NCBI GenBank assembly: GCA_963707865.1
Contig: OY970175.1
Span: 80,748-144,747, forward strand
Direction: 5' to 3'
DNA from: an uncultured bacterium
GTDB lineage: Bacteria > Patescibacteriota > Minisyncoccia > UBA6257 > 2-01-FULL-56-20
DNA length: 64,000 nt
The first letter of the stretch is position 1; each line of letters opens with the position of its first letter. Under the pieces are notes generated by a model. The model saw only the letters and a program-made list of their open reading frames with translations. It was not told the DNA's origin and did no database searches. Positions 1 to 64,000 of the stretch are shown here, piece after piece. The position numbers were made by a program, and so were the translations under genes.

Positions 1-46
1 GGGAGATTGAGAATGAGTTTAAGGAGATAAAAGGGGAGGTGGAGGA

Positions 47-493
47 ATGAAGCCCGTGGCCGACTGCGCGTTCTGCAACCTGTCCGGCGTCCGGGGGACG
101 ATCTTTAGGGACGAACTCGTGTGGGCGTTCCCGACCTATATCCCTGTCACGTCGGGGCATACGCTTATCGTTCCCGTCCGGCACGTTGCGAAGTTCAGCG
201 ACCTTACGAAAGAGGAAAAGGAGGCGATCTTCGCGCTTGCCGAAAAGATAAAAGCGGCGCTCCGGATCACGTTCGGCGCGGAGGGATTCCATGAGGCATG
301 GAACGAGGGGGAGGCAGCCGGCCAGGCCGTCCCGCATTTTCATCTCCACATCGTGCCCCGCAAGCCGGACGACGCGGGGATCACCGAGTACGAGCCGAGA
401 AAATTTCTCTACCGTCCGGGATCGCGCGAGAAGACACCCGAGAGCGAATTGCAGGCGGTGGCGGAGGAGATTCGGCGGCATATGGACGAATAG
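47..493 (+). CDS. HIT family (histidine triad) nucleotide hydrolase
   Basis: 148-aa ORF with the HIT motif HFHLHIVPR (HxHxHxx) near the C-terminus. Size and layout are typical of HinT-like proteins. Confidence 0.85.
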   Translation: MKPVADCAFCNLSGVRGTIFRDELVWAFPTYIPVTSGHTLIVPVRHVAKFSDLTKEEKEAIFALAEKIKAALRITFGAEGFHEAWNEGEAAGQAVPHFHLHIVPRKPDDAGITEYEPRKFLYRPGSREKTPESELQAVAEEIRRHMDE

Positions 494-494
494 C

Positions 495-1037
495 ATGCTC
501 GCCCTCACCTATTTCGTCCACGGGACGACGAAGGACAACGAGAACGGGATTGCAACGGGATGGCTCGGCGGCGAGCTTTCGGAGCAGGGAATACGGCAAT
601 CGGTTGACCTGAAAAAGCAGATCGGCGATAAAAAGTTTGACGTGGTCTTTTGTTCGGACCTCAAGCGGGCGGTGGACTCGGCGCAATTGGCTTTCGGCGG
701 GACCGTGCCCATTATCGCGCGGCCGGAGCTCAGGGAATGTAACTACGGCGACCTGAATGGGGCGCCTTCGCGCGTGGTGGAACCGCTACAAGAAATGCGG
801 ATCACGGAGCCCTTCCCGAACGGGGAGAGTTATAGAGATGTAGAGCGGAGGGTCGCGGCCTTCATCCAATCTGTGAAGCGGGAGTATGACGGCAAGCAGG
901 TGGCGATTGTCGCGCACAAAGGGCCGCAGCTCGCGCTTGATGTCTTATTGAGAGGGAAGACGTGGAAACAGGCGTTCGCGGAGGATTGGCGAAAGACGAA
1001 GGCGTGGCGGCCGGGGTGGGGGTATGAGGTGGGGTGA
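495..1037 (+). CDS. Histidine phosphatase family protein (phosphoglycerate-mutase-like)
   Basis: The N-terminus FVHGTT matches the RHG-type catalytic histidine region of histidine phosphatases, and the fold-typical spacing continues to a SDLKRA segment. The real start is the ATG at 495, in frame with the longer track ORF 291..1037. The stop at 491-493 of the HIT gene is 1 nt before this ATG. Confidence 0.65.
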   Translation: MLALTYFVHGTTKDNENGIATGWLGGELSEQGIRQSVDLKKQIGDKKFDVVFCSDLKRAVDSAQLAFGGTVPIIARPELRECNYGDLNGAPSRVVEPLQEMRITEPFPNGESYRDVERRVAAFIQSVKREYDGKQVAIVAHKGPQLALDVLLRGKTWKQAFAEDWRKTKAWRPGWGYEVG

Positions 1038-1129
1038 GTTGAATTGAAAGGGCAAAGAGCCAAAGTGAGTTAGTGAAAATAAATTCTCCGCGCCTGAAAG
1101 CGGGAGAATCTATCGCCCCGAAGACAATT

Positions 1130-1417
1130 TTACCCGCAGGTAACACTTGTATTCGCAGAAACCAGAGCTATCCAATCATTGATAAGTAATGATTTTCCTG
1201 TTTCTGCATTGCACGAGGCACACAGAGGAACAATGTACCAACCCCTGTCGGTTGAGCTATCTTTTTGGACGTGAGCTCCAACCGTAGGTTTTGAGAGGCA
1301 TTTATCTACCGGACAATACGAGGGGAGGTCTTGGCCGCTGAAGTTTTTCCAGTGATCAAGCCAGCTGCCGCAGTTGCATCGGTTTCCGCTGGTGCCGTTA
1401 ATATTGTTTATCCTCAT
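1130..1417 (-). CDS. Small Cys-rich protein with HNH-like nuclease motif
   Basis: 95 aa with CxC...CPxxxC, a GAHV histidine and IVPLCASCN, which resembles the HNH zinc-finger nuclease pattern. The gene is AT-rich. A hairpin plus T-run terminator lies on the minus strand just downstream, at about 1085-1120. Confidence 0.35.
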   Translation of the reverse strand: MRINNINGTSGNRCNCGSWLDHWKNFSGQDLPSYCPVDKCLSKPTVGAHVQKDSSTDRGWYIVPLCASCNAETGKSLLINDWIALVSANTSVTCG

Positions 1418-1568
1418 TATACGAAGGTTATTTTAATCTAGAGCGCAGTGATCGTCGACCTCGTCACTTTGGTTTTGCGGATATATTATATCCATCCTAC
1501 ACGGATGTCAAGAATCCCGACATACGAGGGCTTGACTTTTATACAAATAGGGTATAAGCTTTCAATAA

Positions 1569-2249
1569 ATGAGCAAGGAAATCCTTAAAATCATAAGGAA
1601 ATTGCGGCTAGAAAGGGGATTCTCGCAGGCGGCCATTGCTAAAAAATTAGGCATTTCGCGGGTTTCGTACATCGCTACGGAGCATGGGAAAAGGGAGTTA
1701 ACACTCGCCGAGGCACAGAAGCTCGCGGCAATTTTTGGCGCGAACCTGGACGAGATGGAGCGCGGGATCGCGCCGGATTATGACAAGTATAAAGAGATGA
1801 TCATTGCGTATCTGCGCGCAGATGATAGCGACGGCAAATTGCCAAAGACCAAACTCGCAAAGCTTCTTTATCTTGCTGACTTCGGCTGGTTCTACAAGCA
1901 TCTCATAAGCATGAGCGGCATGCCCTATCGAAAGTTCCAGTACGGTCCGGTTCCCGATATGTACTTCCGGGCAATTGACGAGCTCCAAGAGGAAGGAAGG
2001 ATAAATATTGTGCAGCACGATGAGGCCTCGTTGATTTTAGAAGGGGCCGGATCCAAAAATCAAAGGTTGGAGAAGCTGGATAAAAATGAAAAAGCTTTTA
2101 TTGGAGAAATCGCGAAGAGGTGGAGGGGCAAGCGGACGGGAGAAATAGTCGCATTTACCCATAATCAACTCCCGTATAAATTGAGCGCGGATAACGAGAT
2201 AATCCCGTACGAGCTCATCACGCAGGAGGATCCGGACCATGTCTACTGA
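1569..2249 (+). CDS. HTH (XRE family) - Panacea/DUF4065 domain protein (PanA/SocA-like antitoxin)
   Basis: The N-terminus is an XRE helix-turn-helix (LERGFSQAAIAKKLGISRVSYIATEHG). The middle has the Panacea/DUF4065 signature KLAKLLYLADFGW...FQYGPVPD. The last 11 nt overlap the next ORF. Confidence 0.75.
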   Translation: MSKEILKIIRKLRLERGFSQAAIAKKLGISRVSYIATEHGKRELTLAEAQKLAAIFGANLDEMERGIAPDYDKYKEMIIAYLRADDSDGKLPKTKLAKLLYLADFGWFYKHLISMSGMPYRKFQYGPVPDMYFRAIDELQEEGRINIVQHDEASLILEGAGSKNQRLEKLDKNEKAFIGEIAKRWRGKRTGEIVAFTHNQLPYKLSADNEIIPYELITQEDPDHVY

Positions 2250-2631
2250 TTATGGGATCGTTGTTGAACCATTTGCAGAGCGGCACTTCATAAAATCTTT
2301 CGCGAAGAAATATAAAGGCGCGTGGGATATTACCTGGCAGGCCATTGAGGCGGAGTTCAGGCATTTCGATGCGCTCTTTGAAACTTCCATCGCGGAGACG
2401 ATTGTTGATTCTCCGAGCGTAAAGATCTGCAAAACTGAATTCCGGGTGGCCGGAACCAAGGAATCGCGGCATGGGTCCGGTTGCCGTACGATCGTGGCAA
2501 TGGACAAGGGGACCAATATCGTGCACGTGCTCTTGGTGTATTGTAAGGGCGATCTGAAGGACGGGAATGAGACGGCGGCGTGGAAGCGGGTGGTGAGAGA
2601 TAATTATCCGAAGTATAGGGGACTGCTTTGA
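2239..2631 (+). CDS. Hypothetical 130-aa protein, candidate toxin partner of the Panacea antitoxin
   Basis: Overlaps the upstream HTH-Panacea gene by 11 nt and the downstream RM gene by 4 nt, so it is translationally coupled. Its C-terminal half (FRVAGTKESRHGSGCRTIVAMDKGTNIVHVLLVYCKGD) is rich in beta strands and reminiscent of the RelE/ParE fold, but no confident family match could be made by eye. Confidence 0.5.
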   Translation: MSTDYGIVVEPFAERHFIKSFAKKYKGAWDITWQAIEAEFRHFDALFETSIAETIVDSPSVKICKTEFRVAGTKESRHGSGCRTIVAMDKGTNIVHVLLVYCKGDLKDGNETAAWKRVVRDNYPKYRGLL

Positions 2632-4937
2632 AAATAAGGCAAAAACGGCGTAGGATTTTAGAAAGATTTAATCCTATGGACGTAGCGATTGCAAAGGAGA
2701 AAATCGCAGCCCTCGTTGCGAAATATAATGCCGAGGCTGTTTCTGATAAGTTGGGACGTTACAGCGAAGAAGATGTTAAAAACGCTTTTATTAAGCCGCT
2801 GTTCGAAGCTCTTGGCTGGGATATTGAGAATCGCGATGAGACCTCTGCGGAGGAACATATTAAATTCGCCGGAAGGGCTGATTACGGTTTTTACCTGAAT
2901 GGTCGCCCGAAATTTTACCTTGAAACAAAGAAGGTATCAGCTGACCTAAATAATCCTGAGTTTGCTAATCAAGCTGTTCGCTATGCGTGGAACAAAGGTA
3001 TTACCTGGGCAGTACTTACCAATTTTAAGGGTTTGAAAATTTTTAATGCTCAAGATATCAAGCGATCACTTGCAGATAAACTTTTTAAGGATATTAAACA
3101 CACGGAATACCTTTCACGCCTAGATGAACTCCTACTCCTTTCTCGGGAAGCTTTCGCGGAAAACCTATTGGATAAAGAAGCTGCAAAAGTAGGGAAAATT
3201 TATCTTCGGGTTCCCGTAGGCGACAAGCTTTATAAAGACCTAGATGAATGCCGAGCCAAGCTTACAAATGCTTTGCTCAAGTGCAACCCCGAACTGAAAA
3301 AGAATCATGATCTTCTTGATGAGGGCGTGCAGAAATTACTGGATCGTCTTATCTTTCTCCGCGTCGCCGAAGATCGCAATGTCGAGCCAAACATTTTAAG
3401 AATTCTTCTACGCGAAGCACAATCAACCCGCAAAGGGGAAATGTCGCTATATCAAGCGATGACAGAGAAATTTCGGGAACTTGACAAGGTTTACGACTCC
3501 AATCTTTTTTCGGAACATCCTTTTGAAAATTGGGATGAATATGATGGCGCTACGGAAAAAGTGATTGAAAAACTGTACGGAGAAAAGGGATACTATGAAT
3601 ATGATTTCAAGTTGATGCCAGCCGATGTTTTGGGCACCGTCTATGAGCATTATCTTGGCTACCGGCTTTCAAAAACAAAACCAGACAAGCGGAAATTGAT
3701 TCAAAGCAGCGGTGTAGAGCTCAGTAAGGATTCCAAGAAACGCAAGGAGCAGGGGATTTATTATACACCAACATTCGTTGTGGATTATATCGTTCGCCAC
3801 GCTTTGCAGCCAGTGCTTGATAAATGTAAAACATATCAAGACTTGATAAATGTAAAAGTTTTGGATCCTGCGTGTGGCTCTGGCTCTTTTCTTTTGAAAG
3901 CGCTTGAAGTCTTTAATGAAAAATATAAGGAGCTTGGGCAGAAAGGGGATGAGGATACTAAGCGCATTATTTTGAGCTGTAATTTATATGGCGTTGATCT
4001 TGACGAAAAAGCCGTAGAGATCGCAAGATTGAATTTACTCATAAATTCGCTTGATAGAAAAGAAGTTTTGCCTACGCCGAATATTAAATGTGGTAATTCG
4101 CTTATTTCCGGATCTGCTGAGGATCTTAAAAAATATTTTGGGGAAAATTGGAGGGAAAAGAAGCCGTTTAACTGGGAAGAAGAATTTTCTGAGATATTTA
4201 AAAACGGGGGATTTGATGTGGTGATTGGGAATCCGCCCTACGTGGTTTTAGAGGCAAGCGATGACCATTTATCATTTTTGAGAGATAACTATAAATCTTC
4301 ACAAGGGGGCAAAGTTAATCTATATAAGGCGTTTATCGAGCGAGGCATTGCCTTACTCAAAAGTGGCGGTCATCTCGGCTTCATCTGCCCTAGCAATTAT
4401 TTGTCGAGTAGCGATAGTAAGACCCTGAGAGAATTATTACTGAAGGAGACTAATTTAATTGAGATAATTGAATATTCTGAAAAAGATAAAGTTTTTGACG
4501 GTGTCACACAGGCTCTAACTACGATTATTTTCGAGAAGAGTAAAATGCATGCAAGTCAACTAGTCCATCTTGTAACAAAGAAGTATGGAGATGCAATTGT
4601 CGCCCAAGACAATCTACTTGAAGGTGAGGGCTATGAGTTTGTTGTTGAAAATAAAGCAATTAAAAAAATTGGCGATGCGAAATTAAGAATTTCCGATTTA
4701 TGCGAAGGATATCAGGGGGAGATCAATGTTAGTACAAAAAAAGAATTTTTTATACACGGGGCAAGAAGCAATTATCTGCCCCTACTTCGAGGTAATCAAA
4801 TTTTTAGATACCAACTCATTCCCTCTGATGAGTTTTGCCCAATTAGTATAGATAAAAGGGGGCACTGGAAAAGCCCACGCATTGTTTTACAAGAAGTTTC
4901 TAATCAGCAACAAGATAGAAGAATCAAGGGCGTTTGT
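2628..4937 (+). pseudogene. Type IIG/IIL single-chain restriction-modification enzyme, N-terminal 770 aa (Mrr-like PD-(D/E)XK nuclease + gamma-class N6-adenine methyltransferase), truncated by IS insertion
   Basis: N-terminal nuclease motif GRADYGFY...FYLETKK (D...ExK). Methyltransferase motifs GIYYTPTFVVDYIV, VLDPACGSGSFL (FxGxG, motif I) and VIGNPPYV (NPPY, motif IV). The reading frame runs into IS sequence after ...RIKG at about 4930 and terminates at 4967. The gene is AT-rich. Confidence 0.7.
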
Positions 4938-5959
4938 TTCATGTCCGCACATTTGTCCCCTCGATAGCTTGAAGATATTCAACCGGCGTCTTTCCCGCAA
5001 GGGCAAGATGAGGACAGACCGTGTTGTACCAGGCGCAGTACGCGGCCTGTTTTTGTTTCGCTTCGGCCACCGTGCGGAATGATATCTTGTTCCAGAACCG
5101 TTCGCGGTCATTGCGATGCGACCGCTCCACCTTGCCGTTCTGCGCAGGATGCCCCGGGGCGATGAGATAGTGCGTCATTTTTTGTTTTTCACAAGTAACA
5201 TCAAAAGGATGCAACCGCGGCTTCAGGGGATCTGCTGACTTCGGATATCCCACGTACCGGTTCGTGAAGATTGATCCGTTATCGGTCTTCACCGCACGGA
5301 TGCGGAAGGGTGCCGTAGCAATGACTTTCTCGAGAAACAAGATCGCGGTCCGCGTGGATTGTTCTTGGGTCACCCAGAGATGCCGCCACCGCGTGCAGCA
5401 ATCAATCGCGGTGAACTGGTAGAGCCATTGCCCCTTGAATCTCCGCACATAAACGACATCAATCTCGATGATCTCTCCGGGAAACGTGGCGGTCGGTTTC
5501 CACTTTGCTTTGGGCACCAACCGTTTTTTGGTTCTTGAGAGCCCCTCACGTTTCAGGACTTTGGCAATACCCCGCACGGAGAGCTTCAGGCCCTCGCGGG
5601 CGAGGAGATACATGAGGACATCAGGACCCAGATCCGTTGCTGTTCGCAACGATCTGATCCGATTCACGATGGTCTGTGAGAATTGTTTCGGATGCGTGTG
5701 CGGCCTGCGCGAGTGCGACACGAGCGCATCGATCCCGCCCCTGCGATATGCCGCCACCCACCGCTTGAGCGTGCGATATGAAAACGGCGCGTGGGCAGCA
5801 ATGTCCTTGATACTCATCTCTTTCTCAAGATGCGGGGTGATCCACCGCATCCGTTCCTCTGCTGCGTCTTTTGCGAGTGTTTGTGGCATATTCCCCAGCT
5901 TACACTTCAAGGGGCCATATGTATGTGCAGAGTACCCGTTCCTATTGACAGTGGGTTTC
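4938..5959 (-). mobile_element. IS481-family insertion sequence (~1.02 kb) inserted into the RM gene
   Basis: Carries a single DDE (rve-type) transposase ORF. Its GC is much higher than the surrounding AT-rich RM gene. The flanking RM fragments rejoin in frame if a putative 5-bp target-site duplication TTTGT (4933-4937 and 5960-5964) is collapsed. Imperfect terminal repeats share GCACAT...CCCCT. The boundaries are approximate, +/-10 bp. Confidence 0.6.
4939..5889 (-). CDS. IS481-family DDE transposase (integrase core domain)
   Basis: N-terminal HTH region, then integrase-core motifs (...TAIDCCTRW..., ...KTDNGSIFT..., ...APGHPAQNGKVERSHR...). The likely start is the ATG at 5889 (MPQTLAKD...), inside the longer track ORF 4939..6003. 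Confidence 0.75.
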   Translation of the reverse strand: MPQTLAKDAAEERMRWITPHLEKEMSIKDIAAHAPFSYRTLKRWVAAYRRGGIDALVSHSRRPHTHPKQFSQTIVNRIRSLRTATDLGPDVLMYLLAREGLKLSVRGIAKVLKREGLSRTKKRLVPKAKWKPTATFPGEIIEIDVVYVRRFKGQWLYQFTAIDCCTRWRHLWVTQEQSTRTAILFLEKVIATAPFRIRAVKTDNGSIFTNRYVGYPKSADPLKPRLHPFDVTCEKQKMTHYLIAPGHPAQNGKVERSHRNDRERFWNKISFRTVAEAKQKQAAYCAWYNTVCPHLALAGKTPVEYLQAIEGTNVRT

Positions 5960-6357
5960 TTTGTGGCCACACCACGAATTATGTTTTTCCCAAAGACAAA
6001 CACGCAGATATTTATTATTTGTTGGGGCTATTAAACAGTCGGGTGGTTGATTATTACTTTAAATATTTTAATAACACAAACCACGTTCCCATAGGAGAAC
6101 TGAAAGATATTCCCGTTCCGAAGACAACCAAAAAGGAACAAGATGTTATAGGGAATTTAGCAAAAATAATGGTTGAGCTACATCAAAAATGCGATAGCGT
6201 CAAAGAGAATTCAAATGGATGGAAAATTCTAAAAATTGAGATCGAAAAAACTGACAGAAAAATTGACGAAGAAATTTATAAATTATATAGCCTCAATCAA
6301 GAAGAAATGAAAACAATAGAGGGAGACTCAGAATCTTTAATCAAGCGGTCCAAATAG
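5960..6357 (+). pseudogene. C-terminal fragment (~130 aa) of the disrupted type IIG RM enzyme
   Basis: HTTNYVFPKDKHADIYYLLGLLNSRVVDYYF...IGELKDIPVP...EEIYKLYSLNQEEMKTIE is the characteristic C-terminal region of type IIG / gamma-MTase enzymes. It is AT-rich like the N-terminal fragment. Confidence 0.55.
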
Positions 6358-6540
6358 TTTCGGCAGGCTATGTAATAGATATGGACGGTCGCGGGCCGGT
6401 AAGACCGGCCCGCTCCTGCGGAACCTCTCGGTTCCGCACTGTCCCGCCGCAAAATCGTGCGGCGGGACCTTCCTACACGGGGCACCTCCCGGTGCCCCGA
6501 CCCCCTCCCCGAATCCATGTCTCGGTAGTATCTTATGTGT

Positions 6541-7650
6541 ATGCGCATCGTTGGACATCTCGACATGGATTCCTTCTTCGCCTCAATAGAAGAGAGGGAT
6601 CGGCCGCGCTTGAAGGGTTTGCCGATTGTTATTGGTGCGGATCCGGAGGATGGCAGAGGACGCGGGGTGGTGTCTACCGCGAACTACCGGGCGCGGGAAT
6701 ATGGGATTCGGTCTGCACTCCCAATTGCGACGGCGTGGCGGTATTCGGAGGCAGCGCGGAAGAAGGGGCTCCCGCCTGCGGTCTTTCTTGGGGTCAATAT
6801 GGAAAAATATGCGGAGGAGTCGCGGCGCGTGATGGGGATCGTGCGCGAGGTCTTGGGGGCCACGGCGCTTGTGGAGGAGGCGTCGGTGGATGAGGCGTTC
6901 GTTGATCTGTCGTTCACGGGTTCGTATGAGCGTGCGGAAAAGGTGGCGCGGACGGTCGCGCGCGCGATCAAAGAAAAAACGGGACTCACGGCGTCGGTGG
7001 GCGTGGGGCCGAACAAGCTTATCGCAAAGATCGCGTCGGACCGCGAGAAGCCGGACGGGTTCACATTTGTGCGAGAGTGCGATGCCGAGAAATTCCTTGA
7101 GCCCTTGCCGATCCGCACGATCCCGGGCGTGGGACCAAAAACGGAGGCGCGGTTCAGGGAGCAGGGCGTCCGCACGGTGGGGGACGCGAAGCGGTTCACG
7201 CGTGAGGAGCTTACGGAGATGATGGGCAAATGGGGTGCGGAGCTCTACGAAAAATTGCGCGGGCGGGACGAGTCACCGCTCGTCACGGAGTGGATCGCGA
7301 AGTCCGTGGGGGAGCAGGAGACCTTTCCGCGTGACACGCACGACCCGAAGTTCCTGCGTGAGCGCTTAACCGCGCTTGCGGCGGGGGTCTATGAGCGATT
7401 CGCGGCGGAGGCTTCGGAGGGGCACTTTAAAAGCTTCCGCGGCGTCACGATCACCGTCCGCTTCGCGGACTTTGCGACCGTGACGCGCGCGGCGACGCTT
7501 GACGAACCCGTTATGGCCCGCGACCCCGCTGCGCTCCGCACGCTCCAGTTCCAGGCCTTGCGCCTCTTCATGCCTTTCCTTGACCGCCGCGAGAATCCCG
7601 CGCGCAAGGCCTTCCGGCTCCTTGGGGTGCGCGTGGAGAAGCTGGTTTAA
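6541..7650 (+). CDS. dinB: DNA polymerase IV (Y-family, DinB)
   Basis: HLDMDSFFASIEERDRP...LKGLPIVIG...SVDEAFVDL motifs, with a size and domain order typical of DinB. Confidence 0.85.
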   Translation: MRIVGHLDMDSFFASIEERDRPRLKGLPIVIGADPEDGRGRGVVSTANYRAREYGIRSALPIATAWRYSEAARKKGLPPAVFLGVNMEKYAEESRRVMGIVREVLGATALVEEASVDEAFVDLSFTGSYERAEKVARTVARAIKEKTGLTASVGVGPNKLIAKIASDREKPDGFTFVRECDAEKFLEPLPIRTIPGVGPKTEARFREQGVRTVGDAKRFTREELTEMMGKWGAELYEKLRGRDESPLVTEWIAKSVGEQETFPRDTHDPKFLRERLTALAAGVYERFAAEASEGHFKSFRGVTITVRFADFATVTRAATLDEPVMARDPAALRTLQFQALRLFMPFLDRRENPARKAFRLLGVRVEKLV

Positions 7651-7691
7651 GTCAGCGGATTTTAGAAGATTTTAACCCCTTATTTGATAGT

Positions 7692-8045
7692 GTGGGTTGG
7701 ATGGAAAAGGATTTTGGGAAGTGGCATATTCTTAAAACAGATCTCCAGCGCAGAGAAGGTGGGCCATTTTTCGCCAAGCGAGAGATCTGGATTTGCTCAG
7801 TCGGTTTAAACCTTGGCCACGAAGAAGACGGGAAAGGTGATCGATTTTTGCGCCCGGTTGTCATCTTTAAGAAATTTACCTCAGATCTCTTTTGGGGCAT
7901 ACCTCTCACAAGTAGCGACAAGAGTGGACCATCCCATTATCAATTTAATTTCTTGGTTCCACAAATCGAAACCCCTTCTCGCGAAGAAGGGGTTTCTCGG
8001 GGGGCCGAAGCCCATTGTGATTCCAGTATAGCAGGAGCAGGATAA
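7692..8045 (+). CDS. PemK/MazF-family toxin-like protein (mRNA interferase fold), no cognate antitoxin seen
   Basis: REIWICSVGLNLGHEEDGKGDRFLRPVVIF...GIPLTS matches PemK/Kid (GEIWLVSLDPTAGHEQQGTRPVLIV...VPVTS). The C-terminal 40 aa are divergent. No small upstream ORF is present. Confidence 0.5.
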   Translation: MGWMEKDFGKWHILKTDLQRREGGPFFAKREIWICSVGLNLGHEEDGKGDRFLRPVVIFKKFTSDLFWGIPLTSSDKSGPSHYQFNFLVPQIETPSREEGVSRGAEAHCDSSIAGAG

Positions 8046-8101
8046 TTGTCAACCATCATTTAATGAAAATTTAATCTCTGGACAGGTGGTAGAATTCAAG
8101 T

Positions 8102-8350
8102 ATGAAGATTTTTGTGAAGGCGAAACCTGGCGCGAAGAAAACGGCCGTGGGCGATGCAAACGAGCTTTTGGGAAAGACAGGTGAGATTCACCTTATTGTT
8201 TCCGTGAAGGAGCCCGCGAAGGAGGGTCGCGCAAACCGCGCGATAGAAAGGGCGCTTGCGGAGTATTTTAAGGTGCCGCCGTCGCGCGTGCGGATCGTTG
8301 CAGGGCATGCGTCGCGCGAGAAGGTCGTGGAAATCGGCGGCGCCCCATAG
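8102..8350 (+). CDS. DUF167/YggU family protein
   Basis: 82 aa, with KAKPGAKKTAV...EPAKEGRANRAIERALAEYFKVPPSRVRIVAGHASREKVVEI typical of UPF0235/YggU. Confidence 0.7.
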   Translation: MKIFVKAKPGAKKTAVGDANELLGKTGEIHLIVSVKEPAKEGRANRAIERALAEYFKVPPSRVRIVAGHASREKVVEIGGAP

Positions 8351-8360
8351 GCGTGCTATA

Positions 8361-9212
8361 ATGGAAAATATGCCGGATACAACGCCGAAGGTGGCGATGG
8401 ATTCGCTGGATACGCTTTTTGCAGGGGCATGGCGTTTATATAAAACGCGTTTTTCGGTGCTCCTTAAGATCACGCTCGTCCCCGCAGTCCTCATCGTATT
8501 GGGGCAGCTCGCAATAAGTCGCAGAACGCCTACGGCGGAAGTGATCGGAGTACTCATTGGTTTTGTGGGATGGCTTACCTCCATCGTGGCATCGCTTGCG
8601 CTCATCGTGGCCGCCGCGCGCGACGCCAAAATGGAGGACGCGTACGGAACGGCCCTCAAGCTTTTCTTGCCATCGCTGTGGATCGCCATTCTTGAGGGCA
8701 TTGTCGTTATGGGAGGATTTGTACTCTTCATCATACCCGGCATTTTCGTCGCCATTGCGCTTGCGTTCGCAAATTTCGCGCTTGTGCTTGAGGACCGGCG
8801 CGGCATGCACGCGCTTGCGGAAAGCAGAGAATATGTTCGCGGCTATTGGTGGGCGATCCTCGGACGGAACATGCTTCTTGCGCTTATCTACGGTGCGCTC
8901 GTAATGCTTATCTACACTCCCTTTACGATTATCTTCGGGGGGCTCGTGGGCGGCATCGTGTACGGCTTGCTTCTCCTCGCCATCGTTCCTTTTGGAATTT
9001 GCTATTCTTACACGATCTATGAAAATTTGCGGTGTTTGAAACCGGCCGCTGCGGATGACGCCGCGCGCGCAAGCCGTACGTTCTTTATCGTGTGCATGGT
9101 GGTGGCACTCGTTGCGGCACTCGCGCTTATCGTGGCAATCGCGTTCCTTGTGCGACCCGCAGTTAGCGATCCGTATTGGTGGCCCAAGATGGGCACGTCT
9201 GGGAGCGTGTAG
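8361..9212 (+). CDS. Integral membrane protein (multi-pass), unknown function
   Basis: 284 aa from the ATG at 8361, with about 6 hydrophobic helices. Codon usage matches the host. It converges with tsaD. Confidence 0.5.
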   Translation: MENMPDTTPKVAMDSLDTLFAGAWRLYKTRFSVLLKITLVPAVLIVLGQLAISRRTPTAEVIGVLIGFVGWLTSIVASLALIVAAARDAKMEDAYGTALKLFLPSLWIAILEGIVVMGGFVLFIIPGIFVAIALAFANFALVLEDRRGMHALAESREYVRGYWWAILGRNMLLALIYGALVMLIYTPFTIIFGGLVGGIVYGLLLLAIVPFGICYSYTIYENLRCLKPAAADDAARASRTFFIVCMVVALVAALALIVAIAFLVRPAVSDPYWWPKMGTSGSV

Positions 9213-9216
9213 CCCG

Positions 9217-10287
9217 TTAAACCTCAAGCGTCCCGTTCGCCCGCAGAGGATATTTTTTCTTGCGGAGATAGGCCATGTAGCCCGCGGCGCCGACCATAGC
9301 GCCATTGTCCATGTTGTATTTGAAATCAGGTACGAAAAATTGTGCGCCAATGAGTCCCGCGGTGCGCGCGAGTGCGCGCCGTAAGTGTTTGTTCGCTGCG
9401 ACGCCGCCCGAAAGAAGGACGGACTCCGCCGCGCATTCCTCCGCGGCGCGGCGCGTCTTCGCAACAAGGACGTCCACGACGGCCTGTTCAAATCCGGCGG
9501 CGACGTCGGCCTTCTTCACTTTTCGTTTTGCAAGCTTCACGTCGCGCAAGTAATAAAGCACCGCGGTTTTCAAGCCGGAAAAGCTGAAGTCGTAATTTTT
9601 TTGGTCAAGCATGGGGCGCGGGAAGGTGATCGCGAAGGAATTGCCGCGCGCCGAAAGCTTTTCCACCTCCGGTCCGCCGGGATAGGGGAGATCCAAAAGG
9701 CGTGCCACTTTATCAAACGCCTCACCCGCCGCATCGTCACGCGTTTCGCCGAGCCGCCGCCATTTCGCAAACGATTCCATACGGAGAAGGATCGTGTGTC
9801 CGCCGGAAACGATGAGCGCCACGGCGGGGAATATTTTTTTAGGGAGTAAGGCCGATGCATAGGCCTTGGAAGACCGCGATGGCAAGAGAAAACTATAAAG
9901 ATGCCCTTCCAGATGATTCGCGCCCACGAGCGGGACTTTATATTCCTTTGCGAGTTCTTTCGCGAAGCCGATGCCGGTCCAGAGTGCGGGCTCTAGGCCG
10001 GGGCCGACCGTGACCGTGATAATGTCCGGTTTCAGGGCGTGGTGTTCTGCGCGCAGCGCCTTTTTCAGTTTTTCAAAAAGGATCGGCAGATTTTTCAAAT
10101 GCTCGCGCTTCGCGAGGTTCGGCACGACGCCGCCGAACGGCCGGTGGATCTTTATCTGTGAGGCGACAAGGTTGTGGAGTACTTTGAAGCGCGGTACGCT
10201 GCCGCTGCGCGGACGCAAACCGCCCGCCGCACGAAGGAGCGCGATCCCCGTTTCGTCGCACGAGGTTTCAATGGCAAGGACGTACAT
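9217..10287 (-). CDS. tsaD: tRNA N6-adenosine threonylcarbamoyltransferase TsaD (Kae1/Gcp)
   Basis: N-terminus MYVLAIETSCDETGIAL, plus the characteristic HLEGH and GGVAAN motifs. The protein is 356 aa. Confidence 0.9.
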   Translation of the reverse strand: MYVLAIETSCDETGIALLRAAGGLRPRSGSVPRFKVLHNLVASQIKIHRPFGGVVPNLAKREHLKNLPILFEKLKKALRAEHHALKPDIITVTVGPGLEPALWTGIGFAKELAKEYKVPLVGANHLEGHLYSFLLPSRSSKAYASALLPKKIFPAVALIVSGGHTILLRMESFAKWRRLGETRDDAAGEAFDKVARLLDLPYPGGPEVEKLSARGNSFAITFPRPMLDQKNYDFSFSGLKTAVLYYLRDVKLAKRKVKKADVAAGFEQAVVDVLVAKTRRAAEECAAESVLLSGGVAANKHLRRALARTAGLIGAQFFVPDFKYNMDNGAMVGAAGYMAYLRKKKYPLRANGTLEV

Positions 10288-10433
10288 AGTATGTGGTTAT
10301 ATCATGCGGCAGGAAGGCAGCTGACCGCAACCTGCGCCAACCCATCCTGCACCAAGCGGCACTTGACAGCCGTACTATAATATAAGAAAGGTCATTAAAA
10401 GGTCGTTGCTTTTCTAAAGATTTTACAAAGAAC

Positions 10434-10769
10434 ATGGACAATAAAGATAATCAAAGCGGTCACCCGGAGGGATGCAAGTGTTTTGCGTGCCACTGCGGGC
10501 GGTGCGGTTGCGGGCATTGGGGAGGTGGGTTTTCCTGGCTCCGGATCCTCCTCGCGGTTATCATCCTCGTCTTCGTGTTTGGGGTCGGTTTCAAGCTCGG
10601 CGAGCTCAAGAGTTCGTTTGAAAGATACGGCTCGCGCTCCGGTTACCACATGATGGGAGCGCCGTACTACACGGGTTCTCCAGCCCCCGGTATGATGGGG
10701 TGGCGCTACTATAATGGTGTGGTGAGCTCAACACCGCAGGCGACGGGAACGGCGCCGGCCGCGCAGTAA
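10434..10769 (+). CDS. Small membrane protein with Cys-rich N-terminus
   Basis: 111 aa. It has CKCFACHCGRCGCGHWGGG, one TM helix, and a Gly/Pro-rich tail. Confidence 0.35.
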   Translation: MDNKDNQSGHPEGCKCFACHCGRCGCGHWGGGFSWLRILLAVIILVFVFGVGFKLGELKSSFERYGSRSGYHMMGAPYYTGSPAPGMMGWRYYNGVVSSTPQATGTAPAAQ

Positions 10770-10777
10770 GAGTTGGA

Positions 10778-11317
10778 ATGAAAATTTTAGGCATCGTAGG
10801 GAGTTTACGGAAAGGGTCGCTGAATCGCATGCTCGTGAGGGTTATCCAAGAGCTCGTGCCCGAGGGGATGACGGTTGAGATCGCAGAGATCGGAAACTTG
10901 CCGCTCTACAATCAGGACCTTGAGGCGAGCTACCCGAAGGAAGCGCAGGAATTGAAGGATAAGATCCGCGCGGCGGACGGCGTGATCATCGCGACGCCGG
11001 AGTACAATCGTTCCGTTCCGGGCGTTTTGAAGAATGCTATTGACTGGACCTCGCGGCCGTACGGGCAAAGCGCCTGGCCGGGAAAAGTGGTCGCCGTCGT
11101 TGGCGCCTCGGGCGGCGCCATCGGCACCGCGGTCGCGCAATCACATCTGAAGCAGATACTGCTTCACCTTGACGCCCGCGTGATCGGCCAGCCGGAGTTC
11201 TTCCTCGGCGGTGCCGTGGCAAGATTTGATAAGGACGGGAAGCTCACCGACGAAACGACAAAGGAACACATTGCGAAGCTCCTCGGCGTGCTCGGGGAGA
11301 AGATTCGTCAAAAATAG
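10778..11317 (+). CDS. NAD(P)H-dependent FMN reductase family protein
   Basis: MKILGIVGSLRKGSLN...GVIIATPEYNRSVPGVLKNAIDW is the FMN_red family signature. Confidence 0.75.
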   Translation: MKILGIVGSLRKGSLNRMLVRVIQELVPEGMTVEIAEIGNLPLYNQDLEASYPKEAQELKDKIRAADGVIIATPEYNRSVPGVLKNAIDWTSRPYGQSAWPGKVVAVVGASGGAIGTAVAQSHLKQILLHLDARVIGQPEFFLGGAVARFDKDGKLTDETTKEHIAKLLGVLGEKIRQK

Positions 11318-11361
11318 CACGCGGTCGTTTTTCCTTGCGGAGGCGGCTTGGTTCTGTTAGT

Positions 11362-12075
11362 ATGACCCCTATGGATTTGTTGGTGCAAAAAAGGGAAAAA
11401 TTCGGGAAGCAGGTGAAAGTGCTCCGGAGGGAGGGCCTCATTCCTGCCGAGCTCTACGGTCACGGCCTTCCAAACACCCACCTTACGGTGCCGGCGAAGG
11501 ATTTTGGAAAAGCGTTCAAGGAGGCGGGCACGAATACGGTGATCACGCTTGTGGTTGATAAGGAGAAAAAGCCGGCGCTCATTTATGACGTTGTGCACAA
11601 TGCGCTGACGGGCGAGGTGGCGCACGTTGATTTTTATCAGGTGAGGATGGACGAAAAGATCAAAGCGAAGGTCCCGCTTGCATTCGTGGGTGAGTCGGCG
11701 GCGGTAAAAGAGAAGGGAGCGATCCTCAATAAATCAATGTCCGAAATTGAGGTAGAGGCGCTGCCGCGGGATTTGCCGCACAGTTTTGTCGTCAACCTTT
11801 CACTCCTTGATGATATCGGGAAGAGCGTGTACGTGCGCGACCTTGCAACGCCCAAGGGTGTGGAGTTGCTTATTGACGAGAATACGGCGATTGCGACGGC
11901 AAAGCCGCCCGCGCCGAAGGAGGAGGAAAAGCCAGTGGAGGAGGCGGTGCCGGATGTGTCTGCGGTGAAGGTGGAAACGGAGGAGAAAAAGGCGGAACGG
12001 GTAGCAGGGAAAACAGAGAGTGTGGAAAAGGAAGGAAAAAAGGAGGAGAAAACAGGGAAGCCCGATACCAAATAG
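11362..12075 (+). CDS. rplY: 50S ribosomal protein L25 / general stress protein Ctc
   Basis: L25 beta-barrel N-domain (REGLIPAELYG...) plus the Ctc C-domain, with a Lys/Glu-rich tail. The start is the ATG at 11362. Confidence 0.85.
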   Translation: MTPMDLLVQKREKFGKQVKVLRREGLIPAELYGHGLPNTHLTVPAKDFGKAFKEAGTNTVITLVVDKEKKPALIYDVVHNALTGEVAHVDFYQVRMDEKIKAKVPLAFVGESAAVKEKGAILNKSMSEIEVEALPRDLPHSFVVNLSLLDDIGKSVYVRDLATPKGVELLIDENTAIATAKPPAPKEEEKPVEEAVPDVSAVKVETEEKKAERVAGKTESVEKEGKKEEKTGKPDTK

Positions 12076-12101
12076 GCCCCGTTTCCGTTATACTGTGAGT
12101 A

Positions 12102-13571
12102 ATGCAAAGACCTTTGCGACCAAAGGTGCTGGGTGATGTCACGCCGCGGCAGGGAATGCACGAGGGGCGATGGAACGCATTTGGCGGGGTGCCCGCACGG
12201 ATCAATTTATCTTACAAAAAGACGCTGCAGCTTCCCGTCGTGAAGTTCTTCAAAGCGGCGGTCGCTTTCTGCGGGGCGATTTTTTTGGTCTTTGGTTCGG
12301 TCGTGGCGCCTGCCATTTTCACCCGCGCCTCGGGCGATGCGGCGACGGCCACCGACACGACGGCGGAGCGTGCCCAGCTGCAAGACCAACTCCAGCAGCT
12401 TGAGGCGCAGATCAACCAGTACGAGGGTCAGATTGCGAGCTACGAGAAGCAAGGGAATACGCTGAACGGTCAGATTTCCACGTTGAACGCCAAAATCGCG
12501 AAATTAAATTTACAGATCCAGGCGACCAACCTCACCATCTCGCAATTGAACGGTCAGATCGCGAACACCCAAACGCAGATTGCGACTACGCAGGCGGACA
12601 TCGTGAGCAAGAGAACGGCGATCGGAGGGCTCATGCAGAGTTTGTATGAGAACGATCAGGTGAACCTGCTCCAAATGTTTTTAAAGAACCCACACCTTTC
12701 GGATTTTTGGAACGATACCGAGAATATCACGCTTGTGCAGGATAATCTGCGCGTGACCGTGCAACAGGTTACGGATCTTCAAAACCAATTGCAAGACCAA
12801 GAACAGCAATTCCAAGCGTCCAAAGCGGACGCGGCGAGCGCGGCGGCGTACCAGCAGGCGCAGGCGAGCGAAGTATCGGGCGCGAAAAGCCAGAAATCGG
12901 AGCTTCTCGCGGAAACCAAAGGACAAGAAATAAAGTATCAGGCGCTCCTCGCACAAACAAAGGCCACGGCGGCGCAGATTAGGAACCGGATCTTCCAATT
13001 GTTGGGCGGGGGGCAACTTACCTTTGAGCAGGCGTATCAATACGCGAAACTTGCTTCAAGTGCGACAGGGATAGACCCCGCTTTTATCCTTGCGATTTTG
13101 GACCGCGAGTCGGCGTTGGGCGAGAACGTGGGGAAATGCGGCTACAAGACGGCGATGCGGCCCTCGGAAATTCCCGTTTTTCTTCAAATTACCCAGGCGC
13201 TCAATCTTGACCCGAATACAATGACGGTATCCTGCCCGAACGCGGATGGTGCGTACGGCGGCGCCATGGGACCGGCGCAATTCGTCCCTTCCACGTGGAT
13301 GTTGTATACGAACGAGGTGCAGAATATCACGAACGACAATCCTCCGTCGCCATGGAACAATGCGGATGCGTTCGCGGCGACGGCGCTTTACCTGCAGGAT
13401 GCGATGACCGGCTGCAAATCCGTCTATAGTTCCGCCGTGAGCCAGGAGCGGTGCACGGCGGCGAAGTATTACGCGGGAGGCCGCTGGAAGAACTATTTAT
13501 GGACCTATGGCGAGGCGGTCGTCACACGGGCGCAGAGCTTCGCGGACGACATTCAGACGATCACGTCATGA
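12102..13571 (+). CDS. Membrane-anchored lytic transglycosylase (MltB-like) with long N-terminal coiled coil
   Basis: The C-terminal GAMGPAQFVPSTW is the MltB/SLT family motif. A Q/N-rich heptad coiled coil of about 200 aa precedes it, and an N-terminal TM helix anchors it. The start may be at internal Met 12156. Confidence 0.6.
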   Translation: MQRPLRPKVLGDVTPRQGMHEGRWNAFGGVPARINLSYKKTLQLPVVKFFKAAVAFCGAIFLVFGSVVAPAIFTRASGDAATATDTTAERAQLQDQLQQLEAQINQYEGQIASYEKQGNTLNGQISTLNAKIAKLNLQIQATNLTISQLNGQIANTQTQIATTQADIVSKRTAIGGLMQSLYENDQVNLLQMFLKNPHLSDFWNDTENITLVQDNLRVTVQQVTDLQNQLQDQEQQFQASKADAASAAAYQQAQASEVSGAKSQKSELLAETKGQEIKYQALLAQTKATAAQIRNRIFQLLGGGQLTFEQAYQYAKLASSATGIDPAFILAILDRESALGENVGKCGYKTAMRPSEIPVFLQITQALNLDPNTMTVSCPNADGAYGGAMGPAQFVPSTWMLYTNEVQNITNDNPPSPWNNADAFAATALYLQDAMTGCKSVYSSAVSQERCTAAKYYAGGRWKNYLWTYGEAVVTRAQSFADDIQTITS

Positions 13572-14845
13572 AGCCCATAAAAAAGATCGTTCTCAAAAAC
13601 GGTTTGCGCCTGATCCTTGTGCCGCAGCCCTCGGGGCTCGCGGCAAGCGTTTTGATATTGGTGGAAGCCGGGTCAGAATACGAGACAAAAGACAAGAACG
13701 GCATCTCGCACTTTTTGGAGCACATGACCTTTAAGGGCACGGCACGCCGGCCGCAGGCCGGGATGATCGCCGAGGAGATTGCGGCCTTGGGTGCCCAGGC
13801 CAATGCGTTTACGACACAGGAGTTCACGGGCTATTGGGCAAAGGCAGAAGCGCGGAAGCTCCCCCAAATTCTTGATATCGTGACCGACCTCTATTTAAAT
13901 CCTATTTTAGCACCGGAGGAGATTGAGAAAGAACGGGGAGTGATCATTGAGGAAATGAACATGTATGAGGATATACCGATGCGGAGGGTAGGGGACGTGC
14001 TAAGTTTCCTCCTCTATGGCGACCAGCCAGCCGGATGGAAGGTGGATGGTGAAAAGGATATCATTAAAAAACTTTCGCGGAGAGATTTTGTCGCATACCG
14101 CAACGAACGATACGTGATGCCGGGAACGGTGGTGGTCGTTGCCGGAAAGTTCAACGAGAAAAAGGTGGTGAGCGAGGTGCGCCGCGCGTTCAGCGGGACT
14201 CCGCGGCGCCGCGTTCGGAGGAAAACGGAGACCTGTGAGCGCCAATCAAGGCCGCGACTTGCGGTGAAGTTCAAAAAATCCGATCAGGGACACCTCGCGT
14301 TCGGGTTCCGGGCGTTTAATATTCACGACCCACGGCGCTACGCGCTCCAGGTGCTCGTGGATATTCTCGGAGGGGGTATGAGTTCGCGGCTTTGGAAGCG
14401 CGTGCGCGAGGAGCTTGGCGCGGCATATTACGTGCAGGCAGAGGCCGATCTTTCCCTTGATCACGGCATGCTTGGAATATCCGCCGGCGCGGATCGCACG
14501 AGAATCGGGGCCGTCGTAGAAGCCATTCTTGCGGAATGTCGGAAACTGAGCAGGGAATCGGTTCCCGAAAAAGAACTTCAGAAATCAAAGGACCATCTTA
14601 TAGGAAGCCTTATCCTTGGCCTTGAGACCTCGGATGAACTCGGCAGTTTTTACGGGGGGCAGGAGATCCTTACGAAGGTCCTTTTGCCGCCGGAGCGAAT
14701 TATAGATAGAATAAAAGCGACGACGGCGGCGGAAGTGCGGTCGGTCGCCCGGACCATTTTCAGAAATCAAGGGCTCAATCTTGCCGTCATCGGGCCCTAC
14801 CGCAACCGAACCATGTTCAAAAAAATTCTCATGTTACCACGATGA
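13568..14845 (+). CDS. M16 family zinc peptidase (insulinase-like)
   Basis: HFLEHMTFKGT inverted zinc-binding motif (HxxEH). ATGA overlap with the upstream gene. Confidence 0.8.
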   Translation: MKPIKKIVLKNGLRLILVPQPSGLAASVLILVEAGSEYETKDKNGISHFLEHMTFKGTARRPQAGMIAEEIAALGAQANAFTTQEFTGYWAKAEARKLPQILDIVTDLYLNPILAPEEIEKERGVIIEEMNMYEDIPMRRVGDVLSFLLYGDQPAGWKVDGEKDIIKKLSRRDFVAYRNERYVMPGTVVVVAGKFNEKKVVSEVRRAFSGTPRRRVRRKTETCERQSRPRLAVKFKKSDQGHLAFGFRAFNIHDPRRYALQVLVDILGGGMSSRLWKRVREELGAAYYVQAEADLSLDHGMLGISAGADRTRIGAVVEAILAECRKLSRESVPEKELQKSKDHLIGSLILGLETSDELGSFYGGQEILTKVLLPPERIIDRIKATTAAEVRSVARTIFRNQGLNLAVIGPYRNRTMFKKILMLPR

Positions 14846-15855
14846 CGGAAAAACGCCTCTTTGAAATTTCCTGGGCAAGTTTGTGGCGAATACTTCTCTT
14901 TGTCGTTTTAGTCGCGATTTTGTACGAGGGAAGGCAGATCATCCTCGGACTTTTCCTTGCCATCATCATTTCTTCCGGCCTTGAGTGGTTTGTGGATATT
15001 CTTGAGCGTGCAGGACTCCCGCGCAGCGTGGGCGTGATCCTCATATTTCTCGTTGCGGTACTTTTACTTGTCTTTATCGTTTATTCCCTTGCGCCCGTCA
15101 TCATCGTGGAATTGAACACGATTTTCTCCGGCAGCGGGCAGGCAGCGGCTGGCAGCTGGGGGACGCTATTAAGCTTACGGGCATCGCAGTCCGTGAGTGG
15201 CTTCGTGAGCAAGTTTTCTTCATCACTTTTTGCAGGCAACACCTCGCCCTTGGATATCTTTTCCAATGCCGTGGGGAGCGTAGGGCTCGTTGTGGCCGTC
15301 ATTCTCTGCTCGTTTTATCTGAGCTTGAGCAGGGACGGGGTGGAGCGGTTCCTCCGGGTGGTCGTTCCGCCGTCGTATGAAGCGACGGCCCTCACCATCT
15401 ACGAACGCTCGCGAAAGCTCATCAGCTCGTGGTTCCGCACGCAGATCCTCTTAAGCTTCGTATTTGGATTTACGGTATGGGTCGGTCTCGCACTCCTCGG
15501 TGTGAAGTATAGTTTCCTTATCGCGTTCCTCGCGGGCATTTTTGAGCTCGTGCCGTTCGTGGGGCCGTTTCTTTCCGGCGCACTTGCCGTGATCTCGGCG
15601 CTCTCCACGTCCACGACGCTCGCGATCTACACGTTGATATTCTTCGTCATCGCCGAACAGTTTGAGGCAAATGTTCTTGTGCCGCTCCTGAACCAGCAGA
15701 TCGTGGGCATCCATCCGGTCATCGTGATCGTCGCATTGCTCATCGGCGCCGAGGTGGGCGGCATTTTGGGCATCATCATTTCGGTTCCTGCCGCAGGAAT
15801 TTTCCAGGAGGTCATTCGGGAGTGGTCAACCAAGCGGCGCAGCGTGGCGACATAG
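14842..15855 (+). CDS. AI-2E family transporter (PerM/UPF0118)
   Basis: About 8 TM helices with family-typical length and motifs. ATGA overlap with the upstream gene. Confidence 0.75.
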   Translation: MTEKRLFEISWASLWRILLFVVLVAILYEGRQIILGLFLAIIISSGLEWFVDILERAGLPRSVGVILIFLVAVLLLVFIVYSLAPVIIVELNTIFSGSGQAAAGSWGTLLSLRASQSVSGFVSKFSSSLFAGNTSPLDIFSNAVGSVGLVVAVILCSFYLSLSRDGVERFLRVVVPPSYEATALTIYERSRKLISSWFRTQILLSFVFGFTVWVGLALLGVKYSFLIAFLAGIFELVPFVGPFLSGALAVISALSTSTTLAIYTLIFFVIAEQFEANVLVPLLNQQIVGIHPVIVIVALLIGAEVGGILGIIISVPAAGIFQEVIREWSTKRRSVAT

Positions 15856-15863
15856 TTCTCAGC

Positions 15864-17294
15864 ATGGACCGATTTTACATTACGACCCCTATTTATTACG
15901 TGAATGATAAGCCGCATATTGGTACTGCGTATACCACAGTCGTCGCGGACATGCTTGCGCGGTGGCGGCGCACGTACGACGAGGACGTGTGCTTCCTCAC
16001 TGGCACCGATGAGTTCGCGCAGAAGACTGTAGATGCGGCAAAAAAGGCAGGAGAAGAAACGCAGGCGTACGCCGACCGGATGGCTGCGGTATGGCGCTCC
16101 ACGTGGGAAAAACTCGGCATCTCCAACACGGATTTCATCCGCACGACCGAGCCGAGGCACATGGAGGTTGTGCAGGAGATTTGGCGGCGCGTGCAGGCGG
16201 CGGGGGATATCTACAAGGGAAAATACGAAGGACTCTATTGCAAGGGCTGCGAGGCCTTCAAGAACGAGGATGAACTTGTAGACGGCCTCTGTCCGGACCA
16301 CAAGACGAAACCCGAGTTCGTGTCCGAGGAAAATTATTTCTTCTGCCTTTCCAATTATCAAAAAAGACTTTTGGATTTCTACGACACACAGAGTGATTTC
16401 GTGGTTCCCTCGTATCGCTTGAACGAAGTGAAAAGTTTCGTTGCGGCCGGGCTTGAGGATATCAGTATTTCCCGCGCGAAACGCTCGTGGGGGATCCCGG
16501 TGCCGGACGATCCGGGACAGGTGATCTACGTTTGGTTTGACGCGCTCGTCAATTACATTTCGGCGGTCGGCATTGAGGCATGGGAAGACCATCCGGCGGA
16601 CGTTCATGTGATGGCAAAAGACATCATCCGCTTCCACGCGGTGATCTGGCCCGCAATGCTCATGTCGGCGGGCCTGCCGCTTCCGGGGCAGATCGTCGCG
16701 CACGGGTTCTTAACCATGAATGGCGTGAAGATTTCCAAATCACTGGGCAATGTGATCAATCCACTGGATATCTCGGAAAAGTATGGAAACGACGCTCTCC
16801 GGTATTTCCTGCTCCGCGAGATACCGTTCGGGGAGGATGGAGATTTTTCGGAAGCGAAGGCGGGGGAACGCTACCGAAGCGACCTTGCGAACGGGCTGGG
16901 CAATTTTGCCGCACGCGTACTCGCGCTTGCGGAAAAAGAGGAGGAGCTTACTTGTGCATTGCCCAGCCACGAGTTTGAGCAGCGAATCGTGGACATGAAA
17001 CACGTTGTACACGAAAAGATTGGCGAGTATAAATTTTCGGAGGCGCTTGCGGCAATTTGGGCAGCGATCGCGTTCGGCGATCGCTACGTGGAAGAGAAAA
17101 AGATCTGGGAGATCAAGGATGAGGCGAAGCGGAGGCTCGTACTATGCAATCTCGTGCTGCTTTTAGAGAGCGTGGCCGAGGTGCTCGTACCATTTTTGCC
17201 GGATACCGCTCAGAAGATTCGCGCAGCCATTGTGCGAAAAGGAGAGATCTTCAATGCGAAGAAAACGGAAATTCTTTTCCCGCGGCTCAAATAA
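15864..17294 (+). CDS. metG: Methionyl-tRNA synthetase
   Basis: PIYYVNDKPHIGTAYT (HIGH region) and KISKSLGNVI (KMSKS). The start is the ATG at 15864. Confidence 0.9.
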   Translation: MDRFYITTPIYYVNDKPHIGTAYTTVVADMLARWRRTYDEDVCFLTGTDEFAQKTVDAAKKAGEETQAYADRMAAVWRSTWEKLGISNTDFIRTTEPRHMEVVQEIWRRVQAAGDIYKGKYEGLYCKGCEAFKNEDELVDGLCPDHKTKPEFVSEENYFFCLSNYQKRLLDFYDTQSDFVVPSYRLNEVKSFVAAGLEDISISRAKRSWGIPVPDDPGQVIYVWFDALVNYISAVGIEAWEDHPADVHVMAKDIIRFHAVIWPAMLMSAGLPLPGQIVAHGFLTMNGVKISKSLGNVINPLDISEKYGNDALRYFLLREIPFGEDGDFSEAKAGERYRSDLANGLGNFAARVLALAEKEEELTCALPSHEFEQRIVDMKHVVHEKIGEYKFSEALAAIWAAIAFGDRYVEEKKIWEIKDEAKRRLVLCNLVLLLESVAEVLVPFLPDTAQKIRAAIVRKGEIFNAKKTEILFPRLK

Positions 17295-17296
17295 CC

Positions 17297-18169
17297 ATGG
17301 AGTTTTTTGACGCGCATGCCCATGTGCAGTTTTCCGCATACGACGCCGACCGCGAGTCGGCGATCCAGCGTGCGGAGGACGCCCATGTGCGCGTGGTGAA
17401 CGTGGGCACCCAGCGTGACACCTCTGCGCGCGCCGTAGCGCTTGCGGAACAGCATGCCGGTTTCTACGCTGCGGTGGGACTCCATCCCATCCATACAAGC
17501 AAGTCCTATCACGATACGGATGAGCTTGGCGGGGGAGAAACGGCGAAAGCATTCATTTCCCGCGGCGAATCGTTTGACCCCGATCGTTACAAGGCGCTTG
17601 CCCTTCATCCGAAGACCGTTGCCATCGGGGAATGCGGGCTGGATTATTTTCGTTTCAATGAGAACGAGAGCCGCGAGGAGCAAATAGAAAGACAGAAAGC
17701 GGCGTTCCTCGCGCAGATAACATTCGCGCGCGAAGTGAAAAAGCCGCTCATGATCCATTGCCGCGACGCATTCGCGGACCTCATTCATTTATTGAAGGAG
17801 AGCGCATCCGGATTTCCCGCCAGCGGCCCCGGCGTCATCCATTTTTTTACCGGCACTGTCATTGATGCAAAACAATTGCTTGACCTCGGATTTTATTTCA
17901 CATTCGGCGGCGTGATCACGTTTCCGCCACGGAAAGGAAAAGCCGAAGGTGACTACGATGCGATCGTGAAAATGATCCCGGTAGATCGCCTGCTTTCCGA
18001 AACCGATGCGCCCTATGTCGCGCCCGTGCCCTATCGCGGCAAACGCAATGAACCCGCCTATATAGTTGAGGTGGTGAAAAAACTCGCCGAGCTCAAAAGT
18101 TTTTCCTTTGAAAAAATGGCGGAGCAGATTTTTCGGAATGCGCAGCGGGTTTTCAAGATAGAATCTTGA
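17297..18169 (+). CDS. TatD family metal-dependent hydrolase
   Basis: MEFFDAHAHVQF...GECGLDY...HCRDA...SETDAPY motifs. The start is 3 nt after the metG stop. Confidence 0.85.
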   Translation: MEFFDAHAHVQFSAYDADRESAIQRAEDAHVRVVNVGTQRDTSARAVALAEQHAGFYAAVGLHPIHTSKSYHDTDELGGGETAKAFISRGESFDPDRYKALALHPKTVAIGECGLDYFRFNENESREEQIERQKAAFLAQITFAREVKKPLMIHCRDAFADLIHLLKESASGFPASGPGVIHFFTGTVIDAKQLLDLGFYFTFGGVITFPPRKGKAEGDYDAIVKMIPVDRLLSETDAPYVAPVPYRGKRNEPAYIVEVVKKLAELKSFSFEKMAEQIFRNAQRVFKIES

Positions 18170-18332
18170 CTGGTAGAAGTTCTCATATTATCCTAAAAGA
18201 TGTTCCTTTTGGGCGTTTTTCTTAACCGGCCGCGCCGAGGCGGCGCGGCCCCGACCAAGTCCCCGCTGGTCTTTTACCAGCGGGGCACATTCTTTTCAAT
18301 GCTTGCGAATCGGTTTACAATGTGAAATATCT

Positions 18333-21268
<2,936 letters not shown>

Positions 21269-21269
<1 letters not shown>

Positions 21270-22168
21270 TGGCGCGCATTATCTTTGTGGCAGTGGTTAT
21301 CTTCGTCCTCGGCACAGCGATCTATTTTTTCAGCACGGGCCATACCAACTTCAAGCTGTTCCCTCTTCTTCCTCCCGCACCCTCGTCTTCATACCAAGCC
21401 GCTTCTTCGACGCAGTCGTACGCGGTTTCCAATCCCACTTCCACCACCATAACGGCGGCGCCCACATCCTCTTCTTATCAGGGGGATGTTCCCGAAGGGT
21501 TTACGGCGGACGAACTCTCGCCGTACTACAGGCAAGTTCGCTTCGGCGTCGTATCTCCTGCATATTCTTATTACTACGGTTCCTACGGGCAGATTACGCT
21601 CTATGCGTATCCTAACAACCGGTCATCAAGTGTTGACGTGACGGGATGGGAGATCAAGGGGAACCACGGCGGCGAATATATTCCCCAAGCCGTCAATGTT
21701 TACGACCCGCTGGGGTTGAATCCCCCCATGGATATTTTTATGAGGAGCGGCGACTATCTGAATCTTTACTCAAACTCGGCGCCCACAAATCTCCGACTCA
21801 ACGAATGTATCGGTTATCTTCCGAATCAGAGCCAGTTCAATCCGTCGTTGCCGCAGAGTTGTCCCTACGTTGACCGGTCGGAGATCCAGACGTTCAGCGG
21901 TGCATGCCAGAATTACATTCTTTCGCTCGGCAGCTGCCAACGCCCCAACCTCAACAGTTTTTCCATTCCGCAAAACGATTATGCCTGCTTGAATTATTTA
22001 AATACCCACCTCAACTATCTCTCGTGCTTCAACGCGCACAGGAGCGATTCCAACTTTCTTTCCAATGAGGTGCGCGTGTGGATGGGATCCAGCCCCATTG
22101 ACCAGTTCCACGACCGCGTGGAGCTACTGGATAGGAACGATCTCCTTGTGAACCTTTACACCTATTAG
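21269..22168 (+). CDS. Hypothetical secreted/membrane-anchored protein, Cys-rich C-terminal domain
   Basis: N-terminal TM/signal helix, an S/T/P-rich linker, and 8 Cys in the C-terminal half. TAATG overlap with leuS. Confidence 0.5.
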
Positions 22169-23218
22169 TTATTTCCGCTCCGCAAGCGATACCTTCATCA
22201 CGAGTTCCTTTCCTTCGCGGAGTACGGCGAGCGTCACCTCGTCGCCCACGTTCAAATTCTCCAGAAAGTCCTGGATGGGATGGTCGCGGTCAAGCTTCGC
22301 GCCGTTCAGTGTGAGCACGATGTCTTTTTCTTTGAGGCCTGCTTTTTCCGCAGGGCTTTCGGGAACCACGGCGGAATCGTGCTCGCTTTCGCGGATGACG
22401 AGCGCGCCGTAGTTTACGGACAGATTCATTTTTGCCTTCATGTCGTCGTCGATCATCATATAGCGAAGCCCAAGAAGCGGCCGGCGGATGCGGCCATATT
22501 TTTTGATGTCATCCAGGTCCCGCTTCGCGGCGTTCACGGGGATCGCAAATCCGATACTCTGCGCGCCCGAGACGATCGCGGCGTTCACGGCGACGACGTT
22601 CCCGTCTGCGTCCACGAGCGGCCCGCCGGAATTGCCCGGATTGATCGCGGCGTCGGTCTGGATGAGGCCCCGCATCTCTTGCGGCGGCGCGTCCGGCTCC
22701 GCCTGCGCGGTGATCGCGCGCGAGAGGCCGGAAACAATGCCTACGGACACCGTGTTCTTAAAAACGCCGAGCGCGTTCCCGATCGCGATCAAGCTCTGGC
22801 CGAGCTGTAATTTCGTTGCATCGCCAAGATTCAGACAGGGGAGCCCTTCCACTTTTATTTTCAAAATCGCCACGTCATTAATCGGGTCGCGGCTCAAGAT
22901 CTCCGCGGGGAATCGCCGCTCGTCGTTCAGGATCACTGTGTATTCCGCTTTCGGATCGCTTATCACATGCTTGTTCGTAAGGATGAGCCCGTTCGCGTCC
23001 ACGATGAATCCCGATCCGCCACCTATCTGCACCATGCCGCGCTTGTCAACCAAATCCTCTGGGATCTGCAGTTTCTCGCCGCTGGGCCCGCCGGGAATGA
23101 AGGGATAGAGCTCTTTTGGCAGCTCTTTTTCCAGATCCTCAAGATGCTTCGCAATGGCGATGGAGACCACCGCCGGCATCACCTTCTTCACCGTCCTGAT
23201 CACGCGCTTGTCGTCCAT
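22169..23218 (-). CDS. htrA: HtrA/DegP family serine protease with PDZ domain
   Basis: GSGFIVD...TNKHV (His), D..AILKI (Asp), GNSGGPL (Ser), plus a C-terminal PDZ domain. Confidence 0.85.
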   Translation of the reverse strand: MDDKRVIRTVKKVMPAVVSIAIAKHLEDLEKELPKELYPFIPGGPSGEKLQIPEDLVDKRGMVQIGGGSGFIVDANGLILTNKHVISDPKAEYTVILNDERRFPAEILSRDPINDVAILKIKVEGLPCLNLGDATKLQLGQSLIAIGNALGVFKNTVSVGIVSGLSRAITAQAEPDAPPQEMRGLIQTDAAINPGNSGGPLVDADGNVVAVNAAIVSGAQSIGFAIPVNAAKRDLDDIKKYGRIRRPLLGLRYMMIDDDMKAKMNLSVNYGALVIRESEHDSAVVPESPAEKAGLKEKDIVLTLNGAKLDRDHPIQDFLENLNVGDEVTLAVLREGKELVMKVSLAERK

Positions 23219-23236
23219 GGGTTTATTGTAACACGC

Positions 23237-23326
23237 TGGCGGAGGGTGGAGGATTCGAACCTCCGAGGGGATCTCTCCCCAACCGCATTTCGAGTGCGGC
23301 GCAATAGACCACTATGCGAACCCTCC
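23237..23326 (-). tRNA. tRNA-Ser (anticodon CGA), CCA encoded
   Basis: A 90-nt cloverleaf was folded by eye: acceptor GGAGGGT/ACCCTCC, 3-bp D stem, anticodon loop CTCGAAA, long variable arm, T-loop TTCGAAT. Confidence 0.8.
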
Positions 23327-23404
23327 TATTTTATGTGCGGCGATAATGGTCTCAGCCGCTCTGGTACGCCTCCAACAGAAATATTCTAGGGAGAAATCGG
23401 TTAA

Positions 23405-24240
23405 AAAACAAGAAAATTAGAGAAGGGCGTCCCGGAGGTGAATTTCCAGAACGCCCTTATCTTACGATCAATGCTTCACTGCTCAGTGCTGCTCGCCGGT
23501 CTCTTCCAGTCGGCGTAGTTCTCGAACAATCGCCCTTCCGATTACGAACCTGATGGGTTCGGGCAGTGGTTCGTAGGGGAGCGTGTAGGCCAACTCGTCG
23601 TTCCTAAGTCGGCACAATCGGCAGGTTTGGAGATGTGCCCGTCCACGTGCTATTTCCCCGCTCAAGGTTGATGCCAACCCAAGTTGGGATTCGCGACAGG
23701 CAACCTGCCTCCTCCTCTGGAGTTCACCGTTGGCCAGGGCCACGATGATCTTGACAGTCTCCGTGGGGCAGAGAGTCGGCGGTTCTCCCGAAATGTCGAT
23801 TTCCGTAAGTGCCTCGTTGACATGGAATCGGGAAGACCACCGGTCGTCCTGTTCGAGGACAGAGTAAAGATGATGTCTTATAAATTCTACCTGGCGCGAG
23901 CTCAAGGGGATCTGCAACCCCCCTCCCTCAAACGCTAAGTGTTTCCTGGCCGCTTCGGTCAGCGGCAAGAGAGGGATTATAACTCCCGCATTCCTGTTCG
24001 TCGGTCGTTCTTGTGTACAAAGAACGACTCGTCCCGTCAAATAAATCGGCTGGACGAAGGTTGAAGTTGATCTGGGAGTTGTTGTCAACACCCCCGACCG
24101 TAATGGAAGAGCAGCGTTCGTCGTTTGCAATCGGCACACTCCTATGGTGGCAATGGCCACAATTTTCTTGCGATCTTACCGTTGTTTATTCTACCACAAT
24201 TGGCCCAAAAAAGAAAGGAGTTTCGGTTATATGTGTATAG
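23405..24240 (-). ncRNA. Unassigned ~0.85 kb hairpin-rich non-coding region between tRNA-Arg and tRNA-Ser (candidate large structured RNA)
   Basis: Many perfect hairpins, e.g. gtcgttcttgtgtacaaagaacgac, ccgcttcggtcagcgg and gaacctgatgggttc. The only long ORF (225 aa, minus) has atypical codon usage (AGG/AGA/ATA/TTA). A minus-strand hairpin plus T-run (...TTTTCTTGTTTTTT) at about 23410-23455 would terminate a minus-strand transcript. The identity is unknown. Confidence 0.3.
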
Positions 24241-24241
24241 T

Positions 24242-24313
24242 GTGCCCTCGGAGGGAATTGAACCCCCATCTCTTCCTTAGGACGGAATAGCTCTGTCCAT
24301 TGAGCTACGAGGG
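24242..24313 (-). tRNA. tRNA-Arg (anticodon CCT)
   Basis: A 72-nt cloverleaf: acceptor GCCCTCG/CGAGGGC, anticodon loop GTCCTAA, T-loop TTCAATT. No CCA is encoded. Confidence 0.75.
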
Positions 24314-24365
24314 CGTGGTGGAACTGATCGGCAGTCGGCTAGCGATCGGCCAGTAGCAGCCTTTT

Positions 24366-24692
24366 GTGGTACAGTATAGTGAATTAGACCAAAGGTCGCA
24401 ATGGCCGGATTACTGTAAAAATATGTATCCTCAAGGTTACGGTTCCTGGGCACCGTTGAGTTTTGGCTGGTTTGCGGGCGCGGGCGGATTGATTCTTCTC
24501 CTCCTCATCGTCTGGTCGCTCATCTGGAAGGGTCTCGCGCTCTGGAAGGCTGCGCGGGAAGGGAGCAAGGTGTGGTTCGTCGTGTTCCTTGTCGTGAACA
24601 CGATCGGCATTCTGGAGATTCTTTATCTCTATATTTTTAGCAAGAAAAAGATGGGGATGCCGGAGATGAACGAGGAAGCGAAAACAAAATAA
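24366..24692 (+). CDS. Small membrane protein (2 TM), unknown function
   Basis: Two hydrophobic helices with a basic C-terminal tail. The start may be at an internal Met (MYPQGYG). Confidence 0.4.
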   Translation: MVQYSELDQRSQWPDYCKNMYPQGYGSWAPLSFGWFAGAGGLILLLLIVWSLIWKGLALWKAAREGSKVWFVVFLVVNTIGILEILYLYIFSKKKMGMPEMNEEAKTK

Positions 24693-24783
24693 GGTTTTTG
24701 ATGACGAAAGTGCCCCGCTTTGTCGGGGCATTTTTAATGTTAATTTTATATTTTTTTAATTTCTTAAATAGTACTATGGTGAT

Positions 24784-25485
24784 ATGGCGCACAAGAGAGC
24801 ACTCCGTGAATTGGTCCGCACACTTCGTCGGCGCGGCAATACGTACAACGAAATTCTGCAAAAAATTAATGGAAGCGTTTCTAAAAGCACGCTGTCGTTA
24901 TGGTGCCGGAGTGTGCCGGTGCCTCTTTGGTATGCGGCTAAAGTTGAGAAGCTGAACAAAGCGAGCTTGAAAAGAGCGCGGGAGCGCTCGCGCGTAGCCA
25001 AAGAAAAATACTTATCGGATTTATCCAAAGAACTACGGGAATGTAATAAACAGTTCAAGATGGTTTGTTCGAACAAAGACATGATGAAAACAGCTCTCGC
25101 AATGTTGTATCTTGGCGAAGGCGCGAAATGGAGAACTCATCGCGGACTCATGCTTGGCAGCTCCGATCCGAGAATCGTATTGCTTTATATCCGCTTGTTA
25201 CAGATGTGCTACGGTATAGCTACTAAGGACTTGAAGTGTAGGGTTTGTTATAGAGCAGATCAAAATATTAGAGATTTAGAACATTATTGGTCACAGGTAA
25301 CAAAGGTACCAATGGAAAATTTTTACAAGACAAAGCCAGATGCCCGTACGTTAGGACTACCCACGCGAAAAAAAGATTACAAAGGAGTGTGTGCGGTTAT
25401 GTGCCATGGAACCCGTATACAGCACGAGCTTGATATAATATCGGATTTAATCTTAGAATCATTATCAGATGGGCCTATAGCTTAG
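24784..25485 (+). CDS. Hypothetical protein, HTH N-terminus + LAGLIDADG-like motif (possible homing-endonuclease-like)
   Basis: AT-rich ORF. It has a possible N-terminal HTH, and ...ALAMLYLGEGAKW...LMLGSSDPRIVLLYIRLLQ resembles the LAGLIDADG motif and its following helix. The last 5 codons overlap the start of tRNA-Ala. Confidence 0.3.
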   Translation: MAHKRALRELVRTLRRRGNTYNEILQKINGSVSKSTLSLWCRSVPVPLWYAAKVEKLNKASLKRARERSRVAKEKYLSDLSKELRECNKQFKMVCSNKDMMKTALAMLYLGEGAKWRTHRGLMLGSSDPRIVLLYIRLLQMCYGIATKDLKCRVCYRADQNIRDLEHYWSQVTKVPMENFYKTKPDARTLGLPTRKKDYKGVCAVMCHGTRIQHELDIISDLILESLSDGPIA

Positions 25486-25541
25486 TGGAAAAGCGCGCGC
25501 ATGGCATGCGCGATACGGGGGTTCGATCCCCCCTAGGTCCA
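25471..25541 (+). tRNA. tRNA-Ala (anticodon GGC)
   Basis: Cloverleaf: acceptor GGGCCTA/TAGGTCC (one G-U pair), anticodon stem CGCGC/GCGCG with loop ATGGCAT, T-loop TTCGATC. Confidence 0.75.
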
Positions 25542-25549
25542 CGGATTTA

Positions 25550-25846
25550 TCACTCGCGCACTTCGTGCGTTTTGAAGATGAACGAATTTTCGCCTGGCGC
25601 CCTTCCGTAGCCGCACCGCTTGCAGGAAACATATCGTTGTGCACTGTTATTTTTTAAGGTATCCAGCCACGCACGGTGTTCGTGTTTGTCATCGTCCGTA
25701 ACTGCATACATTGTTTGGTCGCACCTTGGGCATCTCATTTCCAACACCCTCGGGATGTTATGCGTCTTTGCGAAGTCCAGGGCTTTTTCAAGGGAAGCGG
25801 CGATCATATCATCAGTTATACAATTGATTATACAATGGCCGGCCAT
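25550..25846 (-). CDS. Small zinc-ribbon protein, unknown function
   Basis: CPRCDQ...CKRCGY, i.e. two CxxC pairs, and about 99 aa from Met at 25846. The annotation is weak. Confidence 0.35.
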   Translation of the reverse strand: MAGHCIINCITDDMIAASLEKALDFAKTHNIPRVLEMRCPRCDQTMYAVTDDDKHEHRAWLDTLKNNSAQRYVSCKRCGYGRAPGENSFIFKTHEVRE

Positions 25847-25914
25847 TTGAGCAGCAGTCGGCCTTTGTGCTAAGCTTTGTACGTATTTGGTGGGCGATAC
25901 TAGGCCCACCGCAG

Positions 25915-26001
25915 GGTGGGGTGGCCGAGCGGTTTAAGGCGATACTCTTGAAAAGTATTATGCGGGGAACCGCATCGTGAGTTCGAATCTCACCCCCACC
26001 G
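25915..26001 (+). tRNA. tRNA-Ser (anticodon TGA)
   Basis: An 87-nt cloverleaf: acceptor GGTGGGG/CCCCACC, anticodon loop CTTGAAA, long variable arm, T-loop TTCGAAT. Confidence 0.8.
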
Positions 26002-26029
26002 CGAGACAGATTTGCTAAACTAAATTAAC

Positions 26030-26548
26030 ATGGGACATCTTAATGTGGAGATAAAGGCCCGCTGTAATGCTTATGAGAAGGTGCGAAAAGTTTTGAAGTC
26101 ACGAAATGCGGATTATAAAGGAATAGATCATCAGATCGATACCTATTTTAAAGTCAACTTTGGGAGATTGAAACTAAGGGAGGGGAATATTGAGAATTAT
26201 CTTATTTTCTACGATCGAGAAAATAAAGAAGGCCCAAAAGAATCAAAGGTCATTCTTTTTGAAAATGTTCCGGATTCATCACTGAAGAACATTTTGGTAA
26301 AAGCGCTGGGCGTGTTGATGATTGTGGATAAGCAACGAGAGATTTATTTTATCGGCAATGTGAAATTCCATTTGGATACCGTGAAGAACCTCGGCGAGTT
26401 TATGGAAATCGAAGCTATTGATATGGATGGATCTATCGGAAAAGAGAAATTGTTTAATCAATGCCAAAGTTATCTTGATTTGTTCCAGATTTCCAAAGCC
26501 GATTTAATTTCCGATTCCTATAGTGATCTGCTGCTCAATTTGAGCTAA
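26030..26548 (+). CDS. CYTH domain protein (class IV adenylyl cyclase / triphosphatase-like)
   Basis: The N-terminal NVEIKARC matches the ExExK motif that defines the CYTH family, and the size is about 170 aa. The gene is AT-rich. Confidence 0.65.
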   Translation: MGHLNVEIKARCNAYEKVRKVLKSRNADYKGIDHQIDTYFKVNFGRLKLREGNIENYLIFYDRENKEGPKESKVILFENVPDSSLKNILVKALGVLMIVDKQREIYFIGNVKFHLDTVKNLGEFMEIEAIDMDGSIGKEKLFNQCQSYLDLFQISKADLISDSYSDLLLNLS

Positions 26549-26600
26549 AATCTTTCGAACATCGTCGCAGGCTCCTCGCGAGAAAAATATTATCTAGATT

Positions 26601-27113
26601 ATGAAGCTGCTAGGGATACTTAACCCCGAAAACGTAACTGAGGATGAAGTTGCCAAATATCCCGTGAGAAATTCGGCGAGGGCAATCGTGTGTGACAGGG
26701 AAGGGAATATCGGGATTTTAAATGTCACGAAGAGAAATTACCACAAGTTACCCGGCGGAGGGATTGAGGAAGGCGAAGATGTTTTTAGCGCGTTAAAGCG
26801 GGAATGCAAAGAAGAGCTGGGCTGCGATATTAAGGTACGCGGCGAAGTCGGGCAAATAATTGAATACAGAAAGATTTTTCAGCTCACGCAAAACTCTTTT
26901 TGTTACCTAGCGAACCTAGTTGGGGAGAAGGGCGAACCCTCTCTTACGCAAGAAGAAATTGAGAATGGATTTAAGGTTCAGTGGTTTCCAATAGAAGAGG
27001 TGATGTCTGTTCTCGCTTCGGATCAGCCGCAAAACGATGAGGGCAGTCTTTATATTGTCCCAAGAGACAGAATTTTTCTGGAGGCGGCGAAAGAACAATT
27101 AGCTAAGTTCTAG
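26601..27113 (+). CDS. NUDIX hydrolase
   Basis: Nudix box LPGGGIEEGEDVFSALKRECKEELG (GX5EX7REUXEEXGU). Confidence 0.8.
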   Translation: MKLLGILNPENVTEDEVAKYPVRNSARAIVCDREGNIGILNVTKRNYHKLPGGGIEEGEDVFSALKRECKEELGCDIKVRGEVGQIIEYRKIFQLTQNSFCYLANLVGEKGEPSLTQEEIENGFKVQWFPIEEVMSVLASDQPQNDEGSLYIVPRDRIFLEAAKEQLAKF

Positions 27114-27261
27114 GCGAAGAAGTGTTCGAGTTCTGACAATAGGTTCGAACATAGTTTACGACACCCCGCGAGATCAAGTTCAAAGGACTCGTCCCTTTTT
27201 AGACAACGAAAAGTCCGAACTTTTTCTTGAGGTCGAGTTTCGCAGTCCCAATCTTTCGCAC

Positions 27262-29646
27262 TTATCGGTGAAGGGCTGCAAACCGCCTCGCAAGTCCATA
27301 CTGCAAAATGCAAAAGAAGCCGATAACGAAGAGGATCTGAATAACGTTCGGGATGGGTAGGTGTAGTAAGGCGACGTTAAAAAACGTTAGAAGTAATGGC
27401 ACGTGAAAAAGAGCAACTAAAAGGATAAACTCAAACACTGCTAAATAAAAAATTTGCATTTTTTTAGCCCGACCAAAGAGGCCTTGATACACAGAGGGCG
27501 CAAATACAAAGAAAGCAAAACAAAGCGCGATAAACACGAGCGAGACGAGGGTGTTCGGCGGTGTAATTTTCATATACCTGGCGTTCATGGCGAACACAAT
27601 CGCCACGCCTATTGCCTGGACGGCGGCAGACCAAACGGCAAATGGTAACACCCGTTTTAAGAAAGGCTCCAAACTTACCGGAGGTACTTTCCCTGACGGG
27701 CGGATTGTCCAATAAGAAACTAGCAGCCCAGGTATGCCGATAGTGAAATAGTTGATCAGGGTTACATTAAATGGCGTCAATGGGTATTGATAGCCGAACA
27801 GGCTGAGCGCAATGAACAAAAAGAGCCCAACAAAAGCTTGATTAAAAAAAACGCTGGAGAAGATTTCAATGTTTCTAATAATATCATCTGCAAGTTTCAC
27901 CCCTCCCGGCAACGCGGTGAAGCTGTTATTGACGAGTATGATTGCGGCGAGTTGCCTTGTTGCCGCCGCGCCGTCGAACATAGCTATTCCCAAGTCCGCT
28001 TTCTTTATTGCGAGGGCGTCGTTTGCGCCATCTCCCACCATGGCCGTAAACCCGTCTTTTTTAAACGCCTCGATTATCTTTTCTTTTTGCTCAGGTACTA
28101 TTCTGGCAAAAATTGTGTATAATTTTACGTTTTTTTCAAAATCGTTTGCATTCCAGCCGGCCATTTCTTGGCCCGTAATGATTTTGTCTGGATCGTTTAT
28201 TCCCGCCGTGGCGGCAACTGCGCGCACGGTTTCAGGATTATCTCCCGAAATAATGCGTATGCGAACTCCGCGGTCTTGAAAAAAATTAACCGTATCGGAG
28301 ATACCTTCCCGGATATTATTATGAAACACGAATACCGCGACGACTGAAAGTTCAACCGCGGCAAGATCCTTGGGCAGCGTTTTTGTATTAGATTGCATGA
28401 CACACAAAACACGCTTTCCTTCACGCGCGTGGGCACTAAGGAGTTTTGTCAGCCACTGTTTTTGTTCGTTGTCTCGGAGATGCGGCAAAAAAACATCCGG
28501 CGAGCCGACAAGTACGGTAACTTCTTCCCCATCCCTTTTTATGCGCACGGCGCCGTACTGTCGCCAAGAAGAGAATGATTGTACTTCGATAGCCGCTTCG
28601 GGATGGGGATTTTTTAAAAATTGTTTGACCGCGCGGATTGTTTCCGAGACGTCACCCGTTCCGTAAATGTAAGATGCCACAAGGTTTTCCGTTTCTTGTT
28701 CTGCAATGTTCGGAGGGATATTCATACTTTCAACGGAGAGCGTGTTCTGCGTTAACGTACCAGTTTTATCCATGCAGAGATTCTTAATGCGCCCGAGCTT
28801 TTCAGTAGCGTTAGTTTCTTGCAGTAATACGTTTTTTCGGAAGAGATTGGCGGCGCCGTATGCGAAGAACAATGTAATTATAAATATCAAACCCTGGGGC
28901 ACGAGCATGCTCGCCAGAGTGCCGACATTCAATACTATAAGAACGATGGGCTCCTTTAATGCGAAGCCGCGAGCGATAACAAAGGCAATAGCGGCAATAA
29001 GCACATACCCCGCATATCGAACCATCAAATAAACCGATTGTTGAATGGGGCTTGCGTTGAAGGAATATTTTTTAATACCCTCCGTCATACGCGCAATGCG
29101 GCTTTCATGAAATACCATCTCCGTCAGTAAATATCCGGATCCGGCAGTAATAATACTACCGGCAAGCAGGCTGTCTCCCTTTTGTCGTGGAAGAGAGTCG
29201 GATTCTCCCGTGATGAGACCCTCGTTTATTTCTAAGCCAAGCGTATCTGCGAGTATGCCGTCGCACGGGACTTGATCGCCAATTTTTAATTTAATACTGT
29301 CGCCTTTTTTGATCTCTTCCGTAAGGACGGAGCTTTCGGAACCATCTTTATTTACACGAATGACGTGCGGCGCCGTCAGTAACTGTAACTTTTCTAAATT
29401 TAGCCAAGCATCAATATCTCGCAAGATACCCAAAGAGATATTAATGAAGGAAATGATCCCGAGGAATAAACCCGCTAGAAATTGGCCGAAAACAAAGAGA
29501 AGGATAACTACCGAAAAGATGATGCCGTTGGTAAGCAGGAAGACGTTACGGAAAATAATATGCCCGATCTCGCGCAGTTTTGTTTTGCTGGGAAATATCA
29601 TGTGTATGCGCACAACGTCGGGGTCATGGAATATATCACACGACAA
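27262..29646 (-). CDS. Cation-transporting P-type ATPase
   Basis: DKTGTLTQN phosphorylation motif, MVGDGANDALAIKKADLGIAM hinge motif, 8-10 TM helices. Confidence 0.85.
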   Translation of the reverse strand: MSCDIFHDPDVVRIHMIFPSKTKLREIGHIIFRNVFLLTNGIIFSVVILLFVFGQFLAGLFLGIISFINISLGILRDIDAWLNLEKLQLLTAPHVIRVNKDGSESSVLTEEIKKGDSIKLKIGDQVPCDGILADTLGLEINEGLITGESDSLPRQKGDSLLAGSIITAGSGYLLTEMVFHESRIARMTEGIKKYSFNASPIQQSVYLMVRYAGYVLIAAIAFVIARGFALKEPIVLIVLNVGTLASMLVPQGLIFIITLFFAYGAANLFRKNVLLQETNATEKLGRIKNLCMDKTGTLTQNTLSVESMNIPPNIAEQETENLVASYIYGTGDVSETIRAVKQFLKNPHPEAAIEVQSFSSWRQYGAVRIKRDGEEVTVLVGSPDVFLPHLRDNEQKQWLTKLLSAHAREGKRVLCVMQSNTKTLPKDLAAVELSVVAVFVFHNNIREGISDTVNFFQDRGVRIRIISGDNPETVRAVAATAGINDPDKIITGQEMAGWNANDFEKNVKLYTIFARIVPEQKEKIIEAFKKDGFTAMVGDGANDALAIKKADLGIAMFDGAAATRQLAAIILVNNSFTALPGGVKLADDIIRNIEIFSSVFFNQAFVGLFLFIALSLFGYQYPLTPFNVTLINYFTIGIPGLLVSYWTIRPSGKVPPVSLEPFLKRVLPFAVWSAAVQAIGVAIVFAMNARYMKITPPNTLVSLVFIALCFAFFVFAPSVYQGLFGRAKKMQIFYLAVFEFILLVALFHVPLLLTFFNVALLHLPIPNVIQILFVIGFFCILQYGLARRFAALHR

Positions 29647-29659
29647 ACGAAGCGCTCTA

Positions 29660-30694
29660 TTATTCCTTTCGTTTGATGGTCAAAGTAAACTTGGTATAAA
29701 TCTTGAGCAAAGAAAGAAGGAGCGCTATGGCAAGCGGTCCCACGAGGAATCCGATCGGACCGAAAAGACCGATGCCTCCCAGGACGCCCAAGAGTATGAG
29801 ATAGGGATGCAGGTGCATGCCGCGATGCATGAGCTGGGGCGAAAGCACATTATAGATCAGATTCACAAGGACAATGCTCCATATGGCGAGGCCGATGCCC
29901 AAAGCGGTTTGTCCGGCAAAGAAAAGATACGCGATGGCGGGTACGACGACGAGCCATGTCCCCACGATGGGAATGAGCGAAGCGGGCACGACGAGCGCTC
30001 CCCAGAAGGCCGGATTAGGAATGCCAAAAAGGAAAAATCCGATCCCCGCAACGATCCCCTGTATGAGAGCGACGACGAGTATGCCCTTCACAACCGAACT
30101 CCCCACGGCTTCCATCTCGCGGACGATGTCTTCGCTGTACTCCGGAGCGAGCGGTACGATCTCCGTCACCCATTTTTTGAGCCGCCCGCCGTCTTTGAGG
30201 AAATAGAATAATCCGAGGAGGCTCAAGAACGCCGTGAAGAAGATTTGGGTGACGCCCGAAAAGAGCGAACCGAGGTTCTGGATAAGCCAAGTGAGTCCCT
30301 GCCGGACATAATCGCCCGCGTTGAACGTGATGTTGGGTACGGGAAGGTCCTTGAAGTGAGCGTGGAGGAAATTGGTAAGCGCGGCGCCAAGGTCAAAACC
30401 CCCGTGCGCTGTGAGGGAGGCGTAGAGCGCGGTCGCTTCCCTGAAGATCTGTATGCCGAAAAATCCGAGCGGCACGAATACGATGAGCACGACAATGATG
30501 ATCACGGCGAAAGCGGTAAGCGATTCGTAGCGGAAAGCGCGCAAAAGTTTCTGATAGAGGGGTTGGAAGAGAAACGCAAGCGTGCCTGCAAAAACAAGCA
30601 TGCCCACATACGGCGCAAGGATTGACCAGGCAAGGAACAGAGCGATGGCGAGCAGGGCCACGAAAAACCAAGTTTCCGATCGGTGGGTATCCAT
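29660..30694 (-). CDS. AI-2E family transporter (second copy)
   Basis: A multi-pass membrane protein with the same family pattern as the gene at 14842-15855. Confidence 0.75.
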   Translation of the reverse strand: MDTHRSETWFFVALLAIALFLAWSILAPYVGMLVFAGTLAFLFQPLYQKLLRAFRYESLTAFAVIIIVVLIVFVPLGFFGIQIFREATALYASLTAHGGFDLGAALTNFLHAHFKDLPVPNITFNAGDYVRQGLTWLIQNLGSLFSGVTQIFFTAFLSLLGLFYFLKDGGRLKKWVTEIVPLAPEYSEDIVREMEAVGSSVVKGILVVALIQGIVAGIGFFLFGIPNPAFWGALVVPASLIPIVGTWLVVVPAIAYLFFAGQTALGIGLAIWSIVLVNLIYNVLSPQLMHRGMHLHPYLILLGVLGGIGLFGPIGFLVGPLAIALLLSLLKIYTKFTLTIKRKE

Positions 30695-30868
30695 GCTCTT
30701 AGTGTATCAAATTAGATATCCCCACTGGCAAAACTGGTATAATTTGGGAAAATCATTATAATCTTACCATGAGTTTCGAGAATTTTAAGGGAACTGCCCC
30801 TCAATTCTTGTTGTCGCGAAAATCCCCCAAGCTCTCAATGCCTCAGTAGGCGATTCAATCTAAAAATT

Positions 30869-31678
30869 ATGAACAAAATTATTGGAATAATTTTCACGGT
30901 AGTATACGTTGTTCTGGCATATGTTTTAACCATCCTACTCGGTCTTGAGGGACCGGAACTGATGGTGTATTTCGCGGCTGGCTATCTCGTTGTTGCCATT
31001 ATAGCTTTGTGGTGGACTTACTTCTTTGTTCGTCGCCGCGACTTCAAACAGAAAACGTTAATTTTTTTCTTCAGCGGCTTGGGAATAGCTGTTTTGCTTG
31101 CCGGGGCCATAATAGCAAGTAGGAGTCCATTGATTGATTTGGATGTATACCGCTCGGAGAAACATGCGGCGAGCACAGAAGTCTTTAATATGAAGGACGA
31201 AACTTTGTTTTCATCGAAAGAAAATCCTATCGGCATCCGCTTAAAGTATTCCATGCGTTTTCCTGATAGCAATTATTTTTGGGAGTCGCCATCTATGAAC
31301 CCGGAAAAATATCTTGGTGTTAGCATTTGGACGGACATGCATATTGCTAATCAAAATATTGAACCCCCCATGCTCGGAACCAACCCTCCGAAATATGAGC
31401 AGGGAAAAACCTATAACTTCACTATTGATATGATTCCTTATTTCGTTATTCAGAATGCTGATAAAACAAAATTATGTATTATGAAACCACCAGCAGAATA
31501 TGCAGATGCTTTTCAAAAGTTAATTCAGAGTGATGAAACGGTACGCTTTACGATCAGAGTTTCGGGGACAAATTTTAGTGGGACTACAACAAACGCCTAT
31601 AGTCCTAAATTATTCTATGATAATGCTGTCAAGGAAGGAGCGTTTGAGTGCAAAGAAAATCAAACAATTTATTTCTGA
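30869..31678 (+). CDS. Hypothetical membrane protein
   Basis: Two or three N-terminal TM helices plus a soluble domain. AT-rich. An extended -10 promoter, TGGTATAAT, lies upstream at about 30750. Confidence 0.45.
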   Translation: MNKIIGIIFTVVYVVLAYVLTILLGLEGPELMVYFAAGYLVVAIIALWWTYFFVRRRDFKQKTLIFFFSGLGIAVLLAGAIIASRSPLIDLDVYRSEKHAASTEVFNMKDETLFSSKENPIGIRLKYSMRFPDSNYFWESPSMNPEKYLGVSIWTDMHIANQNIEPPMLGTNPPKYEQGKTYNFTIDMIPYFVIQNADKTKLCIMKPPAEYADAFQKLIQSDETVRFTIRVSGTNFSGTTTNAYSPKLFYDNAVKEGAFECKENQTIYF

Positions 31679-31774
31679 ATTGTTAATGTTCGCGGCGGGG
31701 CCGCTCATTTTTGCCCGTCCCTCAATCCGAGCCACGCGGAGCGCGGCGAGGACAGAATTCACCCCGCGAACAAC

Positions 31775-33262
31775 TCATCGTATGGAGAAAATGTCGCTCG
31801 CCGGCGTGTCTGTGGGGATTTGATCTGTTTGATCGGGTAAAAGATAGTTTACGTTTTTTGCCTTTTGCTCTGCTGGGAGGAAGGTGTCCGTGATGAAGAT
31901 CGTGGTCTCGGCAGACATGGGGAGGTCGCGGGTTATGACGCCACCGGCCTCTATCACAACATACTTCGGCGTGCGTGCGGGGAAGGCGTTGATCTCGCGG
32001 CCGATCATCACGTAATCGGCGTTGAATGCTCCGGAGACGTTCGGGTTGCTTGCCCAAACAATGAAGTAATCAACATAAGCGAATGCCGCTACGGCGATGA
32101 GAAAAACTGTCGCGACAGCAATGGCGAGTTTGCGGCCGGCATATTTTTGAATATTTTTATAGCACCAAATCTCTCCAAGCGCGGCAAAGATGATCGCGGG
32201 CGGAAGCATGAGGATGGAACGGAGCGCGTGGGGAATGCCCTCGTCGGACATCACGGCGGGAAGCGCGGCGAGAACCATCCACGCGAACGTAATGAGAAGT
32301 GCGAAAAGCGGCATCTGCGGAAGCATGTCGCCCCGGGGTGTTTCGCGGCGCCAATATTTCCAAAGCGCGTAAATACCGAGGATGATGCCGAGCACGAAGA
32401 GAAGTCCGACTGGCCAGAAAAGTTCCGGCGCACCGCTTATGTTATGCCGCCAGTTGCTGTCGCCGCGGATGTTGAACATAAGAAATGTCTTTGCGGTGTT
32501 TATCGCGAAATCTTTGAGTGGACTTGATGAGTTTGTGACCGATATTTCTGAGGTTCTACCGAAAAAGTCGGCAGGATGTTTCAAAAAATACCAGCCGATC
32601 GGCGCGGCGACGATGAAAGCCGCGATAATGAAAATGACGGCGCGTTTCCAAAAGCCCGGATGTTTTTTGAAAAAAGGGATGAAGAGCAGGAAGAGGAGCG
32701 GGGTGATGCGGTAGGCGATGTACGTATAGAAGCCGAGCGCATATACGACGCCGGCGAAGATGGAGTACCAAACGGCAATGCGGGAGGATGCGGAACGGAA
32801 CGCTTTTATCAAAAAATATAGCGCCCACGTGAGGAGGAGTGGCGCGAGGATTGCGCGGAAGCCGATGCGGGAAAAATTAATATGCCAAAAACAGGTTGCT
32901 AAAAGAAAGGCGGCGAGGAGACCCACGCCACCGCCAAAGAGTTCTGCGACAAGGAGGTAAAGTCCGAGCACCGTGAGCACGCCCGCGACTGCGGCAGGCA
33001 AACGAATGACCCACGGTTCGTGCGGCGCGTGGAAGAACTGGAACATAGCTGCGATGATGTTTACGTACAACCCTTCGCGGCCGTTGTCTTCGGTGTAGAA
33101 AACTTGATAGTGGCCGGTTTGTGCGGCCTCCGCGGCATTGTTGCCGTCAATCGCTTCGTCGGGATAGAGCCCGGGCGGGGTCGTTGTGAAATGGTAGAAG
33201 CGGAGGAAGGTTGCTATAATGAGAATGCCGACAAGAAGCCAGATCCTTTTGGATTTCATCAT
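31775..33262 (-). CDS. Glycosyltransferase family 39 (ArnT/PMT-like) membrane protein
   Basis: The LYPDEA (DE motif) lies in the first periplasmic loop, followed by many TM helices. The real start is the ATG at 33262 (MMKSKRIWLL); the upstream part of the track ORF is low-complexity. Confidence 0.75.
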   Translation of the reverse strand: MMKSKRIWLLVGILIIATFLRFYHFTTTPPGLYPDEAIDGNNAAEAAQTGHYQVFYTEDNGREGLYVNIIAAMFQFFHAPHEPWVIRLPAAVAGVLTVLGLYLLVAELFGGGVGLLAAFLLATCFWHINFSRIGFRAILAPLLLTWALYFLIKAFRSASSRIAVWYSIFAGVVYALGFYTYIAYRITPLLFLLFIPFFKKHPGFWKRAVIFIIAAFIVAAPIGWYFLKHPADFFGRTSEISVTNSSSPLKDFAINTAKTFLMFNIRGDSNWRHNISGAPELFWPVGLLFVLGIILGIYALWKYWRRETPRGDMLPQMPLFALLITFAWMVLAALPAVMSDEGIPHALRSILMLPPAIIFAALGEIWCYKNIQKYAGRKLAIAVATVFLIAVAAFAYVDYFIVWASNPNVSGAFNADYVMIGREINAFPARTPKYVVIEAGGVITRDLPMSAETTIFITDTFLPAEQKAKNVNYLLPDQTDQIPTDTPASDIFSIR

Positions 33263-33281
33263 GATCTCATTATAACAATTA

Positions 33282-33707
33282 ATGGCGGACCAACCTTCCA
33301 CATTTGAGCACGCCTTGGAGGCGGATATGCAGAAACTTGCGGAGGAGATCAGAAGGCAGCGCGAGCGGCCCGAAATGAGTGGCGCGGGAGAAAAAGAGCT
33401 CCTCAAAGAAGCTATCCGCGCGTTTCCCAACCTTGAGAAATCGCCGGAGGGAGCTCCTCCGCCGCCTGCGCCTCCTCCTCCACCTCCTTCTGCGGCGTCG
33501 CAGAGTCCATTGCCGGTATATGCGCAGAACGCTCCCGCGGAAGTGAAGCTTGAAATTGAATATCTTTTGGACATTGCGCTGCGGCAGGGGCTCAGCAAAG
33601 CGTTTGCCGAAGCGCAAAAATCTTCTTATTTTGTTTTGGATACATTCCACGACGCGCTTGCGGGAAGATTATATCCGGAGCTCCAGAAACGCGGGATGGT
33701 GAAATAA
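33282..33707 (+). CDS. Hypothetical protein (Pro-rich linker)
   Basis: 141 aa containing PPPPAPPPPPPS. It lies immediately upstream of the TraD-like ATPase; its stop at 33707 is 1 nt before that gene's ATG. Confidence 0.4.
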   Translation: MADQPSTFEHALEADMQKLAEEIRRQRERPEMSGAGEKELLKEAIRAFPNLEKSPEGAPPPPAPPPPPPSAASQSPLPVYAQNAPAEVKLEIEYLLDIALRQGLSKAFAEAQKSSYFVLDTFHDALAGRLYPELQKRGMVK

Positions 33708-33708
33708 G

Positions 33709-36114
33709 ATGCTCGGCTTTTATATATTCATCTCCGTCGTCCTTTGCGCCATCGCGGGCACGGCGATCTATTTTATTTTTCGCTCGCTCGCGCGGCGAAG
33801 GATAGCACTGTCCTTAAGCACCTCAGTTTTTCTTATAAAAATTCCGAAGCCGGCTGCGGGATCGGAGGTTTCTCCGGGAAGCTCGGAGAACAAGGACTTC
33901 AAGGCAGAACTCGCGCACTTTGAGCAGCTTTTGGGAAGCTTGGCGGCGATCAAGAAACCGTTCACGTTTGAGGTCGCCGTGCCGCACGTGGGTGAAGAGA
34001 TCCACTTTTACCTCGCAGTGCCGAAACTGTCTTCGGAAGTGGCTGCGAAACAGGTCTTGGGACTGTGGAGCGGCGCTTCGGTCACGCAGGTGACGGATGA
34101 TTTCAACATTTTTAACCCGCACGGCGAGGCGGTGGCGGCATATGTGAAGCAGAAAGAGCATTACGGCCTTCCCATACGGACCTATAACGAGCTTGGCATT
34201 GATTCATTTGAACCGATCGTGGGCGCGCTCACGAAGATAAATGAGATTGGCGAGGGGGCGGCGGTGCAGGTCATCATGCAACCCGCGCCCGCGGGGACGA
34301 AGAAGGAAGTGCAGCACGCGATTGAGCGTTTGAAGAAGGGCGAGCCGTTCAAGAAAGTATTTCGGAGCGACTTTGTGCGTTCGTTCTCCGAGGCGGGGGA
34401 GGTTTTGAATCCGAAAACCAAGGAGAAAAAGATGGAGGAGAAGCAGGAGCGCGTGGTAGACGAAGAGGCGGCGAAGGCACTCCAGGCGAAGATCATGAAG
34501 CCGCTTTTCTTTGTAAACGTGCGGCTCGTCGCCTCGGCGGGGTCACCATTTCAGGCGAATGACATTTTGGACGGGCTTGCCGCCGGATTCAGCCAGTTCG
34601 GGAGCCCTACGCGGAATGATCTCCGGGTGATAAAACCGCGGAATCCAGACAAACTCATCCGCAAATTCATCTTCCGCGAGTTTGACGCGTCGCAATCCAT
34701 GACGCTTTCGAGTGAAGAGATCGCAAGCTTTTATCATTTGCCGATTTCGTCCACCGAGACGCCGCATGTGAAGTGGCTTAAATCAAAGGAAGCGCCGCCT
34801 CCGGAAAACCTCTCCAAGCAAGGAGCGCTCCTCGGTTACAGCAATTTCCGCGGGGAGTCCAGGCCTATTTACATCACGGACGAGGACCGGCGCCGCCACA
34901 TCTACGTGATTGGTCAGACCGGCACCGGAAAGACCACGGAAATTTCAAGCATGTTAATTGATGACATCCAGGCAGGCAAAGGCGTCGCAATCATTGACCC
35001 GCACGGCGAGTTCGCGGAAAAAGCGCTCGCCAAGATTCCGAAGGAACGCGTTGAGGACGTGATCTATTTTGACCCGGGCGACCTCGCGCGGCCCATGGGC
35101 ATCAACATGCTTGATTACAATTTCAGCCGCCCCGAAGAAAAAACGTTCATCGTGAACGAGCTTCTCGGCATCTTTGACAAATTGTACGACCTGAAGACCA
35201 CGGGCGGTCCGATGTTTGAACTCTATATGCGCAACGCCCTCCTTCTTCTCATGGAAGACATGCCGAACGAGGAGGCGACCCTGATTGAAGTGCCCCGCAT
35301 TTTCACGGACACCGCGTACCGCGTGCGGAAACTTGAACGCATCCATAATCCCACCGTCATTGATTTCTGGGAAAAGGAAGCGATAAAAACGAGCGGCGAG
35401 CAGTCGCTCGCCAACATGGCGGTGTACGTGAGCTCAAAGTTCACCGCCTTCATCTCTAACGACTACATGCGGCCGATCATCGGCCAGCCGAAATCGGCGT
35501 TCAATTTCCGCGATGTGATGGATAACGGGAAGATTTTGCTCATCAACCTTTCAAAAGGAAAAATAGGAGACATCAATTCCAACCTTCTCGGCATGATCTT
35601 CATTGGGAAGATTCTGATGGCGGCCCTCTCGCGCGTGGAGATCGCCGACGAATCAAAGCGCCGCGACTTTTATCTCTATATTGATGAGTTTCAGAACTTC
35701 GCCACCGACGCGGTCGCGACTATCCTCTCCGAAGCGCGCAAATATCATTTAAGTTTGACGATGGCGCACCAGTTCATCGCGCAGCTCAAGGAGAATATCC
35801 GCGACGCCGTCTTCGGGAATGTGGGAACCCAACTTGTGATGCGCGTGGGGCCGCAGGACGCGGAGTTCCTTGTGAAGCAATTTGAGCCGGTATTCAACAA
35901 GAACGACCTTATTAGTATTGATAATCTGAACGCGTTTGTGCGGCTTCTTGTGAATGGTCAGACCTCGCGCCCGTTCAATATGAAGATGAACACGTCGTCG
36001 TGGGCGCCGGGCAATGCCGAACTTGCCGTGAAGCTCAAGGAATACTCGCGTGTAAAATTCGGGCAGGACAGGCAGGTGGTAGAGGACGAGATCTATCGGC
36101 GCCTGCGGGAGTAA
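33709..36114 (+). CDS. TraD/VirD4/TrwB-like coupling-protein ATPase (FtsK/HerA superfamily) with N-terminal TM helix and long unassigned middle region
   Basis: Walker A YVIGQTGTGKTT, Walker B FYLYIDEFQNF, and LTMAHQFIAQL. There is an N-terminal TM helix. About 330 aa before the ATPase have no recognisable motif. Confidence 0.6.
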   Translation: MLGFYIFISVVLCAIAGTAIYFIFRSLARRRIALSLSTSVFLIKIPKPAAGSEVSPGSSENKDFKAELAHFEQLLGSLAAIKKPFTFEVAVPHVGEEIHFYLAVPKLSSEVAAKQVLGLWSGASVTQVTDDFNIFNPHGEAVAAYVKQKEHYGLPIRTYNELGIDSFEPIVGALTKINEIGEGAAVQVIMQPAPAGTKKEVQHAIERLKKGEPFKKVFRSDFVRSFSEAGEVLNPKTKEKKMEEKQERVVDEEAAKALQAKIMKPLFFVNVRLVASAGSPFQANDILDGLAAGFSQFGSPTRNDLRVIKPRNPDKLIRKFIFREFDASQSMTLSSEEIASFYHLPISSTETPHVKWLKSKEAPPPENLSKQGALLGYSNFRGESRPIYITDEDRRRHIYVIGQTGTGKTTEISSMLIDDIQAGKGVAIIDPHGEFAEKALAKIPKERVEDVIYFDPGDLARPMGINMLDYNFSRPEEKTFIVNELLGIFDKLYDLKTTGGPMFELYMRNALLLLMEDMPNEEATLIEVPRIFTDTAYRVRKLERIHNPTVIDFWEKEAIKTSGEQSLANMAVYVSSKFTAFISNDYMRPIIGQPKSAFNFRDVMDNGKILLINLSKGKIGDINSNLLGMIFIGKILMAALSRVEIADESKRRDFYLYIDEFQNFATDAVATILSEARKYHLSLTMAHQFIAQLKENIRDAVFGNVGTQLVMRVGPQDAEFLVKQFEPVFNKNDLISIDNLNAFVRLLVNGQTSRPFNMKMNTSSWAPGNAELAVKLKEYSRVKFGQDRQVVEDEIYRRLRE

Positions 36115-36460
36115 GTTGTACAATTTCCTTAGGACCTTGGTAAGCGGTAAGCGGGGTCCTCTTTTGGGTGAACGCGACAACTTGAGTGAGAGGAGGGTCC
36201 TGAAAACCCGATGGGCGGCTCCTAAGTAGTAGAGGTGGAGAGAGCAGTCCTGGGGCAAGGCTCCAGCAAGGAGCCAAGAGCAGCAAAAATCTTGAATGTT
36301 ACCATGAGCGGGGTGCGTCAAGCTGTACCAGGCGCACCCCCTCTCGCTTTTGAATTTACTTTTTTCCGTCACTGCCTGGCCCTAAGCGCACGAGGGTACC
36401 AGGCACGTTTTTCTATTCATAATTTCATTTCGCCCCGTTTTTTATTATAATAGAATGTGT

Positions 36461-37555
36461 ATGGCGGTGAAGTACTTGAGCAAGACAAGCCTGGGATTGC
36501 TGAAGGGTACTGCGCTCTTGCGGTTGGATTTCAATACGGAGGACGACTGGCGAATGCGGGCAGTTTTGCCCACGATCAAGTTTTTGCTGAAACATTCCGC
36601 AAGAATCGTGATCGTAAGCCACCGCGGACGGCCGAAGGGGTTTGAAAAGAAGTTTAGCTTGCGGCGGGATGCGGCGATCCTCTCACGGCTTCTGGAGAAG
36701 AAAGTTTCGTTTATTGGTCATTTTCGATTTGGGGAGATACGACGGATGGTCGCCGCGGCACCGCGCGGGTCGGTGTTTCTTTTGGAAAACTTACGGTTTG
36801 TAAAAGGAGAAGAAGCGAACGATCCACGGTTTGCACGGCAGCTTGCGTCGCTCGCGGATTTTTACGTGAATGATGCGTTCGCGGTTTCGCATCGCGCGAA
36901 TGCCTCCATTGCCGCGATCACGCGGTTCCTGCCAAGCTACGCGGGATTGGAACTGGAGAACGAGATCACCTCGCTCTCGCGCGTGATGCAACGGCCGAAG
37001 CGCCCGCTCCTCCTTATTCTCGGCGGTGCAAAAGCGGCAGACAAATTAGGCGTCATCGCGTATTTCAGAAAAAAGACCGATTGGTTCCTGCTTGGCGGCG
37101 GGCCGGCGAACACCATCCTTTTCCTGAAGGGGATTGACGTGCAAGATTCTATACGCGACCGCGAGCCAAAGGATCTCGCGGCGCTTAAGTCCGTCGCGAA
37201 TTACAAGAACATTGTTTTGCCGGACGATTTTGTCTGGCACGACGGCAAAGTGTGGGACATCGGTCCTAAAGCAGTCCAAATTTTCGGCAAAAAGATCAAT
37301 GAAGCGCGTACGGTCCTTTGGAGTGGGCCGCTCGGCCTTATAGAGCAGAAAAAATATGCGCGCGGGAGCGTGGCCGTCGCGCGCGCCGTCGCGCGCAATC
37401 GGAGAGCGTTTTCCGTCGCAGGAGGCGGTGAGACTGTGATGTTCCTCAAAAAATACAAACTGGATAAGAAGTTCAGTTTCATCTCCACTGGCGGCGGCGC
37501 GATGATAGATTTTCTTGCCGGAAAAAAGTTGCCAGGGATAGCGGCGTTGCAGTAA
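36461..37555 (+). CDS. pgk: Phosphoglycerate kinase
   Basis: RLDFNTEDD..., VSHRGRPKG, and a C-terminal GGGA...D hinge. The protein is about 365 aa. Confidence 0.85.
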   Translation: MAVKYLSKTSLGLLKGTALLRLDFNTEDDWRMRAVLPTIKFLLKHSARIVIVSHRGRPKGFEKKFSLRRDAAILSRLLEKKVSFIGHFRFGEIRRMVAAAPRGSVFLLENLRFVKGEEANDPRFARQLASLADFYVNDAFAVSHRANASIAAITRFLPSYAGLELENEITSLSRVMQRPKRPLLLILGGAKAADKLGVIAYFRKKTDWFLLGGGPANTILFLKGIDVQDSIRDREPKDLAALKSVANYKNIVLPDDFVWHDGKVWDIGPKAVQIFGKKINEARTVLWSGPLGLIEQKKYARGSVAVARAVARNRRAFSVAGGGETVMFLKKYKLDKKFSFISTGGGAMIDFLAGKKLPGIAALQ

Positions 37556-37613
37556 AATGTTCTGTCCGCCGTGCGGCACGCGGCGCGCCGGCGAAGGGGC
37601 GAGTGAAGCGCAC

Positions 37614-38558
37614 ATGAAATACGACATTTATTTTCACAATGATTTTGACGGCAGGGCCAGTGCGGCAGTGATGCTCGCTTTTTTGCGGAGCCGCGGGGAC
37701 GACATTGAACGCTATGTCGCACTGACCTATGGAAACGAGAAGGAATGGCTCAAGGAAGATTTGACGAAGAAACGGAACCCGGCGATCGTCGTGGATTTCA
37801 TTTATCATCCGGGTACCGCGTGGTGGTTTGATCATCATCCGACGGCGTTCAGGAAAGAGAAATGGAAACGGGCGTTTAAGCCAGACAAGTTTCATCGCTA
37901 CGACGCTTCGTATAAATCCGCCTGCCACCTTGTGCGCGATACGCTCAGGAAAAATTTCGGGTGGAAACCGCCGGCACACTTGAAGGAACTTGCGCGGAGA
38001 CTTGACGTGATCGACGGCGCGGCGTTTCGCTCGCCGAGGGAAACAATTGAAATGAAATCCCCGGCGCTTCGGATCAATGCGCTTATAGAAACGGCGTCGC
38101 GTACGGAAGCAGAGGACCGGTTCCTTATCCGCCTTCTCGCGGCGCGGCCGCTTGCGCGCGTGGTCACGGTTCCGCGCATCGCCCGGGCCATACGCACCTT
38201 GCGAAAGAAGGTTCGGGAAAGCATGCGCTTTTATAGGGAAAACCTCCGCTCCTTCGGGAAAACCACGCTCATTGATGTGACCAATGATCCCTTGCGCGGA
38301 CTTTTCCGCTTCGCACCATACTATCTTCACCCCAAAACAGTGTTCAGTTTCCGTTTAAGGAAAAGAGGACCTGGCGTATGGCACCTTAGCGTGGGGGTCA
38401 CCCCGTGGCGGCGCGCGGTGAATCGGTTTGACCTCGGAACGCTCATGCGGCGGCGCTACGGCGGAGGCGGACATAAAGACGTAGCGGCGACGGAGTTCGT
38501 AACAAAAAAGGATGCGTTGCGCGCGTTCGAAAAGCTCAACGCGCTATTAAACCGATAA
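37614..38558 (+). CDS. DHH family phosphoesterase (NrnA-like)
   Basis: HNDFDGRASAAVM (DHH motif I/II), FDHHP (motif III) and GGGGH (DHHA1). Confidence 0.7.
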   Translation: MKYDIYFHNDFDGRASAAVMLAFLRSRGDDIERYVALTYGNEKEWLKEDLTKKRNPAIVVDFIYHPGTAWWFDHHPTAFRKEKWKRAFKPDKFHRYDASYKSACHLVRDTLRKNFGWKPPAHLKELARRLDVIDGAAFRSPRETIEMKSPALRINALIETASRTEAEDRFLIRLLAARPLARVVTVPRIARAIRTLRKKVRESMRFYRENLRSFGKTTLIDVTNDPLRGLFRFAPYYLHPKTVFSFRLRKRGPGVWHLSVGVTPWRRAVNRFDLGTLMRRRYGGGGHKDVAATEFVTKKDALRAFEKLNALLNR

Positions 38559-39173
38559 ATGGCTACAAAGCAAAAATATTACGCGTATTTCGTACCCCGA
38601 GAAAATCAGCAGGGGATAACCGACGGTTGGGACGAATGCGAAAAGATCGTTTCCGGGAAGGTCGGCGCGCGGTACAAAGCGTTTGAAACACACGAGGACG
38701 CGGAGCGGTGGCTTGCGCGTGGCGCGATGTACGAGATCAAAGGGCCGCCGCCGAAGCTCACGCGCGGGATCTATTTTGACGCAGGAACAGGCAGGGGCGA
38801 GGGGGTGGAAATAAGCGTGACTGATGAGAAAGGGAGGAACCTGCTCCACAAGGCGCTTTCGAAAAAGGAATTGAACCGTTTTGGGAAGCACCTAGTGGGT
38901 GATTCTTCAGCGACGAACAACTATGGAGAACTTTTGGCTTTGAAATATGCGCTCAAAATCGCGCAGAAGGAGAAAGTGAAAAAAATACTCGGCGACAGCC
39001 GCTTGGTAATTGAATATTGGTCGCAATGGCGCATGAAACGGAAGAAATTGCCGGAGGAAACCGTGGCGCTCGCGAACGAGGTGGCGAAATTGCGCGAAAA
39101 ATTTGAAAAGGCCGGAGGGACTGTCATGCGTATTTCTGGCGCACACAATCCCGCCGACCTGGGTTTTCACTGA
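38559..39173 (+). CDS. rnhA: Ribonuclease HI with N-terminal hybrid-binding (Cauli_VI-like) domain
   Basis: The N-terminal KYYAYFVPRENQQGITDGWDECEKIVSGKVGARYKAFETHEDAERWL is the RNase H1 N-terminal domain. It is followed by the RNase H core, including TNNYGELLAL. Confidence 0.8.
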   Translation: MATKQKYYAYFVPRENQQGITDGWDECEKIVSGKVGARYKAFETHEDAERWLARGAMYEIKGPPPKLTRGIYFDAGTGRGEGVEISVTDEKGRNLLHKALSKKELNRFGKHLVGDSSATNNYGELLALKYALKIAQKEKVKKILGDSRLVIEYWSQWRMKRKKLPEETVALANEVAKLREKFEKAGGTVMRISGAHNPADLGFH

Positions 39174-39197
39174 CAAAACATTTTCGCCCGCGGACAG

Positions 39198-39422
39198 CTA
39201 GCTTTCTTTGCGGTCCGGGACAAGGGTAACGGTGAGGCGAGCCTTCAACGCAATCGCGATACGTCGAAGTTCTTTGAGATTCGGGTTGCATAAACCATCC
39301 TCCAAGCTGCGGATGCGGTACTTCTTGGAGCCAACTATCCCGGCAAGCTGTCGCCGCGTGAGTCTCTGCCCTCGCCGAAGTTTCTCTATAGTCGCCCCGA
39401 TTGCTCTGGTGTCGTTTTTCAT
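39198..39422 (-). CDS. XRE-family HTH transcriptional regulator (small)
   Basis: LTRRQLAGIVGSKKYRIRSLEDG helix-turn-helix, about 75 aa from the ATG at 39422. Confidence 0.55.
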   Translation of the reverse strand: MKNDTRAIGATIEKLRRGQRLTRRQLAGIVGSKKYRIRSLEDGLCNPNLKELRRIAIALKARLTVTLVPDRKES

Positions 39423-39544
39423 TTCTACGTCCTCCCATAGGGTCTCATTTAATAAGGTTCCAATTGCAATAGTAAGCCAACGTTTCGTGTTGTCAAAGCG
39501 GGGGAATGGCGTTTTTGCGCGCGGCGTGGTATAGTAGTGTTTGG

Positions 39545-39977
39545 CAATCCAGACGGTCGCTCGGCTGCGTCGCGCAAGCGGCGCTAGCTGGGAGGAAAGT
39601 CCGGACACCCTCCAGCCGTAGTTTCTTTGAAACTACAGCTGGATAAAACGGTAGCGGCTAACAGCCGCACGGCGAAAGCCGAGAGGTGCGATCAGTGACG
39701 CCCCGTTCCGAAAGGTTCGGGGGAGCCCGATCCCAAGCTAGATGGCTCAACTCCGCGATAGGGACAAAAAAGTGGAGGTGAAACGGCAAAACCCTTACTG
39801 GGTGCAAGGCCGCGTCCAGCCGTAATTGCGAGAGCAATTACAGCTGGGAGTGCCGCACGAGCCCGCGAGCAATCAAGGGCCCAGAGAAATGACCGTCCCT
39901 CCGTCCAGCCGTAATTTAAAAAATTACGGCTGGGCTGGGCGACAGAATCCGGCTTACGGATTGCCAGCAACATAAAG
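39545..39977 (+). ncRNA. rnpB: RNase P RNA (bacterial type A-like)
   Basis: P4 strands GGGAGGAAAGTCCGGAC and ACAGAATCCGGCTTA. P1 pairing is TTGGCAATCC with GGATTGCCAG. P3 is CGTCGC-GCAA-GCGGCG. A GCAA-looped hairpin plus T-run terminator sits at 39973-40000. Confidence 0.8.
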
Positions 39978-40002
39978 GCCCCGCGCAAGCGGGGCTTTTA
40001 TG
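39973..40002 (+). terminator. Intrinsic terminator after rnpB
   Basis: Hairpin GGCCCCGC-GCAA-GCGGGGC followed by TTTTAT. Confidence 0.6.
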
Positions 40003-40024
40003 TTGGCGCACGTTTCTCGCCTTT

Positions 40025-40420
40025 CTATTCTACTTTTTCTCCAAAGGCCTCATCTTCAACGTCCGCTTCGGCATCTTGTTTGGTTTTGTGTATTCTGCCG
40101 TCTATATGGTTTGCGGGAGCGTAGATGGTGAAAACCTTGAGCGATTCGCTGCCAGTGTTTATGAAATTGTGCTTGATTCCCGGCGTTACGACAACCACAT
40201 CTCCGGCTTGATATGGCTGCTCTTTCCCTTCAAGCACCGCTTTTCCTTCGCCGCGCAGGAGAAAGAGCGTTTGCTCAACATGAGAATGAGTTTCCTCTCC
40301 GATGTCCTCGTGGGGCTTGATGTCCATCACAACAAGCTGGCTTTTAGCGCCTGTGAAAAGCACTTTTCGGAAATACGTGTTTTTCTCTGTCTCTTCAATG
40401 TAATTCCCCGAATAAGGCAT
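40025..40420 (-). CDS. Cupin domain protein
   Basis: G(X)5HXH...E...G and PXG...H...N cupin motifs (IGEETHSHVEQTLFLLRGEG, VVVTPGIKHNF). Confidence 0.7.
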   Translation of the reverse strand: MPYSGNYIEETEKNTYFRKVLFTGAKSQLVVMDIKPHEDIGEETHSHVEQTLFLLRGEGKAVLEGKEQPYQAGDVVVVTPGIKHNFINTGSESLKVFTIYAPANHIDGRIHKTKQDAEADVEDEAFGEKVE

Positions 40421-40520
40421 GGGTTGCTATGGGTTGCATGTTATCCGTCGCCGACCTTTCTCTACTTAAATTATAGTGTACCTCATCCAGCAGCAGTTGC
40501 CATTTGTTAGAATAAACTCA

Positions 40521-43031
40521 ATGGATGCCGAGATGCCCAATCTCACAGTGCTCGCGGGAAAAACGCCGGAGGAACTTTATCGCGCCTTCGGGACCTCTGC
40601 GAAGGGGCTCGCGCAGGCAGAAGCGGCGCGGCGGCTCAAGCAGTATGGGCCAAACGAATTCGCGGGAAAGAAGAAGCTCCGACCGCTTTTTATTTTCCTC
40701 TCCAAGTTCAAGAGCCCGCTCCTTATTTTACTTATCGTCGCCGCGATTATCTCGGGCGTGCTTGGTTCGCGGCTTGAAGCGGGCGTGATCATCGTGATCG
40801 TCCTCGCGAGCGCGCTCATTGATTTCGTAAATACCTACAAGTCCGCGAAGGCGGCGGAGGAATTGCAAGAGCGAGTGAACATCACCGCGGCAGTTCTCCG
40901 CGGCGGAGAGCTTAAAGAACGCAACATCCGCGATATCGTGCCCGGCGACGTTTTTGCGCTTGAAGCGGGGGACCTCGTACCGGCGGACGGGATCCTTCTT
41001 GAAGCGAAGGACCTCTTTTTGAACGAGAGCACGCTTACTGGGGAATCACTGCCGGTGGAAAAAGAGCTCGCGCCACTCGCAGCGGCGCCCGGAGCGCGGA
41101 TGCTCTTTCTCGGCACAAGCGTGGTTTCGGGCAAAGGCCTCGCGGTCGCCGCAGTCACGGGGAAAAAGACGAAGATGGGCGGCATTGCGGACAAACTGAA
41201 GCGCCCCGATACCCCTACGGAATTTGAAAAAAACCTTAAGGACTTCAGCTTGTTCATCTTCCGCACCACGCTCTTTCTCGTGCTTGCCGTGCTCCTTTTA
41301 AACATTTTCGTCATCAAGCACAATATGCTTGAACTATTCCTTTTTGCGGTTGCGATCGCGGTGGGGCTCACGCCGGAGCTTCTGCCCCTCATCGTCACGA
41401 GCAATCTTGCGAAGGGCGCGCTCCGGATGGAGAAAGGCGGCGTGATCGTAAAGAAGCTTGCCGCGCTCCACAACTTCGGGAGCATTGACGTGCTTTGCAC
41501 GGACAAGACCGGGACGCTCACCGAGGACCGTATCACGCTTATCAAGTGCCTTGACGTTGCGGGGAATGAGAGCGAGGAGGTGTTGTTCTTTGGGTATTTG
41601 AGCAGTAAGAATCTCACCGGCGTCCGCGGCGTGTTGGACCATGCCATTGAAGCGTACAAAAAAGTGGATGTGGCCGGCTGGGACAAGGTGGACGAGGTGC
41701 CGTTTGACGCGGAGCGTCGACTGGAATCAGTAGTGGTTGCGAAAGGGAATGAAACGGTCCTCATTGCGAAAGGTGCGCCGGAAAACGTTTTAAAGAATGC
41801 GGAAGGGCTTACCGAGGCGGACCACGAAAAAATCATCCATGAGTACGAGGTACTCTCAAGCGATGGCTTTCGCGTGCTCGGCCTGGGAGTAAAAAACGTC
41901 GCGCGAAAAGGGACGTCCTATACCAAAGAGGATGAGCGGGGACTTGTGTTCAAGGGATTCCTTGCGTTTCTTGATCCGCCGAAGCGGACCGTGAAAGAGG
42001 TCCTTAAAAAAATGGAGGATCACAACGTGGCGATCAAGATCATCACGGGAGACAATTTTTTGGTGACGAAAAAGATCGCAGAAGAGATCGGATTTCCCAT
42101 TGCAGGGGCGCTTACGGGGGATGAACTTGCGGAGCTGGACGAGCATCAATTGAGGGCTAAGGTGGAGTCGGCGAACGTGTTCACGCGCGTGACGCCGGAG
42201 CAGAAAGAGATGATTATCACTGCCCTCCGTGCGAACGGACACGTCACGGCCTACATGGGGGACGGCGTGAACGACGTGCTTTCTTTGAGGGCCGCGGACG
42301 TAGGCATTTCCGTCCAGAATGCGGTGGACATCGCGAAAGAAACGGCTGACATCATTCTTATGAGAAAAGGGCTTCGGGAGATCATTGAGGGCGTGGTGGA
42401 AGGGCGCCGGACTTTCGCGAATACATTCAAATATTTAATGATGGCGCTCTCTTCCAACTTCGGCAATATGTTCAGTATGCCGATCGCCTCCATTTTTTTG
42501 CCGTTCCTCCCCATGACCGCGCCGCAGATCCTTTTGAACAACTTATTGTATGATTCCTCGCAACTTGCAATTCCGTTCGATAACGTGGAAAAGGAATTCC
42601 TCGCGCGGCCGAAAAAGTTTGACGTCGGGTTCATGAAAAAGTTCATGGTTATCTTCGGCCCATTGAGCTCCTGTTTTGATTTCGTCACGTTCGGCGTGCT
42701 GTTTTTTGTTTTCCATGCAACCGGCGGGGTGTTCCAGACAGGGTGGTTTTTGGAGTCCATCGCGACGCAAACGTTCGTGGTCGGCATCATCAGGAATCGT
42801 GGCCGCTTTGGGAAAACCCCGCCGAGCGTGGCGCTTGCCGTGAGTACTGTCGTTGCGGTAGCCGTAGCATGGATCATCCCGTATTCTTTTCTCGGCGCTC
42901 CATTCGGGCTTGTAAAGCTCGGGTGGATCCCACTCGTGCTCATCACATGCATCGTCGTTGCCTATCTTACGGCAGTTGAGTTCGCAAAAAAATACTTCTA
43001 CCAGAAGTACGGGAGGTTGATCGAAAAATAA
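40521..43031 (+). CDS. mgtA: Magnesium-transporting P-type ATPase (MgtA-like)
   Basis: DKTGTLTED, MGDGVNDVLSLRAADVGISV, and about 10 TM helices. It lies adjacent to mgtC. Confidence 0.75.
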   Translation: MDAEMPNLTVLAGKTPEELYRAFGTSAKGLAQAEAARRLKQYGPNEFAGKKKLRPLFIFLSKFKSPLLILLIVAAIISGVLGSRLEAGVIIVIVLASALIDFVNTYKSAKAAEELQERVNITAAVLRGGELKERNIRDIVPGDVFALEAGDLVPADGILLEAKDLFLNESTLTGESLPVEKELAPLAAAPGARMLFLGTSVVSGKGLAVAAVTGKKTKMGGIADKLKRPDTPTEFEKNLKDFSLFIFRTTLFLVLAVLLLNIFVIKHNMLELFLFAVAIAVGLTPELLPLIVTSNLAKGALRMEKGGVIVKKLAALHNFGSIDVLCTDKTGTLTEDRITLIKCLDVAGNESEEVLFFGYLSSKNLTGVRGVLDHAIEAYKKVDVAGWDKVDEVPFDAERRLESVVVAKGNETVLIAKGAPENVLKNAEGLTEADHEKIIHEYEVLSSDGFRVLGLGVKNVARKGTSYTKEDERGLVFKGFLAFLDPPKRTVKEVLKKMEDHNVAIKIITGDNFLVTKKIAEEIGFPIAGALTGDELAELDEHQLRAKVESANVFTRVTPEQKEMIITALRANGHVTAYMGDGVNDVLSLRAADVGISVQNAVDIAKETADIILMRKGLREIIEGVVEGRRTFANTFKYLMMALSSNFGNMFSMPIASIFLPFLPMTAPQILLNNLLYDSSQLAIPFDNVEKEFLARPKKFDVGFMKKFMVIFGPLSSCFDFVTFGVLFFVFHATGGVFQTGWFLESIATQTFVVGIIRNRGRFGKTPPSVALAVSTVVAVAVAWIIPYSFLGAPFGLVKLGWIPLVLITCIVVAYLTAVEFAKKYFYQKYGRLIEK

Positions 43032-43045
43032 CTCTTTAAACGCGG

Positions 43046-43525
43046 CTACTGGAGGTCCTTTTCGTGCTGCCGCTCCAACCGTTCGGAGATGTCCATCTTG
43101 CGGAGGATGTAGAGTGCAAAGGCGATGATAACGGTAGCGACGGCGGCAAAGGGGACAAGCCCGATGCCAGCAAGCGTGCCGATCGCGGCGGTGAGCCAAA
43201 CGAGTGCGGCGGTCGTAAGGCCGCGCGGATGGTCGCCCATTTTGATGATAAGACCGGCGCCCAGGAAGCCGACGCCCACACCGATGTTTGCGATGATGCC
43301 GAAACTGTTCGTCTGCGCAAGGACGTCCACCGTGCCGCCGGACATCGTGGCGACAATATAGGGGAGCGTAAGTCCGATCATGGCGAAGATGGAAGCGCCA
43401 CCCGCGACGATCATTTCGGTCCGCACGCCGGCCTCTTTGCCAACAAGCTCGCGTTCCACCCCAAGAATTGCGCCAAGCACGAGGGCTACAATGAGCCGCG
43501 CGAGCATTTGTTCGAATGAGAGCAT
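43046..43525 (-). CDS. mgtC: MgtC/SapB family membrane protein
   Basis: MgtC N-domain pattern (ALVLGAILGVERE...GVRT..IVAGGASIFAMIG...GFLGAG). Confidence 0.8.
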   Translation of the reverse strand: MLSFEQMLARLIVALVLGAILGVERELVGKEAGVRTEMIVAGGASIFAMIGLTLPYIVATMSGGTVDVLAQTNSFGIIANIGVGVGFLGAGLIIKMGDHPRGLTTAALVWLTAAIGTLAGIGLVPFAAVATVIIAFALYILRKMDISERLERQHEKDLQ

Positions 43526-43554
43526 TGTATTACTATATTAGCATATTGCACGAA

Positions 43555-45003
43555 ATGAGAACGCCCGTTGCCGAAATTGTAAAGCACGAAGGAAAGGAGG
43601 TGGAACTTTTTGGCTGGGTACACGCGCGCCGCGACCACGGGAAACTTGTGTTTGTTGACCTCCGCGACCGGAGCGGATTGGCACAGGTAGTCTTCGGGCC
43701 GGGGATTAAAAGCGCTTCCGATCTACGCTTGGAGTACGTGGTCCGCGTGAAAGGCGAGGTCAAAAAGCGCCCGCCCGCGATGGTGAACGATAAGCTCCCG
43801 ACCGGCCACTACGAGGTGAGCGCGAAGGAATTAGAGATTTTGAATCCTGCGGAGCCGCTGCCGTTCCCGATAGACGATGCCGGATATGAGATCAACGAAG
43901 AGATTCGTTTGAAGTATCGTTATCTGGATTTGCGGCGCGAACGGCTCCAAAAGAATCTGATCGTGCGGCATAAGGTTATCACGTTCATCCGCGATTTCCT
44001 CGCAAAAAAAGGGTTTACTGAGATTGAGACCCCCGTGCTTTCAAAGTCAACGCCCGAAGGCGCGCGCGATTATCTTGTGCCATCCCGCATTGATAAGGGG
44101 TATTTTTACGCACTGCCGCAATCGCCGCAGCAATACAAGCAGCTGCTGATGGTGGCGGGCATGGAGAAATATTTCCAGATCGTGCGGTGTTTCCGCGACG
44201 AGGACACGCGCGGCGACCGCCAGCCGGAATTCACACAGCTGGATCTGGAGATGAGCTTCGTGACACAAGAGGATATCTTGAGTCTTACCGAAGAACTCTA
44301 TCTCAGTACGGTGAAGGAACTTTTCCCCGAGAAACACGTGAGCATGTTGGATGTTCGCGGCAAAATTCCTCGATTGAAATACAAAGACGTAATGGCAGAG
44401 CATCGCTCCGACAAGCCGGATTTGCGCAAAAACAAGAATGATCCAAACGAACTTGCCTTCGCGTTCATCACGGATTTCCCGATGTTCGAAAAGAAAGGCG
44501 ATGGATCGCTCGGCGCCGTGCATCACCCGTTCACTTTGCCTTCCACCGATACGTCGCTGGATCCCACGAGGTTCCAGCACAAAGATTATCCGGAGTATCA
44601 GGCATTGATGAAGATGCTGGACTCTGAAAAAGAATCGCTCACACTCTCGGCATACCAATACGACTTTGTTTGTAATGGCTACGAGATCGGCGGCGGTTCC
44701 ATCCGTATCTACAACCAGGAGCTTTTGGCAAGGGTATTCGAGCGGCTCGGCAACAAGCTGGAAGACGTGCGCCGCGACTTCGGCCACATGCTTGAAGCGT
44801 TCACCTACGGCGTTCCACCGCATGGCGGCATTGCGCCGGGGATTGACCGCTTCATCATGGTCCTGCAAAACGAGCCGAACATCCGCGAGGTCATCGCGTT
44901 CCCAAAAACCGGCGACGGCCGCGATCCAATGATGGGCTCTCCCTCCGAGGTGGACAAAGCGCAGCTCGATGAATTAGGATTGGAAATTAAGAAAAAGAAA
45001 TGA
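43555..45003 (+). CDS. aspS: Aspartyl-tRNA synthetase (short, archaeal/ND-type length)
   Basis: An N-terminal OB fold (ELFGWVHARRDHGKLVFVDLRD) and class II motifs (FRDEDTRGDRQPEFTQLD, GGGSIRI, GIDR). Confidence 0.9.
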   Translation: MRTPVAEIVKHEGKEVELFGWVHARRDHGKLVFVDLRDRSGLAQVVFGPGIKSASDLRLEYVVRVKGEVKKRPPAMVNDKLPTGHYEVSAKELEILNPAEPLPFPIDDAGYEINEEIRLKYRYLDLRRERLQKNLIVRHKVITFIRDFLAKKGFTEIETPVLSKSTPEGARDYLVPSRIDKGYFYALPQSPQQYKQLLMVAGMEKYFQIVRCFRDEDTRGDRQPEFTQLDLEMSFVTQEDILSLTEELYLSTVKELFPEKHVSMLDVRGKIPRLKYKDVMAEHRSDKPDLRKNKNDPNELAFAFITDFPMFEKKGDGSLGAVHHPFTLPSTDTSLDPTRFQHKDYPEYQALMKMLDSEKESLTLSAYQYDFVCNGYEIGGGSIRIYNQELLARVFERLGNKLEDVRRDFGHMLEAFTYGVPPHGGIAPGIDRFIMVLQNEPNIREVIAFPKTGDGRDPMMGSPSEVDKAQLDELGLEIKKKK

Positions 45004-46070
45004 AAGATCTGGAATTTCCCATTTTTAAAACTAAGGTTCAGGGAGTCACTAAAGAATTCAACTTGAACGACCTGGACGAGCGCCGCGAATACTTTTTGCT
45101 GAAAGCGGGCGAGGAAATTGCGGCGATCAAGAAGCACCTGGAAAGCGGAAAGGCCTTTGTGGCGTATCTTTTAGGAAAGAAAAATTCCGGGAAAGGGACG
45201 TACTCCAAGCTTTTCATGGAAGCGGTAGGCAACACCCACGTCGGCCACATTGCGGTGGGGGATATCGTCCGGGACGTGCACGCGGGACTTTCGGATCCGG
45301 CAAAGAAAAACGACCTTTCCAAGTTCTTGGAAAAGCATTATCGCGGCTTTCACTCATTGGAAGAAATAGATGGGTTGATCGAGGGGCGGAGCCAGTCCAC
45401 GCTCGTTTCCACCGAGCTCATCATCGCTCTTTTGAAATACGAGGTGAGCAAGCGGCCGCGGCAGGCACTCTTTATTGACGGGTTCCCGCGCGGGCTGGAC
45501 CAGGTCAATTATTCCATCTTTTTGAGGGAACTTTTGGGGTACCATGGCGAACCGGACTTCTTCGTGTTCATTGATGTTCCGAACACCGTCATTGACGAGC
45601 GCATCAAAACGCGCGTGGTGTGCCCCATTTGCAAGGTTCCCCGCAATACAAAATTGGCTCCCACGAAAGAGATCGGCTACGACGAAACGAAAAAGGTGTT
45701 TTATCTAAGGTGCGATACTCCGTCGTGCCACGGAGCGCGGATGTTGCCAAAGGAGGGCGATGAACTTGGGATTGAGCCGATCCGCGCCCGCTTGGAGGCC
45801 GACGAGAAAATATTCCGGCAGCTCTTCACGCTCACCGGCGTTCCAAAGGTGTTCCTAAGAAACTCGGTGCCGGTGGACAAGGCGGCCGATTTTGTGGACG
45901 ACTATGAAATCACTCCCGTGTACGGCTACGAGAGGGATGAGAAAACGAAGAAGATCAAAATTATTGAGACCCCTTGGATCATCGACGACGACGGGGTGCC
46001 TTCCTACAGTTTGTTGCCCGCGCCCGTTGCGCTGTCGCTCGTGAAGCAAGTTGCAAAAATTCTTGCATGA
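45000..46070 (+). CDS. Adenylate kinase family protein with N/C extensions and enlarged Zn-LID
   Basis: P-loop GKKNSGKGT, GDIVRD, FIDGFPRGLDQ, and a LID with CPICK...CDTPSCHG. At 356 aa it is much longer than the usual ~215. Confidence 0.6.
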   Translation: MKDLEFPIFKTKVQGVTKEFNLNDLDERREYFLLKAGEEIAAIKKHLESGKAFVAYLLGKKNSGKGTYSKLFMEAVGNTHVGHIAVGDIVRDVHAGLSDPAKKNDLSKFLEKHYRGFHSLEEIDGLIEGRSQSTLVSTELIIALLKYEVSKRPRQALFIDGFPRGLDQVNYSIFLRELLGYHGEPDFFVFIDVPNTVIDERIKTRVVCPICKVPRNTKLAPTKEIGYDETKKVFYLRCDTPSCHGARMLPKEGDELGIEPIRARLEADEKIFRQLFTLTGVPKVFLRNSVPVDKAADFVDDYEITPVYGYERDEKTKKIKIIETPWIIDDDGVPSYSLLPAPVALSLVKQVAKILA

Positions 46071-46076
46071 ACGCGG

Positions 46077-46598
46077 GTGGGAAAGTTTTCAATGCGCGAT
46101 AGCATGCGCGACACAGTCCTTTGTTTACCGCTTACGGAAGATTCCATACTACTTGGCATGAAGAAGCGTGGCTTCGGCGCAGGACGCTGGAACGGCATGG
46201 GCGGGAAGCCGAAGCGGGAGGAATCTGTTGAAATGGCGGCGGTGCGGGAATTGGAAGAGGAGATCGGCCTAAAGGCTTCTGTGGGCGATCTCAAAAAATG
46301 CGCCGTTTTGGATTTCTTTTTTGAACATAAATCTGACTGGGACCAGCGCGTGCATGTCTTTTTTGTAAAACGGTGGGAGGGTGAGCCGACCGAATCCGAA
46401 GAAATGCGGCCGCAGTGGTTTTCGTTCAAGGAGATTCCGTTTGATATTATGTGGCCAGACGACCGGCACTGGCTGCCCGAAGTATTGCAGGGAAAATTAA
46501 TTACGGGAAAATTTCATTTTGCCGACGATGGAAACATGATCGCTAAGTACGAGATTACGGAAATGAAAAAAGGAGAACTGCCGCAAGAACGTTCGTAA
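46077..46598 (+). CDS. NUDIX hydrolase (MutT-like)
   Basis: Nudix box GGKPKREESVEMAAVRELEEEIGL. Confidence 0.8.
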   Translation: MGKFSMRDSMRDTVLCLPLTEDSILLGMKKRGFGAGRWNGMGGKPKREESVEMAAVRELEEEIGLKASVGDLKKCAVLDFFFEHKSDWDQRVHVFFVKRWEGEPTESEEMRPQWFSFKEIPFDIMWPDDRHWLPEVLQGKLITGKFHFADDGNMIAKYEITEMKKGELPQERS

Positions 46599-46715
46599 GG
46601 GCATCTCGGAGCCACGGCGGCTTGACCCAGCACCACTTTTGCTTTGCAAAAGTGGTGCTGGGTGCCGTGGCGAGAGCGAGGCGCATTTCCCCGCTGGAGG
46701 AAATGATGCCGTCCC

Positions 46716-47462
46716 TTACGAGCGTTCTTGCGGCGGGAGCCCTTTCGCGAACGCAGCGACGATGGGGTCCATATCGCCGTCCAGGATCTTTAGAATGTTG
46801 TGCCACTTCTTCCCGAGGCGGTGGTCAGTGATGCGATCGTCGGGGAAATTATAGGTGCGGATCTTTTCCGAGCGGTCGGCGGTGCCGACCTGCTCCCGGC
46901 GGAGGTCGGTTACGGAGCCTACCGCTTTGTGCTGTTCCATTTCGTATAGTTTCGCGCGGAGAACATCCATCGCTTTCTCGCGGTTCGCGTACTGTGAGCG
47001 CTCCTCGCGCGAAGAAACGACAATACCGGTTGGCTTGTGAAGAATCCGCACGGCAGTCTCCACCTTGTTTACGTTCTGTCCTCCCGGGCCACCCGCGCGC
47101 GAAAAGGTCACTTCAAGGTCGCTTGGCGCAATGTTCACCTCGCGCGCTTCCACAATTGGTAACACGGCCACCGAAGCGGTGGAGGTGTGCACGCGGCCGG
47201 ATTTTTCCGTTGCCGGGATCCGTTGCACGCGGTGTACGCCTGATTCGTTCCGAAGCGCCTCGTAGCACCCCGCGCCTCGCACTTCGGCCACGAGCGACTT
47301 GAACCCCTGGAGCGAAGTTGCGTTCGAGTCAAGCACGGAAAATGCCCAGCCCCGTTTTACGACATAGCGTTGGTACATGCGCGCCAGGTCACCCGCGAAA
47401 ATCGCGGCCTCATCGCCGCCCGCGCCAGCCCGTATTTCCAGGATGATCTTTCCCGTCGTCAT
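46716..47462 (-). CDS. prfA: Peptide chain release factor 1 lacking N-terminal domain 1 (249 aa)
   Basis: RIPATE (PxT codon-recognition motif of RF1), GGQ ([29 protein letters not shown]). It begins at the equivalent of E. coli RF1 residue ~110 ([13 protein letters not shown]). The in-frame upstream stretch is only 37 aa and low-complexity. Confidence 0.75.
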
Positions 47463-47493
47463 TGTTTTGTATGATATAATATATAGTACATCA

Positions 47494-47883
47494 ATGACAG
47501 GGCAACCGTTCGTGCTTATTGTTGACGACGAAGCGGACTTTCGCGAGATTTTCGGAACCAAACTTTCTGCCATGGGTTATCGTGTGGCTACCGCGGAGGA
47601 CGGACAGGCGGCGCTCCTTAAAATGGCGAAAGAAAAACCGGATCTCGTCCTTATGGACGTCAAGATGCCGACAATGGATGGGGCGACCGCGGTGCTCAAA
47701 ATGAAAGAAGACCCGGCACTGAAAGACATCAAAGTGGCGTTTCTTACGAGCTTGGGCGATCCGCGCCTTGATGTGCAGGATATCAGCCGAAAGTTTTCCG
47801 AAGAATTCGGCGCACAGGGATACCTCAAAAAGACCGACGACCTTGACGTGCTTGCGGAAAAGATAAAGGCGCTGCTTCCATGA
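47494..47883 (+). CDS. Response regulator, receiver domain only (CheY-like)
   Basis: VLIVDDE, the phospho-acceptor D in LMDVKMP, and conserved T/K positions. A TATAAT sits 14 nt upstream of the ATG. Confidence 0.8.
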
Positions 47884-48278
47884 GGGAAAGGCCGCTTGTC
47901 CTCATTGTTGACGACGAGCACGATCTTCTTGAAATTATGTCTGTGAAGCTTCGGGCGTCCGGCTTTGATCCGGTGGTGGCCTACAATGCCAAAGAAGGAA
48001 TTGACGCCGCAACGAAGTTGCATCCCGACCTTGTTCTTATGGACATCCATATGCCCGGCGGGGAGACTGGCACCGACGCGGCGCTTGCGATCAAGCAGAA
48101 TCCGGAAACAAAAGACACAAGAATCGCGTTTCTGAGCAACCTGAAAGATCCGTGGCCCACGACCCTGGGCGACCGTGACAAGCTCGCGAAGGAATTGGGA
48201 ATGGAGGATTACATTGATAAAACCGCGGACCTGAATGTGATCGTGGCAAGGGTACGGGAAGTGCTTGGGAAAAAGTGA
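47880..48278 (+). CDS. Response regulator, receiver domain only (second)
   Basis: VLIVDDEHD and LVLMDIHMPG. ATGA overlap with the upstream receiver gene. Confidence 0.8.
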   Translation: MRERPLVLIVDDEHDLLEIMSVKLRASGFDPVVAYNAKEGIDAATKLHPDLVLMDIHMPGGETGTDAALAIKQNPETKDTRIAFLSNLKDPWPTTLGDRDKLAKELGMEDYIDKTADLNVIVARVREVLGKK

Positions 48279-48318
48279 CCCTCGCCGCTGGTGGCGAGGG
48301 CCTTGAAGAGGACTAATG

Positions 48319-48939
48319 CTAAGCCTCGTCCACAGAGCGGACTGAGGGGGTAGCGTTCACTCTTCTAAGTAGTGCAAGCATTACAGTGAAGAAAAAGGCA
48401 GCAATACATGCGAAAACTCTGACGCGCCACGGGAGAAATGTAAGGATTTTCCCCCAAAGCAAGTTTCTTGCGGTGCTCGCTCCGAGCGCAAATACTAACG
48501 CAAGCCGCTTGTTCAGGTTGAGAATTCTCCCGAGGATTACGCCCGGCAGGATCCCAGCCAAGCCCATGATTCCAAGTACAAAGAGGTAACGCAACAATCC
48601 GCATTGCCCCTCGCCTTGCTTGATCCTGTCTGCAGACGGTTGGTGGTTTGTCACCCATCTCTTCAGGATAGGAAACCTTTGGAGGTCCTGAATGGGAGTG
48701 AAGACAAAAAACCACAAATTGAACGCAGAGAGATCCCCAATCGCGGTCGCGACAAGGGTCGCTTGGCCGAGTGTTAAACCTCGCATCTGCCATAATACGA
48801 AACTACTCTCACTCGCCCAGTAGGTCCAAAACCCAAGGCCCGCGAGTCTGGGATCCCGAAAGAATATCGTGCTCCAGGCGACAATTATGACAACCATAAC
48901 TGTTGCCCAAACGTTCCATCTGCTTACCTTCGCCACCAT
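48319..48939 (-). CDS. Hypothetical multi-pass membrane protein
   Basis: 206 aa with 5-6 hydrophobic helices. No family could be assigned. Confidence 0.45.
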   Translation of the reverse strand: MVAKVSRWNVWATVMVVIIVAWSTIFFRDPRLAGLGFWTYWASESSFVLWQMRGLTLGQATLVATAIGDLSAFNLWFFVFTPIQDLQRFPILKRWVTNHQPSADRIKQGEGQCGLLRYLFVLGIMGLAGILPGVILGRILNLNKRLALVFALGASTARNLLWGKILTFLPWRVRVFACIAAFFFTVMLALLRRVNATPSVRSVDEA

Positions 48940-49045
48940 TCATCACCCCCAAGGAAAATTTGACAAACCACGCCTCAATAGCTTCCCTGAGCCTACCGCA
49001 TCATTCAACTTTTGAAAAGGCGCCGCCGCCTGGTACTATGTAAGC

Positions 49046-49801
49046 ATGAGCGCTGATATTGATGAGCTTCGTAAAAAACTGGAAGAGGACAACAGGAAGC
49101 TCAAGGACCTGAACCACTTCAAGACGCATCTTCTCGCGCTCACGTCGCATCAGATGAAGACGCCCCTAGGCATCATCCGCGGCTACACGGCGCTCTTGCG
49201 CGACGGCTATTACGGTGAGATAGACAATCGTGCGAGAGAGGTCATCGCAAAAATTGAGTTTGCGGCCGAAGACCTCGTGAACCTTGTGGACAACGTGATA
49301 GATCTCCGCAAGATTGAGGAGGGGAGAGTTGAATACCAGATGCAGGACACTGATTTTGTAAGGCTTGCGCGGCAGGCGGCGGAGGAACTGGGCCATCTTG
49401 CGTCAAGCAAGGGCCTGAATTTGGAATTCCAGGCGCCGCAGAAAGAGATTGTGATTTATGGCGACGAGCAAAAACTGCAGCACGTTATAAAAAATTTGAT
49501 TGACAACGCAGTGAAGTACACCGAAAAAGGTTTTGTAAAGGTGAGCGTGGAAGAGAGGGACGGCAATGTCATGCTTTCGGTCGCGGATTCCGGGATCGGC
49601 ATTCCGAAAGGAGTCCAGCCGTTTTTGTTTGGGGAGTTCGTCCGCGACGAGCGCGTGAAGCGCGAGATCCGCGGCAGCGGCTTGGGCCTCCACGTCGCGA
49701 AGATGTTTGTAGAAGCCCATGAAGGAAAAATTTCGGCATCCTCCGAAGGCGAGGGTAAGGGCTCTGTATTTTCGTTCAGTATTCCGAAAGTAAGGAAGTA
49801 G
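49046..49801 (+). CDS. Sensor histidine kinase (cytoplasmic, coiled-coil N-terminus)
   Basis: H-box LTSHQMKTPL, N-box NLIDNAVKYT, and G-boxes DSGIGIP, GSGLGL. Confidence 0.8.
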   Translation: MSADIDELRKKLEEDNRKLKDLNHFKTHLLALTSHQMKTPLGIIRGYTALLRDGYYGEIDNRAREVIAKIEFAAEDLVNLVDNVIDLRKIEEGRVEYQMQDTDFVRLARQAAEELGHLASSKGLNLEFQAPQKEIVIYGDEQKLQHVIKNLIDNAVKYTEKGFVKVSVEERDGNVMLSVADSGIGIPKGVQPFLFGEFVRDERVKREIRGSGLGLHVAKMFVEAHEGKISASSEGEGKGSVFSFSIPKVRK

Positions 49802-49913
49802 GGCGGAGAATTTTAAAAAAGTTTAAGGGGCAAACGCGGTGTTCGCGTTGCCCCTTTGATTCCTGACAGCCGACGGGAGTGCAGGGATTCCCGTCGGGAA
49901 AAAGAACAGCTGG

Positions 49914-50987
49914 TCACGGGCATGAGGGGGCGCCCGTGACGTCGAAAGTCACCTTTCCCCAATTCTCATCGAGTGACGTGAGGTTCCCCCCTGTGACTTT
50001 GACATGCGTACCGAACAAGGAATGTTCGAGATGCACTGAAATTGTGGGGGTGCACCTCGGTTTGTGTACTTGCGCTCTCCGCCGCGGCGCAGTCTTTTGC
50101 CGTGGCGTCGGTGTTGGTAAGGGTGGCGCGAGTAGTTGCACCTGACCGCTAACTTTAACGTTGAGGGTGGCCTCGCCCTCCAGCACGTGGTGGACGATTA
50201 TCTCCGAGGGCACCGTTGATTCCGAAGTTGATGGGGGCGGTGGCGGCGGAGGTGGCGGTGGCGGTTGAGGCGCATTTGTGTATCCCTCCGGCGGTGGCAG
50301 AACGTCCAGCGCGATTACGTAAGCCCTGGGCAATCGCCTGAGGTAGTTATTCTCATGACCTAATCCGGCACCTCCAGCGCCGCCTATGCCAGTGTTCCCG
50401 CTGGGAGCACCAGCACTTGACAGAGCAAAACCGAAAAGGCGCAGTTCTGCTACCGACATTATCCTGGCTCCAATGAATGCGATGAAGTTGTGCGCATTGG
50501 AACCCTGCTCTGCGAGCATGAGTGCTGTGGCGGCGTAGTGGATGTCGCCCCACATCTCTTTCTTCTTAGCTCGCAAAATAGTTGAGCCAAGTGATTGGCT
50601 CATATCCCATTTCACACAATTTACATAGATGTAGCCATCGGTGTTGGGGGAAAGTGTTTCGTTGTAGTGGGAATAAACCTCAATCCCCTTTATAGGAATT
50701 GCCAAAGCTGCAACTCTAGCTACTTTTATCTTCATACAGTTTCCGCCCCCAACATAATACCAGCTCTCATCGTTGGGGGGTTGGCCTGGGAATAACGCCG
50801 TGCCCGGTCCCTGCATCACCGGTGGGAATTGTCGGGCGGCCCCGTTGTAGTTAATAGTGGGGCTGGCAATTGCTGCCGAAGACGAATCCGCTCCCGCAGT
50901 CGCGCCTGGAGCCGGGTTCTGAGCCAGAGACGTCGTCCCAAACATCACTATCGCTATCACTACTATCACGAACAACCCTCTCTTCAT
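49914..50987 (-). CDS. Secreted protein with poly-Pro linker
   Basis: A signal peptide (MKRGLFVIVVIAIVMFGTTSLA), a GGAGGAG stretch and PPPPPPPPPPPP. An RBS (GGAGG) lies upstream of the ATG at 50987. Confidence 0.5.
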   Translation of the reverse strand: MKRGLFVIVVIAIVMFGTTSLAQNPAPGATAGADSSSAAIASPTINYNGAARQFPPVMQGPGTALFPGQPPNDESWYYVGGGNCMKIKVARVAALAIPIKGIEVYSHYNETLSPNTDGYIYVNCVKWDMSQSLGSTILRAKKKEMWGDIHYAATALMLAEQGSNAHNFIAFIGARIMSVAELRLFGFALSSAGAPSGNTGIGGAGGAGLGHENNYLRRLPRAYVIALDVLPPPEGYTNAPQPPPPPPPPPPPSTSESTVPSEIIVHHVLEGEATLNVKVSGQVQLLAPPLPTPTPRQKTAPRRRAQVHKPRCTPTISVHLEHSLFGTHVKVTGGNLTSLDENWGKVTFDVTGAPSCP

Positions 50988-51073
50988 GTTTGCCTCCTTC
51001 GAGTCGGTTTGAGGGGAGACGACAGCTACGGAGCTGCCGTCTCCTCCTTTTCTTTCTGTTCTTTCGGGCAGGC

Positions 51074-51676
51074 CTAATGGCCCTTCCCTTTCTGCACCTG
51101 TGCTTCCGCCGAGACGTGTGCCCCGGCTGACGAAGAGGTCGGCGAGAGGTTGGACCAAGTGTATCCCTCTGTGACGAGGGACAGACTGGCGCCGAGCCGC
51201 CCACCGCCGTCCGTTGTTTTCGAGTAATTGGCCCCAGCGTTACCTACACTGAGGCCCCCGGCGCAGATGCCGGTGGAACAATCCCCGACGTTGCCGACGG
51301 CCATTCCACCAACCGTTCCGGCAATGGTTATACTGCCACCCGTTCCATCTCTACCGAGCTTCACGCGGGCATCAGCGGTGCCGGTGCTCCCGAACGCCGA
51401 CTGACTTCCCGTTGCACTAGTAGTATTCGTGGCGCTGGCGTACCCCGCCACGTTCGCGACACCAGAAAGATGGCCAGGGGCAGACGCTGTGCCGGTAAAC
51501 AGAGCGCTGGTGGAACTTACAGACGAGGCTCCGTTCGCAGTGTCACCGGTTGTGAACCCGGTGACCTGTTGTACGCCGCCGCTTACCGAGGTTGGCGGTG
51601 GCGGCGGGTCTTGCGCTTGTGCAACAACTGCCCAAGTCGCAACGATAACGAAAACGGCCAACAAGATTCTCTTCAT
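51074..51676 (-). CDS. Secreted Gly/Ser/Thr/Ala-rich protein
   Basis: A signal peptide (MKRILLAVFVIVATWAVVAQA) followed by a low-complexity G/S/T/A-rich sequence. An RBS (GGAGG) is present. Confidence 0.5.
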   Translation of the reverse strand: MKRILLAVFVIVATWAVVAQAQDPPPPPTSVSGGVQQVTGFTTGDTANGASSVSSTSALFTGTASAPGHLSGVANVAGYASATNTTSATGSQSAFGSTGTADARVKLGRDGTGGSITIAGTVGGMAVGNVGDCSTGICAGGLSVGNAGANYSKTTDGGGRLGASLSLVTEGYTWSNLSPTSSSAGAHVSAEAQVQKGKGH

Positions 51677-51828
51677 GGGTAATATCCTCCAAATTTTCAT
51701 ATGCGGTTGTCAAAGATCGATCTTACCCGCGCGGAAGCATCCCAGAAAGGGTGCTTGCCCGCGCGGCAAGGATAACACATCCGCCCAAATTATGCAAGGG
51801 GACGTCTAGTTCGGTTACCTGCCGGTTT

Positions 51829-52077
51829 CTAACGTGTTTTTTTAGCCCGCACCTTCTTCGGCTTCGGTTTTGTAGTGGCTTTCGCGCGGCGCGTTTTGAA
51901 CTTCTCCACGCGGCCTGCAGTGTCTATTAATTTCTCTTCGCCCGTGTAGAACGGATGGCAATGGGAACAGATTTCTACCTTGATCTCTGCCTTCGTGGCG
52001 CCCACGGTGAACTTGTTGCCGCATGCACAGACGACATGGGCTTGGGGAAAATATGTCGGGTGAACATCCTTTTTCAT
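51829..52077 (-). CDS. rpmE: 50S ribosomal protein L31
   Basis: MKKDVHPTY...VCACG...[10 protein letters not shown], with a Lys-rich C-terminal extension. Confidence 0.85.
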
Positions 52078-52182
52078 ATGAGCGTATAGTAGCATGGGCG
52101 CAGGGCCTTCGTCAATTAAGAGGTTCAATACGAGATAGTTTTAGAGAGATTTAATCCCGATCGTGCACAATAAATGTGCGGT

Positions 52183-52257
52183 GGGGGTGGCGTAGCGCTG
52201 ACTCCGGCCCACCATCTGGAGTTCACGGGGTGCAAATCCCCGCACCTCCACCGCCTG
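52183..52257 (+). other. tRNA-like element (acceptor stem + T-arm, aberrant D/anticodon region); possible pseudo-tRNA
   Basis: GGGGGTG pairs with CACCTCC as an acceptor stem. A T-arm CGGGG-TGCAAAT-CCCCG sits directly 5' of the 3' acceptor strand, and ACC follows. No standard D-arm is present, and the single central hairpin has an 8-12 nt loop. Confidence 0.3.
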
Positions 52258-52280
52258 ACGGATAAGAAAAAGCATTGCGC

Positions 52281-52315
52281 TTGACAAATACGTTCGACCC
52301 GCGCTATAATGCCTA
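52281..52315 (+). promoter_or_regulatory. Consensus sigma70-like promoter (TTGACA-18-TATAAT)
   Basis: ttgacaaatacgttcgacccgcgctataat. A hairpin plus T-run (GACCCAGTAATGGGTCTTTT) lies downstream at 52361-52380, and a second TATAAT at 52393-52398 precedes tRNA-Thr. Confidence 0.5.
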
Positions 52316-52461
52316 TACAGATGGTGGGTTGGATTCAGCAATACGTTTGAACTCGCAAAGGACCCAGTAATGGGTCTTTTGCTCGCACGGGGGTATAATA
52401 AAAAACAAACACCTTTTCAGATTTCCTGAAATTTGGTAGGTTATCTCTGGGCACGTGGCGC

Positions 52462-52533
52462 GCCGGAGTAGCTCAATGGCAGAGCAATGCTTTCGTAAAG
52501 CAGAGGTTGGAGGTTCGACTCCTCTCTCCGGCT
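52462..52533 (+). tRNA. tRNA-Thr (anticodon CGT)
   Basis: Cloverleaf: acceptor GCCGGAG/CTCCGGC, anticodon loop TTCGTAA, T-loop TTCGACT. Confidence 0.75.
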
Positions 52534-52558
52534 CAAAGTCGAAAGTTTATTACTAAAC

Positions 52559-53609
52559 ATGAAAGAAGACATCAGACAGGAATTGCAGGAACTTGCGACC
52601 GATGCCCGCCGGTTAGGCGGGCGGCTTTGACCTGGCCGCAAAGGAAAAAAGAATAAAGGAGTTGGAGGCCGAGATGGCCGACGGAGCGTTTTGGAAGAAT
52701 CGTGCGGCGGCGGACGAAAAAATCCGCGAGCTTGGGATCTTAAACGAACTCGTCGCGCAATACCACGACATTGAAAATGGCATCGCGGCGCTCACAACTG
52801 CGACAGGGGTCGACAATTTTGACGAAGCGAAATTTTACGAACTGAAAAAGAAGTTCAAGGAATTTGAACTGAAGCGGCTGTTTACCGGGCGCTATGACGT
52901 ACAGGCGGCAGTGCTCGCGGTTTATCCCGGCGCGGGCGGCGAGGATGCAGAGGACTGGGCACGGATGTTGGGCGTTATGTACGAAAATTATGCAAAGCGC
53001 CGCGGATGGAAACTGCGGGTGATTGATGACAACATCCGCTCGCGGACAGTGGAAATAAAAGGGGATTACGCTTATGGATATTTAAAGAAAGAATCCGGTG
53101 TCCACCGCCTTGTGCGTATCTCGCCGTTCTCGCCGAAAAAACTGCGGCACACGTCGTTCGCGCTCGTGGAAGTAATTCCGGATTTGCCGCCGCTTGAAGA
53201 ATCAAAACTGCAGGTCCCGGAAAAGGATCTTAAGTTTGAATTCTATCGCTCGGGCGGTCCGGGGGGACAGAACGTGAACAAGGTGGAGACGGCGGTGCGC
53301 GTAGTGCATCTCCCGACCGGACTCACCGTGAGTTCGCAAGCGCAGCGCGCACAGGCGCAGAACCGCGAATATGCGCTCAAACTCCTCAAAGCGAAGCTTT
53401 TCAATCTGATGGAGAAGGAAAAGGTGAGCGAGATCGGCGCGTTGCGCGTGAAGGTAAAACCCGAGTGGGGGAACCAGCTCCGTTCATACGTGCTGAACCC
53501 TTACCAGATGGTGAAGGATCACCGCACGGAGGCGGAAACGGCGAAAGTGGACGCAGTGCTCGCGGGCGACTTGGACCTGTTCATTGAAGCAGAGCTTGAA
53601 ATGTTATAG
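52559..53609 (+). CDS. prfB: Peptide chain release factor 2 with programmed +1 frameshift
   Basis: Frame 0 is ATG 52559 ... CTT TGA (52625-52630), and the +1 frame continues from GAC 52629 into the 52662..53609 ORF. The SPF motif (RISPFSP) and GGQ are present. An SD-like AGGCGGG precedes the CTT TGA C shift site. Confidence 0.85.
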
Positions 53610-53632
53610 AATACAAACTGACAGCGAATTTT

Positions 53633-54316
53633 ATGATCGTTTTCCAAACAGTTTCAAAGCATTATAACCACGAAGCCACGGCGCTGGAGGAAGTGTCATT
53701 CCAGATTGATCCGGGAGAATTCGTATCACTCGCGGGCAGATCGGGTGCGGGGAAGTCCACTGTCATCAAACTTCTGATCGGCGAGGAAAAACCCACGAGA
53801 GGGCGGATATTTTTCGGGCAGTACGAAGTGAGCAAATTGGAGGATAAGGAACTGCCTGCCTTCCGGCGGCATATCGGCGTCGTATTCCAGGACTTCCGGC
53901 TTCTCCCGACCAAAAACGCGTATGAAAACGTGGCGTTCGCGCTTGAGGTGGCGGGGCGACCGCAGCGGGAGATTGCGGAGCTCGTTCCTCAAGTGCTGGA
54001 CATGGTAGGATTGGGGGATAAGATGAAAAACTTTCCGGGCGAACTTTCAGGCGGCGAACGGCAGCGCGTGGCGATCGCGCGGGCAATGATCCACCGGCCG
54101 GAAGTCGTGATCGCCGACGAGCCGACGGGCAACCTCGACCCGTTTCATACGTTTGAAATCGTGAAGCTTTTGGAGAAGATCAACCAGCTCGGTACGACGG
54201 TCGTGCTTGCGACCCACGACAAGGAAGTGATCAATAGTCTGGAGAGGAGGGTGATCACACTGGACCGCGGACGGCTCATCCGCGACGAGCAAAAGGGGAA
54301 GTATATCCTGGTGTGA
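53633..54316 (+). CDS. ftsE: Cell division ATP-binding protein FtsE
   Basis: GRSGAGKST Walker [15 protein letters not shown] signature, DEPTGNLD Walker B. Confidence 0.9.
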
Positions 54317-54360
54317 AATTTCTAATTTCTAATGACTAATTTCTAATGACCAACGTCTAA

Positions 54361-55272
54361 ATGATTACAGTAATTTCGCGCATTTTCCAATTCGGGCTGA
54401 AGAACTTCCGGCGGAACGGGTGGCTTTCCATGGCTACGATAGCCATCATGACGGTTGCGCTTTTCGTATTCGGTTCACTCATCATTTTCGGCGTGATCAC
54501 CGACCGCGCCGCCTCCTCCATCCAAGACAAGATTGACATCAGCGTATATTTCAACACGAACACTTCCGAGGACCAGATTTTGAACATTCAGCAGTCGCTT
54601 GAGGGATTGTCGGAGGTGCAGAGTGTGAATTATGTTTCGCGCGATCAGGCGCTCGCGATCTTCAAGCAAAACCACGCGAACGATCCGACCGTGAGCCAGG
54701 CGATCAACGAGCTTGATACGAATCCGCTTGAAGCATCGCTCAACGTCAAAGCGAAGGATCCGAGCCAGTATGCAGCAATCGCGCAATATTTGAGTTCGCC
54801 AGACATCACACAGTACCTTGATGGCCAGCCGAGCTATTACAACAACCAGACCGTGATTGAAAGGCTTGCAAAGATCGTAAAGATGGTGGAGACCGGCGGA
54901 TTTGTCATCGCGCTGCTCCTTGCGATCATTGCCGGACTTGTCGCATTCAACACTATCCGGCTTGCTATCTATTCCAACCGCGAGGAAATCGGTGTCATGC
55001 GCGTGGTGGGCGCTTCCAATGCCCTCGTGCGCGGACCGTATGTGGTGGAGGGCGTGCTCTGTGGCGCGATCTCAACGGTCATCAGCTTGATTCTGATCGC
55101 GCCCATACTCTATTTCGTTTCGCCGTATCTTGACGTATTTATCCCCGGCCTAAGCATTTTTCAGTACTTCTATAGCCATATCCTACGGTTTCTCCTTTAC
55201 GAACTTCTCTTCGGCGTTGTGATCGGCGGACTTTCCAGCTTCATCGCGGTGAGGCGGTACCTGAGAAACTAG
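54361..55272 (+). CDS. ftsX: Cell division permease FtsX
   Basis: Has the N-terminal TM helix, periplasmic domain and three C-terminal TM helices of FtsX. It follows ftsE. Confidence 0.85.
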   Translation: MITVISRIFQFGLKNFRRNGWLSMATIAIMTVALFVFGSLIIFGVITDRAASSIQDKIDISVYFNTNTSEDQILNIQQSLEGLSEVQSVNYVSRDQALAIFKQNHANDPTVSQAINELDTNPLEASLNVKAKDPSQYAAIAQYLSSPDITQYLDGQPSYYNNQTVIERLAKIVKMVETGGFVIALLLAIIAGLVAFNTIRLAIYSNREEIGVMRVVGASNALVRGPYVVEGVLCGAISTVISLILIAPILYFVSPYLDVFIPGLSIFQYFYSHILRFLLYELLFGVVIGGLSSFIAVRRYLRN

Positions 55273-55299
55273 CCCTGCGATACTGCTTTTGGGAGCCAG

Positions 55300-55330
55300 A
55301 ATAAAATCCCTCCTGCGGGGATTTTTTCTT
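55300..55330 (+). terminator. Intrinsic terminator after ftsX
   Basis: AAAATCCC-TCCTGC-GGGGATTTTTT. Confidence 0.55.
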
Positions 55331-55682
55331 GCCGCTCGCCCCGATTGCCGAAATGCACGCAATGGCATTTCGGACCAAGCCAATCGGGGCTGCGCGATCC
55401 TCCCCAAAGCAGTATCGCAAGGCTGTTTATCCGTTTCCGTTGTAAGCGATCGGTTCCACAGCGCGTCTGTATCCATGTATAATAAAACCAAGATCGTATG
55501 AAAAATCATGCGAAAGTGGGAAATCGGCCGGGGCGGCCGGCATATCGGACGGCATCGCAGTTCAGATATCGGAAATATACGAATACGCTCAAAGCAAAGA
55601 CAAGCGGAAAGCGGGTTTTATTAAAAAATCGTTAAACAAGGGGATTTTTACATTCCACAATTTTCTGCTATAATTCCCTCGT

Positions 55683-56444
55683 ATGTTGCAGATTTCCCTT
55701 CGCGCGGAAGAGATTTTTCGTGTCGGGAGCTTCCCGGTGACGAATGCGGTTCTCCTGGCCGTACTTGTTCTTGTGCTTTTGACCGTGGTAGCGGTCGTGT
55801 TGCGGCGCAAGTTTTCTTTTATTCCCGGACATGCGCAGGGCATCATGGAGATACTCCTTGAAGGCGCCCTCGGACTCATGGGCTCCGTGCTCGGCAGCCG
55901 GAAAAAGGCGGAAAAATACATGCCACTCGTGTTCACGGTCTTCTTTTTCATTTTATGCTCAAACTGGCTCGGGCTTTTCCCCGGGGTGAGCTCCATCGTG
56001 GTCCACCAAGGGAGCGAGTCGGTCCCGCTCCTGCGTTCGCCCGCGAGCGACCTTAACTTTACGCTAGCGCTCGCGCTCATCGCGGTCACCTTCGCGAACG
56101 CGTTCGGCGTCGCAGCGGTGGGATTAAAGGCGCGCCTTTCGGTTTTCTTCAATTTCAAGGGACCCATAGACTTTTTCGTGGGCATCCTTGAACTTGTCTC
56201 AGAATTTGCTAAGATTATTTCGTTCTCATTCCGGCTCTTCGGGAACATTTTTGCGGGGGAGGTGCTTCTGGCCATCATGGCCTTTTTGGTACCGTATCTG
56301 GCGCCACTGCCCTTCATGTTTCTGGAGATCTTCGTCGGGTTCATCCAGGCGTTCATCTTCGGGATGCTTACCCTCGTGTTCGTCGCCATTGCGGTCTCGC
56401 ACGGCGAAGATTTTGACGAACACGCCGTCGAAAAGGTCGCATAA
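55683..56444 (+). CDS. atpB: ATP synthase F0 subunit a
   Basis: Five TM helices and the conserved Arg region of subunit a (LSFRLFGNIFAGE). A TATAAT lies at about 55662 upstream. Confidence 0.9.
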   Translation: MLQISLRAEEIFRVGSFPVTNAVLLAVLVLVLLTVVAVVLRRKFSFIPGHAQGIMEILLEGALGLMGSVLGSRKKAEKYMPLVFTVFFFILCSNWLGLFPGVSSIVVHQGSESVPLLRSPASDLNFTLALALIAVTFANAFGVAAVGLKARLSVFFNFKGPIDFFVGILELVSEFAKIISFSFRLFGNIFAGEVLLAIMAFLVPYLAPLPFMFLEIFVGFIQAFIFGMLTLVFVAIAVSHGEDFDEHAVEKVA

Positions 56445-56467
56445 ACTTCATTCAAAAACAATTACGC

Positions 56468-56695
56468 ATGGACGTTAACAGTATTCGGCTTCTTGCCACA
56501 TTCGGCGCCATCGGCATGGGCACCATCGTGCCCGCGATCGCGATCGGCTGGATCGGTTCAAAGGCGGTGGATGCGATCGGGAGGAATCCCGAAGCGGCGA
56601 CCAAGGTGCAAACGATGGCGATCCTGGCCATCGCGTTCGCGGAAGCCATCGCGATCTATTCGCTTGTCATTGCCCTCATCATCCAGTTCGTATAA
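56468..56695 (+). CDS. atpE: ATP synthase F0 subunit c
   Basis: A 75-aa hairpin protein with a GRNPE loop and the conserved carboxylate (E) in helix 2 (AIAFAEAIAIYSL). Confidence 0.9.
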   Translation: MDVNSIRLLATFGAIGMGTIVPAIAIGWIGSKAVDAIGRNPEAATKVQTMAILAIAFAEAIAIYSLVIALIIQFV

Positions 56696-56721
56696 CAGAC
56701 TAGCAGCGAGAATTAGGCCTT

Positions 56722-57225
56722 ATGCAACAATTGTTTTCACAACTTGGCATTGACTGGCACCTGCTCTTGAGTCAGGCGGTCAATTTTTTCCTGCTTCTCG
56801 CGGTCCTGCGGATTTTCGTTTACAAGCCGCTTTTGAAGCTTCTGCATGACCGGCGGGCAAGGATTGAGGAGGGGCTTACGAAGGCCGACGAGGCCGACCG
56901 GCGCCTCGCGGAAGTGGAGGAGATCGGCAAAGGGAAAATAAAAGAGGCGGAAGTGCAGGCGGTCGGCATTCTCAAGAAGACCGAGACCGATGCGAAGGGA
57001 CTTGAAGCGAAGATGCTCGCCGAGGCGAAGCGCAAAGAAGCGGAAGCGATGCGGGACATGGGTGAACGCGTTCGGGCCAAGGAAGAGGACGCGAGAAAAG
57101 CAATGGACAAGGAAGCCGCGGCGCTCGTGCGGCGCGCCATCGCAAAAACCGTGGAAATGTCGCCGGAGAAAATTGATGATACCTTGATCGCGAAGGCGGT
57201 GGAAGAAGCAAAACGAACCACATGA
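56722..57225 (+). CDS. atpF: ATP synthase F0 subunit b
   Basis: An N-terminal TM helix followed by a long charged helix (AEAKRKEAEA...). Confidence 0.8.
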   Translation: MQQLFSQLGIDWHLLLSQAVNFFLLLAVLRIFVYKPLLKLLHDRRARIEEGLTKADEADRRLAEVEEIGKGKIKEAEVQAVGILKKTETDAKGLEAKMLAEAKRKEAEAMRDMGERVRAKEEDARKAMDKEAAALVRRAIAKTVEMSPEKIDDTLIAKAVEEAKRTT

Positions 57226-57617
57226 AATACCCCGCTCACATTTATGCGAAAGCGCTTGCCGAGGTAATCGTGGCGACGCAAGGGAAGAGTGGCGCAGCGC
57301 AGGACGCGATTGTGGCGCGGTTCATTGCACTTGTACGAAGGAATGGCGATGAATCGCATTTGCGCAAGTTGGTGGAAGAAGCGGCGCGATTCGTGAGGGG
57401 GAAGCGTGGCGTGCGGAAGGTAACCATAGCAACGGCAAGGCCGCTTTCCGCGGCGCAGAGGAAAGTGTTTCAGGAACTCATAAAGTCGGGAGATGTCGTT
57501 GAGGAACAAATGAACCCGGAGCTTGTGGCGGGAGTAAGGATTATGATCAACGACGAGCTTCAATTTGATGGTTCACTGAAGGGAAAGCTCGATAAATTGT
57601 TAATGTCTAATTTCTGA
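57222..57617 (+). CDS. atpH: ATP synthase F1 delta subunit (short form)
   Basis: Its position between b and alpha and an OSCP-like helical N-domain support the call. It overlaps the upstream gene (ATGA). Confidence 0.7.
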   Translation: MKYPAHIYAKALAEVIVATQGKSGAAQDAIVARFIALVRRNGDESHLRKLVEEAARFVRGKRGVRKVTIATARPLSAAQRKVFQELIKSGDVVEEQMNPELVAGVRIMINDELQFDGSLKGKLDKLLMSNF

Positions 57618-57665
57618 TATCGAATGTTCAATTGGTCATTAGAAATTAAGCATTAGAAATTCACC

Positions 57666-59192
57666 ATGTCTTACGAAATAATAGAAAAATTAAAACGGGA
57701 GATCGAGGGATACAAAGAAAAGCTTGAATGGCAAGAAATCGGCCGCGTGATTGAGGTCGGGGACGGCATCGTGAAAATCCTCGGCCTGCGGAATGCCGTG
57801 AGCCAGGAGATTTTGAACATTGAAACCCCGCACGGCGTGCGCACGGCGCTTGCGCTCAGCCTTGAGGAGGAATCCATCGGCGCTCTGGTGCTTGATGATT
57901 TTTTGGCGATCGAGGTCGGGAACACAGTGAAGCGCACCGGCCAGGTGCTCTCTATTGAGGTGGGCGAGGAACTTATCGGGCGCGTGGTGAATCCCTTGGG
58001 TATGCCCCTTGATGGGCGCGGACCCATTTTTAAAACCAACGAGAAGCCGGCGCGGAATCCGCTGGAGGCAAGAGCGCCCTCAGTTCTGGAGCGCGAATCG
58101 GTGAATACGCCGCTCCATACGGGGCTGAAAGCCATTGACTCTATGATCCCGATTGGTCGTGGCCAGCGTGAGCTTATCATCGGCGACCGACAGGTGGGGA
58201 AAACGGCGCTTGCGTTGGACACTATTTTGAATCAATTGAACGATAAAACGCGGCGCACACCAATTTGCATTTACGTAGCGATCGGCCAGAAAGAATCCAA
58301 GATTGTGAAAATCGCGGAGACGCTCAAAAAATTTGATGCTCTGAAGTACAGCATCATCATTTCCGCGTCGGCATCATCGCCCGCGGCGCTGTGGTATCTG
58401 GCTCCCTACGCCGGGTGCGCGATTGGCGAATATTTTAGAGACAAGGGCATGGATGCGCTCGTCGTATACGACGACCTTTCAAAGCATGCATGGGCATACC
58501 GGCAGATTTCGCTCCTGCTCCGGCGCCCGCCAGGCCGCGAGGCATATCCGGGCGACATTTTCTACCTGCACTCGCGTTTGCTTGAGCGTGCCGCGAAACT
58601 CTCCAAGGAAAAAGGCAGCGGATCCTTGACGGCGCTGCCAATCGTTGAGACGCAGCTCGGCGACGTGACGGCATATATTCCGACCAACATCATTTCCATC
58701 ACGGATGGCCAAATTTATCTGGAGTCGGACCTCTTTTACCAGGGCTTGCGACCGGCACTCAACGTCGGTATTTCCGTATCGCGCGTGGGTTCCGCCGCAC
58801 AGACGAAAGCGATGAAAAAAGTGGCAGGCAAATTGCGTTTGGCCCACGCGCAATTCCGCGAGCTCCAGGCGTTCGTTCAGTTCGCGACCGACGTGGATGA
58901 AGCGACGAAAAAGAAAATCGCGCAAGGCCAGAAAATCAACGAGGTTTTGAAGCAGGAAGACCTCGCGCCCGTGCCGTTTGAGAAGCAGGTGTGCATCTTC
59001 TACGCGGTGCTCAACAACTATTTTGAGAACGTTGCAGTGGAAGACATCAAAAAAACCGAAGATGGCTTGCTGGACTATTTGGAAAAACTTCACGAAAACG
59101 ACATTCTAAAACCGATCCGCGATACCGGCGATTTCTCCGACGCAACGGAAGCGAAATTAAAAGAAGCTACCATGCGCTTCCTCACCAAATAA
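57666..59192 (+). CDS. atpA: ATP synthase F1 alpha subunit
   Basis: GDRQVGKT Walker A, and 508 aa. Confidence 0.95.
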
Positions 59193-60125
59193 ATGGAATC
59201 GGCACAGAACCTCAAACGACGCATAAAGAGCGTCCAGAATATCGGGCAGATCACGAAGGCGATGGAACTTGTGGCGGCCACAAAGATGCGCCGTGCGCAG
59301 GAGCTCGCACTCACTTCACGGCCGTATGCCTATACCGCGCTTGAGCTTTTGGCCATCCTTTCCGAGCTCAAGGACGTACCGATGCCGGAACTCCTCGTTG
59401 CGCGGCCGGTCATAAAAACGGTATTCATGATCGTGACCTCCGATAAAGGGCTTGCGGGCTCGTTCAACAGTGCTGTCATTCGCAGGTTTGAACATTTTCT
59501 CCGATCAGAACATATTGATCCGCACAATCCGCAATATGCTTTTGTTGCGATCGGCCAGAAAGCGAAGATCTATCTTGAGCGGCGAAAACTCAACGTGGTT
59601 GGGACCTTCACACGCGTGGGCGATTACACGAAGCGGGAAGAGGTGGAACCCATTTCCAATTTTTTGATTGAGGGATTTTTGAGACACGATTTTGACAGCG
59701 TGGTCGTATTCTTCACCACATTCGTGACCGCGTTGCGGCAGGACGCCGTCGCGCGTGAGTTCCTGCCCATCGGATACGAGATGATCAAGCAATCCATTGA
59801 AGAGACCATCCCGCGCGCCGGGCGGTATTCCGAATACGCAAAGTCGGAATCATTCTTTGACGGGAAGGAGCGGGATTACCTTATTGAGCCGTCGCCGAAA
59901 GAAGTGCTTGCGGAACTTGCGCCGGAACTTCTGAAGATTCGTATTTACCACGCGATTTTGGAGGCGAACGCTTCGGAGCATTCCGCGCGGCGCGTGGCAA
60001 TGAAGAACGCGTCCGACAACGCCTCCGAACTTTCCCAGGACCTAAACATGGAATACAATAAATCGCGACAGGCCAACATCACGCGGGAAATCATTGAGGT
60101 CACGTCCGGCGCGAAAACAGCGTAA
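59193..60125 (+). CDS. atpG: ATP synthase F1 gamma subunit
   Basis: An N-terminal ITKAMELVAATKMRRAQ and a C-terminal ITREIIEVTSGA. Confidence 0.9.
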   Translation: MESAQNLKRRIKSVQNIGQITKAMELVAATKMRRAQELALTSRPYAYTALELLAILSELKDVPMPELLVARPVIKTVFMIVTSDKGLAGSFNSAVIRRFEHFLRSEHIDPHNPQYAFVAIGQKAKIYLERRKLNVVGTFTRVGDYTKREEVEPISNFLIEGFLRHDFDSVVVFFTTFVTALRQDAVAREFLPIGYEMIKQSIEETIPRAGRYSEYAKSESFFDGKERDYLIEPSPKEVLAELAPELLKIRIYHAILEANASEHSARRVAMKNASDNASELSQDLNMEYNKSRQANITREIIEVTSGAKTA

Positions 60126-60132
60126 TGAATAA

Positions 60133-61524
<1,392 letters not shown>

Positions 61525-61560
61525 TTTCTAATGTCTAATTTCTAATGACGAACGATTAAC

Positions 61561-61806
61561 ATGAAGGTGGGCGTCTATTCATTGCAAAAAGTGTTGTTTC
61601 AGGGCGAGGCGTCTTCGGTGAATTGCCGCACGCGGATAGGGGAGATCACCATTTTGAATCACCATCGCCCGCTCATTTCAGTTTTGAGCAAAGGAACGAT
61701 GAAAATCGTTGACAACGATGAGAAAGAGCATTACATTCCTGTGAGCTCCGGCTTCTTGGAAGTCCGTTCGGGGAACGAAGCGAGATTTTTGGTGGAGGAA
61801 GCATAG
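61561..61806 (+). CDS. atpC: ATP synthase F1 epsilon subunit (beta-sandwich only)
   Basis: 81 aa in the last position of the operon, with the N-terminal beta-sandwich pattern. Confidence 0.75.
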   Translation: MKVGVYSLQKVLFQGEASSVNCRTRIGEITILNHHRPLISVLSKGTMKIVDNDEKEHYIPVSSGFLEVRSGNEARFLVEEA

Positions 61807-61808
61807 CG

Positions 61809-62219
61809 ATGAAGAAAATTTTTGATTTTCAGTCGCCGCGCGAGCATTATCATAATCACGAGGCGTTTCTCTGGTGTTCCGACCAGCGCTTTGAGGAAGT
61901 GCGGCACGCGTTTGCGAAGGCGGGCAATTTCAATACGCCGGATCCGCTCCTTATAGCCGGCGGGGTGAAGTCGCTCGTCGCGCCTACGGACCCGCGTGAC
62001 CGGGAGTTCGTCCTTGAGCAAATTGAGGTGCTCATGGGGCATGGGTTCAGAACGCTCTATGCGATGGCGCATATGAACTGTGCCGCATGCGGCGGGAACA
62101 CCGACCGGGCATTCTACGAGGACACGCTCAAAAAGGCAGGGGAGATCATTCGCAATCGCATTCCCGACCTCAACGTTCGTCTCGTTTTTGCCGATTTCGA
62201 CGGCTTGTATGAAGTATAA
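61809..62219 (+). CDS. Hypothetical protein with beta-carbonic-anhydrase-like Cys/His motifs
   Basis: LWCSDQRF (cf. CxDSR) and HMNCAACGG (cf. HxxCG). At 136 aa it is shorter than canonical beta-CA, so the assignment is tentative. Confidence 0.3.
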   Translation: MKKIFDFQSPREHYHNHEAFLWCSDQRFEEVRHAFAKAGNFNTPDPLLIAGGVKSLVAPTDPRDREFVLEQIEVLMGHGFRTLYAMAHMNCAACGGNTDRAFYEDTLKKAGEIIRNRIPDLNVRLVFADFDGLYEV

Positions 62220-62511
62220 TAAGCTCGTGCGCGACAAGATTCCTGAGCACATCCGCAAAAGAGGCGGAAAGCCGATCTATCACGTGGCGACCGGAGCGGA
62301 ATACTGGAAGAAGTTGAAGGAAAAATTGTACGAAGAGATTGGGGAATTCGTACGGGACGAAAGTCCCGAGGAATTCGCCGACCTTCTTGAGGTGATTGAT
62401 GCTGTTGCGGATTACAAGAAATTTGATCGAAAGCGAATAGTAAAGATGAGAAAACAGAAAGTGGGAGAGCGAGGGCAATTCAAAAAAAGGATTATTCTTG
62501 ACAAATCTTAG
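62209..62511 (+). CDS. MazG-like nucleotide pyrophosphohydrolase (all-alpha NTP-PPase)
   Basis: MKYNKLVRDKIPE...EYWKKLKEKLYEEIGEF...EEFADLLEVIDAV, about 100 aa. It overlaps the upstream ORF by 11 nt. Confidence 0.55.
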   Translation: MKYNKLVRDKIPEHIRKRGGKPIYHVATGAEYWKKLKEKLYEEIGEFVRDESPEEFADLLEVIDAVADYKKFDRKRIVKMRKQKVGERGQFKKRIILDKS

Positions 62512-62516
62512 TTCTT

Positions 62517-62783
62517 ATGAAGACCTCTCAAAAATCTTTTGCCGAAAAAGTACATGCGGTGGTGGCGAAGATCCCGCGCGGGAAAACGCTTACCTATAAA
62601 GAGGTCGCGCGGCGGGCGGGGAGTCCGCGGGCATATCGCGCGGTCGGAAATATTTTGAACAAGAACCGGAATCCCAAAGTGCCGTGCCACCGCGTCACGC
62701 GCTCGGACGGCGATCCGGGCGGATTTGCATGGGGCCGCAAAAAGAAGATAATGATGTTGCAGCGCGAAGGAGCGCTCCCGTAG
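62517..62783 (+). CDS. MGMT-family DNA-binding domain protein (O6-alkylguanine-DNA alkyltransferase C-domain, minimal Ogt)
   Basis: An HTH (LTYKEVARRAGSPRAYRAVGNIL) and the active-site PCHRV with Cys present. Confidence 0.7.
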   Translation: MKTSQKSFAEKVHAVVAKIPRGKTLTYKEVARRAGSPRAYRAVGNILNKNRNPKVPCHRVTRSDGDPGGFAWGRKKKIMMLQREGALP

Positions 62784-62792
62784 GGAAATAAC

Positions 62793-63260
62793 ATGCCAAC
62801 GCTCAAGATATTGAAAATAATAGTAATCGTTTTCGCGGTTATCATCGTGGTACTTCTCGGTGTGCTTGTATTCGTGAAGCCGGTCCAAGGACCCACGGTA
62901 CCTGTGACCGAGAACTCCGCACCGGCCACTTCGCCCGACGGGCGCGTCGTCGTGACGTCGCCGCTCCCGAATGTGCTTGTCTCTTCACCTCTCGCGATCT
63001 CGGGAACCGTGACCGGCGGCGGTTGGTTCTTTGAGGCGGTCTTCCCGGTGAAGGTTCTGGACGGCGATGGCACGATACTTGGACAAGGCCAGGCACAGGC
63101 GCAAAGCGACCGGATGACGACCGGCACCGTGCCCTTCGCAGTGAGCATTCCATTTACAACGCCCAAATATGCGACCGGCACGATTGTATTCGCAAAAGAC
63201 AACCCGTCCGGTCTGCCCACGAACGCCGAGGAATTCAGCGTTCCCGTGAGATTCCAATAA
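62793..63260 (+). CDS. Membrane-anchored protein with Ig-like (Gmad2/GerMN-like) domain
   Basis: An N-terminal TM helix and a beta-rich domain (LAISGTVTGGGWFFEAVFPVKVLDGDG...). Confidence 0.45.
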   Translation: MPTLKILKIIVIVFAVIIVVLLGVLVFVKPVQGPTVPVTENSAPATSPDGRVVVTSPLPNVLVSSPLAISGTVTGGGWFFEAVFPVKVLDGDGTILGQGQAQAQSDRMTTGTVPFAVSIPFTTPKYATGTIVFAKDNPSGLPTNAEEFSVPVRFQ

Positions 63261-63267
63261 GATCCCG

Positions 63268-63720
63268 ATGGTTGAAAACGGCCCTCAAACGAATCTAGCG
63301 GAGAGTTTTCCCGTGACAGGGCCCCAAACCTTCAAAAGCCTTGCGGAGACGGGCGGCAAGTTGTGGGACGTTGTCCAGAAGAGGTTGTGCGATCTCGGAT
63401 GGAGCGAAGAGGAAGCGTACAACTTCGGCTATGCCGTGCACGAAGTGTTTGTGAACGCGGTGAAACATGGCAACAAGGGCGACGCCACAAAGGACGTAGT
63501 GGTCACCTGCAATCTTGGCAAAACGGTAGCCGAAGCGACCGTTGAAGACGAAGGGAAAGGCTTCAATATCAATCAGGTTGCTGATCCTCTTGCTGGAGAG
63601 AATCTCCTCAAAGAAAGCGGCCGAGGTCTTTTTATCATAAGGAATGCAAAGTGTGAGATAGGGGTTTCACAAGGAGAGAAGGGGTGCAAGGTGACCTTGC
63701 GAAAGAGGCGAGAATTTTAA
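63268..63720 (+). CDS. Anti-sigma regulatory factor / Ser-Thr kinase of HATPase_c family (RsbW/SpoIIAB-like)
   Basis: HEVFVNAVKHGN (N-box), EDEGKGF (G1) and GRGLFII (G2). Confidence 0.65.
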   Translation: MVENGPQTNLAESFPVTGPQTFKSLAETGGKLWDVVQKRLCDLGWSEEEAYNFGYAVHEVFVNAVKHGNKGDATKDVVVTCNLGKTVAEATVEDEGKGFNINQVADPLAGENLLKESGRGLFIIRNAKCEIGVSQGEKGCKVTLRKRREF

Positions 63721-63735
63721 CATAAGTTAATTTTT

Positions 63736-63888
63736 ATGAAACATTACATCTGCATCGGCGAGTGCGCCGGAGTTTCGGAAAAGCCCGGCGTATGCCAGTC
63801 GCCCACGTGCTCAAAGCACGGCACGCCGCTCAGCGAATGCGAATGCGGGGATGGGAAGCACGGGAAGAAGGACGAGCAGAAAAAATAG
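63736..63888 (+). CDS. Small Cys-rich protein (50 aa), possible metal-binding
   Basis: MKHYICIGECAGVSEKPGVCQSPTCSKHGTPLSECECGDGKHGKKDEQKK. It is below the 60-aa cutoff of the ORF track, and its codon usage looks host-like. Confidence 0.3.
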   Translation: MKHYICIGECAGVSEKPGVCQSPTCSKHGTPLSECECGDGKHGKKDEQKK

Positions 63889-64000
63889 ACAGGCGGCGGA
63901 GCGCAGAGTCCCGCAGCGCGAAGTTGTATTTTTTATTTGCCCAGGCGGGGCCGGCGTAATCCACGCCGATTCGCTTTCGGGCGGCGATTGCTTTGCGGGG

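Follow-up and report, generated by a model that had tools for sequence, protein, structure and literature searches.

The region at about 1040–6360 of the window (the whole 64,000-nucleotide stretch of DNA analysed here, from an uncultured bacterium) is best explained as the AT-rich portion of a mosaic accessory segment of defence type, set upstream of dinB in a hypervariable slot of a Minisyncoccia genome (Patescibacteria/CPR) of about 0.9 Mb, and carrying a PanAT toxin–antitoxin pair and a type IIG restriction–modification (RM) gene inactivated by insertion of an IS481-family element; the probability of this explanation as a whole is put at roughly 0.85. Three modules, namely a solitary 95-aa zinc protein, the PanAT pair and the type IIG RM gene, would each have been acquired independently, and a host-resident IS481 element would have transposed between codons 753 and 754 of the RM gene with a 4-bp duplication. 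As an island it is of an ordinary kind; its by-products are a pair of uncharacterised protein families and an unusual rule for where an IS inserts. All four elements described in an earlier, sequence-only reading of the region are present close to where it placed them, with some corrections. The features are as follows.

1..46, + strand: left synteny anchor, the 3' end of a conserved upstream ORF (blastn)
47–493, + strand: HIT-family gene (Pfam HIT)
498–1037, + strand: histidine phosphatase gene (Pfam His_Phos_1)
1130..1417, − strand: Cys/His-rich protein, 95 aa, member of a large uncharacterised family
1569..2249, + strand: PanA antitoxin, 226 aa, with HTH_3 (residues 9–62) and SocA/Panacea (96–203) domains
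2239..2631, + strand: PanT, predicted toxin, 130 aa, RelE/ParE-superfamily fold in the model
2676..4934, + strand: RM N-part, 753 codons, with PD-(D/E)xK nuclease, helical linker, gamma-class N6A methyltransferase and the start of the specificity domain
4931..4934: target-site duplication, copy 1 (CGTT)
4935..5936, − strand: IS481-family insertion sequence, 1002 bp
4939..5889, − strand: IS481-family DDE transposase, 316 aa, ATG at 5889
5937..5940: target-site duplication, copy 2 (CGTT)
5941..6357, + strand: RM C-part, 138 codons and stop, with the second half of the TaqI_C-like specificity domain and C-terminal helices
5945..5950, + strand: TTGACA hexamer in the RM coding sequence (ATT GAC AGT), 8 bp from the IS end
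6388..7650, + strand: right synteny anchor, conserved intergenic sequence and dinB
6535–7650, + strand: dinB (Pfam IMS, IMS_C)

Composition and Setting of the Segment

The GC content of the host-like flanks is 61% (HIT gene), 60% (phosphatase gene) and 63% (dinB), against 47% for the Cys-rich ORF, 49% for panA, 51% for panT and 40% and 34% for the N- and C-parts of the RM gene, with 55% for the IS transposase; over the whole window it is 52.7% (standard deviation 4.3% in 1-kb windows). The breaks in GC3 fall where those in GC do but are sharper, with values of 0.75–0.79 in the flanks (HIT 0.785, phosphatase 0.75, dinB 0.77) and of 0.35–0.61 across 1040–6360 (Cys-rich ORF 0.49, panA 0.60, panT 0.61, RM gene 0.35–0.38), the IS having 0.64. 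An AT-rich accessory or defence island had been proposed here, with a GC and codon analysis as its check, and the discontinuity is as that proposal expected. Low GC alone does not denote defence, because a second low-GC stretch of the window, at 24.5–31.5 kb, holds genes for transport and nucleotide metabolism.

In the closest relatives (Minisyncoccia with genomes of about 0.9 Mb; contigs L014, L015 and L016), the slot upstream of dinB contains other cargo. On its left side, window 2–44 aligns with L015 4214–4256 and L016 3732–3774 at 88% identity and the sequences diverge beyond, while on its right blastn identity to all three contigs is 87–88% from 6388 onward. Since synteny spans only these two parts, the variable slot runs from about 45 to 6387, of which the right-hand 5.3 kb are AT-rich. 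Between xseA and dinB, L014 has only two small ORFs and a distant HIT gene, the product of which is just 24% identical to the HIT protein of the window, and L015 and L016 have a different 5.6-kb cargo consisting of an HTH+Gp49 toxin–antitoxin pair, SRAP and NucS_C. The HIT and phosphatase genes of the window gave no tblastn match in L014–L016. Their earlier description as flanking housekeeping genes is imprecise: they have host-like GC but are not conserved neighbours, being absent from the slot in the nearest relatives. The clustering of toxin–antitoxin and RM genes in a variable, compositionally foreign region, and the killing of an RM gene by an IS, are as in defence islands with IS-mediated RM turnover; unlike these, the present slot showed no integrase, tRNA gene or flanking repeats, and is delimited by its conserved neighbours only.

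The Type IIG Gene and Its Interruption

The stretches 2676–4934 and 5941–6357 are one type IIG gene. Pfam matches are to Eco57I (3.9e-42), N6_Mtase, HSDR_N and TaqI_C (4.2e-7 for the C-part), and among PADLOC models REase_MTase_IIG (PDLC03604) matches best (E = 9e-104), its C-terminus being matched by the C-part too. The HSDR_N (PD-(D/E)xK) domain (residues 45–143) and the Eco57I/N6_Mtase domain (370–655) lie in one ORF, and the catalytic motifs that are invariant in 16 family members are present: D69, E83 and K85 of the nuclease, motif I (DPACGSGSF, D397–F405) and motif IV (NPPY, N519–P521). A single-chain enzyme with a PD-(D/E)xK N-terminus and these two methyltransferase motifs had been recognised earlier, and both Pfam, proposed at the time as a check, and PADLOC support that identification. 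In the encoded protein an HsdR-N-like nuclease of the PD-(D/E)xK type is followed by a gamma-class N6-adenine methyltransferase and, at the C-terminus, by a TaqI_C-type specificity domain, the order seen in other type IIG enzymes (PDLC03604; Eco57I-type; M.TaqI/BseCI/CamA/BsaXI-like), and it is homologous to M.TaqI, BseCI and BsaXI. It differs from known type IIG enzymes in that its closest relatives are uncharacterised CPR proteins (≤69% identity) and in that its gene is interrupted. Membership of the MmeI-like subfamily was rejected: the match to MmeI_Mtase (PF20473, 4.6e-11) covers the methyltransferase domain only, to which the earlier label 'MmeI-like' can apply, whereas the nuclease is HSDR_N rather than the N-terminal type of MmeI-like type IIG/IIL enzymes, and the target-recognition domain is TaqI_C.

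That domain is split at codon 753/754, and the gene is for this reason classed as a disrupted type IIG member. The split had been reported as one into 770-aa and 130-aa pieces, sizes now corrected to 753 aa, if translation begins at the ATG at 2676 as is likely (769 aa with the TTG at 2628), and 138 aa. The N-part ORF takes in 10 codons of the IS before its stop at 4965–4967, giving a product of 763 aa. Deletion of 4935–5940 (1006 bp) in silico yields an 891-aa ORF with no stops, which is 68% identical over 879 aa to the intact homologue P0002; the junction lies at the exact family length (intact homologues are of 866–888 aa) and the alignment with P0002–P0008 is unbroken across it. Because this removal restores the ORF, and both RM pieces are otherwise intact, the insertion is simple and recent. 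Its recency rests solely on the lack of further lesions, as no IS-free allele of the exact gene was found (best non-self match 69%). Of related genomes, with which a comparison had been suggested earlier, L014–L016 have other contents in the slot.

The IS had already been placed inside the RM gene, and the insertion proves to occupy 4935–5940, including the second copy of the duplication. Its transposase matches the NCBIfam model transpos_IS481 (NF033577; 4.3e-69, 233.2 bits against a cut-off of 224, covering 2–283 of 284) and Pfam rve, rve_3, HTH_28, HTH_32 and LZ_Tnp_IS481. In its length of about 1 kb, its single transposase of DDE (rve) type, which has an HTH and a leucine zipper at the N-terminus, the TGT... 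terminus at the transposase-downstream end and the 4-bp duplication, the element resembles the rest of the IS481 family, from which it departs in having GGTA... rather than TGT... at the transposase-upstream terminus; its best relatives in GTDB species genomes, mostly Patescibacteria, are at most 54% identical in amino acid sequence. The inverted repeats are imperfect, with the core TCCGCACAT / TCTGCACAT. Duplications of 4–5 bp occur at equivalent boundaries in 15 of 30 loci of IS relatives, and duplication classes of 4 bp and about 15 bp have been reported for IS481-like eukaryotic (IS481EU) elements (PMC10045372).

Two other accounts of the interrupted gene were weighed. The source is a metagenome-assembled genome and IS elements are common sites of misassembly, so that the IS–RM junction might be an artefact. 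This is highly improbable given the clean 4-bp duplication, the exact restoration of both frame and family length on removal, and the IS ends (TGTTTCATGTCCGCACAT... and ...ATGTGCAGAGTACC), both of which match the lineage consensus (TGTTTTAGGCACAC... and GGTAATGTGCACAC...). Contig L001, which Logan assembled independently from run ERR10755942, also continues past the RM gene into the first 30 nt of the IS and ends at window 4964; this fits a repeat boundary at 4935 if a k=31 unitig effect is assumed. Nor is it at all likely that the RM gene is still alive, be it through the 763-aa product, through activity of both fragments or through precise excision of the IS, which would then work as a reversible switch. 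Both catalytic domains, that of the nuclease and that of the methyltransferase, do lie wholly within the N-fragment with intact motifs, and neither fragment has other lesions; yet the IS splits the specificity domain, and a TaqI_C-type domain is required for DNA recognition in related solved enzymes. Furthermore, the C-fragment showed neither a start codon nor a ribosome-binding context, no −10 partner accompanies the TTGACA beside it, and DDE elements rarely excise precisely. On the preferred reading, insertion in the specificity domain would inactivate the gene, and restriction and modification would be lost together, since one polypeptide carries out both through the same specificity domain.

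Disruption and pairing of this kind recur, as the sequence-only reading had anticipated: L128 carries a second, independent IS-disrupted RM homologue, and of 82 loci of this RM family, 7 have an adjoining Panacea pair, compared with none in 367 kb of control loci, a small and unmatched control. Beyond mere co-location, Panacea pairs may have a functional tie to this type IIG family and might, for instance, stabilise the RM system or serve as its back-up.

The Insertion Site

The TTGACA at 5945–5950 is native RM sequence, since the intact P0002 gene has the homologous ATT GAT AGG. In most of 50 independent loci of the IS lineage N8-TTGACA lies beside the transposase-upstream end, and the target context is a fixed N8-TTGAC(A), usually within a full outward-facing promoter. 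The hexamer is an apparent target determinant of this IS481 lineage. It is normally the −35 box of a promoter, so that the element would park just upstream of intact promoters; in the RM gene the site was probably chosen because the lineage integrates 8 bp from TTGAC(A) and the coding sequence contains such a hexamer by chance. No description of sequence-directed, promoter-proximal targeting by IS481 elements was found in the literature.

The PanAT Pair and the 95-aa Protein

An HTH–Panacea/toxin pair had been proposed from sequence, and the domain and fold evidence agrees. PanA matches HTH_3 (2.8e-12) and SocA_Panacea (PF13274, DUF4065; 5.5e-11, 43.8 bits against a cut-off of 25.7), both above cut-off, and its gene overlaps that of PanT by 11 nt. 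The pairing is kept in L002, L003–5, L006 and L007, where the neighbours are unrelated, and the two proteins co-vary across loci (PanA 51–65%, PanT 62–70% identity). PanT itself has no match in Pfam, NCBIfam, PHROG or PADLOC, and so belongs to no curated RelE/ParE/HigB/YoeB model; its more than 516 homologues (58–84% identity) contain no Pfam domain, and neither the single sequence nor a profile matched PDB by sequence. The AF2 model (pLDDT 86.9) has the predicted topology beta-alpha-alpha-beta4-alpha, with an antiparallel sheet against N-terminal helices. Its best Foldseek match in PDB is aRelE (1wmi_A, E=3.8e-4, prob 1.0), with further matches to HigB2 (8a0x/5mje), YoeB (7v6w) and RelE (4fxh) at prob 0.9–1.0; the fold match is modest, with TM 0.45–0.54 (query-normalised) and sequence identity of 7–22%. 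Residues K65, E67, R83, Y101, K103, Y123 and Y126, invariant in the family, are placed on the predicted sheet, at a strand end or in the C-terminal tail. The model points to a RelE/ParE-fold partner of PanA and a putative toxin.

In having an antitoxin-first operon of two overlapping genes, an antitoxin with an N-terminal HTH and SocA_Panacea, and a toxin with a RelE-superfamily fold, the pair resembles described PanAT systems (Kurata et al. 2022, PMC8832971; Ernits et al. 2023, PMC10440598). HTH-bearing PanAs (343 with N-terminal HTH plus Panacea) and MqsR- and ParE-like PanTs are among those reported by Kurata et al. (PMC8832971). It differs from them in a toxin family that is highly conserved, mainly found in Patescibacteria and missed by the models and PDB sequences searched. 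From the RelE, HigB2 and YoeB mRNA interferases, whose topology it shares, PanT differs in length (130 aa, not about 85–110), in sequence (7–22% identity) and in its antitoxin, which is Panacea rather than RelB, HigA or YefM. PanA would repress its own operon through the HTH and presumably neutralise the toxin by direct binding, and PanT, when freed, would most likely be a ribosome-dependent mRNA endonuclease. A search upstream of panA gave no inverted repeat resembling an operator, and promoter-like and terminator-like sites do not exceed chance level.

The Cys-rich ORF at 1130–1417 is a real gene, as had been supposed, with 1025 homologues and 1305 cluster representatives (E≤1e-3). Eight Cys/His ligands are kept in 93–100% of 122 family representatives, and the protein probably binds two zinc ions.

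For both small proteins a different activity can be argued. The RelE/ParE fold is common to mRNase and gyrase-poison activities (PMC10440598), ParE-type PanTs have been reported (PMC8832971), and PanT exceeds RelE in length and has a C-terminal helix (111–122), all of which would fit a ParE-like gyrase poison or another non-RNase toxin. That is unlikely, as the best 30 fold matches are RelE, HigB, YoeB and Cami1 RNases, no ParE-named structure is among the matches listed (the PfiAT complex being unclassified), and the invariant basic, acidic and Tyr residues are placed as in RelE and YoeB; an mRNA endonuclease is preferred. The sequence-only label of the 95-aa ORF as an HNH-like small nuclease is not supported, and that reading is unlikely. 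As a minimal HNH/His-Me-finger nuclease it would have C35, C40, C66 and C/H69 as a structural zinc site and H49, D57 and N70 as an active site on a beta-beta-alpha unit. The spacing C-x4-C ... H49 ... D57 ... C66-x2-(C/H)69-N70 does resemble that of HNH motifs stabilised by zinc, a beta(46–52), beta(61–65), alpha(67–70) secondary structure is predicted, and lone members of the family (each 1 of 28, below cut-off) weakly match RecA_dep_nuc (E=0.006) and DUF968 (0.14), which we take to be HNH-related. However, the protein of the window matches no family of Pfam, NCBIfam, PHROGs or PADLOC, and no HNH family among them when hits up to E≤10 are admitted; the family profile found nothing relevant among PDB sequences, and Foldseek with the model (AF2, pLDDT 89.5) gave no match in PDB (best E 2.2) or BFVD. 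H49 lies mid-strand, not at a strand end, and the putative catalytic residues are less well kept than the Cys/His ligands (H49 83%, D57 82%, N70 80%); in about 20% of representatives H49 gives way to Leu, Phe, Tyr or Arg, and Ser or Ala takes the place of N70. A two-zinc protein is the preferred reading.

Implications

Taken jointly, TTGAC(A) targeting by IS481, a new and largely CPR-specific RelE-fold PanT family, and a new two-zinc fold (>1300 clusters) with no structural relative are proposed tentatively, at slightly less than even odds. If the TTGACA rule is true, insertions of this IS481 lineage would be predictable from such hexamers, which bears on IS 'safe-site' strategies and on promoter annotation in uncultivated bacteria. 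The RelE-fold toxin and zinc-protein families are missed by current domain databases and could be added to toxin–antitoxin and defence annotation. CPR genomes are small and CRISPR-poor, and the segment shows how their defence repertoire turns over: a fixed slot upstream of dinB is refilled in each close relative with different toxin–antitoxin, RM and repair cargo, and here a restriction enzyme would just have been removed by a resident IS.

Composition and context of the island

The AT-rich segment at about 1040–6360 is a mosaic, defence-type island in a variable slot upstream of dinB; the sequence-only reading had found something real and had, for the most part, interpreted it correctly. GC falls from about 60% to 36–45% across 1200–4800, is 55–57% in the insertion sequence (IS) and 35% at 6000–6400, and is back up at 61–65% in dinB, compared with a mean of 52.7% for the entire window (standard deviation 4.3% in 1-kb windows). 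The contrast between island and flanks is sharpest in GC3, which is 0.785, 0.75 and 0.77 in the flanking HIT, phosphatase and dinB genes, respectively, 0.49 in the Cys-rich ORF, 0.60 and 0.61 in the genes for the Panacea-domain antitoxin PanA and its partner PanT, 0.35–0.38 in the restriction–modification (RM) gene and 0.64 in the transposase gene. The proposed compositional discontinuity is confirmed by these breaks in GC and GC3 at the island genes, and the presence of three compositional classes within the island argues for separate acquisition of its modules.

Genes of the island and its flanks, from an ORF map of window 1–9000 and family scans (Pfam, NCBIfam, PHROGs, PADLOC)
47–493, + strand, HIT gene
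498–1037, + strand, histidine phosphatase gene
1130–1417, − strand, 95-aa Cys-rich ORF
1569–2249, + strand, 226-aa HTH_3 + SocA_Panacea protein, PanA
2239–2631, + strand, 130-aa ORF, PanT, overlapping the PanA gene
2628/2676–4967, + strand, long RM ORF
4939–5889, − strand, IS481-family transposase
end at 6357, + strand, RM C-terminal ORF
6535–7650, + strand, dinB

Nucleotide synteny with relatives (loci L014–L016) is confined to window 2–44 and to 6388 onward. In L014 the slot holds a distant HIT gene (24% identity) and two small ORFs, while in L015 and L016 it is filled by other cargo, 5.6 kb long, with an HTH + Gp49 toxin–antitoxin (TA) pair, an SRAP protein and a NucS_C protein among its genes. 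The HIT and phosphatase genes of the window, which had been taken for flanking housekeeping genes, have no counterpart in the slot of these three relatives. Since the relatives' cargo differs and these two genes are missing there, the slot between the conserved small ORF and dinB is hypervariable, and the AT-rich segment makes up the right-hand end of it. A search of the island borders revealed neither tRNA genes nor an integrase nor flanking or att-like repeats. L015 (4266–6871) and L016 (3784–6389) belong to the closest named relative, the Minisyncoccia MAG GCA_049997875.1, and their genes upstream of dinB, the Gp49 protein being HigB-like, are unlike those of the window, yet likewise of a TA and DNA-repair flavour.

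Two further low-GC stretches lie outside the island. The first (24500–31500, 40–47%) carries CYTH, NUDIX, P-type ATPase and AI-2E family transporter genes together with matchless ORFs, so low GC here is not limited to defence genes. The second is a patch directly after dinB with a 117-aa ORF (7692–8045) that matches a MazF-like growth-inhibitor PHROG (phrog_9567, 7.5e-8, residues 5–81). Homology to the sequence downstream of dinB in relatives is limited to the final ~27 codons of this ORF, which may for that reason be a MazF-like gene that was truncated or has recently been inserted.

Interruption of the RM gene by an IS481-family element

The N-terminal RM fragment matches the PADLOC model REase_MTase_IIG PDLC03604 (E = 9e-104) and Pfam Eco57I (3.9e-42), N6_Mtase, MmeI_Mtase and HSDR_N, and the matches of the C-terminal fragment are to TaqI_C and to the C-terminal ends of those PADLOC models. 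By sequence, the nearest solved relatives are CamA, BsaXI, PglX, BseCI and M.TaqI, for the methyltransferase domain only. More than 7,700 homologues were found, the closest intact ones being 866–888 aa long and up to 69% identical, with named representatives from Levy-, Woese-, Woyke- and Sungbacteria. When the homologues P0002–P0008 are aligned across the break, the spacing from RRIK to LCGHTT is exactly eight residues, and with window 4934 joined to 5941 the protein reads RRIK-GVPIDSGF-LCGHTT. The restored ORF is stop-free and 891 aa long, shares 68% identity with P0002 across 879 residues, and retains all of the family-invariant D69, E83, K85, DPACGSGSF and NPP(Y). The earlier identification of a type IIG RM gene split by an IS is thus borne out by the domains in both fragments and by the joined ORF, and the gene appears to have been freshly inactivated.

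The insert is 1006 bp, comprising a 1002-bp element (4935–5936) and a second copy of CGTT (4931–4934 and 5937–5940). Its 316-aa transposase scores above the curated NCBIfam threshold for IS481 and had no record on exact-sequence look-up; among GTDB species genomes its relatives are mostly patescibacterial, with identities of no more than 54%. Their consensus is GGTAATGTGCACAC... at the transposase-upstream end and ...GTGTGCCTAAAACA at the opposite end, which the window ends, GGTACTCTGCACAT... and ...ATGTGCGGACATGAAACA, fit, and 4–5-bp duplications lie exactly at the equivalent boundaries in 15 of 30 relatives. L001, an independent Logan contig, extends from the HIT gene through the RM gene and ends 30 nt inside the IS, a stop that we infer to be a k=31 unitig ending at the repeat boundary starting at 4935. 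The restored frame, the consensus ends, the duplications and the L001 stop together indicate a genuine, simple transposition into what is predicted to be a TaqI_C-type specificity domain, both gene pieces being otherwise undamaged. A longer element that includes TGTCAA-N8, and so has TGT...ACA termini, was considered and rejected: the 4–5-bp duplications fall within that stretch, the intact P0002 gene has homologous RM coding sequence at the hexamer, and removal of the hexamer would break the reading frame.

Target context of the insertion

The upstream flank of each transposase was surveyed in loci L020–L096, on the strand that reads outward from the element at its transposase-upstream end. 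The pattern N8-TTGACA-N17-TATAAT is seen in most of 50 independent IS relatives. Of 51 loci, 22 have the exact TTGACA and 39–47 match at each TTGAC position, and information content is highest at TTGAC (about 0.7–1.6 bits per position), with a weaker peak at the −10 positions. In the window, TTGACA occupies 5945–5950, 8 bp from the IS end, as part of the RM coding sequence ATT GAC AGT (homologous to ATT GAT AGG in intact P0002), and no −10 box accompanies it. Read most simply, this IS481 lineage would choose its sites by a TTGAC(A) at constant spacing, the hexamer usually being a promoter −35 box, and a fortuitous copy in the RM gene would have been used here. At patescibacterial IS481 elements the pattern looks like promoter-proximal, sequence-directed targeting, of which no description was found in full-text literature searches or in a paper on IS481.

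The PanAT pair

The HTH-Panacea/toxin pair recognized in the sequence-only reading was recovered as a protein with HTH_3 (residues 9–62) and Panacea (96–203) domains and a conserved adjacent partner, PanT, whose gene overlaps panA by 11 nt and whose predicted fold is RelE-like. HTH-bearing PanAs are known, and their commonest annotated partners are MqsR-like, Fic/Doc and toxSAS proteins, with PemK and ParE also occurring (PMC8832971; PMC10440598). PanT itself has no match in Pfam, NCBIfam, PHROGs, PADLOC or PDB sequences. It has more than 516 homologues (58–84% identity), largely from Patescibacteria, all unannotated and none with a Pfam domain; in the loci inspected they always follow an HTH-Panacea gene, and the remaining neighbours vary. 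Its AlphaFold model (pLDDT 86.9) has a beta-alpha-alpha-beta4-alpha topology, and the best PDB fold matches are archaeal RelE (E = 3.8e-4), HigB2, YoeB and RelE. The invariant K65, E67, R83, Y101, K103, Y123 and Y126 lie on the predicted sheet, at a strand end or in the C-terminal tail, a placement consistent with an RNase-type RelE member. Because of the Panacea antitoxin, the conserved pairing, the RelE-like fold and these residues, PanAT is read as a type II TA system with a putative RelE-fold toxin, and we would lean towards PanT being an mRNase. PanA may autoregulate through its HTH, and any anti-phage role of the pair would be equally putative. No operator palindrome, promoter or terminator was seen above chance. 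The PanA HTH of the window also weakly matches the PADLOC 'Control_protein' models.

Neighbours of the RM family

The closest intact RM homologue (L098–L100) has a divergent Panacea gene and a 122-aa partner 420 bp upstream, a pair that is only distant kin of PanAT. Beyond this and the window, 80 further metagenome RM loci were surveyed, and in five a Panacea ORF followed by a 115–157-aa ORF lies within about 520 bp, on the RM strand, upstream of the RM gene in L114 and downstream in L121, L170, L171 and L181.

Panacea genes with a small downstream partner beside RM homologues
L098, 4722–5578, not on the RM strand
L114, 3941–4883, RM strand
L121, 8311–9460, RM strand
L170, 4996–6097, RM strand
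L171, 7761–8970, RM strand
L181, 5380–6544, RM strand

Altogether, a Panacea pair stands beside the RM family in 7 of 82 loci, and none of 367 kb of control loci, a small control, has a Panacea ORF; the association is suggestive of defence-island clustering. Membership of these proteins in the PanAT family of the window was rejected, as the Panacea proteins are only 22–28% identical and the partners fail the PanT profile, none belonging to the 130-aa family. In the six loci listed, the partners are without a Pfam match, and their N-termini (F.K.FKRL.KKF.SL..DLE) resemble RelE/ParE by eye.

In L128 (5001–8920), an RM homologue with 59–60% identity is interrupted within motif I of its methyltransferase (DPA|CGSGSF) by a 1.35-kb insert, which encodes a 434-aa rve-type transposase in the opposite orientation; this is a second, independent IS disruption of the same family. 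The expectation that IS-hit RM genes and nearby TA modules would recur is therefore upheld by L128 and, suggestively, by the Panacea pairs. Four RM loci also have a small, controller-like HTH ORF (~75 aa) upstream of the RM gene, where an RM controller (C) protein would be encoded.

HTH ORFs upstream of RM homologues
L129, 500–724
L153, 222–440, within 10 bp of the RM match
L160, 4710–4946, within 10 bp of the RM match
L164, 295–513, within 10 bp of the RM match

The Cys-rich protein

The 95-aa ORF is a real gene, given its large homologue family: 1305 cluster representatives at E ≤ 1e-3, 424 at ≤ 1e-10, and 1025 homologues at 62–75% identity, some members being tandemly duplicated. Among 122 representatives, C14, C16, W19, H22, C35, C40, G47, P64, C66, H/C69 and C94 are 93–100% conserved, and the eight Cys/His positions would suffice as ligands for two zinc sites. 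The protein had been called an HNH-like small nuclease, a reading that would make H49, D57 and N70 catalytic, and this was the weak point of the earlier interpretation. Nothing was found in Pfam, NCBIfam, PHROGs, PADLOC or PDB sequences, its model has no Foldseek match in PDB or BFVD, and the would-be catalytic residues are only about 80% conserved in the same representatives, in contrast to the Cys/His ligands, with Leu, Phe, Tyr or Arg in place of H49 in the others. Support for the HNH label is thus lacking, and a nuclease of this kind is unlikely; a putative, uncharacterised two-zinc protein serves as the working description.

Homologues are solitary and in unrelated contexts, and inclusion of the gene in the PanAT module was rejected because they stand alone elsewhere; a 92-aa ORF upstream of panA in locus L002, considered as a Cys-rich homologue, proved to be an unrelated membrane-like peptide. 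One homologue lies beside an ImmR/ImmA-like pair and DUF932 in an apparent mobile element (L101, 2948–4948), where it is first in an operon divergent from the HTH_3 + Peptidase_M78 genes, with DUF6908 also nearby. A ~66-aa ORF comes after this homologue, and a similar small ORF follows a homologue on a Brevibacillus plasmid (L186, 1387–1930). Phage and plasmid collections gave only one and four distant 'hypothetical' matches, respectively. Of 28 members, 19 show a weak match, below cut-off (E~0.01), between the motif CxCGSWLxHW (residues 14–25; P0241–P0382) and Pfam TT_ORF2-like, a model containing the anellovirus ORF2 CxCx5H motif; the likeness is probably motif convergence.

All components of the island, namely the PanAT pair, the RelE-fold toxin, the type IIG RM gene and its IS disruption, are known in kind. 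Two protein families, of 95 and 130 aa, that are absent from current domain databases add slightly to the interest of this otherwise familiar type of locus, as does the TTGACA-directed pattern of insertion.

Follow-up and report, generated by a model that had tools for sequence, protein, structure and literature searches.

The window, that is, the whole 64,000-nt stretch of DNA that was analysed, carries near its start two overlapping genes on the plus strand, which are here called panA and panT. The first (panA, 1569..2249, ATG start, 226 aa) encodes a predicted HTH-Panacea antitoxin and autorepressor, and the second (panT, 2239..2631, ATG start, 130 aa) encodes a predicted RelE/ParE-fold toxin of the HigB2/RelE-like type. 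The 3' end of panA and the start of panT share 11 nt (2239..2249, plus strand), an arrangement that would provide translational coupling; the boundaries of both ORFs and the length of their overlap are exactly those given in a preliminary description of this DNA. A Shine-Dalgarno sequence for panT, AGGAGG, can be read on the same strand at 2224..2229, 9 nt before the panT ATG and inside the Q219-E220-D221 codons of panA.

The panA product is a bona fide HTH-Panacea protein, as had been proposed from the letters of the sequence. Its N-terminal XRE-type HTH (residues 9-62, nt 1593-1754) matches Pfam HTH_3 with an E value of 2.8e-12, and its Panacea domain (residues 96-203, nt 1854-2177) matches SocA_Panacea (PF13274, DUF4065) with 43.8 bits against a gathering cut-off of 25.7 (E 5.5e-11), covering positions 1-112 of the 113 in the profile. 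The two domains are joined by a linker (residues 63-95) and followed by a C-terminal tail (residues 204-226), both of which are conserved across homologues, and all four segments are conserved to a similar degree (0.65-0.71). In PanAs with a single domain, it is reportedly Panacea itself that neutralises the toxin, and multidomain PanAs are able to employ other domains (PMC10440598). The HTH is the one additional domain of the window protein, and because a separate neutralising domain is absent, neutralisation is expected to occur via the Panacea domain, the linker, or the tail; given that the conservation of the linker and of the tail equals that of the domains, any of these three is a candidate for the neutralising surface.

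The partner of this protein matches no curated family model. No match to the 130-aa protein could be found in Pfam, PADLOC, NCBIfam, or PHROGs, nor by phmmer against PDB sequences, which agrees with the earlier statement that no motif could be assigned to it. Even at E values of 1 to 10 no Pfam family was matched, the toxin models PF06296, PF05016, PF06769, PF05015, PF09907, and PF15738 included, and a Pfam scan of 96 members of its family (E up to 10) yielded no recurrent assignment, with a single member matching PF06296 at E 0.014. Homologues are nevertheless abundant. By searching 5.8 billion proteins, 516 related clusters (90% identity, E <= 0.01) were detected. The best 120 of these 516 clusters share 58-84% identity with the 130-aa protein over its full length; all 120 are unnamed or annotated as 'hypothetical', and their organism, where given, is almost always a member of Patescibacteria/CPR. 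When 50%-identity representatives were searched exhaustively with phmmer, 170 clusters were obtained, and a 1142-aa repeat protein among these matches (P0220) was discarded as a repeat-inflated false positive. When one genome per GTDB species was considered, at least 201 genomes, overwhelmingly CPR MAGs, were found to have a relative.

More distant subgroups (~30% identity, 136-146 aa) add at least 499 further clusters, which come from Saccharimonadales and Saccharibacteria MAGs and from a few MAGs labelled Firmicutes or Coriobacteriales; a search with a family member labelled Bacteroidia returned CPR-type proteins only. The two non-overlapping lists of the best 120 matches are drawn from roughly a thousand 90%-identity clusters. 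No relative was found in phage and plasmid collections, in which a single match from Bosea, located inside treY and with 26% identity, was regarded as noise. Judged by this spread of homologous sequences, the 130-aa ORF is a real, widespread gene and no chance ORF.

The two genes are associated wherever their linkage could be examined. A total of 86 loci were fetched, 85 of which had the upstream DNA required for testing linkage, and in all 85 a full-length HTH-Panacea homologue (50-67% identity) lies immediately upstream of the toxin gene on the same strand. The same partner and the same order were also observed in the distant subgroups with ~30% identity, and the antitoxin gene comes first in all loci compared. 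At the junction, the genes overlap by 11 nt in 58 of 83 loci and by 14 nt in another 15, and the remaining 10 have gaps of +2 to +8 nt; both the linkage and this range of spacing (-14 to +8 nt) agree with the two-gene criteria for PanAT systems of Kurata et al. 2022. Just 11 of 80 unique pairs have a strong Shine-Dalgarno core ahead of the panT ATG, so that the overlap, and not the Shine-Dalgarno sequence seen in the window, is the conserved coupling feature.

The genes around the pair vary widely. Its immediate neighbours include genes for SecY, GatB, tRNA synthetases, and SAM synthetase as well as RM and other defence genes, and a conserved third gene is lacking: translational GTPases, the most frequent flanking cluster, occur in 9 of 77 loci and all others in five or fewer. 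A Cys-rich 95-aa ORF on the minus strand (1130-1417) was considered as a third component and rejected, as no counterpart could be found in the 86 loci. The linkage of the pair everywhere, the lack of a conserved third gene, and the mixed neighbourhood together indicate an autonomous two-gene cassette. The preliminary description had suggested checking whether the pair is conserved regardless of its neighbours, and had named three findings that would speak against its proposal. None of these was made: the pair is linked in every testable locus, in most cases by the very 11-nt overlap of the window, no non-toxin family can be assigned to the 130-aa protein, and the DUF4065 match of its partner is significant.

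Upstream of panA, a candidate promoter and operator were recognised on the plus strand. The -35 element TTGACT (1532-1537) is followed by a half-site TACA (1542-1545), corresponding to the family consensus TTGACTTTTTTACAT, and the -10 element TATAAG (1553..1558) follows after a 15-nt spacer and ends 10 nt before the panA ATG. Just 5' of the -35 element lies a perfect operator-like inverted repeat, ATGTC-N9-GACAT (1505..1523), whose arms (ATGTC at 1505-1509 and GACAT at 1519-1523) were read from the sequence and which corresponds to a box shared by the family, ATGTCAA-N5-TyAACAy. When 78 unique upstream regions were aligned on the start codon, the -35 element and its half-site proved to be the most conserved non-coding columns, and a common layout emerged from these loci: ATGTCAA-N5-TyAACAy, about 8 nt, TTGACTTTTTTACAT, about 8 nt, TATACT, 6-7 nt, and the ATG.

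Individual elements of this layout recur in most of the related loci. The -35 element reads TTGAC[TA] in 57 of 77 and the -10 element TATACT or TATAAT in 43 of 77; spacers of 16-17 nt separate the two in 66 of 77, and in 58 of 77 the distance from the end of the -10 element to the ATG is 6-11 nt. The 15-nt spacer of the window is the reason why a generic promoter scan misses its promoter. A TGTC-N6-12-[GAT]ACA repeat 5' of the -35 element was found in 49 of 79 unique related loci, compared with a mean of 1.0 and a maximum of 5 in shuffled sequences. The short distance between the -10 element and the ATG implies that most transcripts would be leaderless or nearly so. By analogy with the usual type II design, we infer that the half-sites may serve as the operator of the HTH domain and that the operon would be autorepressed.

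The nature of the panT product was approached through its predicted structure and its sequence. A confident AlphaFold2 model based on a 50-sequence alignment (pLDDT 89.9, pTM 0.86) consists of a strand, three helices, four antiparallel strands, and a C-terminal helix, and shows the features of the RelE/ParE (BECR) fold, that is, an N-terminal strand and two long helices packed on an antiparallel sheet. In structural comparison, the model matched archaeal RelE (1wmi) best, with a score of 11.2, followed by YoeB (10.1), HigB of S. pneumoniae (9.5), YafQ (9.4), HigB2 (9.3), and ParE2 (8.6). In Foldseek, archaeal RelE was found at 4e-4 and HigB2 at 2e-3, and the upper ranks were occupied by mRNases, not by ParE proteins. 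At the sequence level, a narrow profile of the family (A1) had zero matches in PDB. A wider profile built from 96 diverse members (A2) gave eight matches in PDB (E <= 10), and the five best are all HigB2 of V. cholerae, at a marginal E value of ~0.03 and over a stretch of 40 residues. The remark in the preliminary description that the protein looked vaguely RelE/ParE-like is thus borne out by the model, with HigB2 as the sole sequence relative of the family profile in PDB.

The alignment behind this marginal match (E ~0.03) places the family motif S-G-N-R...L-L-V-Y-x-K-N on G-G-S-R64...L-L-T-I-Y82-G-K84-N of HigB2, and thereby R83, Y101, and K103 of the 130-aa protein on R64, Y82, and K84. The RelE-like active site of HigB2 has been defined by alanine substitution as R51, R64, Y82, and K84, with activity reduced 170- to 3000-fold (Hadzi et al. 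2017, PMC5416850), the loss being 350- to 3000-fold for the R64, Y82, and K84 mutants (PMC5416850). R83, Y101, and K103, together with K65, are conserved in at least 90% of the 96 family members, down to 25% identity, and the codons of these near-invariant residues are located on the plus strand at 2431-2433 (K65), 2485-2487 (R83), 2539-2541 (Y101), and 2545-2547 (K103). K23, F68, S76, S80, G81, L98, and T112 are likewise at least 90% conserved in the same 96 sequences, and E111 is invariant. The position equivalent to Arg51 of HigB2 (residue 69) varies in the family, and the conserved basic residue K65 lies on the same strand. In hhalign comparisons of A2 with single sequences of aRelE, YoeB, and RelE no significant similarity was obtained (probability <=1%); the non-significant alignment to E. 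coli RelE, used as a mere cross-check of residue equivalences, pairs K65 with K54 and R83 with R61. From the modelled fold and the conservation of these residues, the 130-aa protein is probably a divergent HigB2/RelE-like, ribosome-dependent mRNA endonuclease.

Taken together, these features favour, with a probability of about 0.75, the reading of the locus as an autonomous type II PanAT toxin-antitoxin cassette with a HigB2/RelE-like mRNA-cleaving toxin. In such a cassette, the single promoter (-35 at 1532, -10 at 1553) would give rise to a near-leaderless bicistronic panA-panT mRNA, on which panT would be translated by coupling through the 11-nt overlap. A dimer of the HTH-PanA protein probably binds the TGTCA/TGACA-type half-sites that flank and overlap the -35 element, and would in this way repress its own operon. 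By analogy with validated PanAT pairs, PanA would also bind the toxin and keep it off the ribosome. If PanA were lost, degraded, or triggered, free toxin could enter the ribosomal A site and cleave mRNA with K65, R83, Y101, and K103, as HigB2 and E. coli RelE do, and translation and growth would stop. The likely role of the cassette is abortive-infection defence or the stabilisation of the low-GC, horizontally acquired island around it.

Several other explanations of the pair were considered. Since ParE proteins with the same fold can poison gyrase, the 130-aa protein might be a gyrase poison of the ParE type, in which case its PanA partner and the logic of the operon would be unchanged. This appears distinctly improbable, as the best structural matches and all top Foldseek matches are mRNases (aRelE, YoeB, HigB, YafQ, and HigB2), the sequence-level matches in PDB are to HigB2 only, and the residues aligned with the catalytic Arg, Tyr, and Lys of HigB2 are near-invariant, whereas ParE toxins need none of them. 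It is unlikely, too, that the pair is no toxin-antitoxin system at all and that a RelE-fold protein, catalytically dead or otherwise non-toxic, works together with its HTH-Panacea partner in co-regulation or sensing, with neighbouring defence genes as one conceivable target. Such a function would be consistent with the frequent occurrence of the pair close to RM genes: elsewhere it lies within type I RM operons or immediately 5' of them, and in the window it adjoins a Type IIG gene. However, the neighbours are unrelated housekeeping genes in most loci, the pair has its own conserved promoter and operator, the residues at the active-site positions are strongly conserved, and in gene order, overlap, and sizes the pair corresponds to classical type II modules.

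The presence of a Panacea domain, which is also the domain of SocA in the type VI system SocAB of Caulobacter, raises the question of whether the Panacea protein could serve as an adaptor that hands the toxin over to ClpXP to be degraded, instead of sequestering it. There is a weak match of PanA to the NCBIfam SocA_antitoxin model, but this equivalog (NF047745) is reached with 15.1 bits against a cut-off of 190, and the partner of PanA has a RelE fold and is not SocB-like. In addition, the window PanA carries an N-terminal HTH autorepressor, as in the type II design, and the PanAT pairs tested so far form stable type II complexes (PMC8832971). A SocAB-like module therefore seems very improbable, and the type II cassette with an mRNA-cleaving toxin is the reading retained below.

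A comparable family has been recorded before. In a survey of RefSeq genomes, Kurata et al. 2022 (PMC8832971) identified 88 putative PanT clusters, several of them RelE/ParE-like, and reported type II complexes between PanA antitoxins and toxins of many folds (PMC8832971). One of these clusters, T14 (pT15), combines an HTH-PanA with a 'hypothetical protein' in the order A|T and has the status 'notest' (PMC8832971). It includes WP_015641600.1 and WP_129619247.1; its genes overlap by exactly 11 nt (-11) in Ca. Saccharimonas aalborgensis and in TM7 HOT_356 and are spaced by +2 in Pedobacter and by +6 in Flexibacter, and the best HHpred match of its representative is HigB-2 (99.7%) (PMC8832971). 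Compared by description, T14 and the window family agree in the HTH-PanA partner, the order A|T, the -11 nt overlap, the occurrence in Saccharibacteria, and HigB-2 as the best remote match. As every T14 descriptor matches, the window toxin family is very probably T14 of Kurata et al., this being a match of descriptions. Given that the survey was conducted on RefSeq genomes, the large CPR and metagenomic radiation of the family lay outside its coverage.

Comparison with characterised systems shows both shared and distinct properties. HigB2 of V. cholerae (PF06296) has the same RelE-type fold with a C-terminal helix and a long loop before the Arg-bearing strand, and the same G-x-R...LL-x-x-Y-x-K-N motif, in which the catalytic positions are occupied by Arg, Tyr, and Lys. 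On the other hand, the identity is ~15%, HigB2 has 110 residues and the panT product 130, the latter has no PF06296 match, and the Arg51 equivalent is not conserved. HigBA2 is a toxin-first operon, whereas the window cassette is antitoxin-first; the antitoxins are unrelated, as HigA2 combines a disordered N-terminal segment with a C-terminal HTH and lacks Panacea, in contrast to PanA with its N-terminal HTH and Panacea. Archaeal RelE (PHS013, 1wmi), E. coli RelE, and YoeB have no significant sequence similarity to the 130-aa protein, which is ~40 residues longer, with an extra short helix and a longer loop, and which, unlike them, has a conserved NET-W-K C-terminal helix. The antitoxins of RelE and YoeB are RelB or YefM, and that of the window is an HTH-Panacea protein. 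The MqsR:PanA pairs of the Bartonella/B. fungorum type (Ernits et al. 2023, PMC10440598) share with the window pair the combination of a Panacea and HTH antitoxin with a RelE-superfamily mRNase.

Thus, quite apart from the probable identity with T14, a Panacea antitoxin paired with a RelE-superfamily toxin is an already known kind of system. The earlier suggestion of a new PanT-type toxin holds in part: a toxin-type partner of PanA is supported by the sequence and the model, and the toxin appears to be of a kind already catalogued, a divergent HigB2/RelE-like protein, and not a new type. What is added here is the size of the radiation in CPR bacteria, the proposed HigB2-type assignment of the active site, the conserved and predicted leaderless promoter with its operator, and the finding that no curated toxin model covers the family. 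The general understanding of toxin-antitoxin systems is left unchanged by the cassette. Its value lies rather in providing a name and a testable mechanism for a family that is annotated everywhere as 'hypothetical' and has no Pfam, NCBIfam, PADLOC, or PHROG model, with K65, R83, Y101, K103, and the promoter/operator as concrete experimental handles. The family occurs mostly in Patescibacteria, whose defence and stress biology is little known, and PanT proteins of this cluster type are probably among the main partners of Panacea in CPR bacteria.

The pair lies in a low-GC island (~1100-6400) with 35-53% GC between flanks of ~60%, with a HIT/phosphoglycerate-mutase-like region on one side and a DinB gene on the other; neither a tRNA gene nor direct repeats were found at its edges. 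The panA-panT pair itself has 47-53% GC as against 60% in the flanks, a contrast that fits horizontal acquisition. Across the related loci, the pair is found between hsdS and hsdR in one (L087) and just upstream of hsdR in three (L088, L089, and L092), and it adjoins Type ISP/IIG, GmrSD, or HsdS genes in several further loci; it is equally found among housekeeping genes, and RM or defence genes make up about a fifth of its immediate upstream neighbours. A broader proposal, that the cassette is an abortive-infection unit which moves horizontally, occurs throughout the CPR, and is linked in its function to RM systems, is rather unlikely. If it were true, the Panacea domain might sense phage anti-restriction activity or the loss of the RM system, and the freed HigB2-like mRNase could either provide a further layer of defence or guard, and thereby stabilise, the RM island.

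In the window, the gene 3' of panT encodes a Type IIG RM protein (PADLOC REase_MTase_IIG, E 9e-104). Position 5 of the PADLOC Type IIG model aligns with residue 21 of the ORF as called, which points to a start at the ATG at 2676 (MDVAIAKEK...) and would leave a 44-nt spacer after panT. Judged from this alignment, ATG 2676 is probably the true start of the RM gene, and the 4-nt overlap with panT that had been noted, which needs a TTG start at 2628, is probably an artefact of ORF calling. The RM gene was considered as a member of the operon and rejected on account of this probable start and its lack of conservation downstream of the pair; in most related loci there is no RM gene 3' of the pair. 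Of the AT-rich defence island beside an RM system described earlier, the low GC content and the RM neighbour are confirmed, and the RM gene proved to be broken: it is interrupted by an IS481-like element at ~4935-6002, with ends TGTTT...AAACA and a transposase on the minus strand that contains rve and LZ_Tnp_IS481 domains, and a TaqI_C-type C-terminal fragment of the RM protein was detected by Pfam at 5791-6357.

The Type IIG restriction-modification (RM) gene downstream of the toxin gene is interrupted in the window by an IS481-family insertion sequence (4935-6002) with the ends TGTTT...AAACA, the transposase ORF of which (4939-6003, minus strand) carries rve, rve_3, and LZ_Tnp_IS481 domains. 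Fragments of the RM gene could be recognized on either side of this element (2676-4934 and 5791-6357), and the C-terminal, TaqI_C-type specificity part of the RM protein resumes beyond it. Because the gene is split by the insertion, the RM system adjoining the toxin-antitoxin (TA) pair is probably inactive. The RM coding region also contains a perfect 16-nt direct repeat, CTTGATAAATGTAAAA, in two copies 26 nt apart (3816-3831 and 3842-3857). In addition, a promoter-like site (2628-2656; TTGAAA, 17 nt, TAGGAT; 9/12 matches) was placed in the 44-nt spacer from the toxin stop codon to the probable RM start at 2676, and thus the RM gene may have its own promoter, without read-through from the TA operon.

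On the other side of the cassette, a Cys-rich ORF of 95 aa (1130-1417, minus strand) is divergent from panA, the HTH-Panacea antitoxin gene. It shows the Cys pattern CxC...C...C...CxxC with GAHV...PLCxxCN and may encode a small zinc-finger or HNH-like protein. The sole match was a weak one to PADLOC REase_II (E 0.038); no PDB match was found, and none of the 86 related loci has a counterpart. The panA operator box is overlapped by a promoter-like site on the minus strand (TTGACA at 1511-1506, 17 nt, TAATAT at 1488-1483; 10/12 matches) that is directed at this ORF.

Among the related loci fetched for comparison (L-numbered; coordinates are those of each locus), distant subgroups of the toxin family (L087, L088, L089, and L092), which are probably from Saccharibacteria, have the HTH-Panacea/toxin pair within type I RM operons or immediately upstream of them. 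The pair lies between hsdS and hsdR in L087 (2319-3411), and in L088, L089, and L092 (2334-3438 in the last) it immediately precedes an HsdR gene encoding a product of 945 to 1043 aa, with a reverse-transcriptase-like gene upstream in L088 and L089.

Cassettes of the type found in ultra-small Patescibacteria-type bacteria (CPR), with a 55-62% identical toxin, were also present on contigs from metagenome-assembled genomes (MAGs) that carry the labels Pacearchaeota, Nanoarchaeota, Gammaproteobacteria, and Bacteroidia (L017, L021, L026, L062, L071, and L083). Either these sequences were mis-binned or mislabelled, or transfer has taken place between other lineages and the ultra-small bacteria. When the Bacteroidia-labelled copy was used as the seed of a homologue search, only CPR-type proteins were retrieved, a result that favours mis-binning for that copy. 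An identical cassette occurs in MAGs labelled Verrucomicrobiota (L004, L006, and L012; about 2025-8396), where two genes for tyrosine integrases, together with one for an ArdC-like antirestriction/metalloprotease protein, flank it and place it on an integrative mobile element.

Follow-up and report, generated by a model that had tools for sequence, protein, structure and literature searches.

Three near-identical palindromic hairpins of about 30 nt occupy peripheral helices of the RNase P RNA gene (rnpB) in the window, the whole 64-kb stretch of bacterial DNA analyzed here, and the same hairpin, hereafter the cassette, recurs in other genomes in 23S rRNA, group I introns and intergenic DNA. 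The three sites are hypervariable parts of an otherwise very conserved RNA, and all of them were overwritten in the window lineage after its split from a close sister. An earlier note had pointed out the three hairpins, which are real and lie where it placed them, with none expected in shuffled sequence. Its suggestion that a repeat had colonized rnpB helices is borne out by the copies outside rnpB and by the ordinary, unrelated hairpins that close relatives carry at the three sites.

The RNase P RNA gene and its three cassettes

The segment 39541–39971 (+) is matched by the Rfam family RNaseP_bact_a (RF00010) in cmscan with 101.1 bits against a gathering score of 100 (E = 1e-29), in a full-length alignment covering model positions 1–367; it is the three insertions that make the score exceed the cutoff so barely. 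Syntenic rnpB genes in relatives and the names of neighboring proteins also identify it as rnpB of the class A type. Homologs of the adjoining RNase H-like protein are named Minisyncoccia or Candidatus Paceibacterota, and the host lineage is Patescibacteria (Paceibacteria/Minisyncoccia). In the competition within clan CL00002, class A was kept as the best match, and the gene was not assigned to class B (RF00011), whose marks are P5.1, P10.1 and P15.1 with no P16/P17. The RNA contains a P15 loop with a P16/P17 arm (39806–39856), P16/17 aligning to the class A model, together with a GNRA-capped P18 (39861–39881) and the universally conserved P4 strands, GGAAAGUCCGG ... ACAGAAnCCGGCUUA, enclosed by P1/P2. 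As the earlier note had them, P1 (39542–39550 with 39958–39966, +), a GCAA-capped P3 (39560–39592, +), the 5′ and 3′ strands of P4 (GAGGAAAGUCCGGAC at 39592–39606 and ACAGAAUCCGGCUUA at 39942–39956, both +) and a 3′ terminator are all present. The terminator, a GC-rich hairpin with a T run (39978–40003; hairpin 39978–39995), lies between rnpB (+) and a cupin gene (−) and is probably bidirectional. The whole RNase P RNA folds far better than its shuffles (z = −8.5).

The first cassette copy, CCAGCCGUAGUUUC-UUU-GAAACUACAGCUGG (39612–39642, +), stands between P5 and P7, at the place of P5.1; the second, CCAGCCGUAAUUGC-GAGA-GCAAUUACAGCUGG (39816–39847, +), takes the P16/P17 place inside the P15 loop; and the third, CCAGCCGUAAUUU-AAA-AAAUUACGGCUGG (39905–39933, +), forms the tip of P19, borne on an outer stem at 39895–39943. 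These places come from the Rfam covariance-model alignment that the earlier note had called for, and the last of them shows its assignment of copy 3 to P18 to be wrong. In the cmscan alignment, copy 3 is an insertion between the 3′ strands of P2 and P4, the place of P19, and the true P18 (39861–39881, +), which is nearly invariant among relatives, has a GCAA loop and no cassette. The P6 pseudoknot (J5/7 with the P17 loop) looks absent, because copy 2 is an uninterrupted GAGA-loop hairpin and J5/7 is taken up by copy 1.

All three hairpins have in common the stem base CCAGCCGUA/UACRGCUGG, which is absent from the rest of the 64 kb. The pattern CCAGCCGTA-N(6–26)-TACRGCTGG matches the window three times, at 39612–39642, 39816–39847 and 39905–39933, against an expectation of 0 in 100 shuffles, and the 9-mer CCAGCCGTA occurs four times, always within rnpB and in these arms, against 0.25 expected; relaxed pattern searches elsewhere in the window gave nothing convincing. 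Folded alone, the copies form stems of 13–14 bp (−19.7, −22.7 and −29.2 kcal/mol; z from −6 to −8). They share the basal 9–12 bp only and differ in distal stem and loop, and copies 2 and 3 have 15 nt in common, of which 3 are flanking bases. Stem position 6 is a C.A opposition in copies 1 and 2 and a C-G pair in copy 3, which is fully Watson-Crick. The analogy with heptanucleotide repeats of cyanobacteria, drawn in the earlier note, fails, as Tandem Repeats Finder detected no tandem repeat in 39450–40050.

A fourth cassette of another variant, CCAGCACCACUUUUGC-UUU-GCAAAAGUGGUGCUGG, is found at 46611–46672 (cassette 46627–46661), where it is borne by an outer stem of 8 bp and lies between a NUDIX gene and a release-factor gene that converge on it; the variants CGUA and ACCAC are thereby both present in the 64 kb. 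The variant at 46627–46661 also occurs in rnpB helices of L061, L121 and L128. The relative L179 has a release-factor ortholog that is 85% identical, and the NUDIX neighbor of the 46627 site is not orthologous there.

Recent gain and the wider cassette family

The gene order PGK, 314-aa ORF, RNase H-like gene, (HTH gene) and rnpB is conserved in relatives, and six full-length syntenic rnpBs (Paceibacteria/Minisyncoccia) were aligned with that of the window, a comparison of sister lineages that the earlier note had also proposed. Outside the three hairpin regions, identity amounts to 279/286 (97.6%) for the sister L168 and to 84–92% for the five other syntenic relatives. The cassette is absent from all six (0/6) and likewise, at the P5.1 place, from three further relatives with partial rnpB. 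The hairpins of relatives at the three sites are short, mutually different and capped by GCAA, GAAA or UUCG, and those at the P5.1 place are unrelated and 16–36 nt in length. L168 has CGUUUCGCC-GCAA-GGCGAAAGU at the P5.1 place, CUCCGGC-GAAA-GUCGGAG at P16/17 and CUUCCGC-GCAA-GCGGAAG at P19. Given that the cassette is missing from all six and that L168 is so similar in the core, the triple gain is recent and postdates the split from L168. Along the core that separates the three hairpins, divergence from L168 is not raised (5 differences in about 250 nt), which excludes the import of all three in a single foreign tract.

Two further observations touch on how the cassettes came in. The 3′ strand of P3 differs from that of L168 by three clustered transitions (CCGGCCGGG to CUAGCUGGG), which keep the P3 pairing and create AGCUGGGAG, a 9-mer identical to the 3′ end of copy 2 and its flank; these transitions may be a short conversion tract or footprint. 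In addition, the ancestral-type hairpins at P16/17 and P19 start with UCCGGC and UCCGC, close to UCCAGCC, and this likeness of the ancestral stems to the foot of the cassette is a possible microhomology.

Outside rnpB, where the earlier note had suggested looking, the hairpin was found by scanning one genome per species with the pattern CCAGCCGTARTT-N(2–24)-AAYTACRGCTGG, which gave 46 loci against about 0.7 expected by chance on our own estimate. Nearly all of them are in Patescibacteria MAGs labeled Saccharibacteria, Parcubacteria, Kaiser-, Yanofsky-, Nomura-, Lipton- or Gracilibacteria, labels that may be imprecise, and the few matches from Chryseobacterium, Pseudomonas and others look like ordinary terminators. 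Among the representative genomes matched, there are about 1–10 exact-pattern copies per genome, and the basal 12–13 nt are identical across classes as distant as Saccharimonadia, Paceibacteria and Gracilibacteria-labeled MAGs. The hairpin resides in 23S rRNA variable regions (L013, L017 and L030, placed by Rfam and sequence context), in the 23S leader (L018 and L033) and in helix P8 of group I introns within rRNA genes (L010 by cmscan alignment, and L003, L043 and L046 by common flanking sequence). A 341-nt fragment of the L017 23S had no Rfam match, and the insertion site was set by comparison with three other 23S 5′ regions. In rnpB, it is found at P16/17 in L020, P3 in L042 and the P5.1 place in L041, and also in L011. 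Further Patescibacteria copies lie at unannotated intergenic sites, and none of the matching loci has the hairpin in a credible ORF. At the P5.1 place of L041, the cassette, its C.A opposition and both junctions are the same as in the window, although the core is only about 80% alike.

The flanks of 60 copies revealed neither a target-site duplication nor a conserved target motif, and they are often complementary, lengthening the helix. In L036, an ORF is bracketed by inverted copies, reminiscent of a REPtron, yet it encodes DUF559 and no Y1 transposase, and this reading was rejected. Viral contigs scanned for two cassette variants contained no match and give no evidence for a phage vector. 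For the 46627 hairpin and the L036 arrays, Rfam offered sub-threshold chance matches only.

A metagenome scan anchored on the P3/P4 junction retrieved 92 distinct rnpBs, a set biased to P3 ending in GCUGG. Direct repeats of at least 11 nt are present in 26/92 of them, compared with 2.5 in shuffles, and a strictly duplicated hairpin in 10/92, compared with 0. About 20 of these rnpBs possess 2–4 hairpins that start with CCAGC and have 5–12 further base pairs in common inside the same RNA. The variable box of the cassette is alike among the copies in one RNA, while the homologous position differs between RNAs; these lineage-specific shared hairpins constitute a pattern of concerted evolution. For example, L011 carries four copies, with CCAGCUCUAAUUUU at P3, the P5.1 place and P19 and CCAGCUGUAAUUUU at P16/17, L155 has CCAGCCCCAGUUGG three times, P3 matches P19 in L071 and L055 and P16/17 in L082 and L083, and L109, of Saccharibacteria-like source, contains three copies of about 100 nt at P3, the P12 region and P19. 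Because L055 is from Verrucomicrobiota, within-gene hairpin duplication is not confined to Patescibacteria, and its occurrence there may be related to the cassette phenomenon. Homogenization is incomplete, since L084, L165 and L079 each carry two variants in one rnpB. The junction GCUGG|GAGUGCC is common to the P16/17 copies of L020, L079, L083 and L011. Cassette variant and rnpB core similarity are unrelated (0.671 vs 0.678, p = 0.78), in a test whose cores, 62–83% identical, may be saturated. The architecture recurs in assemblies made independently from several sources, and L011 is identical to L135.

Comparison of 82 distinct rnpB cassettes starting with CCAGC, a foot that was itself the search criterion, gives the family consensus CCAGC - N C Y W N - UUU(U)... 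/ ...AAA - N5 - GCUGG, and the sites used in Patescibacteria rnpB are P3, the P5.1 place, the P12 region, P16/17 and P19. In the 5′ arm, positions 7–9 are mostly C, Y and W and positions 11–14 are U-rich, so that the consensus is bipartite, with base pairs 1–5 (CCAGC/GCUGG) and the U/A-rich base pairs 11–14 separated by roughly one turn of the helix; sequence and length (5–80 nt) vary freely in the distal part. Watson-Crick pairs make up 94% of cassette pairs, and C.A is about as common as G.U (18 vs 27 in RNA sense). Compensatory double changes occur at all nine variable pairs, with 97% of cells paired (74% in shuffles) and a covariation score of 0.571 (0.144 in shuffles; 0/500 shuffles as high), figures that are biased upward by the selection for hairpins. 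Stem position 6 is a hot spot, with 56 Watson-Crick, 13 G.U-type and 12 C.A pairs in RNA sense, and is non-Watson-Crick in 26/82 cassettes. The C-A mismatch of copies 1 and 2, from which the earlier note took a hint of common origin, is thus present as described, but it says little on origin: because position 6 is a hot spot throughout the family, the mismatch is a family trait and not evidence of mutual copying. Among exact-variant copies, a position-6 mismatch is found in 11/16 inside known structured RNAs vs 3/38 elsewhere (p about 1e-5, or 7e-4 with homologous copies pooled), which hints at an RNA-level feature.

Explanations for the spread of the cassette

The recent triple gain, the occurrence outside rnpB, the patchy spread, the concerted pattern with its whole-hairpin duplicates, the possible P3 footprint and the partial likeness of ancestral stems fit best with a passenger that is copied and pasted at the DNA level, an account that we hold with confidence slightly short of even. 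The palindromic cassette has overwritten three hypervariable surface helices of rnpB, namely the P5.1 place, P16/17 and the tip of P19. Copies would spread by short-patch conversion or template switching between hairpins that share basal bases, or alternatively by a hairpin-specific mobility function not yet seen, and the same DNA-level route would homogenize copies inside one gene or genome. Once transcribed, a copy would be a helical extension of 13–14 bp on the enzyme surface, at positions that tolerate any hairpin, leaving RNase P function unaffected. The cassette is not required in rnpB, because sister lineages do without it, and its distribution is patchy. Near-perfect palindromes with symmetric C.A and U.G defects would likewise fit a DNA-palindrome signature. 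What the data show directly is which gene this is, where its helices lie, how recent the gain is, how the cassette is distributed, the covariation of its pairs and the concerted pattern; that copying takes place at the DNA level, and that the cassette is neutral and has no RNA-level role of its own, one may infer from these.

A number of observations weigh against this copy-paste account. Deep identity of the basal stem at low copy number is more in keeping with a binding site under selection than with a selfish repeat that drifts, except where lateral transfer is frequent; neither a transposase nor a target-site duplication nor a conserved target sequence came to light; of the four copies in 64 kb, three sit in one 431-nt gene, which a random inserter would not produce; the three recent window copies differ distally and are therefore not simple mutual copies; the position-6 mismatch is enriched inside structured RNAs; and L041 has the same cassette and junctions with a core only about 80% alike. 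These points tell against a reading that is selfish or neutral and nothing else, and they leave room for two rivals, a binding factor and lateral exchange.

The main rival is a functional RNA tag, in which the cassette would be bound by a putative trans-acting factor, such as a dsRNA-binding or chaperone-tethering protein, shared by the large structured RNAs of Patescibacteria, and the copies would be kept alike by the need to fit the same partner; the nearest analog is archaeal L7Ae on the K-turns of several RNAs. We regard it as unlikely, though deserving of serious weight. It would account for a basal stem that is low in copy number and yet deeply conserved between classes and between host RNAs, for the bipartite consensus with parts about one helical turn apart and a freely varying distal part, for hosts that are all large folded RNAs, for the fixed wobble at base pair 6 enriched in RNA-gene copies, and for the recurrence of one cassette at one rnpB junction in lineages far apart. 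However, the sister with 97.6% core identity and eight other relatives have no cassette in rnpB, so that RNase P does not need it, and variants are mixed within one genome or RNA (CGUA and ACCAC in the window; L084, L165 and L079). Moreover, C.A mismatches are about as frequent as U.G in RNA sense, the stems are plain Watson-Crick helices with neither bulge nor loop motif, and no candidate protein has been identified.

Lateral allele exchange is a doubtful explanation, less probable than a tag. Foreign rnpB DNA, presumably taken up from outside, would have recombined through the ultra-conserved core segments that flank the variable helices and serve as homology arms, so that the cassette would move between lineages within rnpB, rRNA or intron genes. 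L041, with its cassette, C.A and junctions the same at about 80% core likeness while nearer relatives lack the cassette, speaks for such exchange, as do the P16/17 junction GCUGG|GAGUGCC shared by L020, L079, L083 and L011, the uncoupling of variant distribution from core similarity, and the existence of donors with cassettes at the same three places, such as L011. Yet the 5 differences in about 250 nt exclude a single tract, three separate short patches would be needed, and exchange between homologous positions leaves the non-homologous sites (P3, P12, P19, 23S, intron P8 and intergenic) unexplained.

It is still less probable, and on our assessment very improbable, that the stems are processing signals recognized by a double-strand-specific RNase, as with the intervening sequences of 23S rRNA that RNase III excises, which would leave the mature RNase P RNA and rRNA fragmented, or, in a variant of this idea, that they carry anti-determinants shielding long helices from cleavage. 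Copies that lengthen helix tips in variable regions of 23S and in the leader of pre-23S (L013, L017, L018 and L033), the conserved stem with a dispensable distal part and the two conserved boxes at a distance of about one helical turn are in keeping with recognition of this kind, but many copies have stems of only 13–14 bp. We know of no bacterial precedent for an RNase P RNA in four or five pieces, and the 23S cassette sites, set against the E. coli sequence, are presumably not classical IVS helices.

Of the two origins offered in the earlier note, colonization by a repeat and concerted evolution after intragenic duplication, the former and the concerted evolution of the latter are supported, whereas a purely intragenic origin is unlikely because the three copies share the basal 9–12 bp only and differ distally. 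An account in which a single rnpB hairpin was triplicated and the copies then underwent gene conversion could draw on the 15 nt common to copies 2 and 3, including 3 flanking bases, and on the within-gene duplicated hairpins of many other rnpBs, including the copies of about 100 nt in L109. It is largely refuted by the identical basal stem at 46 loci in other genomes and other RNA types and by the lack of a source copy in the rnpB of the closest relatives, and the distal stem and loop also differ among the three copies; its probability is, if anything, a shade below that of a processing signal. Chance resemblance or an assembly artifact is of negligible probability, as shuffling predicts 0 matches, the same architecture appears in independent assemblies, and the repeated arms (12–15 nt) are below assembler k-mers.

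Known palindromic repeats and the meaning of hairpin reuse

Several known systems resemble the cassette in part. Vioque reportedly described, in 1997, heptanucleotide STRRs in helix P12 of the RNase P RNA of heterocystous cyanobacteria, and the cassette is like these repeats, which occur genome-wide, in lying inside a peripheral rnpB helix that tolerates length change without loss of function. STRRs are tandem 7-nt units in a single helix, whereas the cassette is a palindromic hairpin of about 30 nt in three helices that is shared with rRNA and introns. Rickettsia palindromic elements and the double-hairpin elements or GC clusters of fungal and chytrid mitochondrial rRNA genes are invaders of 100–150 bp or GC clusters, high in copy number and also found in ORFs. 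They resemble the cassette in using intergenic DNA and variable regions of structural RNA genes and in being patchy among relatives, but the cassette is about 30 nt at its base, low-copy and never in credible ORFs, and it replaces helix tips.

REP and BIME elements, which are mobilized by RAYT, are short palindromic repeats (PMC4550694). They share with the cassette a small, imperfectly palindromic form, a foot that is conserved and the lack of a target-site duplication, and they form species-specific sequence families. RAYTs are IS200/IS605-like Y1 transposases, and REPs have a GTAG foot and copies that are often clustered. In contrast, the foot of the 82 cassettes is CCAGC (the search criterion), with GUAG internal in one variant only, and clustering is absent, the 64 kb holding no CGUA copy outside rnpB and one intergenic copy of another variant. 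Nor was a RAYT seen, the only bracketed ORF (L036) being DUF559, and to our knowledge REPs do not occur inside rnpB or rRNA helices. A MITE would leave target-site duplications, unlike the cassette in the flanks of 60 copies.

Eukaryotic rRNA expansion segments, as Hancock and Dover are said to have reported in 1988, coevolve through DNA turnover (slippage and conversion) combined with compensatory pairing. There, as here, a variable helix is more similar to the other variable helices of its own RNA than to its homologs in other species; unlike those cryptically simple, GC-rich segments of multicopy rDNA, the cassette is a discrete hairpin whose foot is conserved, and it occurs in bacterial genes that are single-copy and in different RNA species. 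The archaeal protein L7Ae binds K-turns, which consist of a bulge and tandem G.A pairs, in RNase P RNA (P12 and P16), rRNA and sRNAs, and the recurrence of one module in several RNase P RNA helices and in other structured RNAs is similar. The cassette, however, has no three-nucleotide bulge with sheared G.A pairs, its predicted stem being continuous apart from one C.A opposition, and, unlike the K-turn with its known protein L7Ae, it has no known partner and is absent from sister lineages.

Class B RNase P RNA has a P19 that stacks on P2/P3 and, where P6 has been lost, a P5.1 (PMC12974513). The window RNA has extra hairpins at the same two topological positions, but it scores as class A and keeps P16/17, and P5.1 and P19 of class B are unrelated in sequence. 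The RNase P RNAs of CPR bacteria have diverged, with helices extended or missing (Lui et al. 2021, PMC8172020), and the passages on "RNase P RNA" in that paper do not describe a shared hairpin. Literature searches with the sequence itself, on CPR RNase P RNA and on palindromes in rnpB found no description of the cassette. Palindromic repeats tolerated in structural RNA genes are thus of a known kind, and what appears to be new is the pattern of hairpin reuse across Patescibacteria RNAs.

In practical terms, the insertions leave CPR rnpB genes with scores barely at the Rfam threshold (101 vs 100 bits) and can mislead helix assignment. The usual assumption is that each peripheral helix of RNase P RNA, rRNA or a group I intron goes its own way in evolution, held only weakly by the need to stay paired; in contrast, one hairpin sequence is reused here across catalytic and ribosomal RNAs and in deeply separated Patescibacteria. 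The reuse of the hairpin has two possible consequences, a previously unrecognized DNA-level process that builds and homogenizes bacterial expansion segments or, alternatively, a novel RNA-binding factor that large structured RNAs have in common, in a minimal-genome lineage that is missing ribosomal proteins. One tentative proposal, somewhat unlikely as it stands, is that a dedicated Patescibacteria factor reads the cassette as an RNA "address tag", or else that the cassette is a new kind of mobile hairpin that specifically overwrites variable-helix tips in structured-RNA genes; if true, it would provide a general active mechanism by which expansion segments are gained and exchanged in the ribozymes and rRNAs of reduced bacteria.

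The P5.1 place in RNase P RNA

In locus L041, a MAG labelled Saccharibacteria, the RNase P RNA gene (rnpB) carries at the P5.1 place (7799-7828) the same cassette hairpin as the window, with the same C.A mismatch and the same junctions. This identity is found despite an rnpB core only about 80% like that of the window, while nearer relatives are without the cassette, a combination that suggests either recurrent gain or lateral exchange, or else mislabelling. In the rnpB of the relative L182, an AT-rich repetitive insertion of AAUUUCCAA-like units (3470-3544) also occupies the P5.1 place, and thus shows that the site accepts widely differing expansions.

Stem position 6 and the intergenic cassette of the window

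Across all cassettes, position 6 of the stem (39617/39637 and 39821/39842 in the window) is a hot spot of wobble pairs and mismatches, at which C.A and U.G are equally frequent in the RNA sense. The mismatch is commoner in cassettes lying within structured RNAs (11/16 versus 3/38). A 35-nt cassette of another variant (CCAGCACCACUUUUGC...), borne on an 8-bp outer stem, lies at 46611-46672 (outer stem included), where the NUDIX gene (46077-46598) and the release-factor gene (46716-47573) converge. Folding is equally good for its two strands, with energies of about -53 kcal/mol for one and -51 kcal/mol for the other. Helices of rnpB in three other loci, L061, L121 and L128, are capped by this variant too. 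The window also encodes, upstream of PGK, an 801-aa TraD/VirD4-like coupling-protein homologue (33709-36114; domains DUF87, TrwB_AAD_bind and TraG-D_C), whose place is kept in the relatives L177, L178 and L179.

Cassettes and duplications at other RNA loci

At three further loci (L005 186-225, L031 4565-4600 and L040 1318-1357), the cassette sits at the tip of a conserved stem of greater length. Pairing between the flanks of this stem (GCGACUAUGAUUUUCGUUGU ... AUGAUGAUUUUUAUGGUCGC) involves G.U pairs on one of the strands, suggesting an unannotated structured RNA. In loci L002 (6439-6472) and L012 (1827-1860), it forms a P3-like hairpin adjoining GGAGGAAAGCUCGG, a variant of the P4 sequence GGAAAGUCCGG; the putative rnpBs of both score below the Rfam gathering threshold. 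Upstream of the rnpB of locus L092, an exact 69-nt direct repeat containing the P4 3' strand (…ACAGAAUCCGGCUUA) lies some 470 nt upstream of the second copy, which suggests a partial duplication of rnpB. In a cmscan alignment (L010 1465-1851), the consensus that Rfam gives for P8 of group I introns (uccuagauu...aaucuagga) is similar to CCCUAGAUUA, the inner stem of the cassettes of the variants found in the rnpB loci L082 and L083, a likeness that may be due to chance.

Repeat arrays around a DUF559 ORF

On contig L036, a DUF559 ORF (5702-6118, minus strand) is flanked on either side, in inverted orientation, by arrays of approximately 50-nt units (5370-5790 and 6120-6390), each unit consisting of AUCUCCCUUACUAAAGGGAG, a small variable hairpin and GGGAGGGUUGU. 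The cassette is one among these variable hairpins. Such arrays, for which no Rfam match was found, are also present in L008, L009, L016 and L027, and could be a repeat or mobile unit in their own right, belonging to Parcubacteria and Saccharibacteria.

Follow-up and report, generated by a model that had tools for sequence, protein, structure and literature searches.

The 64-kb window analyzed here, the whole stretch of 64,000 nucleotides from an uncultured, ultra-small bacterium of the Patescibacteria (CPR) (GCA_963707865.1, OY970175.1:80748-144747), carries on its minus strand a short gene for release factor 1 (RF1) from which the entire N-terminal domain 1 is missing. The gene lies between a NUDIX gene and a divergent response regulator gene, and the gene for RF2 is found in the same window. 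The features concerned, with positions counted from the first letter of the window, are the following.

46599 to 46715, no strand: convergent intergenic region that separates the NUDIX gene from the RF1 stop codon, with a long perfect hairpin (RNA fold of -71.4 kcal/mol, z = -7.6)
46716 to 47462, minus strand: coding sequence of the domain-1-less RF1, 248 amino acids plus a TAA stop codon; domains 2, 3, and 4 only, matched by the prfA models, with a start that is kept in homologues
47076 to 47084, minus strand: GGQ catalytic motif of domain 3 (Gly127-Gly128-Gln129), invariant in an alignment of 24 homologues (alignment A1)
47208 to 47216, minus strand: PxT "peptide anticodon," Pro83-Ala84-Thr85 (PAT; RIPATE forms residues 81 to 86), the RF1-specific determinant for UAG and UAA
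47408 to 47423, minus strand: GGDEA motif, residues ~14 to 18, placed by alignment to the RF1 proteins of T. maritima, T. thermophilus, and E. coli
47463 to 47493, no strand: AT-rich divergent intergenic region of 31 bp between two start codons, with promoter-like -10 elements on both strands
47463 to 47579, minus strand: in-frame upstream stretch of 38 sense codons followed by TAA (47577 to 47579); not protein, and mostly antisense to the response regulator coding sequence
47494 to 47883, plus strand: stand-alone receiver-domain response regulator, divergent, with its ATG at 47494; a neighbor of the short RF1 gene in relatives too
52559 to 53609, plus strand: prfB (RF2), 349 amino acids, domain 1 kept, ending in TAG; matches positions 2 to 352 of the 353 in the prfB model at 362.8 bits

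The longest ATG-to-stop open reading frame at the locus runs from 46716 to 47573 (minus strand; 285 amino acids), and similarity to RF1 begins not at this most upstream ATG but at the internal ATG at 47462. A preliminary description of the locus had given the length of the product as 249 amino acids. The short RF1 itself stands, but the protein has 248 residues, the figure of 249 having counted the stop codon. In Pfam searches, the 37 extra residues of the 285-residue frame added no match to the PCRF domain. We rejected the upstream start at 47573, as the segment that it would add has no homology, is antisense to the response regulator gene, and is not conserved. The same description had reported 37 upstream codons followed by a stop and had taken this stretch for the promoter of the divergent gene. 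The stop is there, after 38 codons; the promoter assignment is right in part, since the gap between the two genes is 31 bp and the stretch also overlaps the response regulator coding sequence. With an in-frame TAA, a divergent gene 31 bp away, and no PCRF similarity upstream, a longer N terminus is indeed impossible, as had been claimed. A promoter-like TTGCCC-16-TATATT element with its end at 47478 lies on the minus strand and, judged by its match to the consensus, would place a putative transcript start ~8 nucleotides before the ATG at 47462. At the other end of the gene, the hairpin at 46599 to 46715 has a perfect CCCAGCACCACTTTTGC / GCAAAAGTGGTGCTGGG core and no T-run, and it is probably a bidirectional terminator.

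Canonical RF1 and RF2 consist of four domains. We compared the short protein with profiles of several release factor families, as the preliminary description had proposed. The two prfA models scored highest (NF001859, 356.5 bits against a cutoff of 400; TIGR00019, 347.8 bits at model positions 113 to 347 of 361 against a cutoff of 423.25), followed by those for prfB (236.4 bits), prfH (79.3 bits), and ArfB (54.3 bits). Both prfA scores fall below the curated cutoffs, since nothing in the protein matches the first ~110 model positions. In Pfam, the RF-1 domain is complete and PCRF is covered only at profile positions 101 to 194 of 194. The protein thus has the best-scoring model and the PxT and GGQ motifs of an RF1, in agreement with the RF1-type assignment made earlier, while the four-domain architecture and a score at the equivalog level are lacking. 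It has neither the SPF motif nor the internal stop by which an RF2 is recognized, and it is the one PxT-type gene within the 64-kb window. A protein identical to it exists in a public collection (P0001).

Searches with phmmer against PDB sequences aligned the protein to each solved RF1 in a single colinear stretch with few gaps, covering residues 86 to 319 of 342 in T. maritima, 107 to 341 of 354 in T. thermophilus, and 112 to 342 of 360 in E. coli. Query residue 7 pairs with E. coli residue 112, residue 6 with T. thermophilus residue 107, and residue 4 with T. maritima residue 86. Together with the prfA model match from position 113, this bears out the earlier statement that the protein starts at the equivalent of E. 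coli RF1 residue ~110; the start falls at ~106 to 110, and ~105 N-terminal residues are absent. From the colinear alignment and the presence of PxT, GGQ, and GGDE, we conclude that the protein is an RF1 with domains 2, 3, and 4 only and that it starts with the first strand of domain 2.

The shared part is 42 to 49% identical to the solved RF1 proteins and is laid out like the canonical factor (TIGR00019/NF001859), with PxT, the GGDE tip, GGQ, the switch-loop/RTYNFP region, and domains 2, 3, and 4 in colinear order. Unlike canonical RF1, it is without the ~105-residue domain 1, including the LLLPKDPND linker, and the context of its GGQ differs from the usual GGQHVN. The GGDEA motif lies ~13 residues from the N terminus. 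From RF1-ribosome structures, we take this motif to be the tip of helix alpha5, which in canonical RF1 reads U1 of the stop codon. In alignment A1, G15, G16, and E18 are invariant, as are P83 and T85, while the middle position of the PxT motif varies among A, K, S, R, and T. The presumed function of the short RF1, judging from these sequence features, is termination at UAA and UAG. An AlphaFold2 model built from a 24-sequence alignment had a pLDDT of 64.6, with residues 182 to 226 below 50, and its resemblance to RF1 and RF2 chains is limited to the general release factor fold in a compact conformation.

The short form is not confined to this genome. We searched 5.8 billion proteins and considered the best 120 clusters among at least 8,000 candidates. 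All of these 120 homologue clusters were 79 to 100% identical to the query and 231 to 253 amino acids long (the 231-residue one is labeled partial). They came from NCBI, ENA, JGI, and Logan assemblies, several of them from single contigs of 0.5 to 0.9 Mb, and where named they were "PCRF domain-containing protein" (PGAP) of Minisyncoccia, Paceibacterota, or Patescibacteria. In the 24 homologues of alignment A1, the start is conserved, GGQ is invariant, and mean column identity is 82%. Against four orthologues, dN/dS was 0.065 to 0.13, with dS near saturation. The short RF1 is under strong purifying selection.

In at least 13 GTDB species genomes (L004 to L016; 63 to 82% identity), the region before GxGGxE is likewise strongly reduced, with an in-frame upstream stop at varying distances. 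These genomes take in Jorgensenbacteria and Liptonbacteria metagenome-assembled genomes and a complete 829-kb chromosome (OY970354.1). Further short forms among the matches listed are L020 (56%) and L034 (45%). Many of the short metagenomic hits among the 50%-identity representatives still carry the LLLPKDPND linker and are gene fragments; they were left out of these counts. Two relatives have N termini of another kind. In L017 (2448 to 3332), a 64-residue N terminus matches only positions 10 to 49 of a domain 1 profile, that is, the first helices, and in L016 (~4880 to 5711) the N terminus consists of ~32 residues of unrelated low-complexity sequence. Full-length RF1 occurs in the Patescibacteria L019, L022, and L024, and the closest full-length RF1 among 50%-identity representatives is 59% identical. 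The N termini of L016 and L017 look like snapshots of stepwise domain loss. The comparison with related CPR genomes suggested in the preliminary description thus shows a conserved short form alongside partly reduced and full-length relatives, and the missing domain 1 characterizes a whole lineage, a large clade of Patescibacteria, instead of being an oddity of this genome. In a neighbor-joining tree, the main short clade together with P0122 had a bootstrap value of 88/100. Its sister group was recovered in only 30/100 replicates, and the placement of the other short forms, L020, L034, P0124, and P0127, in at most 20/100; the position of L016 and L017 relative to the main clade was weakly supported as well. 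An earlier inference that domain 1 was lost twice or more, independently, has been dropped, as this support is too low.

These data also bear on the possibility that the gene is an artifact or a pseudogene, a 5'-truncated remnant or a product of misassembly or of a frameshift that hides the N terminus. The unusual length, and nothing else, speaks for such an origin, which we regard as effectively refuted. The same architecture recurs in independent NCBI, ENA, JGI, and Logan assemblies, including the single contigs of 0.5 to 0.9 Mb; dN/dS is 0.07 to 0.13, and the catalytic and decoding motifs are all invariant; and upstream, where a conserved divergent gene takes up the space, no frame shows similarity to domain 1. 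In particular, a sequencing or assembly error as the source of the upstream stop, which the preliminary description had named as a potential refutation, is excluded by the same start in 120 of the best 120 clusters and in at least 13 GTDB genomes.

The gene order around the short RF1 is conserved too. A divergent response regulator lies next to the short RF1 gene also in L001, L002/L003, L004, L005, and L013, and the recurring gene order is response regulator(s), divergent, then short RF1, NUDIX gene, and, further on, AspRS. In L002, L003, and L015, rpmE is upstream of the short RF1 gene, and rpmE-prfA adjacency is typical of other bacteria. The prmC gene, adjacent to prfA in L021, L025, and L036, is not adjacent to the short RF1 gene. 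Some further observations concern the neighbors themselves. In the window, a second response regulator (47880 to 48278, plus strand) stands in tandem behind the first, with overlapping stop and start codons; such tandem response regulators are divergent from the short RF1 gene in L001, L004, L005, and L013, and a histidine kinase lies near the tandem pair in the window (49046 to 49801). A protein of 356 residues (45000 to 46070, plus strand) has weak, partial similarity to adenylate kinase (TIGR01351, 66 bits against a cutoff of 168) with long extensions, and it is conserved beside AspRS in L001.

Could the short protein instead be a specialized rescue or quality control paralogue of the PrfH or ArfB kind, with a four-domain prfA elsewhere in the genome carrying out termination? 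The notion has a precedent, as PrfH is a known release factor paralogue without domain 1 (PMC1586002; matched here through PDB 9mor), and it would fit both the scores below the prfA equivalog cutoff and the fact that our view covers 64 kb of a genome of ~0.9 Mb. The short RF1 also shares with PrfH/RF-H (TIGR03072) the retained GGQ and a similar length (PrfH, ~200 to 230 residues). Unlike PrfH, however, it reaches only 79.3 bits in the prfH model (cutoff, 166.65) and 52 bits with PDB 9mor, against 348 to 356 bits in the prfA models, and its PxT and GGDE motifs are canonical, intact, and conserved. The decoding motifs of PrfH are altered, and its gene always follows an RtcB-like one (PMC1586002); at the short RF1 locus there is no RtcB-like gene upstream, its place being taken by the divergent response regulator (in the window as well as in L001 to L005 and L013), with the NUDIX gene as the other neighbor. 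A similar contrast holds for ArfB (YaeJ) and the mitochondrial ICT1 and C12orf65, which are likewise GGQ proteins missing parts of the class I release factor architecture. ArfB consists of the GGQ domain alone with a basic C-terminal tail, ~140 residues in all. The short RF1 keeps domains 2 and 4, both of which are missing from ArfB, ICT1, and C12orf65 with their basic tails, and the ArfB model matches only its residues 106 to 141 (54.3 bits; cutoff, 100). The half-length and vestigial relatives, moreover, fall near the short clade and do not form a separate paralogue family, and the rpmE-prfA type of synteny persists in L002, L003, and L015. On this evidence, a specialized paralogue is an unlikely explanation, and we favor an orthologue of prfA.

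An RF1 activity has to be present, given how stop codons are used. The 55 confidently sized genes in the window end in TAA (22 genes), TGA (21 genes), or TAG (12 genes, including prfB), and none of the five tRNAs in the 64 kb has a CUA anticodon. UAG is therefore a genuine stop codon. RF2 cannot read UAG, and since UAG is used as a stop, RF1 activity is needed in this organism. We also considered a TAG suppressor tRNA or reassignment of the codon and rejected it, as the window contains no CUA tRNA and the prfB product reaches the end of its model just before the TAG. Because prfB ends in TAG, the synthesis of RF2 depends on RF1.

The RF2 gene itself was described earlier as full-length with its frameshift, and this holds: the reconstructed product has 349 residues, its N terminus is matched by the domain 1 profile, and a programmed +1 frameshift site, CTT TGA C, lies at 52625 to 52631. 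The site reads GGCGGGCGG-CTT-TGA-C (region 52462 to 52634, plus strand), with a weak Shine-Dalgarno-like element, and a tRNA-Thr(CGU) ends 25 nucleotides ahead of the prfB start codon. RF1 and RF2 of this genome are 39% identical overall, yet a segment of 17 residues around GGQ (~47076 to 47126, minus strand, and ~53240 to 53290, plus strand) is identical in both, with a nucleotide identity of 0.87 over 45 nucleotides. The shared segment has an atypical GGQ-N in place of the usual GGQ-H. Coevolution with the peptidyl-transferase center or PrmC is possible, as is an old gene conversion. A recent conversion is unconvincing at a nucleotide identity of 0.87 that drops sharply on either side.

We then looked for a domain 1 encoded apart from RF1, using a profile built from the N termini of 58 canonical RF1 proteins. 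In controls, the profile found full-length RF1 proteins with E values of 1e-34 to 1e-10, the half domain of L017 with 4e-4, and RF2 with ~1e-3. Across all frames of the 64-kb window, it matched nothing except the N terminus of RF2, and no separate domain 1 was found in the flanks (~±5 kb) of 19 short or intermediate loci. The window also contains no genes for RF3, L11, or PrmC, and tblastn with approximate E. coli queries for L11, RF3, and PrmC matched neither the window nor the regions flanking short RF1 genes.

The function of domain 1 might also be supplied in trans, by a split gene or a new partner, or the L11/GTPase-associated center might have coevolved with the loss. RF2 of the same genome keeps its domain 1, which means that the ribosome still has room for one, and CPR ribosomes are unusual in their missing proteins and truncated rRNAs (PMC11665869); both facts count in favor of such compensation. 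The profile search argues against it in the window and the short RF1 flanks, as does the lack of a conserved translation-related neighbor. In addition, the published deletions, as recounted in PMC1586002, show that RF1 releases the peptide without any substitute for the domain. We consider compensation in trans improbable, even more so than a specialized paralogue.

The short gene is thus likely to be the organism's prfA orthologue, with domain 1 lost by reductive evolution and the product acting as a working RF1 without contact to RF3 or L11. In E. coli, RF1 touches the L11 stalk through its N-terminal helical bundle, which RF3-driven recycling also requires. Domains 2 and 4, which form the decoding superdomain and carry the GGDE tip and PxT, are retained in the 248-residue product, as are domain 3 with its GGQ and the region of the switch loop. 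Such a three-domain factor would read UAA and UAG in the A site through PxT and the GGDE tip, GGQ would enter the peptidyl-transferase center, and peptidyl-tRNA would be hydrolyzed as by canonical RF1. The short RF1 would then leave the ribosome spontaneously, without the helical bundle. RF3 is presumably absent from this reduced-genome lineage. The role of domain 1 as a handle for RF3 would then have become useless in RF1, and the domain could for that reason have been whittled away.

Published work on release factors fits this reading in several respects. Domain 1 is the least conserved release factor domain (Baranov et al. 2006, PMC1586002), and prfC is absent from small genomes (PMC1586002). 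The nearest precedent for how the natural short RF1 should work, by analogy, is the engineered truncation of E. coli RF1 and RF2 to domains 2 to 4 (Mora, Zavialov, Ehrenberg & Buckingham 2003, Mol Microbiol 50:1467). As that study is summarized in PMC1586002, codon-specific release in vitro does not depend on domain 1, RF1 in truncated form is functional in vivo, and the stimulation of nucleotide exchange on RF3, which requires domain 1, is lost. Unlike those constructs, which were made in the laboratory and placed in an RF3-bearing host, the truncation described here is natural, fixed in a clade, under purifying selection, and restricted to RF1. The asymmetry between the two factors, with RF2 keeping domain 1, would fit the report that RF2 relies more strongly on its own domain 1. 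On the other hand, according to a reviewer comment in PMC1586002, RF1 is reported to be inactive on E. coli ribosomes that lack L11, so the loss of the domain presumed to contact L11 is not obviously neutral.

Extended to the large Patescibacteria clade (Minisyncoccia/Paceibacteria and relatives), the same reading would mean that the only RF1 in these bacteria has three domains and makes no contact with the L11 stalk or RF3, and that the loss was stepwise and specific to RF1. We lean toward this broader statement, with somewhat less confidence than for the single genome. The order of loss in the clade would have been from a full domain 1 to a half, a vestigial, and finally no domain. A bolder version would add that the stalk region of CPR ribosomes, or some partner, has coevolved to compensate.

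RF1 and RF2 are nearly universally conserved in bacteria (PMC6514570). A full-text literature search turned up no account of a CPR RF1 that naturally lacks domain 1; it gave only the paper on RF-H and a review of release factor evolution. A large bacterial group appears to terminate at UAG and UAA with a three-domain RF1, which adds a translation factor to the known reduction of the translation apparatus in CPR. A natural, fixed, and selected RF1 of this kind implies that RF1, at least, can do without domain 1 in vivo on an evolutionary time scale. It raises the question of what domain 1 does without RF3 and why RF1 and RF2 differ in their dependence on domain 1 and L11. If the clade-wide reading is true, domain 1 would be an accessory "RF3/L11 handle" needed differently by the two factors, and structural studies and cell-free systems would have in the short protein a minimal RF1 that is already at hand. 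There may be practical consequences as well. TIGR00019 is among the GTDB bacterial marker proteins (PMC12281837), and since the short proteins score below the prfA cutoffs, genomes that encode them may be scored as lacking prfA. A prfA missed in this way could affect completeness estimates, marker-based phylogeny, and RF1-based screens for stop codon reassignment (for the method, see PMC8629427).

The window has some other features of note. The leucyl-tRNA synthetase (988 amino acids; 18303 to 21269, plus strand) is unusual in that a NUDIX domain (Pfam, residues 394 to 512) has been inserted or fused into it behind the editing domain. The region from 1569 to 6003 contains an HTH plus SocA/Panacea antitoxin-like protein (1569 to 2249), a type IIG Eco57I/MmeI-like restriction-modification enzyme (2628 to 4967), and an IS481-type DDE transposase (4939 to 6003, minus strand), and it is likely a mobile or defense islet. 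The bacterial class A RNase P RNA (39541 to 39971, plus strand) scored 101.1 in Rfam against a gathering score of 100, which suggests a divergent RNA, as seen for other CPR RNAs. Finally, a VirD4/TraG-like coupling protein of type IV secretion (801 amino acids; 33709 to 36114, plus strand) is encoded in this small genome of ~0.9 Mb.
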